Below are positions 1-64,000 of a stretch of 64,000 nt of DNA, in pieces; positions within the stretch are counted from its first letter, which is position 1, and each line of letters begins with the position of its first letter. Origin of the DNA: a virus; the IMG/VR virus record IMGVR_UViG_3300032323_003754, positions 1 through 64,000 of that record; one strand, 5' to 3'. Position numbers and translations under genes: made by a program. The notes below the pieces were generated by a model that was not told the origin of the DNA, did no database searches, and was given only the letters and a program-made list of their open reading frames with translations.

Positions 1-290
1 AATTTATAGGAGATGACGGCAGCAAGGATAAAATAACCACTTTGGCGAAAAGTGGAATTCCTTTTAAGTTTTCTAATGCATTTTCTCAATTTCAATACGA
101 CCCAGCAAAAGCGTGTAAGGACTACAAAGGGTGGAGTGCAGGCACAGTATCCATTCTAAACAAAGCATTTAAGATTACATATAATAAAAGCCTAGATAAG
201 CACCTAGCCAATAAGCTTTCATCTTGGTACGGATCAGTAAATGATGATATAGACGCTTTCAGAAAGAAATTTGCTTCGGTTCTTTCGTAG
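1..290 (+). CDS. Hypothetical protein, 5'-truncated by the window edge
   Basis: The frame of ORF 42..290 is open back to base 3 (FIGDDGSKDKITTLAK...), so the TTG at 42 is probably internal; ends TAG at 290. Confidence 0.6.
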   Translation, partial: FIGDDGSKDKITTLAKSGIPFKFSNAFSQFQYDPAKACKDYKGWSAGTVSILNKAFKITYNKSLDKHLANKLSSWYGSVNDDIDAFRKKFASVLS

Positions 291-338
291 AAGTTTCGCG
301 AAACATAAGTACATTTAGGGATATAAAATATAAATTTT

Positions 339-878
339 ATGTCCCTTTTTGTTATAGAGGGAGCTAGAAAATCAGGTAAAACCCATTTCGTTAGTTCCCA
401 AAATTGGATTCCAGTATTTAAATTTGATTTTAACGGTGTTTATACATCATTAAATTTACCTCTTACTGGGGATAAAACACACCACATAGGATTGGGTAAA
501 GAACTAATGGTTCAACAATTAAATAGAGATGGATTTTTACCTGATCTAATGATGGATAGAGGTATTATAACAAATTCAGTTTGGGGTATATTAAATAACA
601 GGGTAACTAAAAAATCAGTTTATAAAGAACTTGATTATATGTTAGATAATGGCCTTTTTAAAAATACATTTTTTTTCCTTATAACAGGTACACATCCAGA
701 GAAAAGGGAAAAAGATGTGTGGGATAAAATGGACGAAAGAATACCAGAAGAAAGAGCACTTTTTCTTGAATTTGCAAATCACCTAATAGAAAAGGGGGTT
801 AATATACAAATCATTGAAAATAGATTTGATGCAGAATCCCTATCTAATTTTCAAACTATAATTAAGAATTTAAAATAA
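339..878 (+). CDS. P-loop nucleoside monophosphate kinase (thymidylate-kinase-like)
   Basis: N-terminal FVIEGARKSGKT Walker A and LMMDRG motif typical of dTMP/dNMP kinases; stop overlaps next start (TAATG). Confidence 0.65.
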   Translation: MSLFVIEGARKSGKTHFVSSQNWIPVFKFDFNGVYTSLNLPLTGDKTHHIGLGKELMVQQLNRDGFLPDLMMDRGIITNSVWGILNNRVTKKSVYKELDYMLDNGLFKNTFFFLITGTHPEKREKDVWDKMDERIPEERALFLEFANHLIEKGVNIQIIENRFDAESLSNFQTIIKNLK

Positions 879-2302
879 TGTGCGGAATATTAATTGCTAA
901 TAACCCATCAGATGAAAGAATAAAATCTATTACACATCGAGGTATAGAATATTCTACCCATTCTGACGAATCGGGTTTAACCCTTGTACATCACAGATTA
1001 CCTATTCAGACTGCAATTGGGGATAAATGGATCCAACCAATAGAGATATCAAAAGACCGCTATCTTTTATTTAATGGGGAGATTTTTAATTATCCCCTTG
1101 GATTTAGCTCAGATACTGAGTATTTAGTAAGTCTTTTTTCGTCCTTTGACTTTTCATCACTTGAAATGTTTAGCGCCATCTACGAGCCTTATATTAAGTC
1201 CTGGGATGGGTTTTGGGCTATATGTCTGGTTGACATGGCCAAAAAGGATGTGTTTTGCTTTACCGATCCCCTAGGAAAGAAATGTCTATACTATAACGAG
1301 ATGGGCGAGATATGCTCGGAGATGAAGGGATTGATTACTCGGGATTCTTTTATGGATAATGGTTTTATGGGAGGTGTGAGAAAATGGGGATATATTCCCA
1401 ATGAGTCTACCCCATTTTTAGACATTAAAAAGATAAAGCCTAATACATTTTATAAGTGGAATTTTTCTTCACCGTCATTCAAGCAAGAATATGGTCCCTA
1501 TTTCGCATTTAAACCATCCAAATTTGCATTTGAATCCGAAGATATGTTATTGGATTGGGTGTGGGAAAAAACTGAAGCAGCGACAAGAAATAGGCTCCTA
1601 AGCTTAGATTATCCTATATCCATATTACTATCAGGAGGATTAGACTCTTCTATTATAGGTGGTCTACTACTAAAGCTTGGCGCTGATGTTAGCTGGTACA
1701 CTATAAATAATGGACCAGATAACGATTATGTTAAGGAGTGTGAGTCTTATTGGGGAATAAAGGTAAATCGACTGGATTACTCAATGCAGGAAGATTCTCT
1801 AAATCTCCCAGATCTCTATTTTAAATGGAACGAAAGCCCAGTAGATCTAGGAAGTGTTATTCCACAGTATCTTTTGTTCGATGCAATTAAAAAAGGCACA
1901 GATACACGCATAGTATTATCGGGTGACGGAGCAGACGAAATGTTTGGTGGATACAGAAGAATTAACGAATATGATTCGCAGGCATCTGATGTTTTTCACG
2001 AGTTAACCTACTATCACCTTCCACGATTAGATAAAATGAGTATGGCTCATACACTAGAACTTAGAAATCCTTTTCTAAACCTGGAGCTTATGCAATTAGC
2101 ACTGTCTCTTCCTTTGGAAATGAGAAGAAATAAAACTATTCTTAAAAAGGCTTTTAAGGGTTTGGTTCCGGATTCTGTAATAGAAAGAAAAAAGCATCCC
2201 CTTAAGAACGAAAAGATAGTAAAAGATCCTATGGAATATAGGATAGAGTCTTTAAAATACTTCGGAGAAGGATTTAATCAATATAAAGAGGGTCTAAAAT
2301 AA
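878..2302 (+). CDS. asnB: Asparagine synthetase B-like glutamine amidotransferase (Ntn + adenylation domain)
   Basis: MCGI N-terminal nucleophile, HHRL, FNGEIFN, LLSGGLDSS PP-loop, VLSGDGADEMFGGY, DKMSMAHTLELRNPFL. Confidence 0.88.
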   Translation: MCGILIANNPSDERIKSITHRGIEYSTHSDESGLTLVHHRLPIQTAIGDKWIQPIEISKDRYLLFNGEIFNYPLGFSSDTEYLVSLFSSFDFSSLEMFSAIYEPYIKSWDGFWAICLVDMAKKDVFCFTDPLGKKCLYYNEMGEICSEMKGLITRDSFMDNGFMGGVRKWGYIPNESTPFLDIKKIKPNTFYKWNFSSPSFKQEYGPYFAFKPSKFAFESEDMLLDWVWEKTEAATRNRLLSLDYPISILLSGGLDSSIIGGLLLKLGADVSWYTINNGPDNDYVKECESYWGIKVNRLDYSMQEDSLNLPDLYFKWNESPVDLGSVIPQYLLFDAIKKGTDTRIVLSGDGADEMFGGYRRINEYDSQASDVFHELTYYHLPRLDKMSMAHTLELRNPFLNLELMQLALSLPLEMRRNKTILKKAFKGLVPDSVIERKKHPLKNEKIVKDPMEYRIESLKYFGEGFNQYKEGLK

Positions 2303-3778
2303 ATAAATTCCACCTAAGGCGTTACCCTTTGATTTAAGTGGTGAATAATCGGATGGTTCTTTAGTTAAAATAAAGGTCTTGCTTGAATCTACTACGAGAC
2401 CAGCCATTTCCATTAAAGCTCTATTAATTAGGATTGGGGTACTCTTGTTTATTCTATCAACGAGGGAGAATTTAACTTTTTTATACACCATTTCTCCAAA
2501 TTCTATATCTAGAAGAATAACCGGTCTTTTGTCAGTTTGATCTCCAACCTCTGCATAGGAGTATTCTATAATTCTGTTGCTATAGCTTTTACCCCCTATT
2601 GTCCAGTTTAGAAATCCATCAACTTCTTCTGAGAAATCAGCATGTAAAGAGCAAGCCAATGCCCCGTTTCCTGTGTCAAGTTTACCTACAAAATTTCCAA
2701 CTCCTTTAACCTCAAACATTTCTCTGAATCCTACCATTTTTCTAGGGTAGTTCCAGTTTTTCTTGTTTAAAATAAAATCTAGGATAATTCCAGTTACATC
2801 TAATCCAGTTGCTGATTCTATGCCATCTGTACCGGGGGAGGCATTCACTTCTAATACGTATGGTTGGCCTGTGTTTTTTTCTAATATGACATCAACACCG
2901 CACCATGAACATTCAGTAGCTTTTGCAGCTTCTATCGCTATATTTTCAATCTCCTCAGGTATTTCAACCGATTCTGCCTGACCACCAAGAGAAACGTTTG
3001 TTCTAAAATCGTTCTCTATCCTATTTCTTCTCATAGAGGCTATGATCGTATAATTATCTCCGTTGTATGAATTTTTGGTACCAACAACATGAATTCTTAG
3101 ATCGTAATCTGCTTCTATTTTTTCCTGCAGTATTAATTCAGTTTGTGGGGAAAGCTTCCATATTGTTTGTAAGGTAGAAAGCATTGATGCTATAGAATCT
3201 ACTTGGAAAACCCCTATTCCTTTTGTACCGCTTAGTAATTTCACTACGATAGGGAATGTTCCCCCCACTTTCTTTACTGCGTTTTCTATATCCTCTTCGG
3301 ATGATACCAAAGCTGTTTTAGGTGTTGATATTCCCTTTTCCTGCAATTTTTGTACAGTATCAAGCTTATCCTCACAAAGAAGAACAGATTTTAAAGAATT
3401 AACAGAGACAAATCCTAGAGATTCTAGCTTTTCAAAGAATTTAACTGCACCTGTAGAGTTAATAGAGGATCTTCTAGCCAATACAACAGTATTTCTAACA
3501 TCGATCTCATACTTATTCTGGCTTCCCTTATTTCTGATAAAAAAGCTTCCGGTCTCGGTTCTTTCTATTTCACCCTGTGATGTATTAATTATGATACACT
3601 TAAAACCTAATGATGAAGATTTTTGCATCATCTTTTTAACCGTAGGGGCTAAAGAATTTTTCTTTGATTCTAACTCAGTTGTTAGAATCACAAGAGATAT
3701 TGGCTTCTTGTTTGGAGCAGGAACTTTGTTAGCTCCGTGGAAAATAAAATCGTCCTCGTTTTCTGTTAGGTGATACAT
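2294..3778 (-). CDS. rimK: RimK-family ATP-grasp ligase fused to a C-terminal retropepsin-like (RimK-associated protease) domain
   Basis: CEDK, TPKT, FPIVVKLLSGTKGIGV, ILQEKI, DLRIHV, DFRTNVSLGG, CGVDVI, VLEVNASPG; C-terminal GKLDTGNG and ILINRALM. Confidence 0.85.
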   Translation of the reverse strand: MYHLTENEDDFIFHGANKVPAPNKKPISLVILTTELESKKNSLAPTVKKMMQKSSSLGFKCIIINTSQGEIERTETGSFFIRNKGSQNKYEIDVRNTVVLARRSSINSTGAVKFFEKLESLGFVSVNSLKSVLLCEDKLDTVQKLQEKGISTPKTALVSSEEDIENAVKKVGGTFPIVVKLLSGTKGIGVFQVDSIASMLSTLQTIWKLSPQTELILQEKIEADYDLRIHVVGTKNSYNGDNYTIIASMRRNRIENDFRTNVSLGGQAESVEIPEEIENIAIEAAKATECSWCGVDVILEKNTGQPYVLEVNASPGTDGIESATGLDVTGIILDFILNKKNWNYPRKMVGFREMFEVKGVGNFVGKLDTGNGALACSLHADFSEEVDGFLNWTIGGKSYSNRIIEYSYAEVGDQTDKRPVILLDIEFGEMVYKKVKFSLVDRINKSTPILINRALMEMAGLVVDSSKTFILTKEPSDYSPLKSKGNALGGIYLF

Positions 3779-3795
3779 CTAAATCTTAATTGTTC

Positions 3796-3803
3796 TATAT
3801 ATC
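3796..3803 (-). promoter_or_regulatory. Putative late promoter GATATATA upstream of rimK
   Basis: Exact motif 17 nt upstream of the ATG at 3778; the same motif recurs before many genes. Confidence 0.6.
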
Positions 3804-3810
3804 CTCGGGA

Positions 3811-3838
3811 AACAAAAAAGGGATCCTAAGATCCCTTT
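3811..3838 (-). terminator. Intrinsic terminator after the acidic-protein gene
   Basis: Perfect stem AAAGGGATC-(CTAA)-GATCCCTTT (3817-3838) running into a U-tract on the minus strand, 20 nt past the stop at 3858. Confidence 0.8.
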
Positions 3839-3857
3839 ATATTGTATTATTTATTTT

Positions 3858-4415
3858 TTAGTTAAAAAATTGATTGAAAGAAGGATTTGCAATAGACTCT
3901 TGTTCTTCCTCTTCGTAATCTTCGGTTTCGTAAGTTTCCTCTTCTTCTTCCTCAGTTAATTCATCGTCTTCTTCGGTCAATTCATCGTCTTCTTCAGTTA
4001 ACTCTTCCTCTTCTTCGGTTAATTCTTCATCCTCGTCTTCTTCCATGTTATACTCATCGATTGTTGATTGGAATTCTTCATCATCCATTTCATAGATATC
4101 AGATCCTTCCTCTTGCTCTTCCTCTTCATTATCGGATTCTTCGTCAGATTCCATATCATCAAATTCCATATCTTCATCATCAGATTCTGAATCGTCATCC
4201 GAATCTAGATCGAACGCTTCCTCTGATCCTTCAGTTTCTTCGTTTTCGTCTTCAATTTCATCATCAGAATCCATTTCTATAGAATCTGCACCACCGTCAG
4301 TGTCCATATCCATGTCCATGTCATCAGATTCTATTTCAGTATTATTGTCTTGGCCAAGTGTTCCTTCAGTGTATTGTTTAGAAAACTCCTCAAAACTTAA
4401 GATCTTTTTTTCCAT
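3858..4415 (-). CDS. Extremely acidic (D/E-rich) protein, possible prohead core/internal protein
   Basis: Roughly half D/E; N-terminal KKILSFEEF motif; tandem ELTEE(D/E)(D/E) repeats. Confidence 0.7.
   Translation of the reverse strand: MEKKILSFEEFSKQYTEGTLGQDNNTEIESDDMDMDMDTDGGADSIEMDSDDEIEDENEETEGSEEAFDLDSDDDSESDDEDMEFDDMESDEESDNEEEEQEEGSDIYEMDDEEFQSTIDEYNMEEDEDEELTEEEEELTEEDDELTEEDDELTEEEEEETYETEDYEEEEQESIANPSFNQFFN
3940..4030 (-). repeat. Imperfect 21-bp tandem repeat encoding ELTEE(D/E)(D/E) x4
   Basis: Protein reads ELTEEEEELTEEDDELTEEDDELTEEEEEE. Confidence 0.8.
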
Positions 4416-4433
4416 TTTTGAATTATTTATATC

Positions 4434-4441
4434 TATATATC
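4434..4441 (-). promoter_or_regulatory. Putative late promoter GATATATA
   Basis: Exact motif 18 nt upstream of the ATG at 4415. Confidence 0.6.
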
Positions 4442-4461
4442 TTTTTCTGCGAATATATTTA

Positions 4462-4716
4462 CTATTCTCCAGGTTCTCCCATTGTAGCAGCTGTCCCGGA
4501 TTCAGTAGCTCCGCGTCCCGGATAATCTATTTTAGATTGGTGTTTGAATATTGCATCGCCGTATCCAACATACTCGTATGGCTTCTCTAATTTTATCTCA
4601 TGGAAAGGGGATCTATCCTCCTTACTCATGTTTTTAGGATTCCATGGATCGTTTATAACTTTTAGAAATTCTTTGAATTCTAAAATTTCTCTCTTTTTAA
4701 CGTCTTTCTGATGCAT
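4462..4716 (-). CDS. Small hypothetical protein
   Basis: Co-oriented with neighbours; contains the ILEFKEF motif. Confidence 0.6.
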   Translation of the reverse strand: MHQKDVKKREILEFKEFLKVINDPWNPKNMSKEDRSPFHEIKLEKPYEYVGYGDAIFKHQSKIDYPGRGATESGTAATMGEPGE

Positions 4717-4730
4717 ATCGTTTTTTAATT

Positions 4731-5423
4731 TTAGTTTAGTCCTAATAGACCCATTATTCCTCCTCCTATTCCAGTATCACCAGTTTGGGTCTCTGATTTA
4801 GAAGCTTTAGCTATATCTTTTTCGGAAAATCTACCACCTCCAAATATATCTTTAAATGATGTACCTTCCCCACATACTACTCCTTCTATCTTGCGATTTA
4901 TCATTTGTGAAAATTCGGTTGAATTCAAATAGTTAGTAGCGGTTTCCCTAACAGTCGCTGCTGCAGTTCCAAGAATTCCGCTGTTCATGTTAATATCCAG
5001 TCCTAATCCCCTAGCCAATATGTCTATTGCTTTTTCTTCAAGGGTCTCTTTAAGACCATCCGCTATTGCTTGAACCCAATATTTACACGATCCTTGGCCG
5101 AAGTAATCTCCGATTTTTGTAAATTGGATTTGTTCAACTACGTTCTTTGCAAATTCAGTAAAAAATTCGTTATTATCAGGAAGACCCATTTTTTGTAATA
5201 ACCATCCGGCAGCATAGTTTTTCATTCTATCAGTAAAACCGTCCGAAAGGGTTGAACCTAGGCTTTTTATAAGGTCCCAGATTCCTTCATTGATCTCTTC
5301 TACAGTGTTCCCCTTAGATACCATATCATTGTAATGGGCTTCTAATCCCTCAACAAGTCTCAGGTATTGATCGTTGTTAATTGACTCATCTAATTTGAAC
5401 TGAGAATATTTGATAACTTTCAT
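4731..5423 (-). CDS. Hypothetical protein, candidate capsid-internal/ejected protein
   Basis: 230 aa; starts MKVIKYSQFKLDES and has INEG(IWD); glycine-rich hydrophobic C-terminus. Confidence 0.7.
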   Translation of the reverse strand: MKVIKYSQFKLDESINNDQYLRLVEGLEAHYNDMVSKGNTVEEINEGIWDLIKSLGSTLSDGFTDRMKNYAAGWLLQKMGLPDNNEFFTEFAKNVVEQIQFTKIGDYFGQGSCKYWVQAIADGLKETLEEKAIDILARGLGLDINMNSGILGTAAATVRETATNYLNSTEFSQMINRKIEGVVCGEGTSFKDIFGGGRFSEKDIAKASKSETQTGDTGIGGGIMGLLGLN

Positions 5424-5440
5424 TCCTACATTCTTTTTAT

Positions 5441-5479
5441 TATATATCTCTCCTTAATAATAAAACCCCTAGATATATA
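5441..5479. promoter_or_regulatory. Divergent pair of putative late promoters
   Basis: GATATATA on minus (5441-5448, 17 nt before ATG 5423) and on plus (5472-5479, 21 nt before TTG 5501). Confidence 0.6.
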
Positions 5480-5500
5480 GACGTAATCAAAATCCACACA

Positions 5501-6106
5501 TTGAAACATATATTCTCTTATAAGGATCTATTTGAAAGCACCTCGGCAGGATCCCAGGATAGGGGTACTGCAGATATATCCCCATTTAAATTTGCTATTA
5601 ATTATGATCCTAGGCTGGGTTATACCAAAAAAGATTTTTCGATGGATCTTATTGAAATTTACAAGGGTATGTCTAAAAGAGAGAGATCTGAGTTAATGAA
5701 TGTCGTTTTTAAATCGGGAGGAATATTTAGAATTTCTGAAATACCAGATCTTTCCCAGGAAACGGTTGATAGAATCATAAAAGAGGTTGAAGCACACCTC
5801 GATAGTAAATCTGTTTATAAAATGCAGGTACTTCCTGATGGATATATTCTTTGCTATGAGGGATTAAAGCATAAGGGTAGATTCTGTGATGTTTATTATT
5901 CACCGACGGAATCCAAGGTTAAAATATCATATACGGATACCTACCCAGAGATGGAAAATGTTATAATTTCTTTGGAATCCTTTAATCCTTCATCGGTAAA
6001 TATAGAATCGGACGATTTCGAATCAACAAAGAATAAGTGTGATAACTTTGTAGGAACTAACCAAATTATAGCATCGAAAGATAGTCCCGATAATTATTCA
6101 CTATAA
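5501..6106 (+). CDS. Hypothetical protein
   Basis: 201 aa ORF, TTG start, N-terminus MKHIFSYKDLFES. Confidence 0.65.
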   Translation: MKHIFSYKDLFESTSAGSQDRGTADISPFKFAINYDPRLGYTKKDFSMDLIEIYKGMSKRERSELMNVVFKSGGIFRISEIPDLSQETVDRIIKEVEAHLDSKSVYKMQVLPDGYILCYEGLKHKGRFCDVYYSPTESKVKISYTDTYPEMENVIISLESFNPSSVNIESDDFESTKNKCDNFVGTNQIIASKDSPDNYSL

Positions 6107-6794
6107 ATTCTATAGATTTATCCTTAATTATATCAAAGGATATTTCATCCTCTCCTTTGTTCTTTTCTAGATCAACAACGATAAAACAGTGTGACTTTTT
6201 AGAAAAGATGTCAATCTCTTTATTGAAAAAATCATAAATTTTCCTATCAGATTTGGTGTAGCTAGGAATTGGATCCAATAGCTCGCTGAGAAGTAATCCA
6301 ACCTGATCTATATCATCGACCTTTATTATTGAAAAAGCCCAGGAGTATATTTTCATCTTCTTGTCTTTGTTATTTCTCATGATAACAAATCCCTTATCTT
6401 TTGCGAAGATGCCGTCGTTGTGTATTTTAAACTTTATGGATCTTTCTATTTCCTCTAGGTATGGACTTATTTTGTTGAAAAATCCATCCAGTACCTCCAG
6501 GCTACCCTCAAGAATATAATCAATTTCCTCGTCATGCTGGGTTAAAATGGTAAGCTCGTTAATCCTGTCTATTTCATTCTGGGTCATGGACCTCAGAGTT
6601 TTGTCGCTTAGCCTATTGGTCTTTTGGAAGTTTTTGATGTCATTGTAAACCCTGGTTATTTTTTGTATCTGTTCTGAATATTTCTTTTGCCCCAAATCAT
6701 TTTCAACGGATTGCAGGAAATCCATTAAAACATAGTACTTATGCTCAGCATCTACCGGGGTTTGTAAAAACCAATATGGTTGTAAACTCTTCAT
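6066..6794 (-). CDS. Hypothetical protein
   Basis: 242 aa ORF; convergent overlap with the previous gene. Confidence 0.7.
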   Translation of the reverse strand: MKSLQPYWFLQTPVDAEHKYYVLMDFLQSVENDLGQKKYSEQIQKITRVYNDIKNFQKTNRLSDKTLRSMTQNEIDRINELTILTQHDEEIDYILEGSLEVLDGFFNKISPYLEEIERSIKFKIHNDGIFAKDKGFVIMRNNKDKKMKIYSWAFSIIKVDDIDQVGLLLSELLDPIPSYTKSDRKIYDFFNKEIDIFSKKSHCFIVVDLEKNKGEDEISFDIIKDKSIEFIVNNYRDYLSML

Positions 6795-6940
6795 CGTTAA
6801 TAACTATAATATATAACCCAAATTCCCCAGGATTCCTCTATCAAAAAAAATATTTTTGATTTTTGGAAACTTTCCCTAAAAAGACTGCTAAGATTGTTAT
6901 CCTATAACATCCTGGGTTATGAATATATCTATAGTATCTT

Positions 6941-7519
6941 ATGAGCCCCTTTCTTATAATAGCTTACTACACTACAGGAAACCATTACGAAGATCTCTCG
7001 GAAAATCTTAAAAAATCTTGTAACGATTTTAATCTCCCCCTGGTTTTAAAGCCAATCCAAAACCTAGGATCCTGGGAAAAGAATACACACTATAAGGCAG
7101 ACTTCATTTATGAGTGTCTCAATACGTATAATCAAAACCTAGTTTATGTGGATGTTGATGCAGTCTTTAGAAAATACCCAACCCTCTTTGGAGAATTAGA
7201 TTGTGATATTGCATTCCGGACAGAGAACTTTAAATGGAGAAAGAACGAGGCTTTAAGCGGTACTATATTTCTAAATAATAACGATAAGGTAAGAACCCTA
7301 GTTAAAAATTGGATTTCTATAAACGAATCTACCCCTGCTGTTAGAAATTCCCCCATGACCTGGGAACAAGCTAATATGCAAAAGGCAGTTCAATTTGACC
7401 GGGGTATTAATTATTATAATCTCCCACCGGAATACACGTACATCTTTGATCACACTAAAAGAATGTACCCAAATATAGAACCAATCATTGAGCACTTTCA
7501 GGCATCTAGAAAGATCTGA
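6941..7519 (+). CDS. GT-A glycosyltransferase, nucleotide-diphospho-sugar transferase (GT77-like)
   Basis: W..NT.YKA.FI, LVYVDVDAVF (DxD), LSGTIFL, WEQANMQ, LPPEY, IEHFQASR. Confidence 0.7.
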   Translation: MSPFLIIAYYTTGNHYEDLSENLKKSCNDFNLPLVLKPIQNLGSWEKNTHYKADFIYECLNTYNQNLVYVDVDAVFRKYPTLFGELDCDIAFRTENFKWRKNEALSGTIFLNNNDKVRTLVKNWISINESTPAVRNSPMTWEQANMQKAVQFDRGINYYNLPPEYTYIFDHTKRMYPNIEPIIEHFQASRKI

Positions 7520-7525
7520 TATATA
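7518..7525 (+). promoter_or_regulatory. Putative late promoter GATATATA inside the glycosylation cluster
   Basis: Exact motif 18 nt upstream of the ATG at 7544. Confidence 0.55.
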
Positions 7526-7543
7526 AAAAATAATAAAAAAAAA

Positions 7544-8665
7544 ATGTCCTTCGAAAAAATAAGAAGACTCAGGGTTTCTTTCGGTAACTTTTTAAAAGAA
7601 CCGGAAAAAGAAAAAGAAAATATCAAAAGCGTTGAGATTAAAAATAGACCCCTGAGCAGTATGACCCCTACCATTATTAGTTACTATTCAGATTTCAATG
7701 ATACCAAGTATTATGAGAATTTTGCTAATATCCTAACAGAAAGATGTAAATCCTTTAATGTACATCATGATATAAGTGAGCTACCGTCTAGAGGTAATTA
7801 TGGAGTTAACTGCCTAATGAAGCCCGAATTTATATTGAGTAAAATAAAAGAATACAAAAAACCTTTAATCTGGATGGACTGCGATACTGATTTTAGAGAA
7901 CCTTTCCCACAGTTTAACGAAGTTAAGGAAGATATAGGTATGGCAACGCATAGCGGGGATCTTGACGGAATCAAAGCATCCCCTTTATATTTCAATTATA
8001 CCAAAGGTGCTTTTAGAATAATAAGAGAATGGGTAGTCCATTGTAGAGCTTGTTATGACCAAGGAATAGTCGAACTTGATCATGATGCGTTAAAGCATTA
8101 TGTTCTAGATTTTTTAAATGGATCATATACATCTTATTTATTAACACACAACTGGAATGATTTTGTGCATGGACGTTATATCTGGAATGGGAATTCAAGG
8201 GTTGATGGAAAGATGCAAATACACAAAAAAGTTGGTGTAAGCGACGATGTGAGAAGATCTTATTCTAACGGAGTTAAATACATTAAATTGTTTTTTGAAT
8301 CTGAAAATGAAAAAGTATTTGAAAGTGCCTTGAATTTTTTAAACAAGTTTTCTAACAGATCTAGATTATCCTTTAACTTTTCTCCTAAGCTTCTATCTGT
8401 ATCTAAAAACAACGGGTACTTTAATTCACTTGAAATAGAATCAGGTGGATCCGTATATTTCGATGATATCGATTTTGATAATAATACTATTGGTAAAACC
8501 AATGTTTTAATTTCGGTCAATAACGTTAAAGACATAGAAAATGAATGGGATCTTAAAATACTATCAATGGTAGAAGGAGATGTTAATCCTCTTTATGAAC
8601 TAAATTTTAATGATGATGGTAAAGGCGGTATTAAAATAAAAACATCTAGAAAAATATGGATATGA
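7544..8665 (+). CDS. GT77-like glycosyltransferase with extra C-terminal domain
   Basis: NCLMKPEFI, LIWMDCD (DxD), ASPLYF, EW, DHDAL; paralogous pattern to 6941..7519. Confidence 0.65.
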   Translation: MSFEKIRRLRVSFGNFLKEPEKEKENIKSVEIKNRPLSSMTPTIISYYSDFNDTKYYENFANILTERCKSFNVHHDISELPSRGNYGVNCLMKPEFILSKIKEYKKPLIWMDCDTDFREPFPQFNEVKEDIGMATHSGDLDGIKASPLYFNYTKGAFRIIREWVVHCRACYDQGIVELDHDALKHYVLDFLNGSYTSYLLTHNWNDFVHGRYIWNGNSRVDGKMQIHKKVGVSDDVRRSYSNGVKYIKLFFESENEKVFESALNFLNKFSNRSRLSFNFSPKLLSVSKNNGYFNSLEIESGGSVYFDDIDFDNNTIGKTNVLISVNNVKDIENEWDLKILSMVEGDVNPLYELNFNDDGKGGIKIKTSRKIWI

Positions 8666-9513
8666 TAAAAGGAATAGGTATGCCTTTCCCTGCTGAATAC
8701 TCCTCCTGCTCAAATATTAAACCTAATTTATTTTCTTGGACTAGTGGGGAATCTGACTTACATGTTTATATAGATGATAAGATAATAGATGGATTATCTA
8801 CACCTAGACATGATTTAAAATTCGGATGGCTTTGTGAATCCCCTGCAATAGCACAGGATATTCATAGTGTAATTAGGGAAAATCCACAAAGATTTAAAAA
8901 CAAATATGCTGGTATATTTACCTGTGATGAAAGCTTACTGGTAGATCCATTTTTTATCTATGCTCCTCCTGGATCTAATCTTCCATGGGTTAAACCTGAT
9001 GAAATGAATCTCTATGAAAAATCTAAGGTTTGTTCTATGATATCCTCCCCGAAAGCAAGAACACAGGGACATCAGTATAGATTAGAGATAGCTGGATTAC
9101 TTAAAAATAAATTGGATCTCTTCGGAGGTGCACACGGGTCTCCTAGAATTGGCGAGGGGTCCGGACCTAATCAAGACTGGTGGAGGTCTAAGTTACCTGC
9201 AATAAAAGACTATATGTTTTCTGTTGTTTTTGAGAACACCACACACGACAAATACTACACCGAAAAAATAACAGACTGCTTTGCAACGGGTACTATTCCT
9301 ATTTACTGGGGCACAAGAAAGATAGTAGAAGATTTTAATCCTGATGGAATTATATTCTATAACTCTTCTTTTTCTATTGACGATCTAAATTCTAATTTGT
9401 ATTACAATAAAATGAACGCAATAAAAGAGAATTTAGAAATAGTAAAATCTATGAAATCATCAGATGATATTATTTACGAAAAAATAAAAAAAATAAGGAA
9501 TGCAAAAAGATAA
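8656..9513 (+). CDS. GT10-family fucosyltransferase-like protein
   Basis: DYMFSVVFENT..DKYYTEKITDCFATGTIPIYWG matches the alpha-1,3-fucosyltransferase motif. Confidence 0.8.
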   Translation: MDMIKGIGMPFPAEYSSCSNIKPNLFSWTSGESDLHVYIDDKIIDGLSTPRHDLKFGWLCESPAIAQDIHSVIRENPQRFKNKYAGIFTCDESLLVDPFFIYAPPGSNLPWVKPDEMNLYEKSKVCSMISSPKARTQGHQYRLEIAGLLKNKLDLFGGAHGSPRIGEGSGPNQDWWRSKLPAIKDYMFSVVFENTTHDKYYTEKITDCFATGTIPIYWGTRKIVEDFNPDGIIFYNSSFSIDDLNSNLYYNKMNAIKENLEIVKSMKSSDDIIYEKIKKIRNAKR

Positions 9514-10138
9514 AACAATATTGGTAACATCTTTTTATATTCCCGAAAGAGAAGACAGGTTAAGGGAATTAGAATATTGTATTGATAGAAATAATAAAAA
9601 CACACTAATAGATTTAATAGTTCTTGTCGTAGAAGAGGGAACCCCTGAAAATCTAATTCCTGCTATAAAAAAGGCAAAAATAGAATGGGTCTCTAAAAGG
9701 CCAACATATCAGGATCTTTTTAATATTGCTCTGAACAATATAGAGGAATCAAAAGGATTCATGATAATAGCCAACAGCGATATCTTTTATATGAAAGAGG
9801 ATATTGCTAAGATGAAAGAAAGAATAGAGGATAAAGATGTCTTTGCTCTTTCCCGTTGGGAATTTAATTTTAGAAAACCTCATACACATCATGACACTTG
9901 GGATAGTCAAGACAGCTGGATTTTTAAAAATACGATTCTATCTGGTAACTATGATATAAAACTTGGAATTCCTGGATGCGACAATAAAATAGCATATGAA
10001 TTACAAGAAGCTGGACACACGATTAAAAACCCTTCTAAGTCTATAAGATCCTATCATTTTCATAAATCGGAATATAGGACATACGTTGAAGATGATAGAA
10101 TAGAAGAACCTTATTTATTTATTAATACCGAAGAATGA
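9500..10138 (+). CDS. Putative glycosyltransferase-related protein
   Basis: IIANSDI, ALSRWE, SQDSWIF, LGIPGCDN, YHFH pattern typical of viral GT-like proteins; operon context. Confidence 0.5.
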   Translation: MQKDKTILVTSFYIPEREDRLRELEYCIDRNNKNTLIDLIVLVVEEGTPENLIPAIKKAKIEWVSKRPTYQDLFNIALNNIEESKGFMIIANSDIFYMKEDIAKMKERIEDKDVFALSRWEFNFRKPHTHHDTWDSQDSWIFKNTILSGNYDIKLGIPGCDNKIAYELQEAGHTIKNPSKSIRSYHFHKSEYRTYVEDDRIEEPYLFINTEE

Positions 10139-10791
10139 GCAAAATAGATTTAAAAAGGATAACTGCAGTTTGCATAGATGGAAGACCTTACGATGAAGCA
10201 AGGTACGGGAGATATAATATTATTCTTAATTTCTTTCTTGCAAATATAGAATTTGGTTCGGTAAAAATGATAACAACACGCAATCCTGGTATAGAAGGAG
10301 TTTCGCATATTAAAATAGATGAGTTTGATATATCGGGTTATTCCAAATTCTGTCTGCATGAATTAACAAGACATGTTGATACAGAATTCTGTCTTATCTT
10401 CCAGGACGATGGATTTATTGTTAATCCAAACGCATGGAATGATTTATTTTATGATTATGATTATATAGGATCTCCCTGGCCACTTTACATGGGCTGGCCA
10501 AAAGAAGGACAACAAGTAGGTAACGGAGGATTTTCACTCAGAAGTAAAAAACTCCTCGAATTTACTAAGACATTCGCTGAACATTCCACACAGAACGAAG
10601 ATACCTATATAGTTTCAGATAGAAGGGAATCAGTAATTAATGCTGGATTAAAAATAGCTCCTGTTGAAATTGCTAGATTATTTTCAGTAGAAAACCCAAT
10701 TGATAATGAGCATAATATCAATACATGTTTCGGATTTCATAGCAAAAACAAGACAGAAGACGCGATCGAAAAAATAAACACACATGAGTAG
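10135..10791 (+). CDS. DUF5672-like putative glycosyltransferase
   Basis: LIFQDDG, YDYIGSPW, VGNGGFSLRS, NED, A..FSVE, FGFH. Confidence 0.75.
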   Translation: MSKIDLKRITAVCIDGRPYDEARYGRYNIILNFFLANIEFGSVKMITTRNPGIEGVSHIKIDEFDISGYSKFCLHELTRHVDTEFCLIFQDDGFIVNPNAWNDLFYDYDYIGSPWPLYMGWPKEGQQVGNGGFSLRSKKLLEFTKTFAEHSTQNEDTYIVSDRRESVINAGLKIAPVEIARLFSVENPIDNEHNINTCFGFHSKNKTEDAIEKINTHE

Positions 10792-11551
10792 AAAAATAAT
10801 AGAATGCATGCCATTTTTTAATGAACTAGATTTATTAGAAATGAGACTTGAAATAACCTCAGATTATGTAGATTATTGGGTAATTAGTGAATCTAATAGA
10901 ACTTTTTCTGAAATAGAAAAACCACTATACTTAAAAGAAAATTTAGATAAAAGATTTTCTAAATTTAAAGACCGTATAATAAGAGTTGAATATGAATGTA
11001 AATCTGGTCCTTGGTGGAATGAATTCGGTTCAAGAAACTGTTTAGGAAAATATGTATTAGAAAACTTTAATCAGGATGATTTAATAGTTCTAGCCGACTG
11101 TGATGAAATCCCAGATTATCGTAAAATAGATTTCAATTCTCAGTTTCCAGCAATAGTTGAGACTAAGGGTTATTATTACTATTTGAATTGCAAACAAAAT
11201 GAGAATTTTAGAATAGTATCAATATTCCCGGTATCCTATTTAAATGAGATAGAAACGTACAGGATGAGAGCATGTGCTGGTATGGATGTTCCCGTAATAG
11301 AAAATGCTGGATGGCATTGGAGTTTTTTAGGTGGTGCAGAAAAAATATCAGAAAAAATAAAAGCCTATGCACATCAAGACATGAATATCCCAGAATATTC
11401 CGATGTTGACAAAATAGAAAAGAGACTATCAGATCTTAGTGATGTATTTGATAGATCTTTAGGGTATAAGATAGTTGATATAGACGACACATTCCCTGAT
11501 TATGTTGTAAACAACCAAGAAAAATTATCGAATTTTATATTTAAAAAATGA
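10784..11551 (+). CDS. GT17-family (beta-1,4-GlcNAc transferase-like) glycosyltransferase
   Basis: FFNELDLLEMRL, VISESNRTFS..KP, ADCDEIP, GWHWSFLGG, KIKAYAH. Confidence 0.82.
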   Translation: MSRKIIECMPFFNELDLLEMRLEITSDYVDYWVISESNRTFSEIEKPLYLKENLDKRFSKFKDRIIRVEYECKSGPWWNEFGSRNCLGKYVLENFNQDDLIVLADCDEIPDYRKIDFNSQFPAIVETKGYYYYLNCKQNENFRIVSIFPVSYLNEIETYRMRACAGMDVPVIENAGWHWSFLGGAEKISEKIKAYAHQDMNIPEYSDVDKIEKRLSDLSDVFDRSLGYKIVDIDDTFPDYVVNNQEKLSNFIFKK

Positions 11552-12204
11552 ATTTAGAATGTGTAAAAATTCTTGAATCTATAAACGATTTAGATACCAA
11601 GGATAAATTAATAGAATGGGTTAGATCAACAGCCGGATCAAGTAACGTTGATTATTTTATGTGCGAAAAATCTGGGGGATTAAGATTACAACAGGTCCCT
11701 GAAGAATATGCTGCTGTTCTTTTCGAGATTAAATCCTTAAATCCAAAGTCATATTTAGAAATAGGAATAGGAAACGGGGGATCCTGGATGACTTGCTCTT
11801 ATTTTTTAAGACACAGTCTTGAAAAATCCAGAGCAGTTGATAATTTAGCATATTATCAGGCAATAGATCAAAAAATAGAAGAGATAGAATTTGTCGAAAG
11901 CTTTTTAAGATCCACGATAAATGATGTTTCTTTTTTTAATTCCGATTCTAAAATTTTTCTAGAGGGTCACGATGAAAAATATGATGTTATTTTCATAGAC
12001 GGAGATCACAGTTACGAGGGGGTTAAAAAAGATTTTTTAAAATGCCTAAGAAATATAAACCCGGAAGGTGCTATGATTTTTCATGATATAGCTTCCGTGG
12101 GTGCTCCTGGGGTTGTACAATTCTGGGAGGAAGTCAAGACCCAATACAAAAACAGGGAATTTATTCATAGCAATACCTGTGGTATGGGAATAATTTATTT
12201 TTAA
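11548..12204 (+). CDS. Class I SAM-dependent methyltransferase (Methyltransf_24-like)
   Basis: YLEIGIGNGGS, YDVIFIDGDHSYEGVKKD, IFHDI, GV..FW. Confidence 0.85.
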   Translation: MNLECVKILESINDLDTKDKLIEWVRSTAGSSNVDYFMCEKSGGLRLQQVPEEYAAVLFEIKSLNPKSYLEIGIGNGGSWMTCSYFLRHSLEKSRAVDNLAYYQAIDQKIEEIEFVESFLRSTINDVSFFNSDSKIFLEGHDEKYDVIFIDGDHSYEGVKKDFLKCLRNINPEGAMIFHDIASVGAPGVVQFWEEVKTQYKNREFIHSNTCGMGIIYF

Positions 12205-12210
12205 AAACAA

Positions 12211-12822
12211 ATGGCAACATTAACAGTAGTAGTAGCATCTTATAAGTACGGACATCTAGCAGCTCATTGTTTAGAAAGTTTGCAGTCTCAGTCAGTCTAT
12301 CCAGACGAGGTGCTATTCGTCGATGATGGTGTTGGTGATTGTTTACATCTGCCTAAAATTTATAAAGATGTCAAATATACATTCAGAGAAAAAAACCTAG
12401 GCGTTATAGATAACTTTCAGGATATGCTTTCGAAGGTTAAAACCGATAAATGTATGTTTTTAGGTGCAGATAACTGGTTAAGATCTAATGCTATAGAAAT
12501 CTTACTAAAACCTAAGACCGACATAGTTTGTTATGACATAATATTAACAGGACCTAAAAAGGAAGATATAGCGCATAACTATGGATATCAAAAAAAGATC
12601 TATGGCGATTATTATTGGTCAAGATTTGGTCAACATCACGGATCAATGGTTTACAATACTGAGATGGCAAAATCTGTTGGTGGATACAGAGGACATAACG
12701 GAAGAAACTCAAACGAAGATGAAAATCTATGGTCAGATCTATTAAAAGCCGGTGCAACAGTGAAACACATAAAACAAGGATTACTTTACTACAGAAGACA
12801 CCATCAAAATTATAATCAGTAA
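12211..12822 (+). CDS. GT2-family glycosyltransferase
   Basis: TVVVASYKYG, EVLFVDDG, NLG, FLGADN, GGY, ED..LW, YYRRH. Confidence 0.8.
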   Translation: MATLTVVVASYKYGHLAAHCLESLQSQSVYPDEVLFVDDGVGDCLHLPKIYKDVKYTFREKNLGVIDNFQDMLSKVKTDKCMFLGADNWLRSNAIEILLKPKTDIVCYDIILTGPKKEDIAHNYGYQKKIYGDYYWSRFGQHHGSMVYNTEMAKSVGGYRGHNGRNSNEDENLWSDLLKAGATVKHIKQGLLYYRRHHQNYNQ

Positions 12823-12827
12823 ATTAT

Positions 12828-13457
12828 ATGTACAGTCAATTAGGAGAAGACGAGATAATATTAAAATATTTCTCGGATTTTAAAGAAAAATACGGCTCAT
12901 TTCTATCTAATAATATTTTAGATATAGGAGCTAATGATGGGATTACCATATCAAATACCAGAGCCCTTATATTAAAATATGGGGAGATAAAAGGATACTT
13001 TGTAGAACCTAATCCTATATGTTTTGAAAAGTTAAGAGAATTATACGGTGAATCTCATAATATTTACAATTTTGCAATATCCGATAGTGAAGGTAGAATG
13101 GAAATGTATTGCAACGGCAGTCATTTATCTAGTTCTGATAATGGATTATTATCAACCCTTGTTTTAGAAGAAACTAAAAGATGGGGAGATGAAAAATGGG
13201 ATCTAGTAGAGGTTGATGTTAAAAGATATCCATTCGGCGAAATAAACTTTGATTTTATATCAATTGATACCGAGGGTATGGACGAAACCATTCTTTTTCA
13301 AATTGATCTATTAAAAACGTGGATGCTTTGTATAGAATGGAATTCAAATCAGGAAAGAAAAAACACAATAGATAATTACTGTAAAAAATTCTCCATGAAT
13401 CTTCTGCATGAAAATGACATAAATCTTATTTATACCAAAACACCTAATGGGTTTTAA
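12828..13457 (+). CDS. FkbM-family methyltransferase
   Basis: MYSQLGED, LDIGANDG..ISNT, VEPNP, FDFISIDTEG. Confidence 0.85.
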   Translation: MYSQLGEDEIILKYFSDFKEKYGSFLSNNILDIGANDGITISNTRALILKYGEIKGYFVEPNPICFEKLRELYGESHNIYNFAISDSEGRMEMYCNGSHLSSSDNGLLSTLVLEETKRWGDEKWDLVEVDVKRYPFGEINFDFISIDTEGMDETILFQIDLLKTWMLCIEWNSNQERKNTIDNYCKKFSMNLLHENDINLIYTKTPNGF

Positions 13458-13479
13458 TTCTGTTAATAAAAAAACAAAG

Positions 13480-14415
13480 ATGAAAAAGAAAATTGCAATA
13501 TTTGGAGGGACTGGTTTAGTTGGATCTAGTTTGGTTAAAAAATTAGACACTAAAAAATACGAGGTTTATGCCCCGACCCGGGCGGATTTGGATCTATTTG
13601 ATGGTAAAAAAGTATCAGACTGGTTTACAGAAAACAAGGTAGAACATGTAATATTAGCAGCAGCAAGAGTTGGAGGCATAGTTGCTAATTCTACATACCC
13701 AACTGAATTTCTGTATGAGAATTTAAGTATACAAAATAACATCATAATGTCCGCTTTAAAAAGTGGAGTTGAAAATCTTATATTTTTAGGCTCATCTTGC
13801 ATATACCCAAGGGAATGTCCTCAGCCAATTAGAGAAGAATATCTTTTAACCGGACCTTTAGAAAAAACAAATAAGTCTTATGCTCTTGCAAAAATTGCAG
13901 GAATACAGCTTTGCGATTCTATAAGGGAGCAGTATAGAAAAAATTATTATTCTCTAATGCCGTGTAATCTTTATGGACCTGGTGATAACTTTGATTTAAA
14001 TGCATCTCATGTTATTCCGGGAATGATCCGAAAAATAGAGAATGCTAGAGATAATAATGAACCAACACTTAAATTACTAGGAACTGGAAGACCCCTCAGA
14101 GAATTTCTTTATATCGAAGATCTAGCAGATGGCGTGATATTTATGCTAGAAAATTATAAAGGAACTGAAGGATTAATTAACGTGGGAAGCGGGACTGAAG
14201 TATCCATAAAAGATCTAGCAAATATAGTTGCTCGTTCCATAGGATACAAAGGAGAAATTCTATTTGATACTGAGGGATTAGACGGAACCCCTAGAAAAAT
14301 AATGGACAATTCAAAGATAGAATCTTTAGGTTGGAAACCTAAAATGACCCTAGAAATGGGAATAGAAGAAACCATTAAATGGTATTGGGATAATAAAGAT
14401 AAAGTTAGAAAATGA
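13480..14415 (+). CDS. fcl: GDP-L-fucose synthase
   Basis: [58 protein letters not shown]; likely start MKKKIAIF at 13480 (ORF open from 13447). Confidence 0.93.
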
Positions 14416-15419
14416 AAACAGCGTTAATCACAGGGGTAAATGGACAGGATGGATCATATTTAGCAGAGTTACTTCTGAATAAAGGGTATATGGTTCATGG
14501 CACGATTAGAAGATCCTCGTCGTTCAATTCGGGAAGAATCGAGCATTTCAGAGAGCATCCTAATTTTAAAAGACACTATATGGATCTAACTGATTCGGGA
14601 AACGTCTCCCATATAATTTCACAACTAAAACCTGACGAGATCTATAATTTAGCTGCTCAGAGCCATGTTAAAATCTCCTTTGATATTCCAAATTATACTG
14701 GACAGGTTGATGCTATGGGAACACTAAATGTTCTGGAAGCAATCAGAACACATTCCCCAAATTCTAAATTATATCAGGCTTCTACGTCAGAATTATATGG
14801 TAAGGTTCAAGAAACCCCCCAGAAAGAAACAACCCCATTCTATCCTAGATCTCCGTATGGAGTTGCTAAATTATATGGATATTGGATTGTTAAAAATTAT
14901 AGAGAATCATATAATCTTTTTGCATGCAATGGAATTCTTTTTAATCACACATCACCACGTAGGGGTGAAAACTTCGTAGAAAAAAAAATTATAGATTCTC
15001 TTTGTCAAATCAAAAAAGGAAAAGTAGACATATTAACATTGGGTAACCTTTCTGCTCGTAGAGATATAGGACATGCAAAAGAATATGTTGAAGGAATGTG
15101 GAGAATGTTACAATTAGATTCTCCGGAAGATTTTGTTCTAGCAACTGGCGAGACATATTCCATTAAAGAAATGGTTAATATGGTGTGTAAAAAACTCGAT
15201 TTAGATATAGAATGGAAAGAAGGAGGGGAACAAGAAATTGCAATAAACAAATCCACTGGTAGGGTTATTATAGGAATAGATCCTAAATATTATAGACCAG
15301 CAGAGGTTGAGATTTTACAGGGAGATGCTTCTAAAGCTAAATCGCTATTAGGATGGGAACCAAAACTATCTCTGTCAGAAATATTTGATGAGATGATAGC
15401 AGAATCACTAAAGGATTAG
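14412..15419 (+). CDS. gmd: GDP-mannose 4,6-dehydratase
   Basis: [62 protein letters not shown]. Confidence 0.95.
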
Positions 15420-15649
15420 TGATTAGTGTTTGATACAATTTCATTTGCCTTTATTAAATCATCTAGTGTTTTAACTTCGTATTTAGTTTGCCCGGGTACA
15501 CCCCAATCTTTTTGTTCACCCCAATTAATAAATCCCTGATGTGTAATATGGTTTCCTGAATTATAGGAAAAATCATGATTTCCCTCTTTAGCTGAAGATT
15601 TTTCAAACTCGTTTCTTGAGCTAATGTTTTTATATCCGTATTTTTCCAT
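15416..15649 (-). CDS. Small hypothetical protein
   Basis: Start overlaps the upstream stop (TAATG coupling at 15649). Confidence 0.55.
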
Positions 15650-16227
15650 TATTTCTTTTTCTTTCTTAGGTTAGCCTTTGCTTGTTTATAAAGTGCTTTA
15701 TCACCCATTTTGGTGGTCTTACCCCCGGTAACAAAAGAATTAACCCTTGCCATTGCCCATTGCTGGGGATTAGTTCCTGGAATATGTCCTATTTTCCATG
15801 CTGCGTACCCTCTTTTCCATACCTTCTTTAAAATCCCTAAAGGAAATCTAGTTTTTTCTGATTTCTTTTTAAGTGCTTTATTTACTGGACTAGAAACAGA
15901 ATCTACACCTTCATTAAGGTTATCTAGATTATATTCTTCATTTAGCTCGTTAAAAACCTCCCAAGCTGCAATTTCCGCTGCTTCTACAAAAGAATCAAAT
16001 CCTAATAGTTCGTTGTTTTCACTTTCTCCAAACATTTTCTTGTATTTATTCGTGTATTGGCTGGTTTTAGTAGCAACCTTCTTACCCTTACCTGCCTTGC
16101 CTGACTTATAATCTGCGTCCCATTCAGTATACGCCGAGGGATCATTATCTGCTTTATCTTTATTTTTTTTAATTTCCCTTTTCATTATTCTGGGATTTTT
16201 GGATAAATATTTCTTAGGAACTTTCAT
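15649..16227 (-). CDS. Basic protein with DUF5824-like C-terminal domain
   Basis: ILKKVWKRGYAAWKIGHIPGTNPQQWAMARVNSF motif, recalled from giant viruses and large phages; AATATATA just upstream (16233-16240, minus). Confidence 0.65.
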   Translation of the reverse strand: MKVPKKYLSKNPRIMKREIKKNKDKADNDPSAYTEWDADYKSGKAGKGKKVATKTSQYTNKYKKMFGESENNELLGFDSFVEAAEIAAWEVFNELNEEYNLDNLNEGVDSVSSPVNKALKKKSEKTRFPLGILKKVWKRGYAAWKIGHIPGTNPQQWAMARVNSFVTGGKTTKMGDKALYKQAKANLRKKKK

Positions 16228-16313
16228 AATTCTATATATTCAGGTTTATCCTGAAATAATTCCTAATTATTTTCTATAATAAAATAACAGCAAGTAAATC
16301 GCCTTAGCGGACC

Positions 16314-16958
16314 ATGTTTAAAAAGCTAAAGAAAATAATCAGTATTATGACAGAAAAAGATCTTTCCGAGCTGAAGGAAGAATACGGAAAGTATTCCTAT
16401 CAGTGGATAAAGGGTGATAATCTATCTATGACTCAACATTATTCAGATATAGTGGAAGAGGGAGATAAAAGATACATCATCTTTACCGATAAAAGTAGAA
16501 TATCCCTGGATCTTCTAGATGAATATATGATTAAGGTAGAAAGGGGGTTTGAAGAGGGAATTAAGCTTAATTTAAACTCAATCGAAACCATTAAGGAAAC
16601 AGTCCAGGTGGAGGAGGATTTTACTAGAAATAAAGGAGTTAAGACCAGAGATATCTCTTACGAATCTGTCGGGGTTAAAAGTTCAGATAGTCCTATTTTC
16701 TCCCTTCTTTCTAAACAGAAGGAAAACTGGGTGGATGTCGATCTTAAATTGACAATTAATTTACCCCCTAAGAGTCTCTGGGATGTTCTAATGGGATCTT
16801 TTGATGATGCGGAAAAAGATATCCTTGAATATGTCACAAAAGATCTTGATATAGAAGTAGTAAGGCAATCCTTGAGGGAATCTATAAAAGAGATATATAA
16901 AAAAAATAAAAGCATTCCACTAAAAAATGTCAGATCCCAAGATTCTATTTCAGAATAA
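16314..16958 (+). CDS. Hypothetical protein
   Basis: 214 aa ORF heading a co-oriented run. Confidence 0.7.
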   Translation: MFKKLKKIISIMTEKDLSELKEEYGKYSYQWIKGDNLSMTQHYSDIVEEGDKRYIIFTDKSRISLDLLDEYMIKVERGFEEGIKLNLNSIETIKETVQVEEDFTRNKGVKTRDISYESVGVKSSDSPIFSLLSKQKENWVDVDLKLTINLPPKSLWDVLMGSFDDAEKDILEYVTKDLDIEVVRQSLRESIKEIYKKNKSIPLKNVRSQDSISE

Positions 16959-17445
16959 CTATATAGAGGTTATAGAAAATAAAGGCATTGTTGGAATTAA
17001 ACAAAAAACTCCATCAGTAATTATACTTCCATACACCACGGACGAAGCAGGTAACCCTAGATCATTAGGACTAATAGCAGAGCCCTCTTCTATTAAGGAA
17101 GAAAAAATAACACACACCATTATAACTGGTAGCCCAGAAGATTCCGATGTTGATATTTTAGCCACTGCTAAAAGAGAACTAAAGGAAGAATCCGGATACG
17201 AAGTCGAAGACACGGAAAAATGGGATTTTTTAGGAAATATACAGACCTCTAAGTTAATTGTTAATGGAAATCCAGCTTTTGGTGTAGATGTTACTGATCT
17301 ACAAAATAAGGAAAAATCAGGGGATGGATCGGATAAAGAAGAAAATACTAAATTTTCTTTAATTCCTGTAAATGACGCGATAAATCTTGATGATGCTTTA
17401 ATTTCCTGCTTATTTCTAAAAATATTTCAAAATAAATTAATTTAA
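16927..17445 (+). CDS. Nudix hydrolase
   Basis: Nudix box variant GSPEDSDVDILATAKRELKEESGY. Confidence 0.8.
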   Translation: MSDPKILFQNNYIEVIENKGIVGIKQKTPSVIILPYTTDEAGNPRSLGLIAEPSSIKEEKITHTIITGSPEDSDVDILATAKRELKEESGYEVEDTEKWDFLGNIQTSKLIVNGNPAFGVDVTDLQNKEKSGDGSDKEENTKFSLIPVNDAINLDDALISCLFLKIFQNKLI

Positions 17446-17450
17446 ACTAT

Positions 17451-17744
17451 ATGTTCAACCAAATTCCTTCGAGAAAAGAAAGAAGAGCCCTTGCTAAAAA
17501 ACTAGGATTAACCGGTAAAAAAGAATCTTTAAAACAATATGTTGAAAGAATCGGGAGAGCTCAAGAATTCGGAAAACAAATACATTTACAACATTTACAA
17601 AATCAAGAGAATTTAAGAATCAATTCAGAAGCAAATTTAGAAGAAAATAAGGAGCAATTACCATCGGAACCCACTAACTCTCCAAATTGGGGATTAGAAG
17701 ATTTTAAACAACAAGTCATAAGTGGAGAAAATCCAGAAGCCTAA
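17451..17744 (+). CDS. Hypothetical protein
   Basis: 97 aa; basic N-terminal SRKERRALAKKLG. Confidence 0.6.
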   Translation: MFNQIPSRKERRALAKKLGLTGKKESLKQYVERIGRAQEFGKQIHLQHLQNQENLRINSEANLEENKEQLPSEPTNSPNWGLEDFKQQVISGENPEA

Positions 17745-18063
17745 AAGAACTACCCTTAAAATACATCTAACGGCGCTTTCTTATCGGGAAATCAAGAAAA
17801 CCTTGATCGATAATGAGAAAGTCTCTTATATTGATGTTACTAAGATTATTACCGACAGTTTTGGTGATAAGGATCTTAGTGATATCCAATACTGGATTTT
17901 AAACCAAATGATAGTAAAAAAGATAGAATCGTTTAAATCCACCAACACCAACCGCATTTTTATTACTATAAAAGACCCTAATAAGGGTTCGGTTAAGACA
18001 TTCAAAGAGCTTCTCTCCGAAGCTAAGCTATCCCCCGCACAAGTAGAAATTTACAGCATTTAA
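17722..18063 (+). CDS. Hypothetical protein
   Basis: 113 aa ORF, GTG start overlapping the previous gene. Confidence 0.55.
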   Translation: MEKIQKPKRTTLKIHLTALSYREIKKTLIDNEKVSYIDVTKIITDSFGDKDLSDIQYWILNQMIVKKIESFKSTNTNRIFITIKDPNKGSVKTFKELLSEAKLSPAQVEIYSI

Positions 18064-18091
18064 TTTTTTTAGACACTTCCTGTAATACGGG

Positions 18092-18099
18092 AATATATA
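18092..18099 (+). promoter_or_regulatory. Putative late promoter AATATATA heading the baseplate operon
   Basis: 18 nt upstream of the ATG at 18118. Confidence 0.55.
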
Positions 18100-18117
18100 A
18101 TTAAAATAAAGTTGTAA

Positions 18118-19971
18118 ATGTCAACAGAAGGAGTACAAAATGTCAGGGGAACAGCATCAGAAAGTGCTACTAACGTTCAAGTAAGATCTGATAACACATC
18201 AAAGACATTTGATAAATCGATTGACAAGAGTTCCGAACTCGAAGGGTTAATCTATAAGTTTAACAGCGACAATGAATATGGTGTTTTTGAGAATGTTAGT
18301 GATGCAGTTACAACTCTTCCTTCTTCTTTGTTTTTTGAGGCTCAATCCTCGGAAGATGGTAGATTAGGACTTTTTAACTATTATGTCATTGGTGATATTA
18401 GAAGTTCAACCGACGGTAAAGGAAAGATAACATACGTACAATCCGAAAGATTTGAGCAAAACCAAGTAGTAACTCCGGAGATAAGTAGAAACCCAACCGC
18501 CAATGCTATTATACAAGCAACAACAGTTAATGGGGCATATTTAGATCCCAGAAGTAAGTATGTGTCTCAACCATATAATGTCAAAGACTTTATATTTTGT
18601 AAGCACTATGGAGTTATTCCTAATAACAGGATGATAACATTAAGGAGATTTCCTAATGCTGTTATGGATAATCTAAGAGTTCCTACGCCAGGGCAAAGGG
18701 TTGAAGCGGTTGATAAAGGGGGAAAGTTACAAGGACAATACACTGAGGGTTCATCAATCTCTACGAGTGAGATGATTAAAGATGGTGCATGTTTACCAAT
18801 AGCTCAAGCAGTTACATTCTTTGGTGCAGATACAAGTAACAGCCTAGATTCTATATTAGGAATAAGCACCGGATTAAGCTTTAAATCTGCGGATCAGGAG
18901 AGACTTAAAAAAGCTTACGGGAACGACAAAGGGTTTATGCAAAGTACACTTGGTAAATACATTGAGGCCCTAGCTGGTAGCGAACTAACTGGTAATCTTA
19001 AGGGAATTAGTAATGCCATAGGAGTTATAACCGATCCGGATAACGTTGAATTAAGACAAAGAAGGGAGTTATTCGATAAGTTAACACAAGGCGATGGTCC
19101 ATTAAGTAAAAGAATTTTTGTCGATGTTAATACCGTCAACCAAATGATGATAAGAGATGTAGGTTTTACTGGGGGAGATCAATCATTTAATCTCACTTTT
19201 AACTACAGTCTTACCAGTGTTGGAGAGATTAATAGTAGAATGATGTTTATAGATTTAATGGCAAATCTATTAGCAATTGGCAGTGACTATGGTAAATTTT
19301 TAGTACCTCAATTATTAGTAGGATCAAATAAACAAGGTATTGGATTTCCTGGAGGTTCTAAGGGATTTGTTAAACATCTAACACACCCGGTAGAATTTCT
19401 AAATGATATGCTTAAACTTAACTTCGAGGCTGAGGTAAAATCTAAGATAGAAAACATAAACGGCACTTTAGAAAAATCTAAAGCAGAGATTCAAGGTCTA
19501 AGTAAAGGACAACCCCTTCCTAAAGACGGGCAGGTTTACAAAACGTTAACTGCAATGCTAACCAATGATTTAGTAAACCAGTTAATCTATGAGCCTATAA
19601 TGCTTTCCGGATATCCAACCGGTGAGTGGCACGTTGTCGTAGGAAATCCGCTGAATCCTATTGCTATGATTGGAAATCTAATATGCACTAACGTTACCAT
19701 TAAACTTAATAACGTTTTAGGACCTGATGATTTTCCAACGGAGTTAACTGCGGTCTTTAGTATGAAAGCAGCAAGACAGAAACACAGGGGTGATTTTGAA
19801 AGCATGTTTAATAGAGGCAATGGAAGATTATATCTCGGTAAACTGCCAATCTCTGATGCTACACTTAACGCCCAAGTTGGTGCACTTAGCGGTAATGATA
19901 TACAAGGACAATTATCAGGTAACACCAGAACCGATGCGGGTATGTTTGCATCAAACCCTGATGGCCAATAA
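18118..19971 (+). CDS. Virion structural protein, possible tail-tube initiator/baseplate component
   Basis: 617 aa at the head of the baseplate operon; tube-like C-terminal pattern GEWHVVVGNP..PIAMIGNLIC...DDFPTEL. Confidence 0.45.
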   Translation: MSTEGVQNVRGTASESATNVQVRSDNTSKTFDKSIDKSSELEGLIYKFNSDNEYGVFENVSDAVTTLPSSLFFEAQSSEDGRLGLFNYYVIGDIRSSTDGKGKITYVQSERFEQNQVVTPEISRNPTANAIIQATTVNGAYLDPRSKYVSQPYNVKDFIFCKHYGVIPNNRMITLRRFPNAVMDNLRVPTPGQRVEAVDKGGKLQGQYTEGSSISTSEMIKDGACLPIAQAVTFFGADTSNSLDSILGISTGLSFKSADQERLKKAYGNDKGFMQSTLGKYIEALAGSELTGNLKGISNAIGVITDPDNVELRQRRELFDKLTQGDGPLSKRIFVDVNTVNQMMIRDVGFTGGDQSFNLTFNYSLTSVGEINSRMMFIDLMANLLAIGSDYGKFLVPQLLVGSNKQGIGFPGGSKGFVKHLTHPVEFLNDMLKLNFEAEVKSKIENINGTLEKSKAEIQGLSKGQPLPKDGQVYKTLTAMLTNDLVNQLIYEPIMLSGYPTGEWHVVVGNPLNPIAMIGNLICTNVTIKLNNVLGPDDFPTELTAVFSMKAARQKHRGDFESMFNRGNGRLYLGKLPISDATLNAQVGALSGNDIQGQLSGNTRTDAGMFASNPDGQ

Positions 19972-19984
19972 TAATTAAAATCTG

Positions 19985-20578
19985 ATGATCAGTATAGATA
20001 TTTTAAATAACAAGCAAGAAAAAATCATTAACGGTGTTAATGTGGTTGATCTAACAACTCAGTCGATTAATCAGGACGTTACACCGGGATATTCTAGGTT
20101 TATAGTTACCACTGAAGAAATGACAATGAGAGCAGATCTTGTTTCTCATATGTATTGTGGGAGTCATGATAAAATGGGGACACTTTTAAAAATAAACTCA
20201 ATAGGTAATCCATTTTCGCTTGATAGTAATGAGGTTCTATTTATACCGGATTCCCCAACATTAAGTAATCTTCCAAGAAAACCAGCAGGAGAAGAACAAG
20301 GGGAGGTTAGAAAATCTTTTAGAAAACAACTACAGGAAAGAGTATCAAAAGTGTCCGAGAACAGAAAAGAATACCTTAATTCGGTAAGTATTAGTGAGGC
20401 AACACAAGTACCATTACCTCCTAACGTTGCACAGGAGGGATCAGAGCAATTTAAAGTTGAAAATGGAAAACTTATTTTTGGATCTGATATAGGAGTTTGT
20501 AGAACAAAAATACAACAGAACAGATCTGTTGCAACCATAAAATCAAGATTTGCTCAAAGACAAATTTTTGAATCATGA
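19985..20578 (+). CDS. Baseplate wedge protein (T4 gp53/LysM-like)
   Basis: RADLVSHMYCGS...LLKINSIGNPFSL...VLFIP pattern. Confidence 0.6.
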   Translation: MISIDILNNKQEKIINGVNVVDLTTQSINQDVTPGYSRFIVTTEEMTMRADLVSHMYCGSHDKMGTLLKINSIGNPFSLDSNEVLFIPDSPTLSNLPRKPAGEEQGEVRKSFRKQLQERVSKVSENRKEYLNSVSISEATQVPLPPNVAQEGSEQFKVENGKLIFGSDIGVCRTKIQQNRSVATIKSRFAQRQIFES

Positions 20579-22086
20579 TAGACAGCAAAAAGACAATAGT
20601 ACAATTAGATAAAGAAACTATAGTTCTTGATGAACTTTCTATTATAGATGAAATAGGATCATCCGATAAAAAAAAGGTTGAAACAACAGGAGCTAGAGAA
20701 GAAACATCGATAGGCTTTGGTGCTCCGTTGATTATCATAAACTCCTATATGGTTAGGAATATTGGATTTTTTAGACTAGATTTAAGCGAAAGAATACCCC
20801 AATTAATATTTAGATTTACCCCAGAAGACGAAAGTTTTCTTTATACCTCATATCCTAAAGATGGAGATGTTGTTGGTCTTTATATAAGAGCAACATCTGA
20901 GCTTTATAAACCAATAAGAATGGACATGCTAGTGACTGAGGTTCTTAGTCATTTTTCAATGTCTCCTATACCAGAAGACAGAGCAAACTCGTCTGGTGCA
21001 TCTTTCACAATTAAAGCTCAAATGAGAATTCCTTCTCTATTTCAGCACATCTCTAAATCTTTTATAAATAAAACATCGTTTGAAACATTAAGAGAAATAG
21101 CAAAAGATCTTGGACTAGGGTTTGCGTCTAACGAGAGAAATACTAACGACAGGATGAACTGGATATGTCCGAGTAAAACCTATTATAAATTCATGGAGGA
21201 TGTAGGTAATTCTTCTTGGCTAGGCGAGGAAGATTTTTTTGATTGGTGGATAGATCAATATTATGTTTTAAATTTTGTAAATCTCAGAAAGCAATTATTA
21301 GAAAAAAGTAAAGATGAGACTAAGATATTAGCAGCAATAGGAACCGAAAATGGAATTAGCGGAGGATTAAATGGAAATATTAAACCCAGTGAAATATCTA
21401 TGCCTTTACTTATAACAAACGATTCTTATTACAAAGAGTATCCTTTTTATATAACAGCTTATTCTGTTAAAAATTCATCCGGATATATTACAAACAATTT
21501 TGGATATTCTAGAGACTTAGAGTTTTATGATACTAGATTAGTTAGCGATAGACCTGTTAATAAATTTGTAAGTTATAATATTGAATATGTGACCCAAAAG
21601 AGTCTAGATCCTAGCAGTATACTTTTTAAAGGAAGAGTAAATGAGGATGTTTACAAGAACGAGAGAAAAAAAACATGGGCAGGAACTCAATACGGAGAGA
21701 ATCAACACAAGAATATACAACAAGCTTTAGTTCAAAATAGACTTAACAGATATGAGAACTTTAAGGTGTATCTAGAAACAAAAATGCACGCATACGTTCC
21801 GTGGGTTTATAGAGGACAAACTATACCAACCAGAATAGTTCATATGGATTCTATAACTGCAAGATCTAACTCAGTTGAAAGCAAACAGAATGATCCTATA
21901 GATGCTCAACAGCACGAGGCTGGTAAAAAAGTAGATAATAAGTTTTTAAGTGGTGTGTATATGATCATGGGTTCTTATATTGAGTATATAGACAGTAGAA
22001 TTACCCAGTCTTTTGTTTTAGGAAAAAGAGAATGGTTAATCAACGATGGAAGGGGATCAGATCCTGGACCTAAAGTATCTAAATAA
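20575..22086 (+). CDS. Putative baseplate hub protein (gp27-like)
   Basis: TSFETLREIAKDLGLGF, D.MNWICP, WIDQYY, FLSGVYMI; position between gp53-like and gp5-like genes. Confidence 0.5.
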   Translation: MIDSKKTIVQLDKETIVLDELSIIDEIGSSDKKKVETTGAREETSIGFGAPLIIINSYMVRNIGFFRLDLSERIPQLIFRFTPEDESFLYTSYPKDGDVVGLYIRATSELYKPIRMDMLVTEVLSHFSMSPIPEDRANSSGASFTIKAQMRIPSLFQHISKSFINKTSFETLREIAKDLGLGFASNERNTNDRMNWICPSKTYYKFMEDVGNSSWLGEEDFFDWWIDQYYVLNFVNLRKQLLEKSKDETKILAAIGTENGISGGLNGNIKPSEISMPLLITNDSYYKEYPFYITAYSVKNSSGYITNNFGYSRDLEFYDTRLVSDRPVNKFVSYNIEYVTQKSLDPSSILFKGRVNEDVYKNERKKTWAGTQYGENQHKNIQQALVQNRLNRYENFKVYLETKMHAYVPWVYRGQTIPTRIVHMDSITARSNSVESKQNDPIDAQQHEAGKKVDNKFLSGVYMIMGSYIEYIDSRITQSFVLGKREWLINDGRGSDPGPKVSK

Positions 22087-22089
22087 AAA

Positions 22090-24168
22090 ATGGCAAGTTT
22101 TTTAAACGAAATTAAGGATAATCTCAGCAGTGTAACTGATCCCAATCAGATACTAAACCGTGGTGTAGATAAGCAAAGAACCACTTTTCTTAAGGGATTA
22201 AAATCAACGTCTTCTGGACAAAAAGAGGATCCAACTTATACCGGATTTAGAATAATGTTTGATATGGGACATAATGGATTAGTAGATCCTGAGACATTTC
22301 TTCCAATAAGTCCTTTATTCTCTAACGGAAGAAGTGGAGAGGGAAATCCTAAAATGATGAAGATGGACGGATCCGTAGATTTTTTCCATCTATCCAGACA
22401 AAAAATGTATCCATTTCCTAACTATACCGAAAAGATGCACTATATGACTGCTGAAGGATATCTTAGACAAAGAAGAAGCAAAGCAGAGAATGGACTAGGC
22501 GGGAATTTAACAGATAACACTGGTAGAGTTATAGCCGGAGATAGAAGTCAAATAAATGACAGTTCTATATCACATAGAGCAGACTCTTTAGTTGGATTTA
22601 AAAATTTATTAACTAGTATTAACGAAAAAAGTCCTTGGTTTATTCAATCCATAGAGGGTCTTGATAAAGTATTAAGTGTTACACCTCCTAGACAAATTGG
22701 TGGGGGATCTTCGTACAGGGAACAAAGATCTGGAATTTTAACTTTTGATTGTATGGATTCCATTGATTTAAGAATTAATGCAATGGCAGAGCTTTATAGA
22801 AAAGCAACATACGATTATCAAAATCACAGAGAATTACTACCGGCTAACTTAAGAAAGTTTAGAATGTGGATTATAGTAACGGAGATTAGACAGATAGATT
22901 TACAGAAAAACCTAGGAGATGTTTTAAATCCATTTAATATGCCAGGTGTTTCAAGTGCTGTTGAATCAATCCGTAACATAGCAAGCTCTGCTGGTGTATT
23001 GAAAGATAAATCTACCGAATCAGAAAATCCTAAGAGAGATTTGGAATCCTTTGTAAAATCCTTTGAGAGGATGCAGCCTTATATTATGATTTACCAATTA
23101 GATCTTTGCGAATTTAATTTTGATGAATCTTATGCGTTTGGAACTCTTTCTAATTCTAACCTTTCTTCCGGATCGCCAGTTAAAAATAGATTTAAAGTTC
23201 ACGTTGGAGCTGCTAAAGAATATAAGTTACAATACAATATACTTTCAGATCTAATTAGAAACGAATCTATATTTGCTCCAATATTAATACAGGATAGTTG
23301 GAATTTACTTGGATCTAAAATTCTAATGAAGAATGCAACTACCGATAACAATACGAATCTTTTTAGAAACCTAGCAAGCAACTTCATTAACAATTCAGTT
23401 GCTTCTGTAGTACAACAACAGGTTTCTCCTATTGTTACGGGAGCTCTTCTAGGAAATGCCTACGGATTTAGATTATCAGATGCTGTCAGATCCCTTAATT
23501 CAGTTCAAGATGCAGTTAATGGTCTAAGTAACATAAGATCTCCATTTCAGAATTCAACCCCGCAGGCTAACGGTCTTGGCGGACCTAGTGAAAGACAATA
23601 TCAGGTAGTAAGGGAGGATGTTTATCCAAATAATGCTAATCCACCAGCAGGGGGGAGTCTTGGAAATATTTTACCTGGTGGGGGAGCTCCTGGAACAGTG
23701 GGAGCTAATGATGTTTATCCGAATAGCCCAGGTAGTGATCTTGGATTACCGTCTAGAATTTATCCAAAATCTAATGATGATGTATACAGAAACGTAGGTG
23801 GAGATCTTACTAATAGTGATCTTGGTGTACCGGATAGGGTCTATTCAAATCTGCCAAAAGAGGACGTTTATCCAAATAGCCCAGGAAGTGATTTAGGACT
23901 TCCAAAAAGAATCTATGTGACTACTAAGAACGAGGATCTTTATTCAGATTCACCAGGTAAGGATCTTGGTGTACCTGATAGGGTATACAGACAAAGCGAT
24001 GGTGGAAACATGGATCTCTATCCAGATTCTCCAGGAACTAGCTTAGGTCTACCTGATAGATCGTATCCAAATAACAGCGGTGATGATCAATATCCTGACT
24101 CTCCAGGAAGTGATCTTGGTGTACCGACCAGGAACTATAAAACAATCAACGAAAGAGTGTATAAATAG
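22090..24168 (+). CDS. Virion structural protein with C-terminal tandem repeats
   Basis: EDPTYTGF N-terminal motif, PWFIQSIEGL, LPANLRKF (tube/gp54-like guess); repeat tail. Confidence 0.55.
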   Translation: MASFLNEIKDNLSSVTDPNQILNRGVDKQRTTFLKGLKSTSSGQKEDPTYTGFRIMFDMGHNGLVDPETFLPISPLFSNGRSGEGNPKMMKMDGSVDFFHLSRQKMYPFPNYTEKMHYMTAEGYLRQRRSKAENGLGGNLTDNTGRVIAGDRSQINDSSISHRADSLVGFKNLLTSINEKSPWFIQSIEGLDKVLSVTPPRQIGGGSSYREQRSGILTFDCMDSIDLRINAMAELYRKATYDYQNHRELLPANLRKFRMWIIVTEIRQIDLQKNLGDVLNPFNMPGVSSAVESIRNIASSAGVLKDKSTESENPKRDLESFVKSFERMQPYIMIYQLDLCEFNFDESYAFGTLSNSNLSSGSPVKNRFKVHVGAAKEYKLQYNILSDLIRNESIFAPILIQDSWNLLGSKILMKNATTDNNTNLFRNLASNFINNSVASVVQQQVSPIVTGALLGNAYGFRLSDAVRSLNSVQDAVNGLSNIRSPFQNSTPQANGLGGPSERQYQVVREDVYPNNANPPAGGSLGNILPGGGAPGTVGANDVYPNSPGSDLGLPSRIYPKSNDDVYRNVGGDLTNSDLGVPDRVYSNLPKEDVYPNSPGSDLGLPKRIYVTTKNEDLYSDSPGKDLGVPDRVYRQSDGGNMDLYPDSPGTSLGLPDRSYPNNSGDDQYPDSPGSDLGVPTRNYKTINERVYK
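23710..24150 (+). repeat. Six ~23-28 aa repeats D(V/L)YP(N/D)SPGSDLG(L/V)PxRxY
   Basis: Directly visible in the translation of 22090..24168. Confidence 0.85.
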
Positions 24169-24184
24169 GGGTTTTAGAAACAGG

Positions 24185-24192
24185 GATAAATA
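24185..24192 (+). promoter_or_regulatory. Putative late promoter variant GATAAATA
   Basis: 18 nt upstream of the gp5-like ATG at 24211; one base from T4 late TATAAATA. Confidence 0.5.
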
Positions 24193-24210
24193 AGGTAAAA
24201 TATTGTTTGT

Positions 24211-24990
24211 ATGCCTTTAGACAATCTCCAAGAATCCAATATAGAAAGAAGCCAGCATTTCCTTGGTGTAATCGTCGATAATAAAGATCCTGAATTCAGA
24301 GCAAGATGTAAAGTCAGGGTTTTTGGTGTTTTCGATGATATACAAGACCCGGATCTACCTTGGGCTTTTCAAAGATTTGATATTTCTTTCGGAGATAACG
24401 GAGGATCTGGTAGGGTAAGTATACCGAAATTAGGAGCAATTGTTCATGTTCAATTTAATAATGGTAATTATTATGCACCTGAATATAAAGCTGTACAAGA
24501 ACTTTCAGCAGATCTGATAGAAGAACTAAAAAGTTCTTATGAAGGAGCACATTCCTTAATATACGATGGTATAGAAAATCTTAGAATATTTTATACAGTT
24601 GCAAAAGGACTAACAATAGACTTAAAAGACTCAACCGTTGTTATATCTAATGATAATTCTATAACATTTACCCACGCTGGTCAAACGTGTACCCTTGAAT
24701 TTAGAGGTGGAAAAATAACAGAGTTTGCAAATTCTGAAATCGAAAGCACCGCAACTACTAGAATTAAACAAAGTAGTAATGAAGTTTGGGTTGATGGAAA
24801 GGTAACTAAACTTGGACACTCCCCAGTATACTCTGCGGTACTTGCGGAACCTCTCTGGATGTTTTTAAAACAGATGGCTTCTGCAATAGACGCAAAACTT
24901 CCTTCTACACCTGGTGCTATGTCTAGTTTAGCAGAGAGCTATGAACAGCTATCAACATCCGATGTAGTTAAGGTAACAAAGAGCAATTAG
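24211..24990 (+). CDS. Baseplate central spike (gp5/gpV-like, OB-fold + beta-helix)
   Basis: FLGVIVDNKDPEFRARCKVRVFG...LPWA...SIPKLGAIVHVQF.NGN...P.Y is the gp5 N-terminal OB-fold signature; no lysozyme domain seen. Confidence 0.85.
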   Translation: MPLDNLQESNIERSQHFLGVIVDNKDPEFRARCKVRVFGVFDDIQDPDLPWAFQRFDISFGDNGGSGRVSIPKLGAIVHVQFNNGNYYAPEYKAVQELSADLIEELKSSYEGAHSLIYDGIENLRIFYTVAKGLTIDLKDSTVVISNDNSITFTHAGQTCTLEFRGGKITEFANSEIESTATTRIKQSSNEVWVDGKVTKLGHSPVYSAVLAEPLWMFLKQMASAIDAKLPSTPGAMSSLAESYEQLSTSDVVKVTKSN

Positions 24991-24995
24991 TCTAA

Positions 24996-27900
24996 ATGGA
25001 AATAAACCCGGATAAACTCCAAGATATAGTAGATCAAATCAAGAGCGGAAAAATAACTCCGCAGGATGCAGCAGGAATGTTGGGTGGGACATCAGACCCT
25101 ATACCTACTGACGAAGAGATTATAGCAAACGGTAAAGAATTGGAAAATTCTATAGTTCCTGTTCCTCTGATATTAAGCGATGATGATATTAACGATCTTA
25201 CGTGTACATATTCTGGTGAAGAATTAGCTAATAGAATGTTTTGGCTAATACTGGAAAGACAAGGATACCTTGACAGGATATCAGATGTTCCCGATTTTAG
25301 AACAAACAGGTCTTTCGATTCTTTTTTAACAAAAAAAGGATTGGAGATAGAATTAAACAGTGCCAAGGAAATGGTTTCTGATAATCTTGATCTGGATGGT
25401 ATAGGAATTAAATTTAGTGGGTCAAATAGAAAAGTAAGAAATTTCGGGATTGGACCTTTCCGGTTTCAAATTAATATTATAACAAATAAAGGAATACCCC
25501 TATTTTTTCATATTGCACCTCCTAAATTAAATCTAGGCCAAATAGTAGATAGAATAAAATCAAGAATTACCCCGTCAGAGGGAAAATGCAAACAATCTAC
25601 TATAGACGAGGATTCAATGCTTCAGTCGTTGCAAGAACTTTTAGACCAGGAAGAAGAAAATAGAAATCTTAACAATCTGGATAATATTGTGGACGAAGTA
25701 TTTTGTGAACCAAACATACCAATTAATCCAGAAACTGGGGAACCACTATTCACAGAGAAAGACCTTAAAACATTTATACAAGAAATATGTGAGCCCGAAC
25801 AGGAAACTCCAGAAGCACCTGTCATTCCAGAGATAGACATAGAGGATACTACTAAGTGTATAAATGAGACACTTTCACAGGCCAAGGGAATATTTAAAGA
25901 TGTTAGAAGTAATAATGAACTTAAATCTAGAAATGAAAAAGCAGAGAAGGAATTGGAGGAATTATTATATCACTATAGAATAATTCAAAATTTTTACAAT
26001 ACACTCAACTCTTCGTATAATCAAAAAATAAAAAACAAAAACAAGATAGATGCAGGGACGGTAACCCCATTAATAATAAAAAACAAAAGTTTAAGTTTTG
26101 TTAATGCGTTAAGATCTTTTTCTGTTAGATTCAGCGGAAGTGATTTTACTACTTCCGGGTATACCGGAATTAATTTTGCTCTTTCGTATCCAACAGGACT
26201 TGGTAAATCTATAGAATACGAAACGGTAAAATCAGATTCCTCTAGTGAGCTATTATCTGACACATACCAAACCATTGACATAACTAAATTACAGTTAGGA
26301 ATGGAGTTTTCAAAAAATGGTATACTAGGATCAGGAAATACCTCATTCTTAAAATCCTATAAAAATTTTATTACCTTAAAGGATCAAAATCCAAAGCTTA
26401 ATAGTGAATTTTTCTCTTTTGTTAGCGACGTACAAAATACCAATAAATCAAAAGATGAAATAATAAAATCCATAGAAAAGGATCATGGATTTTTGTATTC
26501 TAATTTGTTAGAATCATCTGCAAGTCCCTGGTTATTCTTTAATTCTACGGAAAGAGGAGATAATGATGCAAGAAAATCTGAGGATCTTAAACCGTCCAGC
26601 ACAGATAGTGACGGAAATCCAAACCCAGAGTTTATAAATTTTTGGGGGGATTATAAGATTTCTTGGGACAAAAAATACACAAGTAAACAGAAAGAGATAG
26701 ATCTCAAAATAGAGGAGATTAAAAAGATATCTGATGTCTTTGCAGAATCTCTTACTGATCACTATATAGTGTTTGGTAGCGGATTAGGCGACACACAAAA
26801 ATCTCTAAAAGAAACCTCAGATGCTATAGACGGAAGAGTTTTAGAGATAAAAAACCTATTGATGACTATCGGTGAATCTATACAAAAGCTTGACCAACAA
26901 AATTCTGGAGATACATTATCTTCTAGAGCATCTTCGATAAAGTGTGGAAAAAATGACGATCCTGGGGTTAAAGTAAAATGTCCATCAGACTGTTGTGGAC
27001 CTGCAGGATCTGGGTTAAATAAAGGATTAAATCCTAATACATCATACGGATCTGTAGATTGTCCAACTTTTTATACTAAATGTTATTGGAAGGAGTTTTC
27101 GAAAAAAGCTAATATAGTAGGATTACTCCCAGTATTAAACGGGGTTCCTCCTATTGAAAACCCAGCTCAATTCGCTCCTAATTTAGGAATGAAATATTGG
27201 CCAGTAGGATATCTACCGCCATCTTTTATTCCTCTACCTCCTCCGTTAGTTAATCCTCTAGACGGATTACCATTCATAAGAATACCAATGCCAATGATAT
27301 GGACAAAGGTAGATCCTATAGTTATACCTTTACCAGTAGGATTAATAGTAATATTCATTCCTTTTATAGGTGGGTTTATGCCTAGCCCTCTAGTATTTTT
27401 TTATGATTTCTTAACCGGTAATTCTATATTTCTTTTAGGTATGAGAGGTTTTAGATTTATCCCTAGAAAATCTGATCCTGTTATACCAGACCCGTTGGAA
27501 AATTACAAAAAGTTTTTATCTTTTGGTATACCTAATTATCTTTTCCCTTTTAGTAATCTAGGAGGTGATAACGTAGATTCTTCTGGAAGATTACTACAAG
27601 AAGTAATTTCTAATGTTGAAAAACAACTAACAAATGTACAGAAGAATGTTGATTTTTCTAAAATTCAAAAAGTACAGGATGACATTGCTAAAAAGAAAAA
27701 AGATTTAGAAGATGAAGCACTTGAACTGAAAAGAAAAAGCGCAATCGAAGGAAAGGAAGCATACAATGAGAAGAAGAAACAATTAGAAGAAATATCTAAA
27801 AGTTTTGATTCACTGAAAGAATCTTCGATAAAAGATACTCTTAAGGATCATTTAAAAAACTCTATAGATCTTCCTGATGTTACATTTCCTAAAAATTCAA

Positions 27901-29297
27901 AAAACCTAATAGCAGAAATACCTTCCCCTATAAAAAGAATACAGGACATAAACTCAAAAACAAAACTTGGAAGTTTACCCGAGGTCCCTTTTATAAATCT
28001 GCATTCCCGTATTTTAAGTAAGATCAATTCAGTAAAAATACCAGAGGATCCAAAGTTTAAAGAACAGAATAAAAATCTTTCTGCTGATTCAAAAATAGTA
28101 GCATCTTTTAATAATAAGCTTTCTGAGATCAATAAAAGTGAAGAAGATCTATCTAAAATGAATAGTTTAGTTTCTAAGACTGTTGGTGATTATTTGAATT
28201 CCAAAGATTCACCCTTAAGTTCTAAATCTTTATTATCTTTTAAACCTAAAATAAATTCAATACCTAAGATTGGTGGAGAAACGATAGCTGCTGCAGGATT
28301 GGTAGAGAATATACCTAACCCAGTAATAGACTCGTTAAAATCCCAATTAAGTAATGGGATTAAATTAAACACTAAAGACCTAACGGATCTTGTTAATAAT
28401 ACTGCTATAGGAGAGAATAAAGTATTAAGAGCTAGAGATTTAAAACTTATAGTAAAAAACACAGTGAATAAATCCCTTAGTGCGTTTCCTGTAGATCTTA
28501 AAAAATTCAGCATACCTGATCCTGCTAGTGCTGCTAACATAGCAAAAAGTATAAGTGGGTTTTCTTCATCCCTTGAAATTCCTCCATTTCCTCCTAAGAA
28601 AAGTGGAAATCCTGCTTCTCCCCTTGGAATAGGTGGTATTCCCCAAATACAAATACCGGGTAAGGTGATTAGTAATTTTTTGGTAGAGGGAATGTCGTCA
28701 TCGATAGATTCACTGGATATTAATTCAATTATTCCGGGTGGTCTTAATGCTTTTCAAGATTTAAGTGCAGATGATATTAAATCTATGGGAAAAAACATTG
28801 CAACAAATTTTACAAAAAAAGCTAAAATTCCTGCAATAGAAAATATACCTCAAATTCCTTTAACTGCTAGACCCCAGGATTTTACCGAGTTAACGATGAA
28901 CTTTTTACCTATTCATCCTTTTTCTGACATAGCTTTTACCCTTCTCTGGACAAAGTATAAAATGGTTCCTAGAATACCAGTACAATCCTCTTCTATAAAA
29001 CCGATCAGAGATATACAAAATGCATTGATTTATAATATACCTTGGCCGGTTGCTGCTTTAATGGGAAGAAATTTATTAAATATAATAAACCCTCTCTTTA
29101 CTATAGATGATATTCCTAGATGGGATAGAATGACTTTAAAGAATCCTTTTTTCGTTGTTTTCCTTGATGAGTTTTTAAGATCAGCAGCAGATATATCGGG
29201 AGGCTTTAAATTCTTTGTGGGTGCGGGAAAATTATTTTATCCCCTCCCAGATTCTGAAATTAATTTAGGGTTTGGTACTAAAATTAAAATAAACTAA
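24996..29297 (+). CDS. Large hypothetical virion-associated protein (coiled coils, Cys cluster, Pro-rich hydrophobic segments)
   Basis: 1433 aa ORF immediately after the spike gene. Confidence 0.6.
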   Translation: MEINPDKLQDIVDQIKSGKITPQDAAGMLGGTSDPIPTDEEIIANGKELENSIVPVPLILSDDDINDLTCTYSGEELANRMFWLILERQGYLDRISDVPDFRTNRSFDSFLTKKGLEIELNSAKEMVSDNLDLDGIGIKFSGSNRKVRNFGIGPFRFQINIITNKGIPLFFHIAPPKLNLGQIVDRIKSRITPSEGKCKQSTIDEDSMLQSLQELLDQEEENRNLNNLDNIVDEVFCEPNIPINPETGEPLFTEKDLKTFIQEICEPEQETPEAPVIPEIDIEDTTKCINETLSQAKGIFKDVRSNNELKSRNEKAEKELEELLYHYRIIQNFYNTLNSSYNQKIKNKNKIDAGTVTPLIIKNKSLSFVNALRSFSVRFSGSDFTTSGYTGINFALSYPTGLGKSIEYETVKSDSSSELLSDTYQTIDITKLQLGMEFSKNGILGSGNTSFLKSYKNFITLKDQNPKLNSEFFSFVSDVQNTNKSKDEIIKSIEKDHGFLYSNLLESSASPWLFFNSTERGDNDARKSEDLKPSSTDSDGNPNPEFINFWGDYKISWDKKYTSKQKEIDLKIEEIKKISDVFAESLTDHYIVFGSGLGDTQKSLKETSDAIDGRVLEIKNLLMTIGESIQKLDQQNSGDTLSSRASSIKCGKNDDPGVKVKCPSDCCGPAGSGLNKGLNPNTSYGSVDCPTFYTKCYWKEFSKKANIVGLLPVLNGVPPIENPAQFAPNLGMKYWPVGYLPPSFIPLPPPLVNPLDGLPFIRIPMPMIWTKVDPIVIPLPVGLIVIFIPFIGGFMPSPLVFFYDFLTGNSIFLLGMRGFRFIPRKSDPVIPDPLENYKKFLSFGIPNYLFPFSNLGGDNVDSSGRLLQEVISNVEKQLTNVQKNVDFSKIQKVQDDIAKKKKDLEDEALELKRKSAIEGKEAYNEKKKQLEEISKSFDSLKESSIKDTLKDHLKNSIDLPDVTFPKNSKNLIAEIPSPIKRIQDINSKTKLGSLPEVPFINLHSRILSKINSVKIPEDPKFKEQNKNLSADSKIVASFNNKLSEINKSEEDLSKMNSLVSKTVGDYLNSKDSPLSSKSLLSFKPKINSIPKIGGETIAAAGLVENIPNPVIDSLKSQLSNGIKLNTKDLTDLVNNTAIGENKVLRARDLKLIVKNTVNKSLSAFPVDLKKFSIPDPASAANIAKSISGFSSSLEIPPFPPKKSGNPASPLGIGGIPQIQIPGKVISNFLVEGMSSSIDSLDINSIIPGGLNAFQDLSADDIKSMGKNIATNFTKKAKIPAIENIPQIPLTARPQDFTELTMNFLPIHPFSDIAFTLLWTKYKMVPRIPVQSSSIKPIRDIQNALIYNIPWPVAALMGRNLLNIINPLFTIDDIPRWDRMTLKNPFFVVFLDEFLRSAADISGGFKFFVGAGKLFYPLPDSEINLGFGTKIKIN

Positions 29298-29318
29298 AAA
29301 TATCTAAAAACAAAAAAA

Positions 29319-30443
29319 ATGGCTAAGCAAAGACTTTACACAAGGGATGAGTATTCTCCGGAGGAAAGAGCTGTTATGGATGCCCTTTATGAAGGGCACT
29401 TTAAAAGTAATTTTACTGATAATAATATCAAATCTTATTCTAAGGAGCTAGAAGAAAATCAAGTATTAAGTGTTAAAATCACACAGGTAAGAGGAAACAG
29501 TGCAATAGGGGAAACCTTAGTTGGACAATCCGTTTCGATTGATCTATCTAAAGAAGAAAAGGCAATCCGTAGATTAGGATTTCCTCCAATGGATGTTCAG
29601 GAGGGTACTCAACTAGATGTTGTTATTTTCAAGGATAGATCCGGAGCATATAATGGTTCTCTTGCAGCAGGATATGAAAATTCTTTGAAAAATGAATTAT
29701 CAGCATCTATTAAAGATGAAAACACTGCATACAGAGTTAGAATAGATTCAACATGTCCAGGTGGATTCATGGTAAACCTTTCTGGAATTAAATGCTTCCT
29801 TCCAGGATCTTTGGCAGCAGCAAATAGAATTATAGATTTCCAGTCATTTGTTGGTAAAACAATAAATGTTATGATTGAAACGTATGATGAAAAGAGAGAT
29901 ATCTTTGTTGTATCGTTCAAAAAGTATCTAAAGCATATTATAGATGCCAAAGTAGAGGAACTATCTCTAACACAAAAATACACAGGAACAGTTACAGGAA
30001 CATCTAATGCTGGTGTATTTGTTGAGTGGGACGAATACTATACTGGTTTAATTCCTGCCGAGGAATTTGAGAATAGTGGCACTAAAATGGAATTAAATGC
30101 AGGAGGAAGCGTATCATTCTATGTTTCTGACTTCAGAAATCCTAATAGAATAGTATTAAGATTAAACCCACCTGAGGAAAAAGACAGGGAATTACAAGAG
30201 CTTAGAGACGTTTCTTTATTGGAAGATAAAGAAAATAAAATATATAGAGGAACAGTAACCAAAGTTAAAGGTTTTGGGGTTTTTGTAAAACTTGAAAACG
30301 GAATAGTTGGACTAGTTGAAAAGGACTATTTAGCAAAAAATCCTAAAGACTATGAGGTTGGGTCAGAAATGGCATTCACAGTCTTGGATGTAGAGCTACA
30401 GAGTTCGAAACTCTATTTAAAAGAAAAAATTGAAAATACTTGA
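29319..30443 (+). CDS. rpsA: Ribosomal protein S1-like multi-S1-domain RNA-binding protein
   Basis: GGFMVNLSGIKCFLPGS..., YTGTVTGTSNAGVFVE...TGLIP, YRGTVTKVKGFGVFVKL..GIVGLV: at least three S1/OB repeats. Confidence 0.8.
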   Translation: MAKQRLYTRDEYSPEERAVMDALYEGHFKSNFTDNNIKSYSKELEENQVLSVKITQVRGNSAIGETLVGQSVSIDLSKEEKAIRRLGFPPMDVQEGTQLDVVIFKDRSGAYNGSLAAGYENSLKNELSASIKDENTAYRVRIDSTCPGGFMVNLSGIKCFLPGSLAAANRIIDFQSFVGKTINVMIETYDEKRDIFVVSFKKYLKHIIDAKVEELSLTQKYTGTVTGTSNAGVFVEWDEYYTGLIPAEEFENSGTKMELNAGGSVSFYVSDFRNPNRIVLRLNPPEEKDRELQELRDVSLLEDKENKIYRGTVTKVKGFGVFVKLENGIVGLVEKDYLAKNPKDYEVGSEMAFTVLDVELQSSKLYLKEKIENT

Positions 30444-31893
30444 TCAAAATTTTTATTATGCAGCTCAAATAGGATTCGAGTTTGAATTCATGTCGTCTTT
30501 TACTAGAGACGAAATAGCAGACAAAATTGGGGAAGATTTAGGGAAAAAAGTTAAGGTATTTAGAAAATACCACTCTAAATTTTCCCCAACTCGTGATATT
30601 TTTAAGTTAGAGCCTGATTTTTCCGGGGGTTTAAAAATGGTAGAGCTAATTACCGGACCGATGGATTATTTTGAGGCTATTCCAGTTTTAATTAGAATTC
30701 TTAAATGGATAGACGAAAACGGATACACCACTGAAAAATCTGCATTACAATTTGGGCTAAGCTTTGATAGATTAAAATATCCATCGCTGGTTGATTTTAA
30801 GGAGTTAAATCCCTTGAAATTTGTTTTGGGTTTTGATGAGGAATTTATTTGGAAGAGATTTCCGGAAAGAAGAGGATCTTTATATGCTAAATCCATTAAG
30901 AGAATCTCCCCCTCTAATAAGTTCATTAGAGGATATAAAGACGTTTTAGGCGATCGAAATGCTTATAAAGTTTACACCGAGAAAAATATGGGTGTAAATC
31001 TAACCAAACTCGAAAAGGGCTATATGGAGGTTAGATACATGGGGGGTACAGATTATCAGAAAAAATACTCAGAGATAAAGGAAGTCATAGATTATACTAT
31101 TAGTCATACCTTTAAATCGCTTTTAAGCAACGACACACTAAGCCAAAAAGAAACTGCTACCCTTAGTGAGTTAATTTCTAACGTTTATAAAGATACCGAG
31201 AGTTTTATTGATGCAGAATCTTTCATGAGAAATTATCCAAATTTTCATGTTAGCGTGGATTTAAGAGAAGATTTACAAATAATTAAAACATATTTTAATG
31301 AGGTTAGAAATATCCTTTATAGCTTAATTGTTGAAAATTCAGTAACGGAAGGATTTTTAAACTACGACACCCAAATATCTAAATATCAATTAAAAGACGC
31401 GGTCACTAATAATGCCAACATGATAAAGGATCTTGATTTGATCGAATGTGAGATAGAGGGAAATATTGGGAGATGTAGATTATTTGGTTGTGTATTAAAT
31501 AATTGCCAGGTAGAGGATTCACAATTAGTTATGAACAACGATGTGAAAGAATCTAAAATAATAGATTGTGATCTAAGTTTTAGTAACAAGGTAATAAATT
31601 CCTATATAGATTCAAAGGATAGAGAAATCAGCTGTGAAATCGAAGGGGGAGTAATTAGATCTGGGTATATTACAAATCTGGCGGAGGTATCAAAAGAAAC
31701 AGAAGTTATCAGTGATAGCGCAGATGCTAAAGGAAAGGATAAAGGAAAAGGCAAAGGCGGTAAAATGTTAGTGACCTCTGTATTTCCTGACAGAAATGAT
31801 GACGGACAAATAAGGCCACAGGGACCTTTCAGCGATCTAAATAGCGGAAAACCTAGTTTTTCGATAAATAGATTGTTTAAAAATAACGAATAA
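30430..31893 (+). CDS. Amidoligase (COOH-NH2 ligase)-like protein with C-terminal beta-helix-like region
   Basis: IGFEFEF, LEPDFSGG..MVELITGP, YMEVRYMGG; short repetitive Cys/Ile/Asn-rich C-terminal strands. Confidence 0.6.
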   Translation: MKILDQNFYYAAQIGFEFEFMSSFTRDEIADKIGEDLGKKVKVFRKYHSKFSPTRDIFKLEPDFSGGLKMVELITGPMDYFEAIPVLIRILKWIDENGYTTEKSALQFGLSFDRLKYPSLVDFKELNPLKFVLGFDEEFIWKRFPERRGSLYAKSIKRISPSNKFIRGYKDVLGDRNAYKVYTEKNMGVNLTKLEKGYMEVRYMGGTDYQKKYSEIKEVIDYTISHTFKSLLSNDTLSQKETATLSELISNVYKDTESFIDAESFMRNYPNFHVSVDLREDLQIIKTYFNEVRNILYSLIVENSVTEGFLNYDTQISKYQLKDAVTNNANMIKDLDLIECEIEGNIGRCRLFGCVLNNCQVEDSQLVMNNDVKESKIIDCDLSFSNKVINSYIDSKDREISCEIEGGVIRSGYITNLAEVSKETEVISDSADAKGKDKGKGKGGKMLVTSVFPDRNDDGQIRPQGPFSDLNSGKPSFSINRLFKNNE

Positions 31894-31896
31894 GCG

Positions 31897-32667
31897 ATGA
31901 ATACCACGGAAGATCAGTTGATACAGGAGGTTAAGGATGATATTTCTCACTCGTGTGCTTTACCATATGCCTTAAATGATGGAGAAATAAAAAGAATTAT
32001 AAAAAGGGCCAAAGCTTATTTTTATGACAACTACCAATATGCTGTCGAGGATAAGATCTTGGTATTGCCCGCTGTAATATTTGCAGGACCCCAATTTAGA
32101 GCAACAAGACAGGTTCAACTTCCTGAGTGTGTAGTAAGTGTATGGGACGTGAGAGAGGTTGGGGGATCTGGAATAGTTGGTACTCCTGACAGAGATTTTG
32201 GAGATAGTAAATTACTAGGTTCTGAGTTAATGCTAAGTCCTTTCGTTGGAGATAATTTAGTTTACAGAACAGTATTATATTCATTTTTCGATTTAGCAAA
32301 AGCATATCTATTAGAGACATTTGCTTTTAATTATAATAAAAATACCAAAAGACTGACAATAAATGGTAGAGACCCCAATAGAACAACATCCACTGGATTA
32401 ACTATGGGCGGTAGAGACGTCGGGGTTAGAGCATTTATTGCAATTCCTGAGGAAAATCTTTATTCTGATGAACTTTTTGTTAGATATGTTTTAGCAGAGG
32501 CTAAAATCAATATAGGTAGACTTTTAGGAACATTCTCATATAAATTACCAGGAGACGTCACAATTAACGCTACCGCTATTCAATCTATAGGACAGGCAGA
32601 GAAAACTGAGGTTATGGAAATGATTAAAAGCGAAAACACCCCTAGCTACTTTTTACAGTGGAACTAG
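31897..32667 (+). CDS. Neck/head-completion protein (T4 gp13-like)
   Basis: EIKRIIKRAKAYFYDNY and FVRYVLAEAK..IG..L..F.YKLPGDVTINA resemble gp13 motifs. Confidence 0.7.
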   Translation: MNTTEDQLIQEVKDDISHSCALPYALNDGEIKRIIKRAKAYFYDNYQYAVEDKILVLPAVIFAGPQFRATRQVQLPECVVSVWDVREVGGSGIVGTPDRDFGDSKLLGSELMLSPFVGDNLVYRTVLYSFFDLAKAYLLETFAFNYNKNTKRLTINGRDPNRTTSTGLTMGGRDVGVRAFIAIPEENLYSDELFVRYVLAEAKINIGRLLGTFSYKLPGDVTINATAIQSIGQAEKTEVMEMIKSENTPSYFLQWN

Positions 32668-32715
32668 TCCCTTTAATTATCTTCTCCTAATATTTATAAA
32701 TATATAAGGAAGATA

Positions 32716-33087
32716 ATGATCAAAATTTCGGACATATACCCAAGAAATCCTGATGATCCACTTTATGTGCCAAATAAGCTGGAGACTGACGATGTCGTAG
32801 AATCCACTATAGGTATGATAAAGCAGATTATGCTAACCAAACCTGGTTCGGTTCTTGGTGACCCGTTTTTTGGTATAGATCTTGAATCACTTATATTTGA
32901 TTTTGAGGTTTCCCAATCAGAGTTGGAAGAGGCAATAAGCTTACAGCTTTATACCTACTGTACATTTGCTAGGGGAATATTAAAAATAGATTTTAAGGTT
33001 GGATTCTACCAGGGAGACACCAGAGATAGTTGTGTTATTGAATTTGGAATCAAAGGAAACCCGGTATTAGGAATAAAGGTAATTTAA
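32716..33087 (+). CDS. Baseplate wedge/sheath initiator (gp25-like)
   Basis: IKQIMLTKPGSVLGDPFFGIDLESLIFD. Confidence 0.8.
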   Translation: MIKISDIYPRNPDDPLYVPNKLETDDVVESTIGMIKQIMLTKPGSVLGDPFFGIDLESLIFDFEVSQSELEEAISLQLYTYCTFARGILKIDFKVGFYQGDTRDSCVIEFGIKGNPVLGIKVI

Positions 33088-33090
33088 AAA

Positions 33091-34815
33091 ATGGATTTAT
33101 TTAAAAAAAATCGGGCCAGAATACAGGATCTATTACAAGATACACTGGACCTTATACAAAGAAGATACAATCAAGCAAACCAGCTATTTACGGTGGCTTC
33201 TGCTTGGGGACAAATTTTGTTTGTTTTACAGAACCTTTCCCAGCTTATTCTATTTTTTATAGAGGATTCGATCACTGAACTTGACATTAAAAAAGCAAGT
33301 AGAGAAAGCTCGGTTTATGGATTAGCTGCTTTAACCGGACATAATGCAACAAGGAGTAGTTCAGCAAGGGGTCAAGTAGAAATAATATGGAATGGCATAG
33401 ATTCAACAACCGTTGGAGGTGGTGCAATACTAATTCCTAGATATGCCTCTATAAAATTTCAAAACGGAGGTACTGGATATCTTTTAAATCTACCACAGGA
33501 TTTTGCTAGAATTAACCTTAATTCATCAACTAAAGTAACCTGCGAAATTATAGAGGGTAGTATAAGATCTACAGTTTTTACCGGTAATGGTACTATACTA
33601 CAAAGCTATAACGTTTCAGATAGGGTAACATCTGCTATAGACAATTTTGAGGTTAAGGTTTTTGTCAATAGCGAGGAATGGAAGGTTTACGATTCTTTAT
33701 ATGACATACCATATAACTACAAAGGATGTTTAGTAAAAACCGGAATAAGTAGTGGTATAGATGTTATATTTGGAAATTTAAACTTCGGAAGAATCCCTGC
33801 ATTAGGCTCTACTATTACTGTGCAGTATGTTGAGACGGTAGGAACTGGGGGTAATATTAATTCTATAGAACCTAATAAAATAGCATTTGAATTCGACGAT
33901 GACGGAACGGACGTTTACGGAAACAACGTTTCTTTAAAGGAGTATCTAAAAGTTAGTTGTATAACTGCACCACAACTGGGAATCAATAAAGAGTCTATTC
34001 AATTGACCAGAATATTAGCTCCTAAAACTTCAAGATCGTATGTTCTTGCAAATCCGGATAACTATATTACATATTTTGAAAAATTCGGTACATTCTCTAT
34101 TATAGAGGCATTTTCAACCTTTGATGATCAGTATTTAGATGACGACAATATTATTTACGTTCTATTGGTTCCCGATATCACACAGAAGCTAAAAACAAAC
34201 GAGACGTACTTTGACATCAAGGAATCTGAATTTACACTAACTTCATTTCAAAAAAATAGATTATTAAATTCTATTGAAGAGAGCGGACAAAAAATAGTTA
34301 CCACCGAGGTTAAAATATTAGAACCTAAAATCTCAAGATACGTCATTAACGTATTAATTACGATGTTTGAAGGATATGATCCAGCAACGGTTAAAGGACA
34401 AATTATAGATTCAATTAGTACCTACTTCATCGGGATCAGAAGAAGGGATAAAATACCAAGATCAGATCTTATTGCTATCGTTGAATCTATCCCTGGAGTA
34501 GATTCGGTAACTCTTTTCTTTGTTTCTCAGAAAAATGAAAACTACGCTATAAGCGTTTCCTCTTTATCTGATACTGATCCTAAGAAAAAAATAGTTTTAG
34601 GTTTGGATGAATTTGGTGATATCTCTTTTGATAAAGATGAGATTGCAATAATTACCGGTGGATGGTCAGACAGGGCTGGTCTTTTCTATGATAGGGGAGC
34701 GGATTTAAACAAACTTTCTTCTATAAATATAGATGTTAGAAGCATAGTCCCTATCACGCATAATACTGAAATAAACCAGAGGAACAAGACCTTTATAAAA
34801 AATAGCACTCAATAA
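33091..34815 (+). CDS. Baseplate wedge protein (gp6/baseplate J-like)
   Basis: ASRESSVYGLAALTGHNATR, VIFGNLNFGRIP..GSTITVQY..T.G..GN, ES...TR, SDLIAIVESIPGVDSV. Confidence 0.8.
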   Translation: MDLFKKNRARIQDLLQDTLDLIQRRYNQANQLFTVASAWGQILFVLQNLSQLILFFIEDSITELDIKKASRESSVYGLAALTGHNATRSSSARGQVEIIWNGIDSTTVGGGAILIPRYASIKFQNGGTGYLLNLPQDFARINLNSSTKVTCEIIEGSIRSTVFTGNGTILQSYNVSDRVTSAIDNFEVKVFVNSEEWKVYDSLYDIPYNYKGCLVKTGISSGIDVIFGNLNFGRIPALGSTITVQYVETVGTGGNINSIEPNKIAFEFDDDGTDVYGNNVSLKEYLKVSCITAPQLGINKESIQLTRILAPKTSRSYVLANPDNYITYFEKFGTFSIIEAFSTFDDQYLDDDNIIYVLLVPDITQKLKTNETYFDIKESEFTLTSFQKNRLLNSIEESGQKIVTTEVKILEPKISRYVINVLITMFEGYDPATVKGQIIDSISTYFIGIRRRDKIPRSDLIAIVESIPGVDSVTLFFVSQKNENYAISVSSLSDTDPKKKIVLGLDEFGDISFDKDEIAIITGGWSDRAGLFYDRGADLNKLSSINIDVRSIVPITHNTEINQRNKTFIKNSTQ

Positions 34816-35069
34816 TGTTTACTACAGAAAGAAAAAGTTATTACGAATATATTGGATCAACAGAGGATAGAAGATCTAACGCGGGATTTGATTACGAGGG
34901 AAAAATTCTCGAAAAAACTATGTCTTCTATAACACTTAGCGGCGATTCCAGTAGAAAAAATATACTAGAGTCAATTGAAAAGGTTGTTTTTAGATTAATA
35001 GAGACCACAAAGAATATTAGAAACTTTGTAAATTATAGAGTTCCTAAAAATAATAAGTACGTTAGATAA
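34815..35069 (+). CDS. Small baseplate-associated hypothetical protein
   Basis: Translationally coupled on both sides (TAATG at 34813 and 35067). Confidence 0.65.
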   Translation: MFTTERKSYYEYIGSTEDRRSNAGFDYEGKILEKTMSSITLSGDSSRKNILESIEKVVFRLIETTKNIRNFVNYRVPKNNKYVR

Positions 35070-38000
35070 TGAGTTATAAAAATTTACTCTTTTTCAATAA
35101 ATCGGGAAGCCAGACAAACTTAATTTGGAATGGTGATTTTTGGGAAGCTAGACTAATGCTGCCTGCGGTTTCTGTTGATCTTTTTGAAATCGAGCATTTT
35201 TTTATTGTTGAGAAATTTAAAAATTCTCAGGGTGAGATAGTCTATGGATACCCACACATAACCCCGGATCTGTCAGGTACAACCTCTGCTTCAAAAATCT
35301 TTGGATCCTTTATTGCTGGATCAAGGAAGGTTGTAACGGACGTTGAACCTAAATTATCCTATGTAGGAGCTAAGCTTTTTTCTGTCCAATTTCCTAACGG
35401 CAATGAGGTAGTAGCAGTAGATGTTTCTGCAAAGACATTAACCCTTAATGATCCAGCAACCTATAACGAAACCTTAGTACCACTGGTTTTTAATATGTGG
35501 AAAGCTTCGTTTGAAACAACTAGAAACGTTTTAGATTTTGATACTTTCCCATCTTTTAAAGGCGAAGTAGTTAAAGGCAAAGATTACATTACTACCAATA
35601 TAGATCTAAACTCTATTAAGGAAAGCTCCGAGCATTTAATGGTTCTGGGAAATGGAATTCCTAAGGATGCTAGAATAACCAGCATATCCGGAAAAAATAT
35701 TTACCTAAATAAGATATGTGAGGTTTCTCTTAAAAACACCACAGTTTTTGTTTATCCAGTAGAGGAAAGAAATGACGTTTCTGATTATATCTTCCAATAT
35801 GAATTATTAGAAGATCAGACACTAGATGCACCCGTATTAAATTCGATGCAAGACTCCTATATTAAAATAGGATACGATCCATCGGAATCCATAATTGATA
35901 ACACAAGAAATACTAATTTAATAGATTCTTCTAGTGTTTCTATTAATATAGCTCTAAAATCTAGTGAAGAAGGTATTTTTGGTAGAACACTAGTTATAGA
36001 AGATCTTTCTTTAGGCTATCCAAAAATTATAGCACGCATAGAAATACATGGCGAGACTATAGGAGAAGATGAGAGATACAAAACAATGTTATCTAACTTT
36101 GGTAGAAGACTAAATTCTGAAGATGCGTTTATCCTAAGAGATACCGATCCTAAAGAGCCTTATACCGATTATGAAATAGTAAACGCTAAAAGAAAAGAAT
36201 TACTTCTAGAGGGTCATGAGATTTTTCCATATTTAGGATCTTATAAGGGTTTAATTAATGCAATTAGATTTTTTGGATATCAGGATTTAAGAATTAAAGA
36301 ATACTGGCTCAATATTAAAAAATCAGATACCGCAGAATCTGCTTTAAAACAAAATTCAGACTTTGTTGAGAAATTAAAATCTGAACCAAAGAGTCAATCG
36401 ACTTTAATCGGAAGTTTGCTTGATGATGAAAACTCAGACAAATACAAGCAGATAGAAATATACGGAAAAAAGAAAGACGGAACCTACGGATTAAAATCCC
36501 CTATTGAAAATTTATTTCCTTCTTCAAGTTTTAAGAAAACATCTCTGTTTGGATTATTTTATGATATCAATAAAATAGTAGAAGACGAATTTGATCAATT
36601 TGGTTATCCAGTAGTTGAAAATGCTTTTTTGTTTTCACCAGATGAAGTTTTAATGAAGCTGTTTGGTCTTAAAGAAAAACTAAAAAAAGATTACCTCCCA
36701 CTTAATGCAAGAATAATTGATATCACGGGGGAAGGTGTGTATTTCGGTGTATACAAAACCAGAGGATGGGTAGATAATTTAAAAATAGACGAACTAAATC
36801 AGGGTTTAGATGTTGAGATAAAGGCTTATCCTGAGTATGGTTATATCGAGGATTTAAGACCGTTTGGAATAAGGACAAACAGAACAACACCATACGTTCC
36901 TTTTGTTGGGTCTAATCAGTCCGTTTATAAGTTAAGCAATTATGGAAACACCGTACAACCTTTACCAACAAATCCAGTTTTAAGAGGTTCGGAATCTAAA
37001 AGACTTGCAGATGCTATCATTAATTTTTATGATGAAAGAAATTTCTTAGGAATAGAAAAATTTAGATTAGGCGATGGAGATAGTAAAAATGGGGGTTACC
37101 TTAAACTTTCCGATGGGTTAAAATATGAAGTGCCCGCAGGATTTCCTACAGTTTTAGAAGTTACGTCCTTTATATTAACTTGGGACGAGATAACAAATAA
37201 ATGGGAGGGATTGGACAGAAACGTTTCTACCTACTCAACCCAGATTGCATCTTTTAGTGATATCTTAAATTATACAGGAGATACCCATATTGATTCATCC
37301 TTTAATTTTACATTTAATCTTAATACTCTTTTTGGTACGATATTCAATGTTACCCTACCTACTGGTATATCCTTTTTGAATCCAACGGTAGGAAAGGTTC
37401 AGATTAAATTCACATCTACTGATGATTCCGCTTGTCACTTTGTTGCCGAGGTTCAATCCTATAATACTTTAACCGGTGCTTGTGTTTTAAAACTTTTGAA
37501 TGTTAAAAACGAAGGGGCGTTTAGTTCATGGGATATTGAATTAACAAACATATCCTCTAGTAGATTGGATGTAGAATATTATGACTATTCTTTTAATCCT
37601 GATGGATTCTATTCGTGGGAAAACCTAAGATTTGCTGGATTTTACGAGATAGAATGGACAGTAGAGAAGAAAGATGATAACCCCTTCTATTACGAATTTA
37701 GAGGCCGTTTAAGCGACTATTATAAAATCCCAGTGGTATTACCGTACGATGGAATATACTCCGTTAAATGCAGAGTATGGGACGGATTCAATGATATATG
37801 CTCAGTATATTATGAAAACTATATCGAGGTTAAGAAAAGAGATATAGAACTTGCAAATGTTGCTAGATTTAGAGAGACTGAGGTCTATACCTGGGAAAAT
37901 ACCAAAAAAGACTGGAACAGTTATGGTTCAATGTGGTTATACCCGATAGAAGGAACTGAAAGAATTAAAATATCTAATCAGATACTTAATTTTAGCGAAT

Positions 38001-41000
38001 ATGGAAATCAATATAACGAAGGACAAAACTGTAAGGTACTTAAGCAATTTGGTGACACTATAGCAACAGCCCCTGCTAGTTTTGGTCTTCAAAAAATACC
38101 TCTTTCTGCATTTACTAGTAATTATCCAGGTGGTGGGATAGGTCCTGCAATTTTAACCTTAAATTCCTCATATCTTCCACACGAATTTGTAGAGGGAGAA
38201 AGGGTTACACTAATAGATAACTTCAATCCTATTTCATCGAGTATTTCGGGTGTGTACAGAATCAGTAGGGTTACCTCTACTGGATTTTCAATTCCTGTTA
38301 TATTGTCGGGTTCTGTAACTGCTTCACAATTCTCAGTTATTAAAAACGGTTCTATAACAATTAACTATAAGGGAAAAAGACAGGCTCGAGTAGAATTTAA
38401 CGGAAGATTAGATACGACCCTTGGTAATTTAATGAGTGCATTAAATAATTCCAAAAAGGATCCATCTTTCGGTATAGACACTATATTAAGCTCTTCCATT
38501 TCGGATTCATTAGTTCAGGAATGGATGGATGTTACATTTAAAGCTCCAATTGGATCTGGTAATTTATATAATGGTGAGAATCTTGAAATTGTAACAACAG
38601 GAGGATTATATTCTTATGATGGAACATCCCGTGTTAAATCTACCTCAGCATTGATAGATGGCGGATCAAATTCTTATTCAGATTATGTTGACTATAATTT
38701 CGATGGCGATATTCCAGTAGAAAATATAAGATATTACGGGACTAAAAAACTAGATTGGGATGCTTTTGATGCTTTAGAGTGGGATAATTTATATTCTCAA
38801 ACATGGCAACTCTATGATTATCATCATGATTGGTTAGGTGGATTTTCCCTTTACAATTTACAAAGCGGTGATAAAATCAGGATTGGAGCTGATACTAAAG
38901 GAACAGTACTGGGTGACGCTTCGTCTCCAGACTATAGCCCAGGATATCTAGATTTAAGGGAAGCAGCAAATCAACTTAGTATTTCTACTGAGGCTGGTAT
39001 TTCTAAATTCTATTATGAAGTTAGAGGGTTTTCTAAATTACAGGGTAGCTTCAGACCTAACGGATTAATAAGACCGGAAAAGGAATTTATTGCAACCGCT
39101 TCGCAGACTAATTTTATTTATGAATATACACCAGATCATATAGAGGTTTATGTTAACGGGACTAAATTAACCTCCCTACAATATACTGCAAATGACGGTA
39201 ATGTAATTAATATATCTTCTTCTATTTCTGCTGGTGATATAGTTAAAATAGTAGATCTTCCAATCTCGTGTCTCGCAATACCATATAACGGATCTACTGA
39301 ATCATATGATGTTCAGCCTGGATTCTCACCAGGGGTAGGTGCTCCTACTTCGATAGTTCAAAGCAAAGATGGAGATATTGTAATGGGCGGAGATAACTTA
39401 ACTGTATTTAGATCTCCAACAGAAATTGATACTTATTACATCTCTTCTGAATATCCAGGATCAGTTCCTAGAAAAGTACAGACTGATGAATATAATAACT
39501 GGTGGTGCTATGGTGAAAGATGCGATGTTCCCCTTGTTATTTATAATAAACAAAATCCAGAAAAAACCAGGATTATTTCAACCACCCCTGTTGCTGGGTT
39601 TTCTAGACCAGATCTTAATTTAATTCTTAATATACCGGATTCTAGATTTCAAGTAGTTGCCCTTGCGGTAGACAACTTAACCGATAACTTTGTAATGTAT
39701 ATTAAATACTATCAGTCTTATACATCGTCTGCACAAGATACTGTATTTAGATTGATTGAATATAATGCATCTACTAAAGAATTTGTTAATATATCCACAT
39801 TAGGTCCACAGTGGTTAGGATCTAAAACGTATGATGTGGGAAGTATAGTTAGTCGGAACGGTAAATCCTATACATCATTATTAGGATCAAATTTCAATAA
39901 AAATCCAGAAACCAATCCAAATTATTGGAAGCTAATTTATCAAGAAAATATTGGTATTGTAGATGTTACCTCTATTTCAGTTAGACAAATGAAATTCGAA
40001 TATGTTGGGGATAAATCTAAACTTTGGATGGCTACCAATGATGGAATTAAAATCTACGACGGAATTAAGATAAAGACTTTAAAGACGGGTAACTCTGGAT
40101 TAGATTCCAATAATACCTATGCTATTACGTTTGACGAGGTTGGTGGTAAATGGATTGGAACAACCGATGGTATATTCTATTTTGACGGCGGAAGATGGGG
40201 TGGATGGACAACTACTTCAACCCCTTCACTACCCGCGGGAAAAACAAGAAATATAGTTAATCTTAAAAATGGCAGAATCTTCTACATGATTGAAACTGGT
40301 ACAGGAACATACAAACTGGTTTATTTCAATGGAATAGAGTTTAAGATTTATGACAATGACCCAGGAACAACTAATCAATTTAGTCCTGCAGTTAACTTAG
40401 ATTATGATTACGAGGAAATATATTTCTTTGCAAATAATGTTAAAACAATTTCGGGGGATTATACCAGATACGTAGGAGATCTTTTCTATCTAGGAGATGA
40501 TGTAGGTCAGGATGTTTATCTTAGAAAAATAAATTATACAATACCTTATATTCATGCATCCGCTAAAACTCCAGGTACGGCTGGATGGGATTTCATATAT
40601 CATCTATCATATAGACCAATTCCTGATCCTATTTATTTGAAAAACAAGGGTCTAGGATCAGTTGAGGTTAATTTTAATTTAATTGTTGGTCCTTTATATA
40701 CATCTTCGGTTAACATAGGTAAAGATCCACAGTTACCTTATGTTGACACAAAAAGCTGGAAAATCCCTTCATGGATAAAATACGATTTTGAGAATGTTAT
40801 AAACTCCCATCCATCGATAAATGCTGATGATTTATTTTTAGATGCTCCACTTAGAGATATTATCTCAGGAAAAACTTCCCAGGAGAGTTATTGGAGAAAT
40901 TCAAACGTTATAAGAAGTGCTCAGAGAGATAAAGGAAATATAGTAGATAGTTTTGAGTGGGTTATTAAGATAGGAGATTCTAATGATGATAGAGGAATTA

Positions 41001-42715
41001 AAACGTATATCGACGAAGAAGGATTTGTGTATGTAACTGGATATTTTAAGGGCTCTGTTACATTTGGCTCTTCTAATAATATAGCATCAGGAACTGCTAA
41101 TACGACGGAGATCTCTAATAATTGTCAATCTATATTTGTTGCTAAATACAACCAATTCGGTGTAATACAATGGGTTAGAAAATATGGCGATACCGGAATT
41201 CCTAATGATTATGACTTTACCCCAACCGGGATTAAAGTTGATTATTTAGGAAATATTATAGTTGTAGGACATAAGAATAAAAACAGAAGCGTAGTAAGTG
41301 CAACCCCAGATTTACCTAGTAACATTTACGTTAAATGGGATTGGAACGCAGATTTAGTTACAGCTACCACATTATTTACTCCTTCCAGCGGTACTATCGA
41401 TGATATTATAAGCGATCTTGCAATAGATCAAGTGGGTAACGTTTATGTTACTGGTGTTTTTGATGGCACATTAAGTTCTGGCTTAAATACTATAACATCC
41501 ACAAGTAGCGATCCTGAGGTTTTTGTTTCTCGAGTAGAAGGTGACGGAAACGTTAAATGGATTTATAAAATAGGAAGCGGGGGAAGTGAGACTAGCCCTC
41601 GTATACAAATAGGATATGCATACGAAGATCTTTATGTTACGCTTAATGCTAACTATGGGTCAACCCAGGAGATCTTGCTTAGAAGATATTCTAGCTATGA
41701 TTTCCATTTAGATTGGAGCAAATCAATACCAAACCAAAATTATTCTGGTATACCTACCAAGCCACATATTAAATTATCGACCAATGGTGAAATTGCTTTA
41801 GGAGCAACATTTGCTGGAAATTTATCTGTTGAGAATATTAACATTGAATCTGAAGGACTAAGCGACATAGCAATATTTAAATTTAATGGATTCAAGGCAC
41901 TCTGGGGTAAGAACGTGGGATCAACCGTTTCAGATTTTTGTCATGATGTTGAAATAGATTCAGAGGGAAGTATATTTGTTCTAGGATCATACGGTGCATC
42001 ATTAATCGCTTCACCTGAATTTTCTTCACCTAATTATTACCCAGCACCTGAAGGTAATCTCGATCTTATCATGTTTAAATATTCTGGGGTGGGAACATTA
42101 CTTGATATAGTTGATGCAGGAGGTATAGCTAAAGACGAAGGAATTTCATTGTCTATAGACAAGGAGGATAATATTTATCTAACTGGTTATATCTCAGGGG
42201 AAGCTCAATTCTCTAACTGGATAGCTTCACCAAGCGGTGGGGAAGATGCCTTTATAGCTAAAATATCAAACCTGAGATACAGAAAAGGAAATAAAATAGG
42301 TAATCCTTTCTCCTGGTTTGGATCTTCTGCCTGGGCTAATGGAGATGTTAAGCTTTTTTCTAAGGAATTTGAAATACCATTGGGTACAACGGTAGTATTC
42401 AATCCTATAGATTCTTTCATTCCCGGGAAGAAAAACCACGTATGGAAATTAATAAAAGGCGAATCTGACGAGGAGCTAATAAATATTAAAGATGCACAAT
42501 CCTTTATATGGACATTTAATCAGCCAGGATTTTATGATCTTTATGCTTCGATAGAAGATAGCAACGGTAATAAATCAATATTAGACAAAAAGGGATACAT
42601 TAGAGTCATAGATCACAAAAATCCAGCTCCGGGCGAAATAGTTAACACTGTAACTAGTGACACCTTCCGCAGAAGAGCAATTTATGAACCAATAACTAAA
42701 GGAGTACTTCTTTAA
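35069..42715 (+). CDS. Giant multidomain baseplate protein (gp7-like wedge domain, CBM5/12-like module, beta-propeller repeats, PKD-like C-terminus)
   Basis: 2548 aa; YLGSYKGLINAIRFFG; W....TYDVGSIVSRNGKSY...NP....YW; WIGT.DG and D..GNVYVTG.F.G propeller repeats. Confidence 0.65.
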   Translation: MSYKNLLFFNKSGSQTNLIWNGDFWEARLMLPAVSVDLFEIEHFFIVEKFKNSQGEIVYGYPHITPDLSGTTSASKIFGSFIAGSRKVVTDVEPKLSYVGAKLFSVQFPNGNEVVAVDVSAKTLTLNDPATYNETLVPLVFNMWKASFETTRNVLDFDTFPSFKGEVVKGKDYITTNIDLNSIKESSEHLMVLGNGIPKDARITSISGKNIYLNKICEVSLKNTTVFVYPVEERNDVSDYIFQYELLEDQTLDAPVLNSMQDSYIKIGYDPSESIIDNTRNTNLIDSSSVSINIALKSSEEGIFGRTLVIEDLSLGYPKIIARIEIHGETIGEDERYKTMLSNFGRRLNSEDAFILRDTDPKEPYTDYEIVNAKRKELLLEGHEIFPYLGSYKGLINAIRFFGYQDLRIKEYWLNIKKSDTAESALKQNSDFVEKLKSEPKSQSTLIGSLLDDENSDKYKQIEIYGKKKDGTYGLKSPIENLFPSSSFKKTSLFGLFYDINKIVEDEFDQFGYPVVENAFLFSPDEVLMKLFGLKEKLKKDYLPLNARIIDITGEGVYFGVYKTRGWVDNLKIDELNQGLDVEIKAYPEYGYIEDLRPFGIRTNRTTPYVPFVGSNQSVYKLSNYGNTVQPLPTNPVLRGSESKRLADAIINFYDERNFLGIEKFRLGDGDSKNGGYLKLSDGLKYEVPAGFPTVLEVTSFILTWDEITNKWEGLDRNVSTYSTQIASFSDILNYTGDTHIDSSFNFTFNLNTLFGTIFNVTLPTGISFLNPTVGKVQIKFTSTDDSACHFVAEVQSYNTLTGACVLKLLNVKNEGAFSSWDIELTNISSSRLDVEYYDYSFNPDGFYSWENLRFAGFYEIEWTVEKKDDNPFYYEFRGRLSDYYKIPVVLPYDGIYSVKCRVWDGFNDICSVYYENYIEVKKRDIELANVARFRETEVYTWENTKKDWNSYGSMWLYPIEGTERIKISNQILNFSEYGNQYNEGQNCKVLKQFGDTIATAPASFGLQKIPLSAFTSNYPGGGIGPAILTLNSSYLPHEFVEGERVTLIDNFNPISSSISGVYRISRVTSTGFSIPVILSGSVTASQFSVIKNGSITINYKGKRQARVEFNGRLDTTLGNLMSALNNSKKDPSFGIDTILSSSISDSLVQEWMDVTFKAPIGSGNLYNGENLEIVTTGGLYSYDGTSRVKSTSALIDGGSNSYSDYVDYNFDGDIPVENIRYYGTKKLDWDAFDALEWDNLYSQTWQLYDYHHDWLGGFSLYNLQSGDKIRIGADTKGTVLGDASSPDYSPGYLDLREAANQLSISTEAGISKFYYEVRGFSKLQGSFRPNGLIRPEKEFIATASQTNFIYEYTPDHIEVYVNGTKLTSLQYTANDGNVINISSSISAGDIVKIVDLPISCLAIPYNGSTESYDVQPGFSPGVGAPTSIVQSKDGDIVMGGDNLTVFRSPTEIDTYYISSEYPGSVPRKVQTDEYNNWWCYGERCDVPLVIYNKQNPEKTRIISTTPVAGFSRPDLNLILNIPDSRFQVVALAVDNLTDNFVMYIKYYQSYTSSAQDTVFRLIEYNASTKEFVNISTLGPQWLGSKTYDVGSIVSRNGKSYTSLLGSNFNKNPETNPNYWKLIYQENIGIVDVTSISVRQMKFEYVGDKSKLWMATNDGIKIYDGIKIKTLKTGNSGLDSNNTYAITFDEVGGKWIGTTDGIFYFDGGRWGGWTTTSTPSLPAGKTRNIVNLKNGRIFYMIETGTGTYKLVYFNGIEFKIYDNDPGTTNQFSPAVNLDYDYEEIYFFANNVKTISGDYTRYVGDLFYLGDDVGQDVYLRKINYTIPYIHASAKTPGTAGWDFIYHLSYRPIPDPIYLKNKGLGSVEVNFNLIVGPLYTSSVNIGKDPQLPYVDTKSWKIPSWIKYDFENVINSHPSINADDLFLDAPLRDIISGKTSQESYWRNSNVIRSAQRDKGNIVDSFEWVIKIGDSNDDRGIKTYIDEEGFVYVTGYFKGSVTFGSSNNIASGTANTTEISNNCQSIFVAKYNQFGVIQWVRKYGDTGIPNDYDFTPTGIKVDYLGNIIVVGHKNKNRSVVSATPDLPSNIYVKWDWNADLVTATTLFTPSSGTIDDIISDLAIDQVGNVYVTGVFDGTLSSGLNTITSTSSDPEVFVSRVEGDGNVKWIYKIGSGGSETSPRIQIGYAYEDLYVTLNANYGSTQEILLRRYSSYDFHLDWSKSIPNQNYSGIPTKPHIKLSTNGEIALGATFAGNLSVENINIESEGLSDIAIFKFNGFKALWGKNVGSTVSDFCHDVEIDSEGSIFVLGSYGASLIASPEFSSPNYYPAPEGNLDLIMFKYSGVGTLLDIVDAGGIAKDEGISLSIDKEDNIYLTGYISGEAQFSNWIASPSGGEDAFIAKISNLRYRKGNKIGNPFSWFGSSAWANGDVKLFSKEFEIPLGTTVVFNPIDSFIPGKKNHVWKLIKGESDEELINIKDAQSFIWTFNQPGFYDLYASIEDSNGNKSILDKKGYIRVIDHKNPAPGEIVNTVTSDTFRRRAIYEPITKGVLL

Positions 42716-43396
42716 TTATCTGTCGTTATACTCTGTGTAAATTCCCAATATTTCAGGTACAATAGGGTGTCTGTGATTTTTCTTAAGGTTGATAATCTTT
42801 ACACCATCTACTCTAGATGCTACTGTATTTAAGAAATCGAGGCCTGAATCCTTTTTAACCTTTAAATCTATTTGTGAAACGTCACCGCAGATCATAATTT
42901 TTGAAGCTACTCCAAGTCTTCCTAAAACCATTTCCATTTGATTGTTGGTAACGTTTTGTGCTTCGTCTACAATTACACAAGAATTCAAAAATGTTCTACC
43001 CCTCATAAAAGGAAATGGAAGTATTTCTATTACCTGCTCTTCAACCATTTTATCGATCTTTTCCTTTTCGTATAACATATAAAGATTAGAATAGATCGGT
43101 GCTAGCCAAGGATCCATTTTCTCTTTTAGATCCCCGGGTAAAAATCCAATATCTTCTTTTGCTACTGTTGGTCTGGTAATAATGATTTTTTCAGCCTCTC
43201 TATTAAAAAGAAGATCTAATGCAATCTGACAAGCTAATAATGTTTTTCCTGATCCAGCCATTCCCCTGATAACAGTTACTGGATTTTCTAGAATTAGTGA
43301 TTTTGCTTCTTTTTGTTCATCATTTAGCGTAAGCTTAAACTTGATTGGACCTTTAACTTTCCCCTTTACCTGCGGTTCTTTTGATGTTCTCTCCAT
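42716..43396 (-). CDS. phoH: PhoH-family ATPase
   Basis: GMAGSGKT, IIITRP, IGFLPGDLKEKMDPW, FMRGRTF, VDEAQN, GDVSQIDL, HRHPIV; likely start MERTSK at 43396 (ORF open from 43477). Confidence 0.93.
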   Translation of the reverse strand: MERTSKEPQVKGKVKGPIKFKLTLNDEQKEAKSLILENPVTVIRGMAGSGKTLLACQIALDLLFNREAEKIIITRPTVAKEDIGFLPGDLKEKMDPWLAPIYSNLYMLYEKEKIDKMVEEQVIEILPFPFMRGRTFLNSCVIVDEAQNVTNNQMEMVLGRLGVASKIMICGDVSQIDLKVKKDSGLDFLNTVASRVDGVKIINLKKNHRHPIVPEILGIYTEYNDR

Positions 43397-43485
43397 AAAA
43401 TTGTTGGTTTTTTTAATAGAAACTAATGTATATTTTACTGTATGATCTCTACATGAAGGATTTATTTCTTCATTCAAGCTTATTT

Positions 43486-43493
43486 GATATATA
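43486..43493 (+). promoter_or_regulatory. Putative late promoter GATATATA
   Basis: 22 nt upstream of the ATG at 43516. Confidence 0.55.
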
Positions 43494-43515
43494 TATTCAG
43501 AATAAAAAACAGCAA

Positions 43516-44466
43516 ATGATTACTATACAGGAGATCCTAGGAACAGACTCGATCGCAGCTTCGAGACTAACGATTAACTCAAATTTTCTTCTAGTTGAAA
43601 ATGAAATTAATGACCTAGAAAACACATTTAATATTAATGTTGTAACGGGAGCAATGGATATTTCCCAGGCAACTAGCGGTCAGCTTAAAGCCAAATCCCT
43701 TTATGCTAACCAAGCAGCTTTTCCTGCATCTGGAACGCCAACGGTAAATATTTATGGAACAGGAGCAAGCGCTGGTAATGCATCTTTTTCTGGGATCGTT
43801 TCAGCAGCTCAGCTTTCAATTTCCGCAACCGGCTCATTTAACCAAGTTAATGCCTCAGGAGCAGCTATTTTTGGCTCTACTGTTAGAATTGATGGTGATA
43901 CAACTTCTAACGCATCTTTTATAAACGGACCAACCGGATCTTTTATTGAAAAAAATGCGATAGCTGCTGGTGGACCAACTAATGCTTTTTCTATTCCGTC
44001 TAACGGGGGTGGAGGTATTACAGGAACATATAGTAATCCTTATGCATTAACCTTTGATGAAAGCGTGATTTATGCTAACTGTGCAAATGTCAGTTCAGTA
44101 GGGGCAGACTCTGCAAACCAAACCGGGTTCTTCTTTAAGGTAAATGCTTCGGGCACTGCACCTTCAGGAACACCTCCGAGCGTTCCCCAGGGATTTAGAT
44201 TAACAATTATTAATACAAACTCTGCTGAGGGACGTATAGCAACTGGGGTAACCGGACCAGGTGATCAATACTATACTGGGTTTAACCAGAGTGCAGGTGG
44301 TTGGTCAGGTAATTATTTAAGAGTTCCAGATTCTGCACCATACAGAACTTCAGTGACCCTACAATGGGAAAATAGAATAGGAAAGGGAGCAGGATCACAA
44401 AATGGATCTTGGGTGGTTGTATCATCTTCCGGATTTGATGGAGTATCAGATTTTGCAACACAATAA
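43516..44466 (+). CDS. Putative fibre/baseplate structural protein
   Basis: Likely start MITIQEILGTDSIAASRLTINSNF (fibre-type N-terminal INxNF motif); Gly/Ser/Ala/Thr-rich. Confidence 0.6.
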   Translation: MITIQEILGTDSIAASRLTINSNFLLVENEINDLENTFNINVVTGAMDISQATSGQLKAKSLYANQAAFPASGTPTVNIYGTGASAGNASFSGIVSAAQLSISATGSFNQVNASGAAIFGSTVRIDGDTTSNASFINGPTGSFIEKNAIAAGGPTNAFSIPSNGGGGITGTYSNPYALTFDESVIYANCANVSSVGADSANQTGFFFKVNASGTAPSGTPPSVPQGFRLTIINTNSAEGRIATGVTGPGDQYYTGFNQSAGGWSGNYLRVPDSAPYRTSVTLQWENRIGKGAGSQNGSWVVVSSSGFDGVSDFATQ

Positions 44467-44482
44467 TAAAAAATAAGAATTA

Positions 44483-46669
44483 ATGGCGAAGACCCCATAT
44501 ATTAGGCCCTTACAGTTACAGGGCGGAACTTTTTACACATTCAGTTCTGCTGCGGAGGATCTTGCTTTAACTTTTAATAACACTGTTAATAAGTTTAGAT
44601 TTTCTAAATACGTTCTTTTAAACATCCCAGAATTCAGAAATCCGGTCTATGGAGAAAATACCATACAGTTTGATTCAATGGATTCTACGTTTTTGGATGT
44701 AGCAGAAGGATCTTTCGATTTAGTTAGTCCAAACAATCTAAGTCCTAACTTAGAGGTATCCTTTCAGAATTATTGTTTAAATCTGGAAGCAACCATACTT
44801 TCCGATAACAATTATAACCCATCTTTAAAAAGAAACGTTTCTGAAAGAGTTTTTTGGAAATGGCTTAAAGAACTAGGAGCTGTTAGATTCAGACCAGCTA
44901 ACTCTAACGAGGTTATACCAACGTTAGATCAAAACGCTACTGGACTAACTGGAGGATTCCCATACTCTGATAAGAGATGGACAGAAGAGGACGATTTTTT
45001 CACTGGTAATGGTAGTGTAACTCCTAGATATTCTAGAGTAGTTAAATATATCGGGGAGTGTGACATAGTTAACTCAGTTCAGCATAAGAACAATTCTTAT
45101 TCCGAGGTTTATATACACGTACCAACTAGCGACGGGCATACCCCTTTAGTTATGTTTAAAACTAAAGCAGATGAGAATTATTATCCTGGTCAAATATTAA
45201 CAAACAGGCCAAGCGATCCCCTGGATTCTGAATATCTTCAAGGTAGAAGCTCTTCTGCTGGTCCATTCGGTCCTAATGGATTACCAACCTTTGCTATTTT
45301 TGATCAAGATGTAGTAGGTCAACCAGGTATTACTGGTACTTCTGCAACGGGAGCTGCTTTTTTTAATCAATGGTACTATCCTAGAAATACAGCTAATTCA
45401 TATTACACCGAATCTAGTTTCTTTAATTCCGATACCGAAGATATCACAAAATATATTAAAAACGGTACAGGAACACAGGTTACTTATAAAAGAAATAAAC
45501 TTGATGGAATTCAATTAGATTTCGATGCGGATAATTATAAACCTATAGTAGATAATCCTTCGATTAGTACAATAGAGGAATATAACTCAACGGTAGATTC
45601 TAGCTCATTTGAGTTTAATGCGGTTTTACTCTATTACGATGTTTACGATCCTAATAATCCAGCCGATTCTGAAACCAATCTTTATGGTGTTTTATTTTTA
45701 GAAGATATCGAGCCAATATCGAATTCTGCTGGAAAAATACCAACCTTTAAGAAATACAAACCTGACGCAGTTACAAAGCTTAATGGTAATTCATATGGAT
45801 TAAAGGTAAATCTTAAATTCGATACTGATGTAGATAATACAGGGGTGGAACTTGCAGTAAATGATTACTCGTCTTTTTCACTTTCCATGTTTATGGATGC
45901 AGCTAACGTATTACAGGAAGCTTCTAGAACATTAAATGATCAAACTACAGAAATTATAAATCTATCAAATAGAGTTTCTAACGTAGAAGATCTTATAATC
46001 ACAATGGACGATAACACATCTCTTAGTGCTAGAATTAAAGCACTAGAAGATGCAATGGTAGCAAACCAGTCATTGTTTAAAAATACGCAGGATATATTAG
46101 GACTGATTGAAAGAAATTATTCCCTTACTAATAATCTTTTAAACGGTAGAACTGATATTAAGCTTTCTTATGATCTGGATCTTGTTAGAAGTGGAAAGGG
46201 AATTAATGTTGACAGATCTACACCGAACAAGTTAATACTAAATAATACAGTTCAGCATTATAACATAACAGAAGGTGTAAACTACAACTTTAACATTAAC
46301 CAAACCAGCGGAAATACCCTCGTACTTAACGAGTTTAATAATTATTATAAGCACACTAATTTCGGACTAACTATCAATCTGGTGAATGATTTGGTAATAA
46401 AAATAGACGACACAAACAGTAAGTGGCATAAGGGACAAACACTTAGATTGGTTTTTGATGATATGGTGGTTCTTAATGGTAATAATATTTTAATATACAC
46501 GGACATAAAAGGTGCATATCCTCTAAGTGCACCATCTGGAGTTCCATACAGCGTTCTAATTGGAGGATTTACACAAAGCATTTTCGCTTCTTCTAACAAC
46601 AAACCGATATTTGATATCGTTTGTGTTGACGAAAAGAATTTAGTTTTTGAAATAGATCAAATAAGATAA
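44483..46669 (+). CDS. Virion structural protein
   Basis: 728 aa in the structural operon; short coiled coil near the C-terminal third. Confidence 0.55.
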   Translation: MAKTPYIRPLQLQGGTFYTFSSAAEDLALTFNNTVNKFRFSKYVLLNIPEFRNPVYGENTIQFDSMDSTFLDVAEGSFDLVSPNNLSPNLEVSFQNYCLNLEATILSDNNYNPSLKRNVSERVFWKWLKELGAVRFRPANSNEVIPTLDQNATGLTGGFPYSDKRWTEEDDFFTGNGSVTPRYSRVVKYIGECDIVNSVQHKNNSYSEVYIHVPTSDGHTPLVMFKTKADENYYPGQILTNRPSDPLDSEYLQGRSSSAGPFGPNGLPTFAIFDQDVVGQPGITGTSATGAAFFNQWYYPRNTANSYYTESSFFNSDTEDITKYIKNGTGTQVTYKRNKLDGIQLDFDADNYKPIVDNPSISTIEEYNSTVDSSSFEFNAVLLYYDVYDPNNPADSETNLYGVLFLEDIEPISNSAGKIPTFKKYKPDAVTKLNGNSYGLKVNLKFDTDVDNTGVELAVNDYSSFSLSMFMDAANVLQEASRTLNDQTTEIINLSNRVSNVEDLIITMDDNTSLSARIKALEDAMVANQSLFKNTQDILGLIERNYSLTNNLLNGRTDIKLSYDLDLVRSGKGINVDRSTPNKLILNNTVQHYNITEGVNYNFNINQTSGNTLVLNEFNNYYKHTNFGLTINLVNDLVIKIDDTNSKWHKGQTLRLVFDDMVVLNGNNILIYTDIKGAYPLSAPSGVPYSVLIGGFTQSIFASSNNKPIFDIVCVDEKNLVFEIDQIR

Positions 46670-46670
46670 A

Positions 46671-49600
46671 ATGGCAGGTACTAAAAATTCAATAAGTTCA
46701 TTACTAGCACAGTTTCTTAGACTGCAGAAAAATTCTCTGGAGATAATAAACAAACTAAGTAATGCTACGACATCTAAGCAAGACACCGTTAATGTGGAAT
46801 TCTTGGATGATAACAACGTTACGAGTATTGTTTCAATACCTTCCTGGGGTTATATTATAAATGAGATAAAGAGATTAGATTCCAATATTAAGACTTTAAC
46901 CGGTTTGGATGATGGAAATGCTAATGTTAGAAATGCAGATGGTACTGTTTCTAGAATATATCAGTCAAAGCCTCTTATTGATCCTATTGCTCCATCAACT
47001 TTACAAGTTCCATCGAACTTTAAATTTAGGAGCAATCATTTTTTTGAAAGCTTTTTAAACCCTTTATTATTTGTTACCTTTGATCTTGATGGTCAGGTTG
47101 ATCCTGGAACTAAAAGAGTTTTTGTTAAAAGAATCATAGCAAATACGTCAACTGATGCACAAAGAAATTATTTTGATACCAACTTAAAGGGTAGAAATGA
47201 TATCTCTGATGCTGATTATATGAACTCACTTTTTGGTCAGGGAATAACATATACTATAGACGAAAGTCCTGAAGATTTACCTTTACAGGTTATAAGATAC
47301 AGAGGAACTTTTTCGGTTCTAAGAGTTTTTGATCAGACATTACCTGTTACAGTAGGTGGACAGACAATCAATCAAAACGTAAGAAAATATAAACTTGATG
47401 TTGTATCGTATAAAGATACCATATCAAACTCAACAAATCCTGATAGACAATTAAAGATCGGAGATCTTTTAATGACCTCTACCGGAAGTAAATTTGAAAT
47501 TACCAATGTGGATATTTCAGAATCCACTGTGGTGTTAAAAAGAATTAATGGATATGACCCAGTACCTATTGGTCTTAATGCCTTAACACTTGCGTCCGAG
47601 ATGCTTTCTCCATTACAGCTTAATGTTAATGTTGGACATGATGAAAGACAAGCTATTTTTATAAAAGCTATTAATGACGAAAAAAATGTAACAGGATCTT
47701 CATACAGTAATGGTGTAGTATTTCATTCAAATGAGATGCTAATCAATACCACAGACGGTACAATGAATCTTGATGACTTTTATAAAAGTCAGGTTGCAGA
47801 CTTCGGTGCTCAGTTTCTTGGAAATACCAAAGAAAAGGTAATACCTTCGGTTTATGGTTTAACCCCCAATTCTCCTTCTTTAAGCGCTTCTAGTTTTAAA
47901 GTTGTACAGATCAATAAACAAATAACACAGACAAATACCTCCGAAAAATTTGCTAATACTGTACAGACCAAAGTAAAGCTTCAAAACGAGATCGAATCTA
48001 TTAATAAATCTATAGATCAAGCAAGAAGTGAAATATCTCAATTGGTTACAACCTCTGTTACAACATCTAGTGGTTCTACCAGAGAAAGCTTACTTTCTAA
48101 AATAGATTCATTAACAAAAGAAAAATCAACAAAGACTTCTTTATTACAAACAGTAATACAGGATCTAAATAACTTAACAGCAACTGCTCCAGAAATAACG
48201 GAATCTCCTAAATATAGAATCAGGGGATTCTGGCCAATGCCATCTCCAGTAACCGATGGAAAAACTGGAAATCAAGATGTAGTTCAATTTAGAGTTAGAT
48301 ATAGATATTTAACAAAGCAAGGAAATTCTACCTCTACCGACGAGATTAAATTTATTGATAACGACGGTACGGAAAGAAGGGCAACATACAGTAATTGGAT
48401 AGAGTATAAAACCGATATAAGAAAGAAAGGATACGATACCAATACTAAAAAATATTTCTGGTTGGATGAAGACGTTCAAAACGCAGACGTTCCTAATATT
48501 AATCAGGTTGATATACCTATAACAGCTGGTGAAAAAGTTGAAATTAAAGTTGCATCTGTATCAGAAGCAGGCTGGCCGTTAAATCCTTTAGAATCCGATT
48601 TTTCTGCACCGATTACTGTGGATTTTCCGGAAGAGTTTGTAACAGCTAACGGAAACTCTCAATATGTTGATCAAAACAAAAATGATCAAGTTCTAGTTTC
48701 TCTACAACAGGATCTATCTTCTAGAGGTTTAGATTCACATCTTTCTACCGCATTTAACAGCGGTGACAAATACTATGCACACGTGGCTGATACGATTTCA
48801 TCAGGATTTTTCGATTCGACCGGGAAATCCTTAGATCTGTACCAGAAAATACTTTCAATGGATAAAGAAATAGCATCTCTAAAAGCACTTATATCCGTTG
48901 CTAAAGGAGTTCTTTCTGTCTTTGTTAAGGATAACACGGGAAATATGATTAGCGTCAAGAGAGGATCGGTTGTTGAGTTATTTACTGGATATTATAACGA
49001 AATTTTAGATCTTACCAATTCTTCTAATTATGGAAAAATAGTTTCTTCTCTTTATACCATAGAGCTAAGAAATGATACTGCTTCTCCATTAGAATTATCC
49101 TCTGTTATTCCTGGGGGACAAAATTTAATAGCATTACCAAATACTGATGCAACGGCATCATCAGACTATAGAGATTTTAGAAAATATGATTTAACTCCAA
49201 TTTCCCTTACCGGAATTAAATCCACTGATGTGGCAATAGGATTAACAGGATCTAATTTTTTCATACATCCTTCTCCTTTCCAATCATCAAATTCCAATTC
49301 ACAATTTGTGTACTGTAGATACAAGAGTGTTGGTTTTGATGAAGATCTTTATTTTACTCCTCAATCTACTAGCGCATGGGACGAAAACACAGGGGTTAGC
49401 GGGATTCCTTTAGATCTAGGAATATTGCTACCATTTAATCCTACCGGAACATCTACACCTGGTGTTAGTAACTCGTTTGTTTGGGGTGGAACATATGACA
49501 CAGTAAATAAAATCCCACTAGGAAACGGAAAGCTAAACGAATTTTGCGTTCATATAGATCACCCAATAGTTTCTAATGAATCGAAGCAATCTTCTCCTAA

Positions 49601-50228
49601 GACTTTCAAAGAATTAGTTAAACCTTCTCAGGGACCTGTAGGAACAAGAGGATTTGTATATCCTGCATTTAGACATTCATCAGGTTTCGAGGCTTCGAGC
49701 ACCGAGGTATTTAGTCCTACTGTTACAAATCAAACAAAGGGATACCAGCAACTTGCATACAACAAAGTAGCTAATAATAGCTATGGCGTTGCTGGAGATA
49801 ATCAATCATACCCAGAAAAACTTGGATTTAGCCCTGATGATGAATTTTTAATAGGCAAATATTCATGTGGCTCTTATCTTTACATGGCACCTTCTAGCCA
49901 TTATCCTATACAGGTAGAAGGATCAACATCATTAGCAGTAAAAACTCTTTCTCCAGGAACAGAAAATGCAATAGTTATACCGGTTTTATTCCAGATGAGA
50001 TGTCAGGATAAACTAGGATTTGTTGGAGGATTTAGAAACAGTGGTACGATTAGAAACGTAACATATACCAAAAAAATAGGAATAGATATAAAAGTAAGTA
50101 ACGAAGAGGTATTTTCTTTTGATCTATCTATATCAGGAAGTTATACTAAATCAGCTCTAGCATCTCCGACATATTCGAATTTTAAAGACACTCTTGGATA
50201 TAGAAGATTTGACCAAGCCCAACCATAA
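46671..50228 (+). CDS. Large virion structural protein
   Basis: 1185 aa; internal coiled coil flanked by beta-rich regions. Confidence 0.55.
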   Translation: MAGTKNSISSLLAQFLRLQKNSLEIINKLSNATTSKQDTVNVEFLDDNNVTSIVSIPSWGYIINEIKRLDSNIKTLTGLDDGNANVRNADGTVSRIYQSKPLIDPIAPSTLQVPSNFKFRSNHFFESFLNPLLFVTFDLDGQVDPGTKRVFVKRIIANTSTDAQRNYFDTNLKGRNDISDADYMNSLFGQGITYTIDESPEDLPLQVIRYRGTFSVLRVFDQTLPVTVGGQTINQNVRKYKLDVVSYKDTISNSTNPDRQLKIGDLLMTSTGSKFEITNVDISESTVVLKRINGYDPVPIGLNALTLASEMLSPLQLNVNVGHDERQAIFIKAINDEKNVTGSSYSNGVVFHSNEMLINTTDGTMNLDDFYKSQVADFGAQFLGNTKEKVIPSVYGLTPNSPSLSASSFKVVQINKQITQTNTSEKFANTVQTKVKLQNEIESINKSIDQARSEISQLVTTSVTTSSGSTRESLLSKIDSLTKEKSTKTSLLQTVIQDLNNLTATAPEITESPKYRIRGFWPMPSPVTDGKTGNQDVVQFRVRYRYLTKQGNSTSTDEIKFIDNDGTERRATYSNWIEYKTDIRKKGYDTNTKKYFWLDEDVQNADVPNINQVDIPITAGEKVEIKVASVSEAGWPLNPLESDFSAPITVDFPEEFVTANGNSQYVDQNKNDQVLVSLQQDLSSRGLDSHLSTAFNSGDKYYAHVADTISSGFFDSTGKSLDLYQKILSMDKEIASLKALISVAKGVLSVFVKDNTGNMISVKRGSVVELFTGYYNEILDLTNSSNYGKIVSSLYTIELRNDTASPLELSSVIPGGQNLIALPNTDATASSDYRDFRKYDLTPISLTGIKSTDVAIGLTGSNFFIHPSPFQSSNSNSQFVYCRYKSVGFDEDLYFTPQSTSAWDENTGVSGIPLDLGILLPFNPTGTSTPGVSNSFVWGGTYDTVNKIPLGNGKLNEFCVHIDHPIVSNESKQSSPKTFKELVKPSQGPVGTRGFVYPAFRHSSGFEASSTEVFSPTVTNQTKGYQQLAYNKVANNSYGVAGDNQSYPEKLGFSPDDEFLIGKYSCGSYLYMAPSSHYPIQVEGSTSLAVKTLSPGTENAIVIPVLFQMRCQDKLGFVGGFRNSGTIRNVTYTKKIGIDIKVSNEEVFSFDLSISGSYTKSALASPTYSNFKDTLGYRRFDQAQP

Positions 50229-50238
50229 CTATTAAAGA

Positions 50239-53200
50239 ATGGCCGAAAAGAAAGACAAATACAAATCATCGTTTGGAGTAGTAAGAGCCAACCCTAGAAT
50301 TTCTGGTAATTTAAAACTTACCGTTGATTCAGGTTCTAATATATGGCTTAACTCTATAGATTCTAACGATGAAATGTCAAAGAACGAGTATAAAGGATAT
50401 AGGATATCTCCTGACGGAGATTTCTCTCAGGACGTTTATAACTTCTTTAATAAAGGAAAGACCCCAACTAATTTTATATTTGGTATAAAGAATGAGGAAA
50501 AACCACAAGAAACATATACAAGCTCGTTAGATCTTCAATATGATGGGTTTTATCACATGGGGGTTACCCCATTAATATCTGACGTTTATAGTGAAGACTT
50601 TTCATACCTTGCACCAATGTGGCTTGGTACGGACATTCCTAAATATTTTGTTATTTTTAGAGTAGATGATCCTATAGATTTTTCATATCTAGTAAAAGTT
50701 ACTTCATTAGAGATTGGAAAAAATTATAAGGTTATTGAAAATTACGGGGTGGATACAACATCTCCTCAGTATCAACAGTATCAAATTAAATCCGACGGAA
50801 TTACATATTCTTCAGGAACTATCTTTATTGCAACATCTTCAAACTTTACATCCTTATCCGGTAACGGTAGTGTTATTCTTTTGGATGGTAATTATAACAA
50901 GCAATTTGTAGGTGATATACAAGATCATTTCGTGGAGAATATACTTCCTAAATCGTCTGTTGTTGCAACCTTTTCCTTACAGGGGGATACTAAGGTAGGA
51001 AAATATATTAGAAAAATCCAGGCAAACTCAAATTATACGCAATCCCTGATTGATGTAAAGTTTGAACAAAATTCACTTAGCACATATAATGGCGTTTCTG
51101 TTAAAGATGGGGTATACACTAAAAAAGGAGAATACTTAAATTCTAACTTTGTTACCGATTCTACTGTCATAGAGTTAGACCAAATAGTTACTGATGGATT
51201 TAAAAGAAATGATATAATATCTTACAATCTATTAAATCTTGAGTTTTTATTTACTGACGAAAATGCAGATCTTTACACCATAAATAGATATTATGGATTT
51301 TATGTTGATGATATTACTACTGGAAAATTTAAACTTTCCGGAGAATCATTTTATCAAAACTCCCTAACTGAAGGAAATTTTCCGGAGCCTAAATCTGCTA
51401 CACAGATCTCCGATAAAATGACTTCATCTTTTTATCAAACTAACGAAAATGGGGTTAAACTATTTGTAGATCCTTCGTCTAAATGGGGATATGTTCCAAC
51501 ATCGGATGATGTACACATTAATGATAGATTAAAGATATTTTACGTAAAAGATAAAAATCATAATTTCCATTCATATAAGCAAGTTAAGGATTATCAAAAC
51601 TCTGCAACAGATAATGATAAATGGGGAACCGGTACACCGTCCGAAGATTTAATAATTCTCAAAAATAAAATAATAGATCTTTCTATTTTTTCCGGAGCGG
51701 ACAAAACTAAAACTAAAGAATATAAGGGCACTTTAACAAAATCTGGTGGAAGATCATACTCTACCATTAAAATAACAGACGAACTTACACCAAATGATGC
51801 AATAGTTCTTTATCACCCTTTTGGAGAAAACCTAATAAACAGTAGGAGATATGACTATTTTGTTGCATCAGATCTAACATACGTTAAACCCGGATGGGGT
51901 CCAGGAAGTTTTAGCGACGAAGGAGGTGCTTATTATTTTCATCCGTTTGGAACTAATGAAGAAATAGCATTGTCTATCACTAATGTTTTAAATAGCGTTA
52001 ATTATAAATCATATAGAGCTTTCAATTCTGGAAATGAGATTATTATCAGAACAGAAGGAAGCGATCGCAGAAACGATGGAATGTTTTCCCTTTTTATCTA
52101 TAAAGATTTTTACAACAAATCTCAGTTTACTGATACTGGAAAAATTTATTTTAACGACATTGATGGTAAGGATTTAACCGATGTGTTGAATTTTATAGGA
52201 GGTTCCGAGTACACCAATACTAGAATTAAGGTTACAAATATAGATGCTAGTAAAATCTCGGTAGATAAAAGTTACGTTAGAACTAATTTCGGTTTTTCTA
52301 AGGTTAAATTTATAGGAAAATGTATAGACTACGACCCGACTGAGATAGAGTTCAATCGTATAAAAAATTATGATACACATTCTGTAATAGAAATAGAAAA
52401 CAATACCCATACTATATTAGTAGGATCCAATAGTACAATCGTAGTAGAGGAATTAATTGATGTAGAGACCGGGGTATTTTCTATGTATGGTCTTAAAGAT
52501 CTGGACGTGGATTTCTGGTCCAGTAACTACGGAAAAACCCCAACTGAGGAGTATTATAGATATGTCGATGTCCAGCCTGATGGGATAACTCCTATTATAC
52601 AGGGTATAGACTATGCTGTAGCTTTAGGTTCTATTGTTGAATACATGGGTACTAACTATGGTCAAGGAGCTACTGCAGGATTCATTTTTAGAGGTGGAAC
52701 TGGTACTGCTTATAAACTAATTCAATCATCAAATACCTCCAGATCAAATGTGGTACCTGCACCCTTTGTTAATTCTATAACGAATGCAGCTTCTGGAATA
52801 AACGATCCTTTAGTCGATATTGATAAATTTCCTGGATTCCTGGGATTACAAGATATTAAATTTTTAAATGATACCTCTACTATACTAACAAAAGAGGATC
52901 AGATGTATTTTGGAAAGGTTGATAGTGAGTACGATGTATTAAAGGAAAATTATATCAGAAATCTTTCAAACGTATCTAGAGTTATTCCATATATCACTAA
53001 ATGGGTATATCAAGGGGGAATAGATGTTAGGGGAAATGATTATAGATTAAACTCTAGCCCTGCATTTACACCTCTTAACTTTTCACCTAGCTTTTTTAGT
53101 CCAGGAAGAGATCCTTTATATTTTACCAACGAGTGGTATTTATTAGAAAATCCTCCAATACTAGCAACACAAAAACTTATTGCGGATACAAATAATTATT

Positions 53201-55896
53201 GTACAGGGAGTATTTCTTTATCATCCTTACAAAATGCTGATCCTTCAGAGGAGGATTATTTTGTTAACTATTTTACTGTTGATGGAAACGACTACTACAA
53301 TTTAGATCCTGTTAAATTTAGTGAAATAAAAAGTAAGGCTGCAGATCAGAGATATACATATTTTACATACGATTCTGCATCCGGATTTTCTGAAACTCTA
53401 TTTAGAGGAGTTAAAGTTAGGATCAAAGAAAGAACCGATACTTCTTTAAAAACAAAAGAGAGAAACCTATTTAAGTCGGGGGATCAGAAATTTAAGGGTT
53501 ATAAGTTTTCTTGTATTCTTAAATCGATAGATGATCCAGATCCTTATTCTGTAACATCACCGGTCACGTTTAATGTTATACAGAATGATACATTCAAAAC
53601 TGTTACTCTGGTTATTACTATCATTAACAACGATCTAAGATTTACTGATTTTGAATCTCTGTCTGATGTATTGTATAATCCTAATTCGGATGCTAATCTT
53701 TTATTTAGCAGTGCTACTGGTTCTTGGTATTATAATCCGACTGGTATTTATGGAGGATCAGATTACTTTGGTTTATACTCCATTAGTAACAAATATAGAC
53801 ATTCGGTTACTGGTAGTTCTTCTTTATCTGAAAGAGCTAGATTATTAGGGGGAGGAACACTTTCATCTATGATAGGTGATGTTAAATTAAGCTCTGGGTT
53901 AAATGTAACCACTAGAGCAACCATAGGAATATCTTCTTATGTTGGATTTGATAGTTTTAATGGAAGCGGTATAATTCCTATAGTAGTTAATGAAGGATAC
54001 GACACAGATTTGAGAGAGGAAGTTAAATTCTTTTCTCCATCAACACCCGTTTCGGGTCCTTCTACTAGACCTTCTTCTTTTAGGGATCAATATACCCTAT
54101 TCTCTCCTAAACCTAATGACCCTGGTCAGTACTGGGAGAAAATACCTTGGCCTACCGGTGCTGGTAAAAACTATTTAAATTTTAATGAGGTATCTACGGT
54201 ATCTTCATATTTGTTTGATTTTACTAATCTTGGCTATAGCCCGCCATTATTTACCAAAGTCCCTGTTGCTATTTCTTACAGTATGATTCAAAATAAATCT
54301 GTATATCAATTTTCATCCGGTGAAAATTATTGGGAGTATGTTTTTAATAAAATATCATTTCCCGAGATTTATAAACTCTTTTCAGAAGATAATGGTTATA
54401 TTAATTACACCAGAACTTATTGGGATTCTTCTAGATCACTAACTGTCACTGAAAGCGATACGTATGTTTTAGAATTCACCAAACCATCATCGTTTATACA
54501 GAACTCAAGAAAAATCCCTCTGGAGGATAATTTTAAGCCTGAGAAATATTCAAATACACTAGTAGGATATCAGCTTATAAACGAAAACAGTGTTACTGAA
54601 TTTTTTAGATATGGCGGGGGATACTCTCCTAAATTCGTTGATGTCCTTCCTTTCTCTAATATAAAAGACGATTATTTAAGTTCGGATAGAAACAATCCTA
54701 ATTCTTTAGATGTTATAGTTTCACTTAGAGAAAAAACAAGAGAAGATTCTAAATTTTATGGAGTAGGATCAATCTATGAAATATTGATAGATGGATCGCC
54801 TAGGAAAAAATTAAGACTTGTTAAAGGAAACACCTATAATTTTATTTTTGATAATTTCCGTTCAACGCTTCATAGTGGAGCTTTCCCTATAAAGAAGGAT
54901 TTTGTAATATCCTTAGTTGAAAATTCGGGGGATCCCCAGAATTCGTACACTACAAAGTACACATTAGGAACGACAAGTTCAACTTTTACTGTTCCTGAAA
55001 ATATACCTAACGAAGTATATTATGAACTAGAGGGGGAAAACTTCTCTGGTGGATCCGCTACCATAGTTGAAAGTTTAGAATATAAAAATACAACATTCGG
55101 TATAGAAAAAGATTCTTTTGCAACTGTTAAGAATCTAAATTTCTATAAATATGCGAAATCAAATCCGTTCGGTATAGATCCTGAATCTGGATATAAATTA
55201 CAATATCCACTTATAGGAGAAACCCCAATAGACAGAAGAGATCTATTTATTTTTGAAAGTACCTGGGATGCTGGGAGATATCAAGAATATCTTGCCCCTA
55301 CGACATATCAATATCTACCAGGAACGAAGAATATGATAGAACAAAAATCTTTCTTAGGAAGTAAGGCAATGAAAACCCCGAATCTTATAAAAGAACAACT
55401 ACAGCTTAAATATCCTTCTTCGGTTAATGACGTTTTTAACTCAAATTCGGACCTTTATCCTAAGTATGAAATTATATGGGAAGAAACCGATACTGAGATA
55501 AAGGCCTTACTATTGATCAATAGAACAGCGATAAAGCATTTCCAGAAGGGTGGAATAGACAAGAGATTTTCAGAATTACTTGTTTCTGAGTTTGGTATCG
55601 GAAATGATACGACCTTAACTGACGATGTGGATGAATACATTAAAAATAACATTCTCCCACAATACGAAGCAAAAGAAATAAGCGTGTATATTAAAAAGAT
55701 ACAAATTACACCAGGTGTAGATTTACAACCAATAATTACAGATCTTTCTGACTATCAAAAGATCTCTAGTGGATTTTTAAAATCTACCAATAACGATATA
55801 ACAAAAAAATCACCTCTCGAGTATGAATTTAGACTTAGAAAAGATCCTTCTTTTGATTATTCAGTAGCTTTCTCTTTTCTGGTCGGAAAAATATAA
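50239..55896 (+). CDS. Very large virion structural protein
   Basis: 1885 aa beta-rich ORF directly before the tail fibre gene. Confidence 0.55.
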   Translation: MAEKKDKYKSSFGVVRANPRISGNLKLTVDSGSNIWLNSIDSNDEMSKNEYKGYRISPDGDFSQDVYNFFNKGKTPTNFIFGIKNEEKPQETYTSSLDLQYDGFYHMGVTPLISDVYSEDFSYLAPMWLGTDIPKYFVIFRVDDPIDFSYLVKVTSLEIGKNYKVIENYGVDTTSPQYQQYQIKSDGITYSSGTIFIATSSNFTSLSGNGSVILLDGNYNKQFVGDIQDHFVENILPKSSVVATFSLQGDTKVGKYIRKIQANSNYTQSLIDVKFEQNSLSTYNGVSVKDGVYTKKGEYLNSNFVTDSTVIELDQIVTDGFKRNDIISYNLLNLEFLFTDENADLYTINRYYGFYVDDITTGKFKLSGESFYQNSLTEGNFPEPKSATQISDKMTSSFYQTNENGVKLFVDPSSKWGYVPTSDDVHINDRLKIFYVKDKNHNFHSYKQVKDYQNSATDNDKWGTGTPSEDLIILKNKIIDLSIFSGADKTKTKEYKGTLTKSGGRSYSTIKITDELTPNDAIVLYHPFGENLINSRRYDYFVASDLTYVKPGWGPGSFSDEGGAYYFHPFGTNEEIALSITNVLNSVNYKSYRAFNSGNEIIIRTEGSDRRNDGMFSLFIYKDFYNKSQFTDTGKIYFNDIDGKDLTDVLNFIGGSEYTNTRIKVTNIDASKISVDKSYVRTNFGFSKVKFIGKCIDYDPTEIEFNRIKNYDTHSVIEIENNTHTILVGSNSTIVVEELIDVETGVFSMYGLKDLDVDFWSSNYGKTPTEEYYRYVDVQPDGITPIIQGIDYAVALGSIVEYMGTNYGQGATAGFIFRGGTGTAYKLIQSSNTSRSNVVPAPFVNSITNAASGINDPLVDIDKFPGFLGLQDIKFLNDTSTILTKEDQMYFGKVDSEYDVLKENYIRNLSNVSRVIPYITKWVYQGGIDVRGNDYRLNSSPAFTPLNFSPSFFSPGRDPLYFTNEWYLLENPPILATQKLIADTNNYCTGSISLSSLQNADPSEEDYFVNYFTVDGNDYYNLDPVKFSEIKSKAADQRYTYFTYDSASGFSETLFRGVKVRIKERTDTSLKTKERNLFKSGDQKFKGYKFSCILKSIDDPDPYSVTSPVTFNVIQNDTFKTVTLVITIINNDLRFTDFESLSDVLYNPNSDANLLFSSATGSWYYNPTGIYGGSDYFGLYSISNKYRHSVTGSSSLSERARLLGGGTLSSMIGDVKLSSGLNVTTRATIGISSYVGFDSFNGSGIIPIVVNEGYDTDLREEVKFFSPSTPVSGPSTRPSSFRDQYTLFSPKPNDPGQYWEKIPWPTGAGKNYLNFNEVSTVSSYLFDFTNLGYSPPLFTKVPVAISYSMIQNKSVYQFSSGENYWEYVFNKISFPEIYKLFSEDNGYINYTRTYWDSSRSLTVTESDTYVLEFTKPSSFIQNSRKIPLEDNFKPEKYSNTLVGYQLINENSVTEFFRYGGGYSPKFVDVLPFSNIKDDYLSSDRNNPNSLDVIVSLREKTREDSKFYGVGSIYEILIDGSPRKKLRLVKGNTYNFIFDNFRSTLHSGAFPIKKDFVISLVENSGDPQNSYTTKYTLGTTSSTFTVPENIPNEVYYELEGENFSGGSATIVESLEYKNTTFGIEKDSFATVKNLNFYKYAKSNPFGIDPESGYKLQYPLIGETPIDRRDLFIFESTWDAGRYQEYLAPTTYQYLPGTKNMIEQKSFLGSKAMKTPNLIKEQLQLKYPSSVNDVFNSNSDLYPKYEIIWEETDTEIKALLLINRTAIKHFQKGGIDKRFSELLVSEFGIGNDTTLTDDVDEYIKNNILPQYEAKEISVYIKKIQITPGVDLQPIITDLSDYQKISSGFLKSTNNDITKKSPLEYEFRLRKDPSFDYSVAFSFLVGKI

Positions 55897-55900
55897 GGGA

Positions 55901-55908
55901 GATATATA
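55901..55908 (+). promoter_or_regulatory. Putative late promoter GATATATA
   Basis: 19 nt upstream of the tail fibre ATG at 55928. Confidence 0.6.
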
Positions 55909-55927
55909 TAAAAACTAATAGAGCGAG

Positions 55928-58900
55928 ATGCCGCAAATAAACATACTAAATATTCTTCCTGGTGATCAACAATCAATACTAGTTGACAAGGTTAATTATA
56001 ACTTTGACCAGATATTAACAGCTGGTGGAGGACCACAAGGACCGCAAGGTATTAGGGGTGCTACAGGGGCTATAGGACCTCAAGGAATTCAGGGACCTAC
56101 CGGACCTCAGGGATTAAGAGGAGCTAGATGGTACGTACAGCCATCTGCACCAGCTACTGGAAATCTTTTAAATACCCCTTGGGGGGAACCTGAACTTGGA
56201 GATTATTGGCTTTCTGGAACAAGCGATGCTAATCCTCTTGGCGTATATGTTTATGATGAAACCGTCCCAGGAACACTTAATTGGGTATATTCTAATGTTT
56301 CTTTTAACAATACATCGGTATTTACTGCTATTGATAATCTGAATAACACAAATGACAGGGCTTTAATTCACGATACGGAGTTTAGTAATAAATATGGACT
56401 AGTTCTTAGTGATTACGGTGTTGTTGGCGGGGAAACTAATTTCAATTATGATTCTGCATTTGTTAGTAAATTTACAATAAACGCAGAAAGAGCTAAATTA
56501 AAAATAGCTACTGATCCTGTGCAGGGTGCATCATCTTTGATTTCATTTGGTCGTGCAAATCTGGATAACGCAAACGGAGAAACTGGAGCTTCTTTCAGTC
56601 AAGGACACAACCCAAGATTTCAATGGAAAGTACCAGCCGCAACGAATGCTAATTATGATATTCAATTTTTTAGCCCCGTTGGAAATTTCGAGATACTTGC
56701 ATCTGCTAGCACGTTTGGTGTAACTGGAGCAAATATTAGAATGTATGCTTCCTCTAATATAACATTAATAGGAAATACATTTACAATCACTAGAACAGGA
56801 GCGGGTAACACATATACCTCTACAGGGACTGGAACTTATGATGTGAGTGGATCTCAAATAAGATTTTCTCCAACATACACAGATACTATAGGTAATTTTA
56901 TAGTTGGAGACGCTGTTAATACTGGTGGATCTAAAGGTATAGTTATTTCAACATCTGCAAATACCCCAGGAAGATCCTTAGTATTTAAAAGTCATCAATC
57001 TTTAGCTACTGATTCTGCTTATGGTAAAATAGCAGCAGAAAAGCAAAACGGAACATCCCCGGTTTCTAGTATAGGGTTTGTAGCAGATGGTACAGGTACA
57101 AGAATAGATTTTTCTGTAAGTAACGGAAGTTCAAACGATTTAAATAGATTAAGACTTGATAAAGATGGTAACCTACAATTTAGAGCGGTTGATTCTTCGA
57201 TTTATATGCAGGACGTTGGTACTGGTGCTGCCGGATTAAATCTTTCTATATCTGCAGGATCAGGTGGAGGCGGTGGTAATCTGATACTAAACGGAGGATC
57301 CGTTCCTGGAGGATTTACAAGCGGTAAGGTTATTATAAATCCCGGAGCAGTTGCTTCGGGGTCTGGATCTAGTCTTGGTAGTGTTTATTTACATACTACC
57401 CAATCCAATAAAACAAACGTCAGTGGTGTTTCTATAGGAATAGATTCTAACACATCAGTTGATGCAGCATTAGTAGTTGCAGATACCAACTATAACATAC
57501 CTGCAGGAGATATATTCGAGCTTAAAACGTATGCACAAAGAGCAATTGCTAGAAACACGGATCTTTCAGTTGATACCTCTCATTTCTTTGGATTTGACGG
57601 AGATGGGTATGCAACTAAGGGCTTACCGTTCAACCCGACACTTGGATCTGGTGGATATGCATTATCCTCTGATAATTATAATTTGGACTATTATGCAGAA
57701 GGGGATTGGAACAGTAGTTTATCTCTAACTACTATAGGATCAGTTGCTGGCTGGGATTCAAGTAAATATAAAATAGTTAAATCTAGATTCACAAGAATAG
57801 GTGATACTGTTCAAGTGGATTTTGTTATAAAAATTGATTCTCTAACTTCCGGCATTGCTACACCTTCTCCTGCATCTAATGGATTTATGTATATTTCTGG
57901 ATTTCCTTATTCCCCAGATTTTAGTAGAGTTAGATTAGGAACTGCAACCAACTTATACACAGCACCTGCTATGCCACTTGTATCGATTAAAGGATCCGGA
58001 TTTGGTAATTCCATTAATACCGGAGGAGGAAATCCAGTAGGGACTATACAAATATATCCTGGTGCTAATATACCTGCAGGATGGCTAACCTGCGACGGGT
58101 CTGCTATATCAAGAACAACGTATGCTGATTTATTTGCGTCAATAGGAACAACCTACGGGAATGGTGACGGTGGAACAACATTTAACCTTCCAGATTTAAG
58201 AGGTAAATTTATTAGAGGTTTAGGTGGAAATTCGTTGGGATTAACAGAAACACAGGCTGATGAGATAAAATCTCACTCTCACGTTCTTAATTACAAAAAA
58301 GGAGCATCCGACGATAATGAATCAGGAATCTCTGGAGAATATATGAGAAAACTCGGTGCAGGAGGGGGATCCAATTATGGTAATGGAACAACTACCACGG
58401 AAACTTCAGGAAGCGGCATAGAAACCAGACCGGTCAATATGGCAATGAATTACATTATCTATGCCGGATCTACGTCAGGGGCTTCAACACAGACTGAACT
58501 TTCTGGTGCATTTGTTAACGAGAGTAATGGAAGATTTTATATCTATAATGGAAGCGGTAATTTGAACGTTTCTAATGTTCCTGCAGGAACTGGGGTTACC
58601 TCATATTTATATGGTAGTTTTAGTTATTTCACACTAAGTTCTACTACTTACAGTGGAATTGCTACTCCTAGTCCGATGGCACCACCACCTTCTCCAACTC
58701 CGACACCAACTCCGACACCAACACCGACGCCAACACCAACACCGACGCCAACACCGACGCCAACACCGACGCCAACACCGACTCCAACGCCAACACCGAC
58801 TCCAACGCCAACACCGACTCCAACGCCGACTCCAACGCCACAGCTATATTATTATCTTGTAGAAACTTGTGGTGGAGGTGAGCAATTTTATATTAGTACG

Positions 58901-59134
58901 AGTACCCAAACTGATATAGGTAATGCAGTTAAGGTAAATGGAGTATGCTGTTTGGTAATTTCAACCGATAGTACTGGTACGGCCCTAGTGGATGAAACTA
59001 AATATATAGATTGCTCTGCATGTAATTCAGGGACTCCACCACCATCACCAGCACCAAGCCCAGGTGGCGGAGAAACACCAACGCCATCACCAACACCAGG
59101 AGGGCCGGGAGGAGAAGAAATACCTAATCCTTAA
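55928..59134 (+). CDS. Tail fibre: collagen-like segment, tail-collar domain, Pro-Thr linker, Cys-rich C-terminal module
   Basis: KVNYNFDQI N-terminus; GPQGPQGIRGATGAIGPQGIQGPTGPQGLRG; PVGTIQIYPGANIPAGWLTCDGSAISRTTYADLFASIGTTYG.GDG.TTFNLPDLRGKFIRG collar; (PT)24. Confidence 0.85.
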   Translation: MPQINILNILPGDQQSILVDKVNYNFDQILTAGGGPQGPQGIRGATGAIGPQGIQGPTGPQGLRGARWYVQPSAPATGNLLNTPWGEPELGDYWLSGTSDANPLGVYVYDETVPGTLNWVYSNVSFNNTSVFTAIDNLNNTNDRALIHDTEFSNKYGLVLSDYGVVGGETNFNYDSAFVSKFTINAERAKLKIATDPVQGASSLISFGRANLDNANGETGASFSQGHNPRFQWKVPAATNANYDIQFFSPVGNFEILASASTFGVTGANIRMYASSNITLIGNTFTITRTGAGNTYTSTGTGTYDVSGSQIRFSPTYTDTIGNFIVGDAVNTGGSKGIVISTSANTPGRSLVFKSHQSLATDSAYGKIAAEKQNGTSPVSSIGFVADGTGTRIDFSVSNGSSNDLNRLRLDKDGNLQFRAVDSSIYMQDVGTGAAGLNLSISAGSGGGGGNLILNGGSVPGGFTSGKVIINPGAVASGSGSSLGSVYLHTTQSNKTNVSGVSIGIDSNTSVDAALVVADTNYNIPAGDIFELKTYAQRAIARNTDLSVDTSHFFGFDGDGYATKGLPFNPTLGSGGYALSSDNYNLDYYAEGDWNSSLSLTTIGSVAGWDSSKYKIVKSRFTRIGDTVQVDFVIKIDSLTSGIATPSPASNGFMYISGFPYSPDFSRVRLGTATNLYTAPAMPLVSIKGSGFGNSINTGGGNPVGTIQIYPGANIPAGWLTCDGSAISRTTYADLFASIGTTYGNGDGGTTFNLPDLRGKFIRGLGGNSLGLTETQADEIKSHSHVLNYKKGASDDNESGISGEYMRKLGAGGGSNYGNGTTTTETSGSGIETRPVNMAMNYIIYAGSTSGASTQTELSGAFVNESNGRFYIYNGSGNLNVSNVPAGTGVTSYLYGSFSYFTLSSTTYSGIATPSPMAPPPSPTPTPTPTPTPTPTPTPTPTPTPTPTPTPTPTPTPTPTPTPTPTPTPTPQLYYYLVETCGGGEQFYISTSTQTDIGNAVKVNGVCCLVISTDSTGTALVDETKYIDCSACNSGTPPPSPAPSPGGGETPTPSPTPGGPGGEEIPNP
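58694..58840 (+). repeat. 6-bp-period coding repeat, (Pro-Thr)24-Pro
   Basis: CCRACN units, 49 codons, preceded by APPPS. Confidence 0.95.
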
Positions 59135-59164
59135 TAGAGGCTATTAATTCTAAATTTAATTAAT

Positions 59165-59452
59165 ATGAATAAGCAGGAAACTGAAAAAATAAAATCGATA
59201 ATAAATAATTATAAATCGATCCACCAAGAACTTAATTCCTATGAAAAAAGATTAGAAAATATGTCTTTAGGAATTGAGGAGAAACTCGAAGATGAGATCT
59301 TCTTAGTTGGGAGTAAAATTAAAAAGTGTATAAAAAAACTAGAAGACGAAAGAATTCTGGAAAGAAAATTCTATTCATCCCTTGAAAAAAAATATGGGCC
59401 GGGTGAATTGGACATAAATACTTTAGAATATAAAAGTAAAAAGACAATATAA
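59165..59452 (+). CDS. Small coiled-coil hypothetical protein
   Basis: 95 aa ending LEKKYGPGELDINTLEY; follows the tail fibre. Confidence 0.65.
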   Translation: MNKQETEKIKSIINNYKSIHQELNSYEKRLENMSLGIEEKLEDEIFLVGSKIKKCIKKLEDERILERKFYSSLEKKYGPGELDINTLEYKSKKTI

Positions 59453-59460
59453 AATTAATC

Positions 59461-60216
59461 ATGAAGGAAGTAAAACAAAAAGTTGAAAAACAGATAGAGG
59501 TTGTACAAAAATTTAAAAATAATAATATAAAGCTTCTTGTAGTAGCAGCTCTTTTTATATTAGCGTTTTTACTATATGGTACATTTAGCAATAACTATCA
59601 CAAAAAAGAAATCAAAGCTCTTGAGAATGAGATTAGTGTAGTCCAAAAGAAGTTTGATGCTGCAGTAGAAGAAAAAGAAAAATTAAGAGATTCTTCCGAG
59701 ACCTACGAGGATTTGGCCAAGGAGGAAGGGATAAGAGCTGACATTTTTAGAGCAAAAGCTGCAAAGGAGAAAAAAGATAAGGAAGCAGCTTTAGCAGCAT
59801 TACAAAATTTACCAAAAGATGTGATTGATACATTTTTTATTAAAAGATACGCAGAAGTTCCTAAATCTGACATTGGTTTAGAATTAGACAAAAACGTAGG
59901 TAATGCTATAGTTGTAGAATTAGTTGAAAAAGATCATTTAGTTGGACAATTAGCAACTTCTGAGAATTTGGCAGTAACCCTTACATCCCAGGTTAATACT
60001 TTACAGACCTCTTTAAATTTTTCTAAATTGGCTCTTGTGAGTGCAGATTCTGCAATCGTAGCTAGATCTAAACAATTTGAATTACAACAGCAGGTAAGTA
60101 ATCTATTAAAACAAGATTTAAAAGAAGCTAAGAAAAAAGCCTTTTGGAACAAAATAAAAGGAACTGCAGTAGGTGTAGCAGTTGGTTTAACTGTAGGTCT
60201 TATTGCAGTAAAATAA
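59461..60216 (+). CDS. Membrane-anchored coiled-coil protein (possible spanin-like lysis protein)
   Basis: N-terminal TM LLVVAALFILAFLLYGTF, long coiled coil, C-terminal hydrophobic GTAVGVAVGLTVGLIAV. Confidence 0.5.
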   Translation: MKEVKQKVEKQIEVVQKFKNNNIKLLVVAALFILAFLLYGTFSNNYHKKEIKALENEISVVQKKFDAAVEEKEKLRDSSETYEDLAKEEGIRADIFRAKAAKEKKDKEAALAALQNLPKDVIDTFFIKRYAEVPKSDIGLELDKNVGNAIVVELVEKDHLVGQLATSENLAVTLTSQVNTLQTSLNFSKLALVSADSAIVARSKQFELQQQVSNLLKQDLKEAKKKAFWNKIKGTAVGVAVGLTVGLIAVK

Positions 60217-60301
60217 TTTTTAGCGAATGTCCATAGATAGAAAGCAATCGGTTAAATCCGTGCGGAAATTCGGTATGATATTATTGGATGATAGAAAACT
60301 T

Positions 60302-60309
60302 GATATATA
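60302..60309 (+). promoter_or_regulatory. Putative late promoter GATATATA
   Basis: 7 nt upstream of the ATG at 60317. Confidence 0.45.
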
Positions 60310-60316
60310 AAAGAAT

Positions 60317-62653
60317 ATGTCAAGTTTCACCTATACCAGTAAATTCTTTAGTCTAGCTCCTTATTTATTAATGGAGTACAGGTACGGTAGTCAGCCTAAT
60401 CCTGAATTTCATCCCGTAAGCTTCGGAGCATCTGCGGTTGGGTTTGAAAAGATAACCAATGGATATTTAAACGGAGCAGTTCAAATCCTTAATAGAGACG
60501 AGGATACACAAACTACAGGAAACGTAAGGGATAGGAGTTCAGTTCAAATCTCCCAAAACACCTTTGTTAGACTCGATATTGATAGATCTGTCCAGTATTT
60601 AGATTATGATGATAAATTAACTAATGTATCAAATCTACCGGTAGCATTTGAAAGCAATCTAAACGTTTATTATGATACCGTAAGATATCACTTTTTAAGC
60701 GGATTTGATTTTGGAGCCAGGGACGGAGCTATTCTACAAATTCAATTTTCCGAAAGAAATGGTAAGAAATCTACAGTTTCCCAAATAACATACGAAAAAG
60801 GGGATATTGATATTACTACACCAAATCCTACCCCTATTTATTTTAATGCTGGTATTTACGATCATTTTATAGAAGTAAAGATCCCATCATATTCACAGAT
60901 AACTTATGAGTATGACACCCAGGTAAATGCTGCTACTGCATCACAAACTACTGCTGCTAAAATAAGCTCTGACGGATCTGGATTTATTAGAAATCAGCCA
61001 TTTAATGTTACTCTATTTGAAATAGAATCTACTCAGGATTTAAATGGGTTCTATTATTACCAGACATCCATAAATAGTATAGCTACTATAACTCCTACGG
61101 ACGAGTATTCTGAATTAGCAGCTAACGTAACGGAAAACACAGATTTTGATTACTTCGAATATTATCCTAGCTGGAAAGGTAATTTTATCGAGGATTTCAT
61201 TTATACTGAAAGTTCACTTGGAAATATCTATTACATAATACATGACGTAGAGCTGCTTGAGCAGGTTGGATTGAGAAGAATTTCAACACAAAAAATTCAA
61301 GTACTTCAGGATAAGGATTTTAATGCACCATATATTTATAGACCAGTAGTAATGAGCCCAAAGGCAACTAGTTTTTCTATTAATTACTCTATGAGACTAG
61401 TTAATAAATTTGACAACGTTTCTATACTAAGGGTAGCAACGCTAACAAGCACCGAGGTTGATAAGTATGGACCAGGCATTAAAAAAATCAATCTTTTAAA
61501 CCAGCCTTATCCACAGAAAGTTTATAATAAGGTTGTTGAACCTGTTGTTACCAAAGCATACACACTAAATGTTAATCCAATAGAAAGAGTAATAACTAAA
61601 TACGTTCCTGCTTTCTTCGAAAGGGAAAACATAAATATTACGGAAGAGAATCTAACAATAGATAGCCTAGGCGGATTAACACAATCAACTACTTCTGATT
61701 CCACTGTCGCTTTTGGCCAGGGTAAATCCAAAATAGTAGTAAATCCGTATGATAACTATTATAAGTTTAGAATATTTACCAAGAATGATGGAAAAGAAAA
61801 TACGGTATTAGATCTTGGTACTAATTCAGACTTTTATCTAGTTTTTGAAGGAGGAGACAGCAAGACTGTTAGAATTTCAAGTTTATCCGATAGCACCTTC
61901 CAAAATCCAAATAAAGGAGAATTGGTTTTCAGAGTGGTTGAAGCGGATTCTAAAAAAATATCATCCTTTACCGAAAGAAATTTTCACATCGTTTCCAAAA
62001 CAAATAATGGGATAGAAACATCGATCTATCATGGATACTGGATACTTCCTTCGGAGAGAGATCAAAAACCGATTGCCGAACCTGTTGTTACACCAGCTCC
62101 AGCACCAACTCCTGTTGTAATAGCTTCTGTTCAAAACACAACAACACCAGTTGTCGATGTCATTCCACAGCAACCTAAAGATTACTTTGATATAAAAAAT
62201 GATGCTGTAGTATTGAATGTTGAACCTGCTGTAATTAAACAAACACCAGAGGTTCAGCCACCAGTGGTTAAGCCAAGACTTAAAGCAGATCTAGATACCC
62301 TTGCTAATCTAATTAGCACTGATGAGTCAGCAGGAAAAAGTTTTAGTCAGATTGCAGATTACTATACCGTACCAGGAAATCCTGGAAATCTATTATATGA
62401 GGGAATAAGTGTTACATTCTTCTTGAATGCAGTTAGGCTGGTACATCCAGATACAGATGGACAAAGAAGCACTCAATTTATCCAATACTCTAATTACCTA
62501 GGAGTAATCTATGAGCCATTTGAAAATCAGAGATATAGCGCAGGAGGCGGAGGTGGAATACCACAGTATTTCAACGATGGAGGATATGGTGTGGATAGAA
62601 GGGGATTCAACGAAAATAATGACTCAGGTCAGGGACAAACTTTTTATTTATAG
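60317..62653 (+). CDS. Probable virion structural protein
   Basis: 778 aa; beta-rich N-terminal part, Pro/Val/Thr-rich linker (PVVTPAPAPTPVV), low-complexity C-terminus. Confidence 0.55.
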   Translation: MSSFTYTSKFFSLAPYLLMEYRYGSQPNPEFHPVSFGASAVGFEKITNGYLNGAVQILNRDEDTQTTGNVRDRSSVQISQNTFVRLDIDRSVQYLDYDDKLTNVSNLPVAFESNLNVYYDTVRYHFLSGFDFGARDGAILQIQFSERNGKKSTVSQITYEKGDIDITTPNPTPIYFNAGIYDHFIEVKIPSYSQITYEYDTQVNAATASQTTAAKISSDGSGFIRNQPFNVTLFEIESTQDLNGFYYYQTSINSIATITPTDEYSELAANVTENTDFDYFEYYPSWKGNFIEDFIYTESSLGNIYYIIHDVELLEQVGLRRISTQKIQVLQDKDFNAPYIYRPVVMSPKATSFSINYSMRLVNKFDNVSILRVATLTSTEVDKYGPGIKKINLLNQPYPQKVYNKVVEPVVTKAYTLNVNPIERVITKYVPAFFERENINITEENLTIDSLGGLTQSTTSDSTVAFGQGKSKIVVNPYDNYYKFRIFTKNDGKENTVLDLGTNSDFYLVFEGGDSKTVRISSLSDSTFQNPNKGELVFRVVEADSKKISSFTERNFHIVSKTNNGIETSIYHGYWILPSERDQKPIAEPVVTPAPAPTPVVIASVQNTTTPVVDVIPQQPKDYFDIKNDAVVLNVEPAVIKQTPEVQPPVVKPRLKADLDTLANLISTDESAGKSFSQIADYYTVPGNPGNLLYEGISVTFFLNAVRLVHPDTDGQRSTQFIQYSNYLGVIYEPFENQRYSAGGGGGIPQYFNDGGYGVDRRGFNENNDSGQGQTFYL

Positions 62654-62659
62654 TAGGTT

Positions 62660-63211
62660 ATGTTATTAAACTCTAGGCAGAATGGTTTTATATTTAATTT
62701 TCCTAAAGGATTCTTCTCGGATGCTTTAGAGGAAAAATATCATGGCTATGTTAAGAGGATGCCCATTCCTTATGACACATTAAGGGATTTTATGAATTCC
62801 ACAATTCAACAGGTTTCATTTCCAACGTTTCAAAGTATAGATAACGTAGAGCAAATTAGGCCAGGAGGATACAAGCAGAATTATAAAAGCTCAACAAACA
62901 TACAGAATCTGATACAAAGAAATTTCAGTGTTAGTTTTAAACTCGGTGAGGGATTTATCAATTATTGGATTATGTACGAAAGCATTGTTAATTTCCTGGA
63001 TTTCAGTAACCCAGAACAGGTTCTTCCAGATTTAACCCTAAGACTTCTTGATCACGAGGGTATAATAATGTCCACTGTTTCTTTCCAGCAACCTATATAC
63101 ACATCTCTGTCAGAAGCTCAGTTGAACTACTCCAGCACTACTCCTCAATTCTCAACTTTCAGTGTTGGATTTAGATGTAACTATGTAGATATTAAATTGG
63201 AGATAGGATAA
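62660..63211 (+). CDS. Possible tail-tube terminator/completion protein (gp3/gp19-fold-like)
   Basis: 183 aa; IQQVSFP...FSVSFKL.EGFINYWIMY...LTLRLLD...PIYTSLS..LNYSS...FSVGF pattern. Confidence 0.4.
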   Translation: MLLNSRQNGFIFNFPKGFFSDALEEKYHGYVKRMPIPYDTLRDFMNSTIQQVSFPTFQSIDNVEQIRPGGYKQNYKSSTNIQNLIQRNFSVSFKLGEGFINYWIMYESIVNFLDFSNPEQVLPDLTLRLLDHEGIIMSTVSFQQPIYTSLSEAQLNYSSTTPQFSTFSVGFRCNYVDIKLEIG

Positions 63212-64000
63212 TTATCTAAAATACCATTCCCTTATTAGGTTATAGAAATCATTATTAGGAAAATCAGCTATATTATGATTTGGAAATGATGATTTTTTAA
63301 ATAGTGGATCACAGGAGTAATGTGCAAAATAGTGATTTTCCCTATTAAACCCATTTACGTTTGGAAAATATGTATTATCTTGACTTATACATTTTATTCT
63401 ATTATTGTGGCAAGCAATCTGGAATGCCCACATTTGCATCCACCAACCAAAAGGACTTTCTAGATAATTTCTAGCTATTAAGATGCTTAGATCTATAACT
63501 TCTTCGATTATTTTTTTTAATGTTTTAATCCTTATTATAACAGGAACAAATCCTCCATCCATGTATTCATACTCCTTGTGTTTTAGGTATGGTTCAACAA
63601 CATAGAAATTTTTCTTGGACGGATCTTTCATAAACATGTGCCAATCCTCGTACATATTACAGGTCACTACTTCTCCTTCACCTGGTAATATACCATCATA
63701 TTTTTTAAGGGAAATTACGTCGCAGTCTACTATACATAAAAATTCTTCCTCATTAAGATCTGATATTATTTGATTGATTGCAAAAAATAAATTTCCTGCG
63801 GAAAAATAAGAATGATTATCAGATTCAGAAAGAACCGAATGTATGCCCTTTACTATTTTGTAGGGTATATTTATATTCCAGTCTACCTCTTTAACTATGT
63901 TCCCGTGCGAATTTCTATCCACTATTAACAGGGTAGAATTTAATGCTGATTGTGTACCGTATACTTTTTTTTGCGCATATTGGAATAAACTGCTTTGCCA
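63212..64000 (-). CDS. GT-A glycosyltransferase resembling hydroxyproline O-arabinosyltransferase (HPAT/GT95) or GT96; 5'-truncated
   Basis: Frame open to the window end (WQSSLFQYAQKKVYG...); EEFLCIVDCD, PVIIRIKTLKKI, FGWWMQMWAFQIA, FAHYS parallel the HPAT motifs WQ...YY, EEYIL..EPD, SPVII...L.KI, FGWVLEMYAY.VA, IIHYT as recalled. Confidence 0.55.
   Translation of the reverse strand, partial: WQSSLFQYAQKKVYGTQSALNSTLLIVDRNSHGNIVKEVDWNINIPYKIVKGIHSVLSESDNHSYFSAGNLFFAINQIISDLNEEEFLCIVDCDVISLKKYDGILPGEGEVVTCNMYEDWHMFMKDPSKKNFYVVEPYLKHKEYEYMDGGFVPVIIRIKTLKKIIEEVIDLSILIARNYLESPFGWWMQMWAFQIACHNNRIKCISQDNTYFPNVNGFNRENHYFAHYSCDPLFKKSSFPNHNIADFPNNDFYNLIREWYFR

Follow-up and report, generated by a model that had tools for sequence, protein, structure and literature searches.

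A phage relative of plant hydroxyproline O-arabinosyltransferases and its possible action on proline-rich tracts of structural proteins

Introduction

What does an uncultured jumbo phage do with an enzyme resembling plant hydroxyproline O-arabinosyltransferases (HPATs), encoded near a tail fibre that carries long Pro-Thr repeats? The question arises in a window of 64,000 nucleotides, part of a record of 83,213 bp (30% complete by CheckV). A preliminary description of the window suggested a phage-encoded system for glycosylation of the Pro-rich fibre. Here we consider the transferase and its relatives, the fibre, the gene contexts of both and the targets on which the enzyme might act.

The transferase family

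The gene lies on the minus strand at 63212..64000, where the window holds its C-terminal 262 codons. Open at the window edge, the frame reaches 64042 in the longer record, and 63212..64042 encodes 276 residues. The five ordered motifs reported from the truncated gene (WQSSLFQY, EEFLCIVDCD, PVIIRIKTLKKI, FGWWMQMWAF and HYFAHYSCD) are all found in the translation and coincide with columns conserved in a family alignment of 32 sequences, whose invariant positions include D106, D108, W134, H135, G163, G164, W200, W201, H241, Y242, S243 and D245.

The likeness to HPATs is borne out by searches in both directions. The Pfam HPAT entry (PF23452) matches with an e-value of 4.2e-12 and a score of 46.5 bits, where the cut-off is 23.9, aligning protein residues 8-250 with profile positions 7-249 of 307. 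The same entry is precomputed on 34 of 47 close homologue clusters, while some phage family members, for example L018:9989-10822, give no match to Pfam HPAT at E 0.01. Reciprocally, a profile of the phage family searched against 1.84 billion representatives recovers a protein of Brassica cretica (P0124; E 3.1e-6), named 'Hydroxyproline O-arabinosyltransferase-like' in UniRef and scoring 545.8 bits on PF23452. Alignment of the phage family with this protein by hhalign (probability 82.7%, 26% identity over 82 columns) spans the GF.PVII..L.KI, FGW..M and HY..CD blocks. Judged by these matches, the phage enzyme is a true sequence relative of plant HPAT/SGT1-type enzymes, and belongs to a phage-specific branch of their superfamily. 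Its homologue clusters at 92%, 79%, 77%, 74% and 73% identity indicate that the gene persists across a group of related sequences. A tblastn search of 50,697 phage records gave no match.

The AlphaFold2 model (pLDDT 96) shows one globular GT-A domain across all 276 residues, its first β-strand beginning at residue 2, with no membrane anchor. A sequence search of PDB chains found no match, and hence no GT95 or GT96 structure for comparison, so that the best-matching folds are necessarily those of other retaining GT-A families, namely GT8, GT6 and GT24. They include LgtC (Z 15.5), glycogenin (14.9) and the Skp1 α-galactosyltransferase (6mw8; 14.0), followed by BoGT6a and A64R of chlorovirus PBCV-1 (2p6w; 13.2). 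No close structural match was seen in BFVD, where the best TM-scores were about 0.5-0.6. As in GT95, a GT-A fold is present, with a DxD-type site (D106 and D108) and H241 invariant in the 32 sequences; the type II membrane anchor of GT95 is lacking from the single globular domain of the model. On this model the transferase is a soluble, cytoplasmic enzyme, predicted to be a metal-dependent GT-A glycosyltransferase.

The fold bears on whether the enzyme might instead modify DNA bases, for example a hydroxylated pyrimidine. It is surrounded by genes for recombination and replication (RuvC-like, gp32, UvsY and UvsW), and T4-like phages glycosylate their DNA, arabinose included (PMC6024577 and PMC13326640). 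In those same accounts, however, the DNA arabinosyltransferases of RB69 and DLP3, putative and confirmed, match GT-B-type rather than GT-A structures, RB69 ORF003c being predicted as GT-B. Neither a thymidylate-synthase-like hydroxymethylase nor a hydroxylase is among the Pfam-scanned ORFs of the record, and in other phages members of the family occur in tail-gene modules, accompanied by a prolyl 4-hydroxylase (P4H) homologue and protein-type transferases rather than by nucleotide genes. A role in DNA modification is therefore highly improbable.

Linkage to proline hydroxylation in other phages

A P4H homologue is present in 74 of the 80 viral loci with an HPAT-like transferase, and beside the transferase in 9 of 11 metagenome loci. 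Where it occurs in the viral loci, the two genes are nearly always within 2 kb (73 of 74) and on the same strand (71), and in 35 cases they are at most 10 nt apart or fused. The partner protein matches solved P4Hs in phmmer searches, from Bacillus anthracis (5iax, E 1.9e-27), PBCV-1 (5c5t, 2.6e-15), Chlamydomonas (2jig, 8e-15) and human (C-P4H alpha-2, 4.9e-13), and one example (L018:8095-9324) scores 61.9 bits on PF13640; it is a P4H homologue and a predicted prolyl 4-hydroxylase. Fusions link the same functions: transferase with P4H in a protein of 720 residues (L080), transferase with a Cupin_8/JmjC hydroxylase-type domain (P0054) and transferase with PF11397, 'Glycosyltransferase (GlcNAc)' (P0055, P0062, P0068 and P0072), a gene that often accompanies the phage cassettes.

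The preliminary description had suggested looking for co-occurrence of the transferase with Pro-Thr- or Ser-Pro-rich proteins, and such co-occurrence is indeed seen. Of the 74 loci, 39 have a strict Pro-Thr/Ser tract in the ORF flanking the hydroxylase-transferase block, a number that rises to 51 under a looser definition. After dereplication, tracts are found in 23 of 42 clusters with the transferase, compared with 2 of 20 from the control lineage that lacks it (Fisher p 8e-4). Six of the 80 loci carry the transferase alone, neither tract nor hydroxylase lying nearby, and a PF13640 search of one such record (299,853 bp, 68% complete) gave no match. In other phages, then, there is a tight link between this transferase family and proline hydroxylation. 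Our literature search found no description of a phage cassette comprising an HPAT-like enzyme, a P4H and an X-Pro tail protein, and the arrangement points to an undescribed route by which phages sugar-coat their fibres.

The tail fibre and its tracts

The candidate acceptor is a plus-strand protein of 1068 residues (55928..59134), identified as a tail fibre by a PF07484 domain, by synteny and by PHROG matches (24 families at E ≤ 0.01, 16 of the tail category). Near its N-terminus, residues 35-67 (56030..56128) form a collagen-like G-X-Y run of 11 triplets with 5 Pro, short PHROG matches falling at residues 32-67. The phage tail collar domain PF07484 occupies residues 705-762 (58040..58213; E 5e-24). 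Further downstream, residues 912-971 (58661..58840) make up the ATPSPMAPPPSP(TP)24 tract, reading GIATPSPMAPPPSP(TP)24 and then QLYYY, which may be a glycosylation site or a linker. It is followed by a small Cys-containing C-terminal domain, assigned from sequence (residues 972-1031; 58841..59020), and a second Pro-rich tail, CNSGTPPPSPAPSPGGGETPTPSPTPGGPGG (residues 1032-1062; 59021..59113), which carries NSGTPPPSPAPSPGGGETPTPSPTPGGPGG. Both of the segments originally reported, APPPSP(TP)24 and TPPPSPAPSP, are thus in the translation.

The codons of (TP)24 are mixed (over the whole of the displayed stretch ACA 10, ACT 9 and ACG 8; CCA 17, CCG 11 and CCT 2), so the tract is not a perfect DNA microsatellite. 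Long Pro-Thr tracts occur in the 83-kb record in the fibre only. The Cys-containing domain resembles, only weakly (E no better than 0.002), the C-terminal parts of giant PT-tract proteins, and these adjoin the cassette in four other loci (L071, L067, L069 and L091).

Stop to stop, the fibre and transferase genes are 4.08 kb apart, in agreement with the roughly 4 kb first given. The four plus-strand genes between them (59165..63211; 95, 251, 778 and 183 residues) are syntenic in 41 loci, conserved in relatives lacking the transferase and of no clear family, with weak Rz-like and DivIC hints in the 251-residue protein.

The transferase in this phage and its lineage

What is a tight association elsewhere is only circumstantial here. 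The transferase gene stands by itself on the strand opposite to the fibre, where it shares a unit with a RuvC-like gene and points towards gp32. A GATATATA motif lies 19 nt upstream of the fibre start; this (G/A)ATATATA motif, shared by the fibre with other structural genes, is not present before the transferase gene, so that, with the strands opposed, there is no indication of the two being expressed together. A profile search, positive in 4 of 4 controls, found the transferase in none of the 41 syntenic loci and none of 6 records of the phage's lineage. Tracts of the types (TP)n, (TPAP)n and PSPTPTPP nevertheless occur in the homologous fibre of several of these transferase-less relatives, with a strict PT tract in 8 of the 41 loci and (TPAP)n in others. 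The tract is therefore independent of the enzyme, and X-Pro tracts occur simply as linkers that precede swapped C-terminal domains. The claim of phage-encoded fibre glycosylation thus fares differently at the two levels: coupling of the transferase to P4H and Pro-Thr/Ser tail proteins lends it weight in other phages, whereas the solitary, opposite-strand gene, its absence from all the syntenic relatives and the persistence of their tracts tell against it in this one.

The transferase segment also looks swapped in. In 39 syntenic relatives RuvC is encoded on the plus strand, and the RuvC-like protein here shares only 36-42% identity with it; identity to minus-strand copies in two further loci (L133 and L134) is 51% and 26%, whereas genes flanking the RuvC-like/transferase segment are about 45-87% identical to those of relatives. 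The earlier statement that no prolyl hydroxylase is visible in the window holds, and extends to the whole 83-kb record, a PF13640 search included (the same search recovers the hydroxylase from all of 4 records where its presence is established).

These observations, together with the tracts' independence, are what would be expected if the X-Pro tracts were unmodified flexible or rigid linkers and the transferase a recent accessory gene, its hydroxylase partner missing, with little or no role. Yet the reading frame is uninterrupted, every residue invariant in the family is retained, the model is confident and the homologue clusters speak for maintenance. Relatives in the lineage, moreover, carry P4H genes elsewhere: PF13640 oxygenases are found away from this locus in all three of its large records, two of them matching the hydroxylase HMM (E 1.8e-40 and 3e-54) and one adjoining a GDSL-like gene, the same arrangement as in the cassette. 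We consider this linker explanation rather improbable.

In the family tree the transferase is sister to those of three other loci (L003, L005 and L006; support 99/95), within a clade of 15 rows, all the others of which have the hydroxylase wherever enough upstream sequence is available. The nearest named phages are the Prevotella Lak phages, with 37% identity over one helicase, by which a Bacteroidota host is weakly hinted.

Glycan genes, sugar supply and other targets

A gene cluster at 6941..15419 (plus strand), annotated with Pfam, combines sub-threshold GT77-like, GT10-like, DUF5672, GT17-like and GT2 genes and two methyltransferases with a GDP-fucose-synthase-like epimerase and a GDP-mannose 4,6-dehydratase; a GATATATA motif lies 18 nt upstream of 7544. 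The window had been credited with two GT77-like genes. Only 6941..7519 comes close, at 20.5 bits on PF03407 and under the 22-bit cut-off, with no second gene matched in Pfam, and a family search of the record yielded none at all. Parts of the cluster are kept at 68-82% DNA identity in three relatives without the transferase (G008, G009 and G010), and the suggested GT77 extension step is left with one sub-threshold match in a shared cluster. The cluster could possibly encode a protein-glycan extender, though not one specific to the transferase. GT95 HPATs use UDP-β-L-arabinofuranose as donor and peptidyl 4-hydroxyproline as acceptor, so P4H must act first. Scanning of the ORFs turned up no genes for UDP-arabinose, and sugar-nucleotide functions are confined to the GDP-mannose dehydratase and the epimerase/reductase.

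The cluster raises the further possibility that the transferase acts on something other than the fibre, the nearby (TP)24 being a coincidence. The target could then be another phage protein, such as the 358-residue collagen-like (G-A-T/G-E-T) protein at the record's end, the glycan made by 6941..15419, or a protein of the host's envelope or cytoplasm. Presence of fibre tracts in relatives lacking the enzyme fits such a reading, as do the gene's position outside the fibre's transcription unit, without a late-type motif, the absence of a nearby tract at the six solo loci and the availability of both the large cluster and the collagen-like protein as possible acceptors. But the family-wide linkage is to P4H and flanking X-Pro repeat proteins, and this transferase nests among hydroxylase-linked copies; the collagen-like protein has just 8 Pro in 315 G-X-Y residues, and the cluster is common to relatives without the transferase. 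On balance a non-fibre target seems somewhat unlikely, but a serious contender.

A proposed mechanism

The reading we favour, to which we would give roughly even credence, is that this is an HPAT/SGT1-type GT-A enzyme, derived from a P4H cassette and captured alone, which most likely glycosylates X-Pro tracts of phage structural proteins. Its ancestors would have provided the second step of a two-step cassette, the P4H first converting proline to hydroxyproline and the transferase then adding a sugar to it. A solo copy would have been captured beside the RuvC-like gene in this phage, where it most likely starts O-glycosylation in such tracts, before or during virion assembly. The only conspicuous candidate acceptor in 83 kb is the pair of Pro-rich fibre segments. 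The hydroxylase might be supplied from the unsequenced part of the genome, where relatives carry one; failing that, Thr or Ser could serve as acceptor. We infer the protein nature of the acceptor, the fibre as target and hydroxyproline as the modified residue. Arabinose as the sugar, stiffening of the fibre by a glycan rod and bait for SusC/D receptors, ideas in line with the preliminary description, are conjectural.

Comparison with known systems

In the plant and green-algal pathway, P4H action is followed by HPAT (GT95) on hydroxyproline and SGT1 (GT96) on Ser, and then by GT77 extension. The phage enzyme shares HPAT homology by Pfam in both search directions, other phages similarly pair it with a P4H homologue beside X-Pro repeat proteins, and PPPSP-type motifs occur in the fibre. 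A relationship between GT95 and GT96 is stated in PMC8012813, which also describes plant HPATs as Golgi type II membrane proteins; the phage enzyme, by contrast, is modelled as soluble and anchorless at 276 residues. Its identity to the plant enzyme over the hhalign columns is low, and the phage lacks a credible GT77 partner, UDP-arabinose genes among the scanned ORFs and a P4H in the 83-kb record.

The cytoplasmic Skp1 pathway of Dictyostelium and Toxoplasma employs the P4H PhyA, the GlcNAc-transferase Gnt1 and later Gal-transferases to modify one Pro in one protein. Its soluble hydroxylase-then-transferase logic resembles that of the phage cassettes, which often add or fuse PF11397, which we take to be the Gnt1/GT60 family, and the phage model aligns with the Skp1 α-galactosyltransferase. 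Unlike Skp1, the likely phage acceptors are long repeats in virion proteins, and the window is without a PF11397 gene.

Chlorovirus PBCV-1 offers a viral parallel, with its own P4H (the 5c5t match above), GT-A enzymes such as A64R and GDP-mannose dehydratase-type sugar genes, whose phage counterpart lies at 13447..15419. It is, though, a eukaryotic giant virus; its glycosyltransferases serve a capsid protein whose glycans are N-linked, and neither capsid glycans on hydroxyproline nor an HPAT-type enzyme is known from PBCV-1.

Mycobacteriophages O-glycosylate C-terminal Ser/Thr-rich tags of capsid and tail-tube proteins with no hydroxylase step. The transferase families and hosts differ from those considered here, and so does the hydroxylase-free chemistry of their tags, but the principle would be the same: glycosyltransferases encoded by the phage, at work in the cytoplasm of its host, decorating the virion proteins of the phage itself.

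The transferase and its fold

The minus-strand gene whose frame runs off the window edge at position 64,000 is complete in the whole record (83,213 bp, CheckV completeness 30%, with the window as its first 64,000 bases), where it spans 63212..64042 and encodes 276 residues. All five motifs quoted in the preliminary description are present, and the resemblance to plant hydroxyproline O-arabinosyltransferases (HPATs) proposed there is borne out. The Pfam entry PF23452 (HPAT, 'Hydroxyproline O-arabinosyltransferase family') matches 243 residues with an E-value of 4.2e-12 (46.5 bits, well above the 23.9-bit cut-off), the sole further Pfam match being DUF6492 (E 0.02). In the other direction, the phage family profile weakly matches P0124, a Brassica cretica 'Hydroxyproline O-arabinosyltransferase-like domain-containing protein' that itself scores 545.8 bits on PF23452. 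Alignment of the two with hhalign covers 82 columns at a probability of 82.7%, spanning the GF.PVII..L.KI, FGW..M and HY..CD blocks. Homology to the plant family, though remote, is thus seen both ways.

The family is compact: among 1.84 billion representatives, profile searching in exhaustive mode picked up just 91 proteins with E <= 0.001, of which 43 reached <= 1e-30. A word-indexed search gave 47 homologue clusters of around 275 residues, unnamed or labelled 'hypothetical', with PF23452 found on 34. No PHROG family was matched, nor were there matches in a tblastn search of 50,697 phage records or, at E <= 10, in a phmmer search of PDB sequences.

An AlphaFold2 model (pLDDT 96.0, pTM 0.92) folds as a single globular domain, with its first strand beginning at residue 2, and accordingly has no membrane anchor. 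Foldseek placed GT6 alpha-1,3-galactosyltransferase and the ABO transferases first among PDB entries (E ~2e-6, TM ~0.52). A structure search independent of Foldseek ranked LgtC (GT8) highest (Z 15.5, rmsd 3.7, 229 residues aligned), then glycogenin (14.9), WbbM, the UGGT catalytic domain, Skp1 alpha-galactosyltransferase (6mw8, 14.0), BoGT6a and PBCV-1 A64R (13.2); these are GT-A folds throughout, the top ones retaining. Matches in BFVD were generic GT-A proteins (TM ~0.4-0.64, identity <= 16%), and the nearest ESM Atlas clusters, composed of viral proteins labelled 'hypothetical protein' of which 10-40% carry PF23452, added no function. Invariant among 32 family members are D106 x D108, W134-H135, G163-G164, W200-W201 and H241-Y242-S243-x-D245, residues that, judged from sequence, are compatible with an active metal-dependent transferase.

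On sequence and fold the protein belongs to the HPAT superfamily, but with an acceptor that is putative we stop short of assigning it to GT95. Nothing found here favours arabinose as the donor sugar. The gene adjoins RuvC-like and gp32 genes, a position that would suit a DNA glycosyltransferase of the kind proposed as DNA arabinosyltransferases. However, the RB69 and DLP3 candidates for that activity are described as structurally similar to GT-B-type glycosyltransferases (PMC13326640, PMC6024577), whereas the present fold is GT-A and homology lends no support; we regard such a role as very improbable.

A hydroxylase-transferase cassette in other phages

Scanning IMG/VR with the family alignment produced 95 confirmed transferase loci, the best 80 of which were used, with genes called crudely as longest ORFs. 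Records very near the window may be absent from the scanned sets, which do not include the contexts of the closest homologues, P0002-P0007 (92-73% identity); L003, L060 and L073 were left out of whole-record searches. HMM searches of six-frame translations found the transferase in 80/80 of these best loci, 74 of which also encode a 2OG-Fe(II) oxygenase partner; two of the six partnerless loci (L077 and L078) have less than 900 nt of upstream sequence. The partner lies within 10 nt of the transferase, or is fused to it, in 35 of the 74, within 2 kb in 73 and in the same orientation in 71. Metagenome contigs show the same pairing in 9 of 11 further loci, and the remaining two end too near the gene to tell.

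The partner is typically about 400 residues long, with short forms of 184-189 residues, and scores 61.9 bits on PF13640. In phmmer searches it retrieves solved prolyl 4-hydroxylases (P4Hs) and little else: those of Bacillus anthracis (5iax, 1.9e-27), PBCV-1 (5c5t, 2.6e-15) and Chlamydomonas (2jig, 8e-15), and human C-P4H alpha-2 (7zsc, 4.9e-13).

The usual order upstream of the transferase is one or more giant proteins, sometimes a small PT-rich protein, the hydroxylase and then, variably, GDSL-like, GDP-mannose dehydratase or unknown genes. Downstream lies either a 400-600-residue protein with a crAss muzzle C-terminal domain followed by more giant proteins, or a PF11397 'Glycosyltransferase (GlcNAc)' gene followed by additional sugar genes (methyltransferase, GT2-like, GT7-like with a lectin-type domain, aminotransferase and radical SAM protein). 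Gene fusions tie the parts of the cassette together. The transferase is fused to a GDSL domain in L009-L011, to PF11397 in four representatives and to a methyltransferase in one. Single proteins also join the HPAT-like domain to two distinct hydroxylase-type domains, a PF13640 P4H-type domain in L080 (720 residues, L080:10001-12163) and, in one protein, P0054, a Cupin_8/JmjC domain (664 residues, E 4.8e-45).

Strict Pro-Thr/Ser tracts, defined as 20-residue windows with P >= 7, T+S >= 7 and a sum >= 17, occur in 40 of the best 80 of 95 loci, every one among the 74 with a hydroxylase, and in 39 of those 74 the block of hydroxylase and transferase has the ORF with the tract as its immediate neighbour (51 under a looser rule). 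Family evidence of this sort suggests a two-step ancestral system in the host cytoplasm, in which a hydroxylase would first have modified X-Pro repeats of phage tail proteins and the transferase would then have acted on them.

A maximum-likelihood tree was built from 73 distinct rows representing 91 transferase sequences, with identical ones merged and L093, a 152-residue fragment, left out. The phage's own transferase is sister (99/95) to those of L003, L005 and L006, and in the 15-row clade around it every row has a hydroxylase except its own and L088, which is cut 520 nt upstream. Apart from sugar-nucleotide enzymes, the neighbours in the best 80 of 95 loci bear no resemblance to proteins of this phage.

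The tail fibre and its relatives

The candidate acceptor, a plus-strand tail fibre at 55928..59134, is an ORF of 1068 residues with a collagen-like G-X-Y run at residues 35-67 and a Phage Tail Collar domain (PF07484, E 5e-24) at 705-762; 16 of its 24 PHROG family matches at E <= 0.01 fall in the tail category. The Pro-Thr and PPPSP-type segments described earlier are readily read in translation near the C-terminus, where ATPSPMAPPPSP(TP)24 is followed by a Cys-containing domain of about 60 residues and then CNSGTPPPSPAPSPGGGETPTPSPTPGGPGG. The repeat uses mixed codons for both Thr and Pro. A search for poly-Thr/Ser tags found a single 11-residue run, in a 1185-residue protein. BLAST of the C-terminal domain (residues 971-1068) against all ORFs of the fetched loci gave weak matches, the best at E 0.002, so there is no firm tie between this fibre and the cassette-flanking proteins.

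A scan anchored on the gp32-like gene recovered 41 syntenic loci sharing the order 1885-aa protein – fibre – 95 – 251 – 778 – 183 – RuvC-like – gp32 – 350 – UvsY – UvsW and onwards. HMM searches detected the transferase in none of the 41, and the hydroxylase likewise in none. Nor did the family profile detect a transferase in six records of the phage's own lineage (G008-G013), among them some of 219-248 kb, with completeness of 79-86%, and a complete one (100%) of 374 kb, while recovering 4/4 positive controls. Of the 41 loci, 39 encode the RuvC-like protein on the plus strand, with 36-42% identity to the minus-strand copy in our phage, and two encode it on the minus strand (L133, 51%; L134, 26%). 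The adjoining 183-aa and gp32 proteins are ~45-87% identical to their counterparts in the relatives. The divergence of the RuvC-like copies marks the transferase and RuvC-like unit as a replaced segment: a minus-strand pair at record positions 63212-64723 (window 63212-64000 plus L002:52-723 in the remainder of the record) stands in place of the plus-strand RuvC-like gene. Its appearance suggests that one cassette was exchanged for another at a recombination hotspot.

Homologous fibres in these transferase-less relatives carry (TP)n in L095, L096, L100 and L131, (TPAP)n in L094, L097 and L101, and PSPTPTPPTPP in L098 and L132. Across L094-L132 the fibres (at ~1000-5400 of each locus) have a conserved body, an X-Pro rod and unrelated C-terminal domains, and some lineage fibres finish with TPSPTPSP then poly-Gly; the pattern looks like tip swapping on a repeat linker. 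The expected co-occurrence of transferase and Pro/Thr-rich proteins stood in part. Strict tracts are present in 8 of the 41 transferase-less loci, equivalent to 2 of 20 clusters dereplicated at 90% identity of the anchor protein, and in 23 of 42 transferase-anchored clusters from the best 80 of 95 loci, an enrichment (Fisher p 8e-4) measured against a control of one lineage, but they also occur in fibres of relatives lacking the enzyme. That the transferase is an accessory gene of little consequence and the X-Pro tracts plain linkers would suit the latter observation; we consider it improbable.

Hydroxylase genes and the missing part of the genome

PF13640 genes lie elsewhere in all three large records of the lineage. 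In G008 a 221-aa ORF that matches the hydroxylase HMM at E 1.8e-40 precedes a GDSL-like gene (L143:9521-11001), and G009 has a matching ORF of 184 aa (E 3e-54). The G008 pair is the one that precedes the transferase in L003-type cassettes; its surroundings also contain a radical SAM gene and two further ORFs of PF13640 type. The 3' ends of G008 and our record are colinear and both stop inside a collagen-like gene, which places the part of the genome that would hold P4H-type genes outside the record and is probably an assembly break. The collagen-like protein itself (L002:18138-19211, record 82138-83213; Pfam Collagen E 3e-49) is built largely from G-A-T, G-E-T and G-T-S triplets and is poor in Pro.

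Our best single guess, at roughly even chances, is that the transferase plays the ancestral role here too, on the fibre's (TP)24 and PPPSP segments. The acceptor would be hydroxyproline if the missing part of the genome encodes a P4H, as relatives do, and otherwise Thr or Ser. Action on an acceptor other than the fibre tract is conceivable though doubtful; the Thr-rich triplets of the collagen-like protein are a possible alternative, set against the flanking of the cassette by tract-bearing ORFs in other phages.

Other genes of the lineage

A glycan cluster of nine to eleven genes at window 6941-15419 comprises, by Pfam, a sub-threshold PF03407 (GT77-type) protein, GT10-like, DUF5672, GT17-like, Methyltransf_24, GT2, FkbM methyltransferase, GDP-fucose-synthase-like epimerase/reductase and GDP-mannose 4,6-dehydratase genes; no flippase or polymerase was seen in it. 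The two GT77-like genes proposed earlier reduce to that one sub-threshold protein, and a PF03407 family search of the record came back empty. Parts of the cluster persist at 68-82% DNA identity in the transferase-less G008, G009 and G010, so it belongs to the lineage and not to the HPAT-like gene.

A putative late-type motif, (G/A)ATATATA, lies 0-40 nt 5' of 22 of 77 called genes. Among these genes are the collagen-like gene, the 778-aa gene, the fibre (19 nt) and cluster gene 7544, where the motif reads GATATATA at 18 nt. It is absent 5' of the transferase and RuvC-like gene, which have near-variants only. A sigma-70 and terminator scan around the transferase was uninformative (8 promoter-like sites against 10.2 expected, no terminator).

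Several further features were observed. A family-B DNA polymerase ORF (L002:16123-17532, 469 residues) contains the exonuclease part and the first third of the polymerase domain and is followed by a MazG/dUTPase_2-like gene (L002:17535-18014; together record 80123-82014); the arrangement is kept at 90% identity in G008 and may therefore be a split polymerase, not an error. Window 878-3778 encodes an asparagine-synthase-like amidotransferase (474 residues) and, on the opposite strand, a RimK-type ATP-grasp protein (494 residues) whose C-terminal part is Zn_protease-like. A minus-strand PhoH-like gene (window 42716-43477) sits between the gene for a 2548-aa protein and other large structural genes. 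Hint/intein-type domains are clear (AXH, Intein_splicing, PT-HINT) in a 624-aa G008 protein (L143:13606-15480) and weak in a 549-aa protein just 5' of the L003 cassette (L003:6543-8192).

Comparison with known systems

A broader reading would have tailed phages glycosylating their own fibres through a complete plant-like hydroxyproline-glycoprotein pathway in the cytoplasm, from P4H through an HPAT-like and/or PF11397-type initiator to methyl/fucosyl extension. Our phage would then represent its piecemeal assembly: a lineage already equipped with P4H genes, with interchangeable fibre tips on (TP)n rods and with a glycan cluster (GDP-fucose genes, two methyltransferases, GT10-, GT17- and GT2-like transferases) preceded by the late-type motif would have captured a solo HPAT-like initiator, the rod serving as a glycosylated, protease-resistant extended spacer. 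Taken jointly, these elements make a rather unlikely whole.

Hydroxyproline O-glycosylation is considered characteristic of plants and green algae, together with a few protists. To our knowledge, virion glycosylation by phage enzymes is documented for a few actinobacteriophages only. The portions of the literature retrieved on phage hydroxyproline glycosylation, P4H and tail fibres contain no description of the cassette; searches found no bacteriophage hydroxyproline O-arabinosyltransferase and nothing on PF23452, and papers on GT95 and viruses, judging by titles and the openings of abstracts, concern no enzymes of viruses themselves.

A widespread hydroxylase and HPAT-like cassette beside repeat-bearing tail proteins would, if real, constitute a new class of virion modification, one that could alter fibre stiffness, resistance to proteases and immunity, and host recognition. 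It would also supply small, soluble, easily expressed kin of the plant enzymes, for which a PDB search found no solved structure. Our phage shows the transferase moving alone between phage lineages, and X-Pro fibre tracts already exist in the lineage without the enzyme, which limits models of how tract and enzyme became linked.

Three systems come closest to the cassette. The cytoplasmic Skp1 hydroxyproline pathway is one, and PBCV-1, with its own P4H and capsid transferases, is another. The third is the plant and algal P4H-HPAT/SGT1 pathway, from which the phage transferase differs in being without the membrane-anchored Golgi topology.
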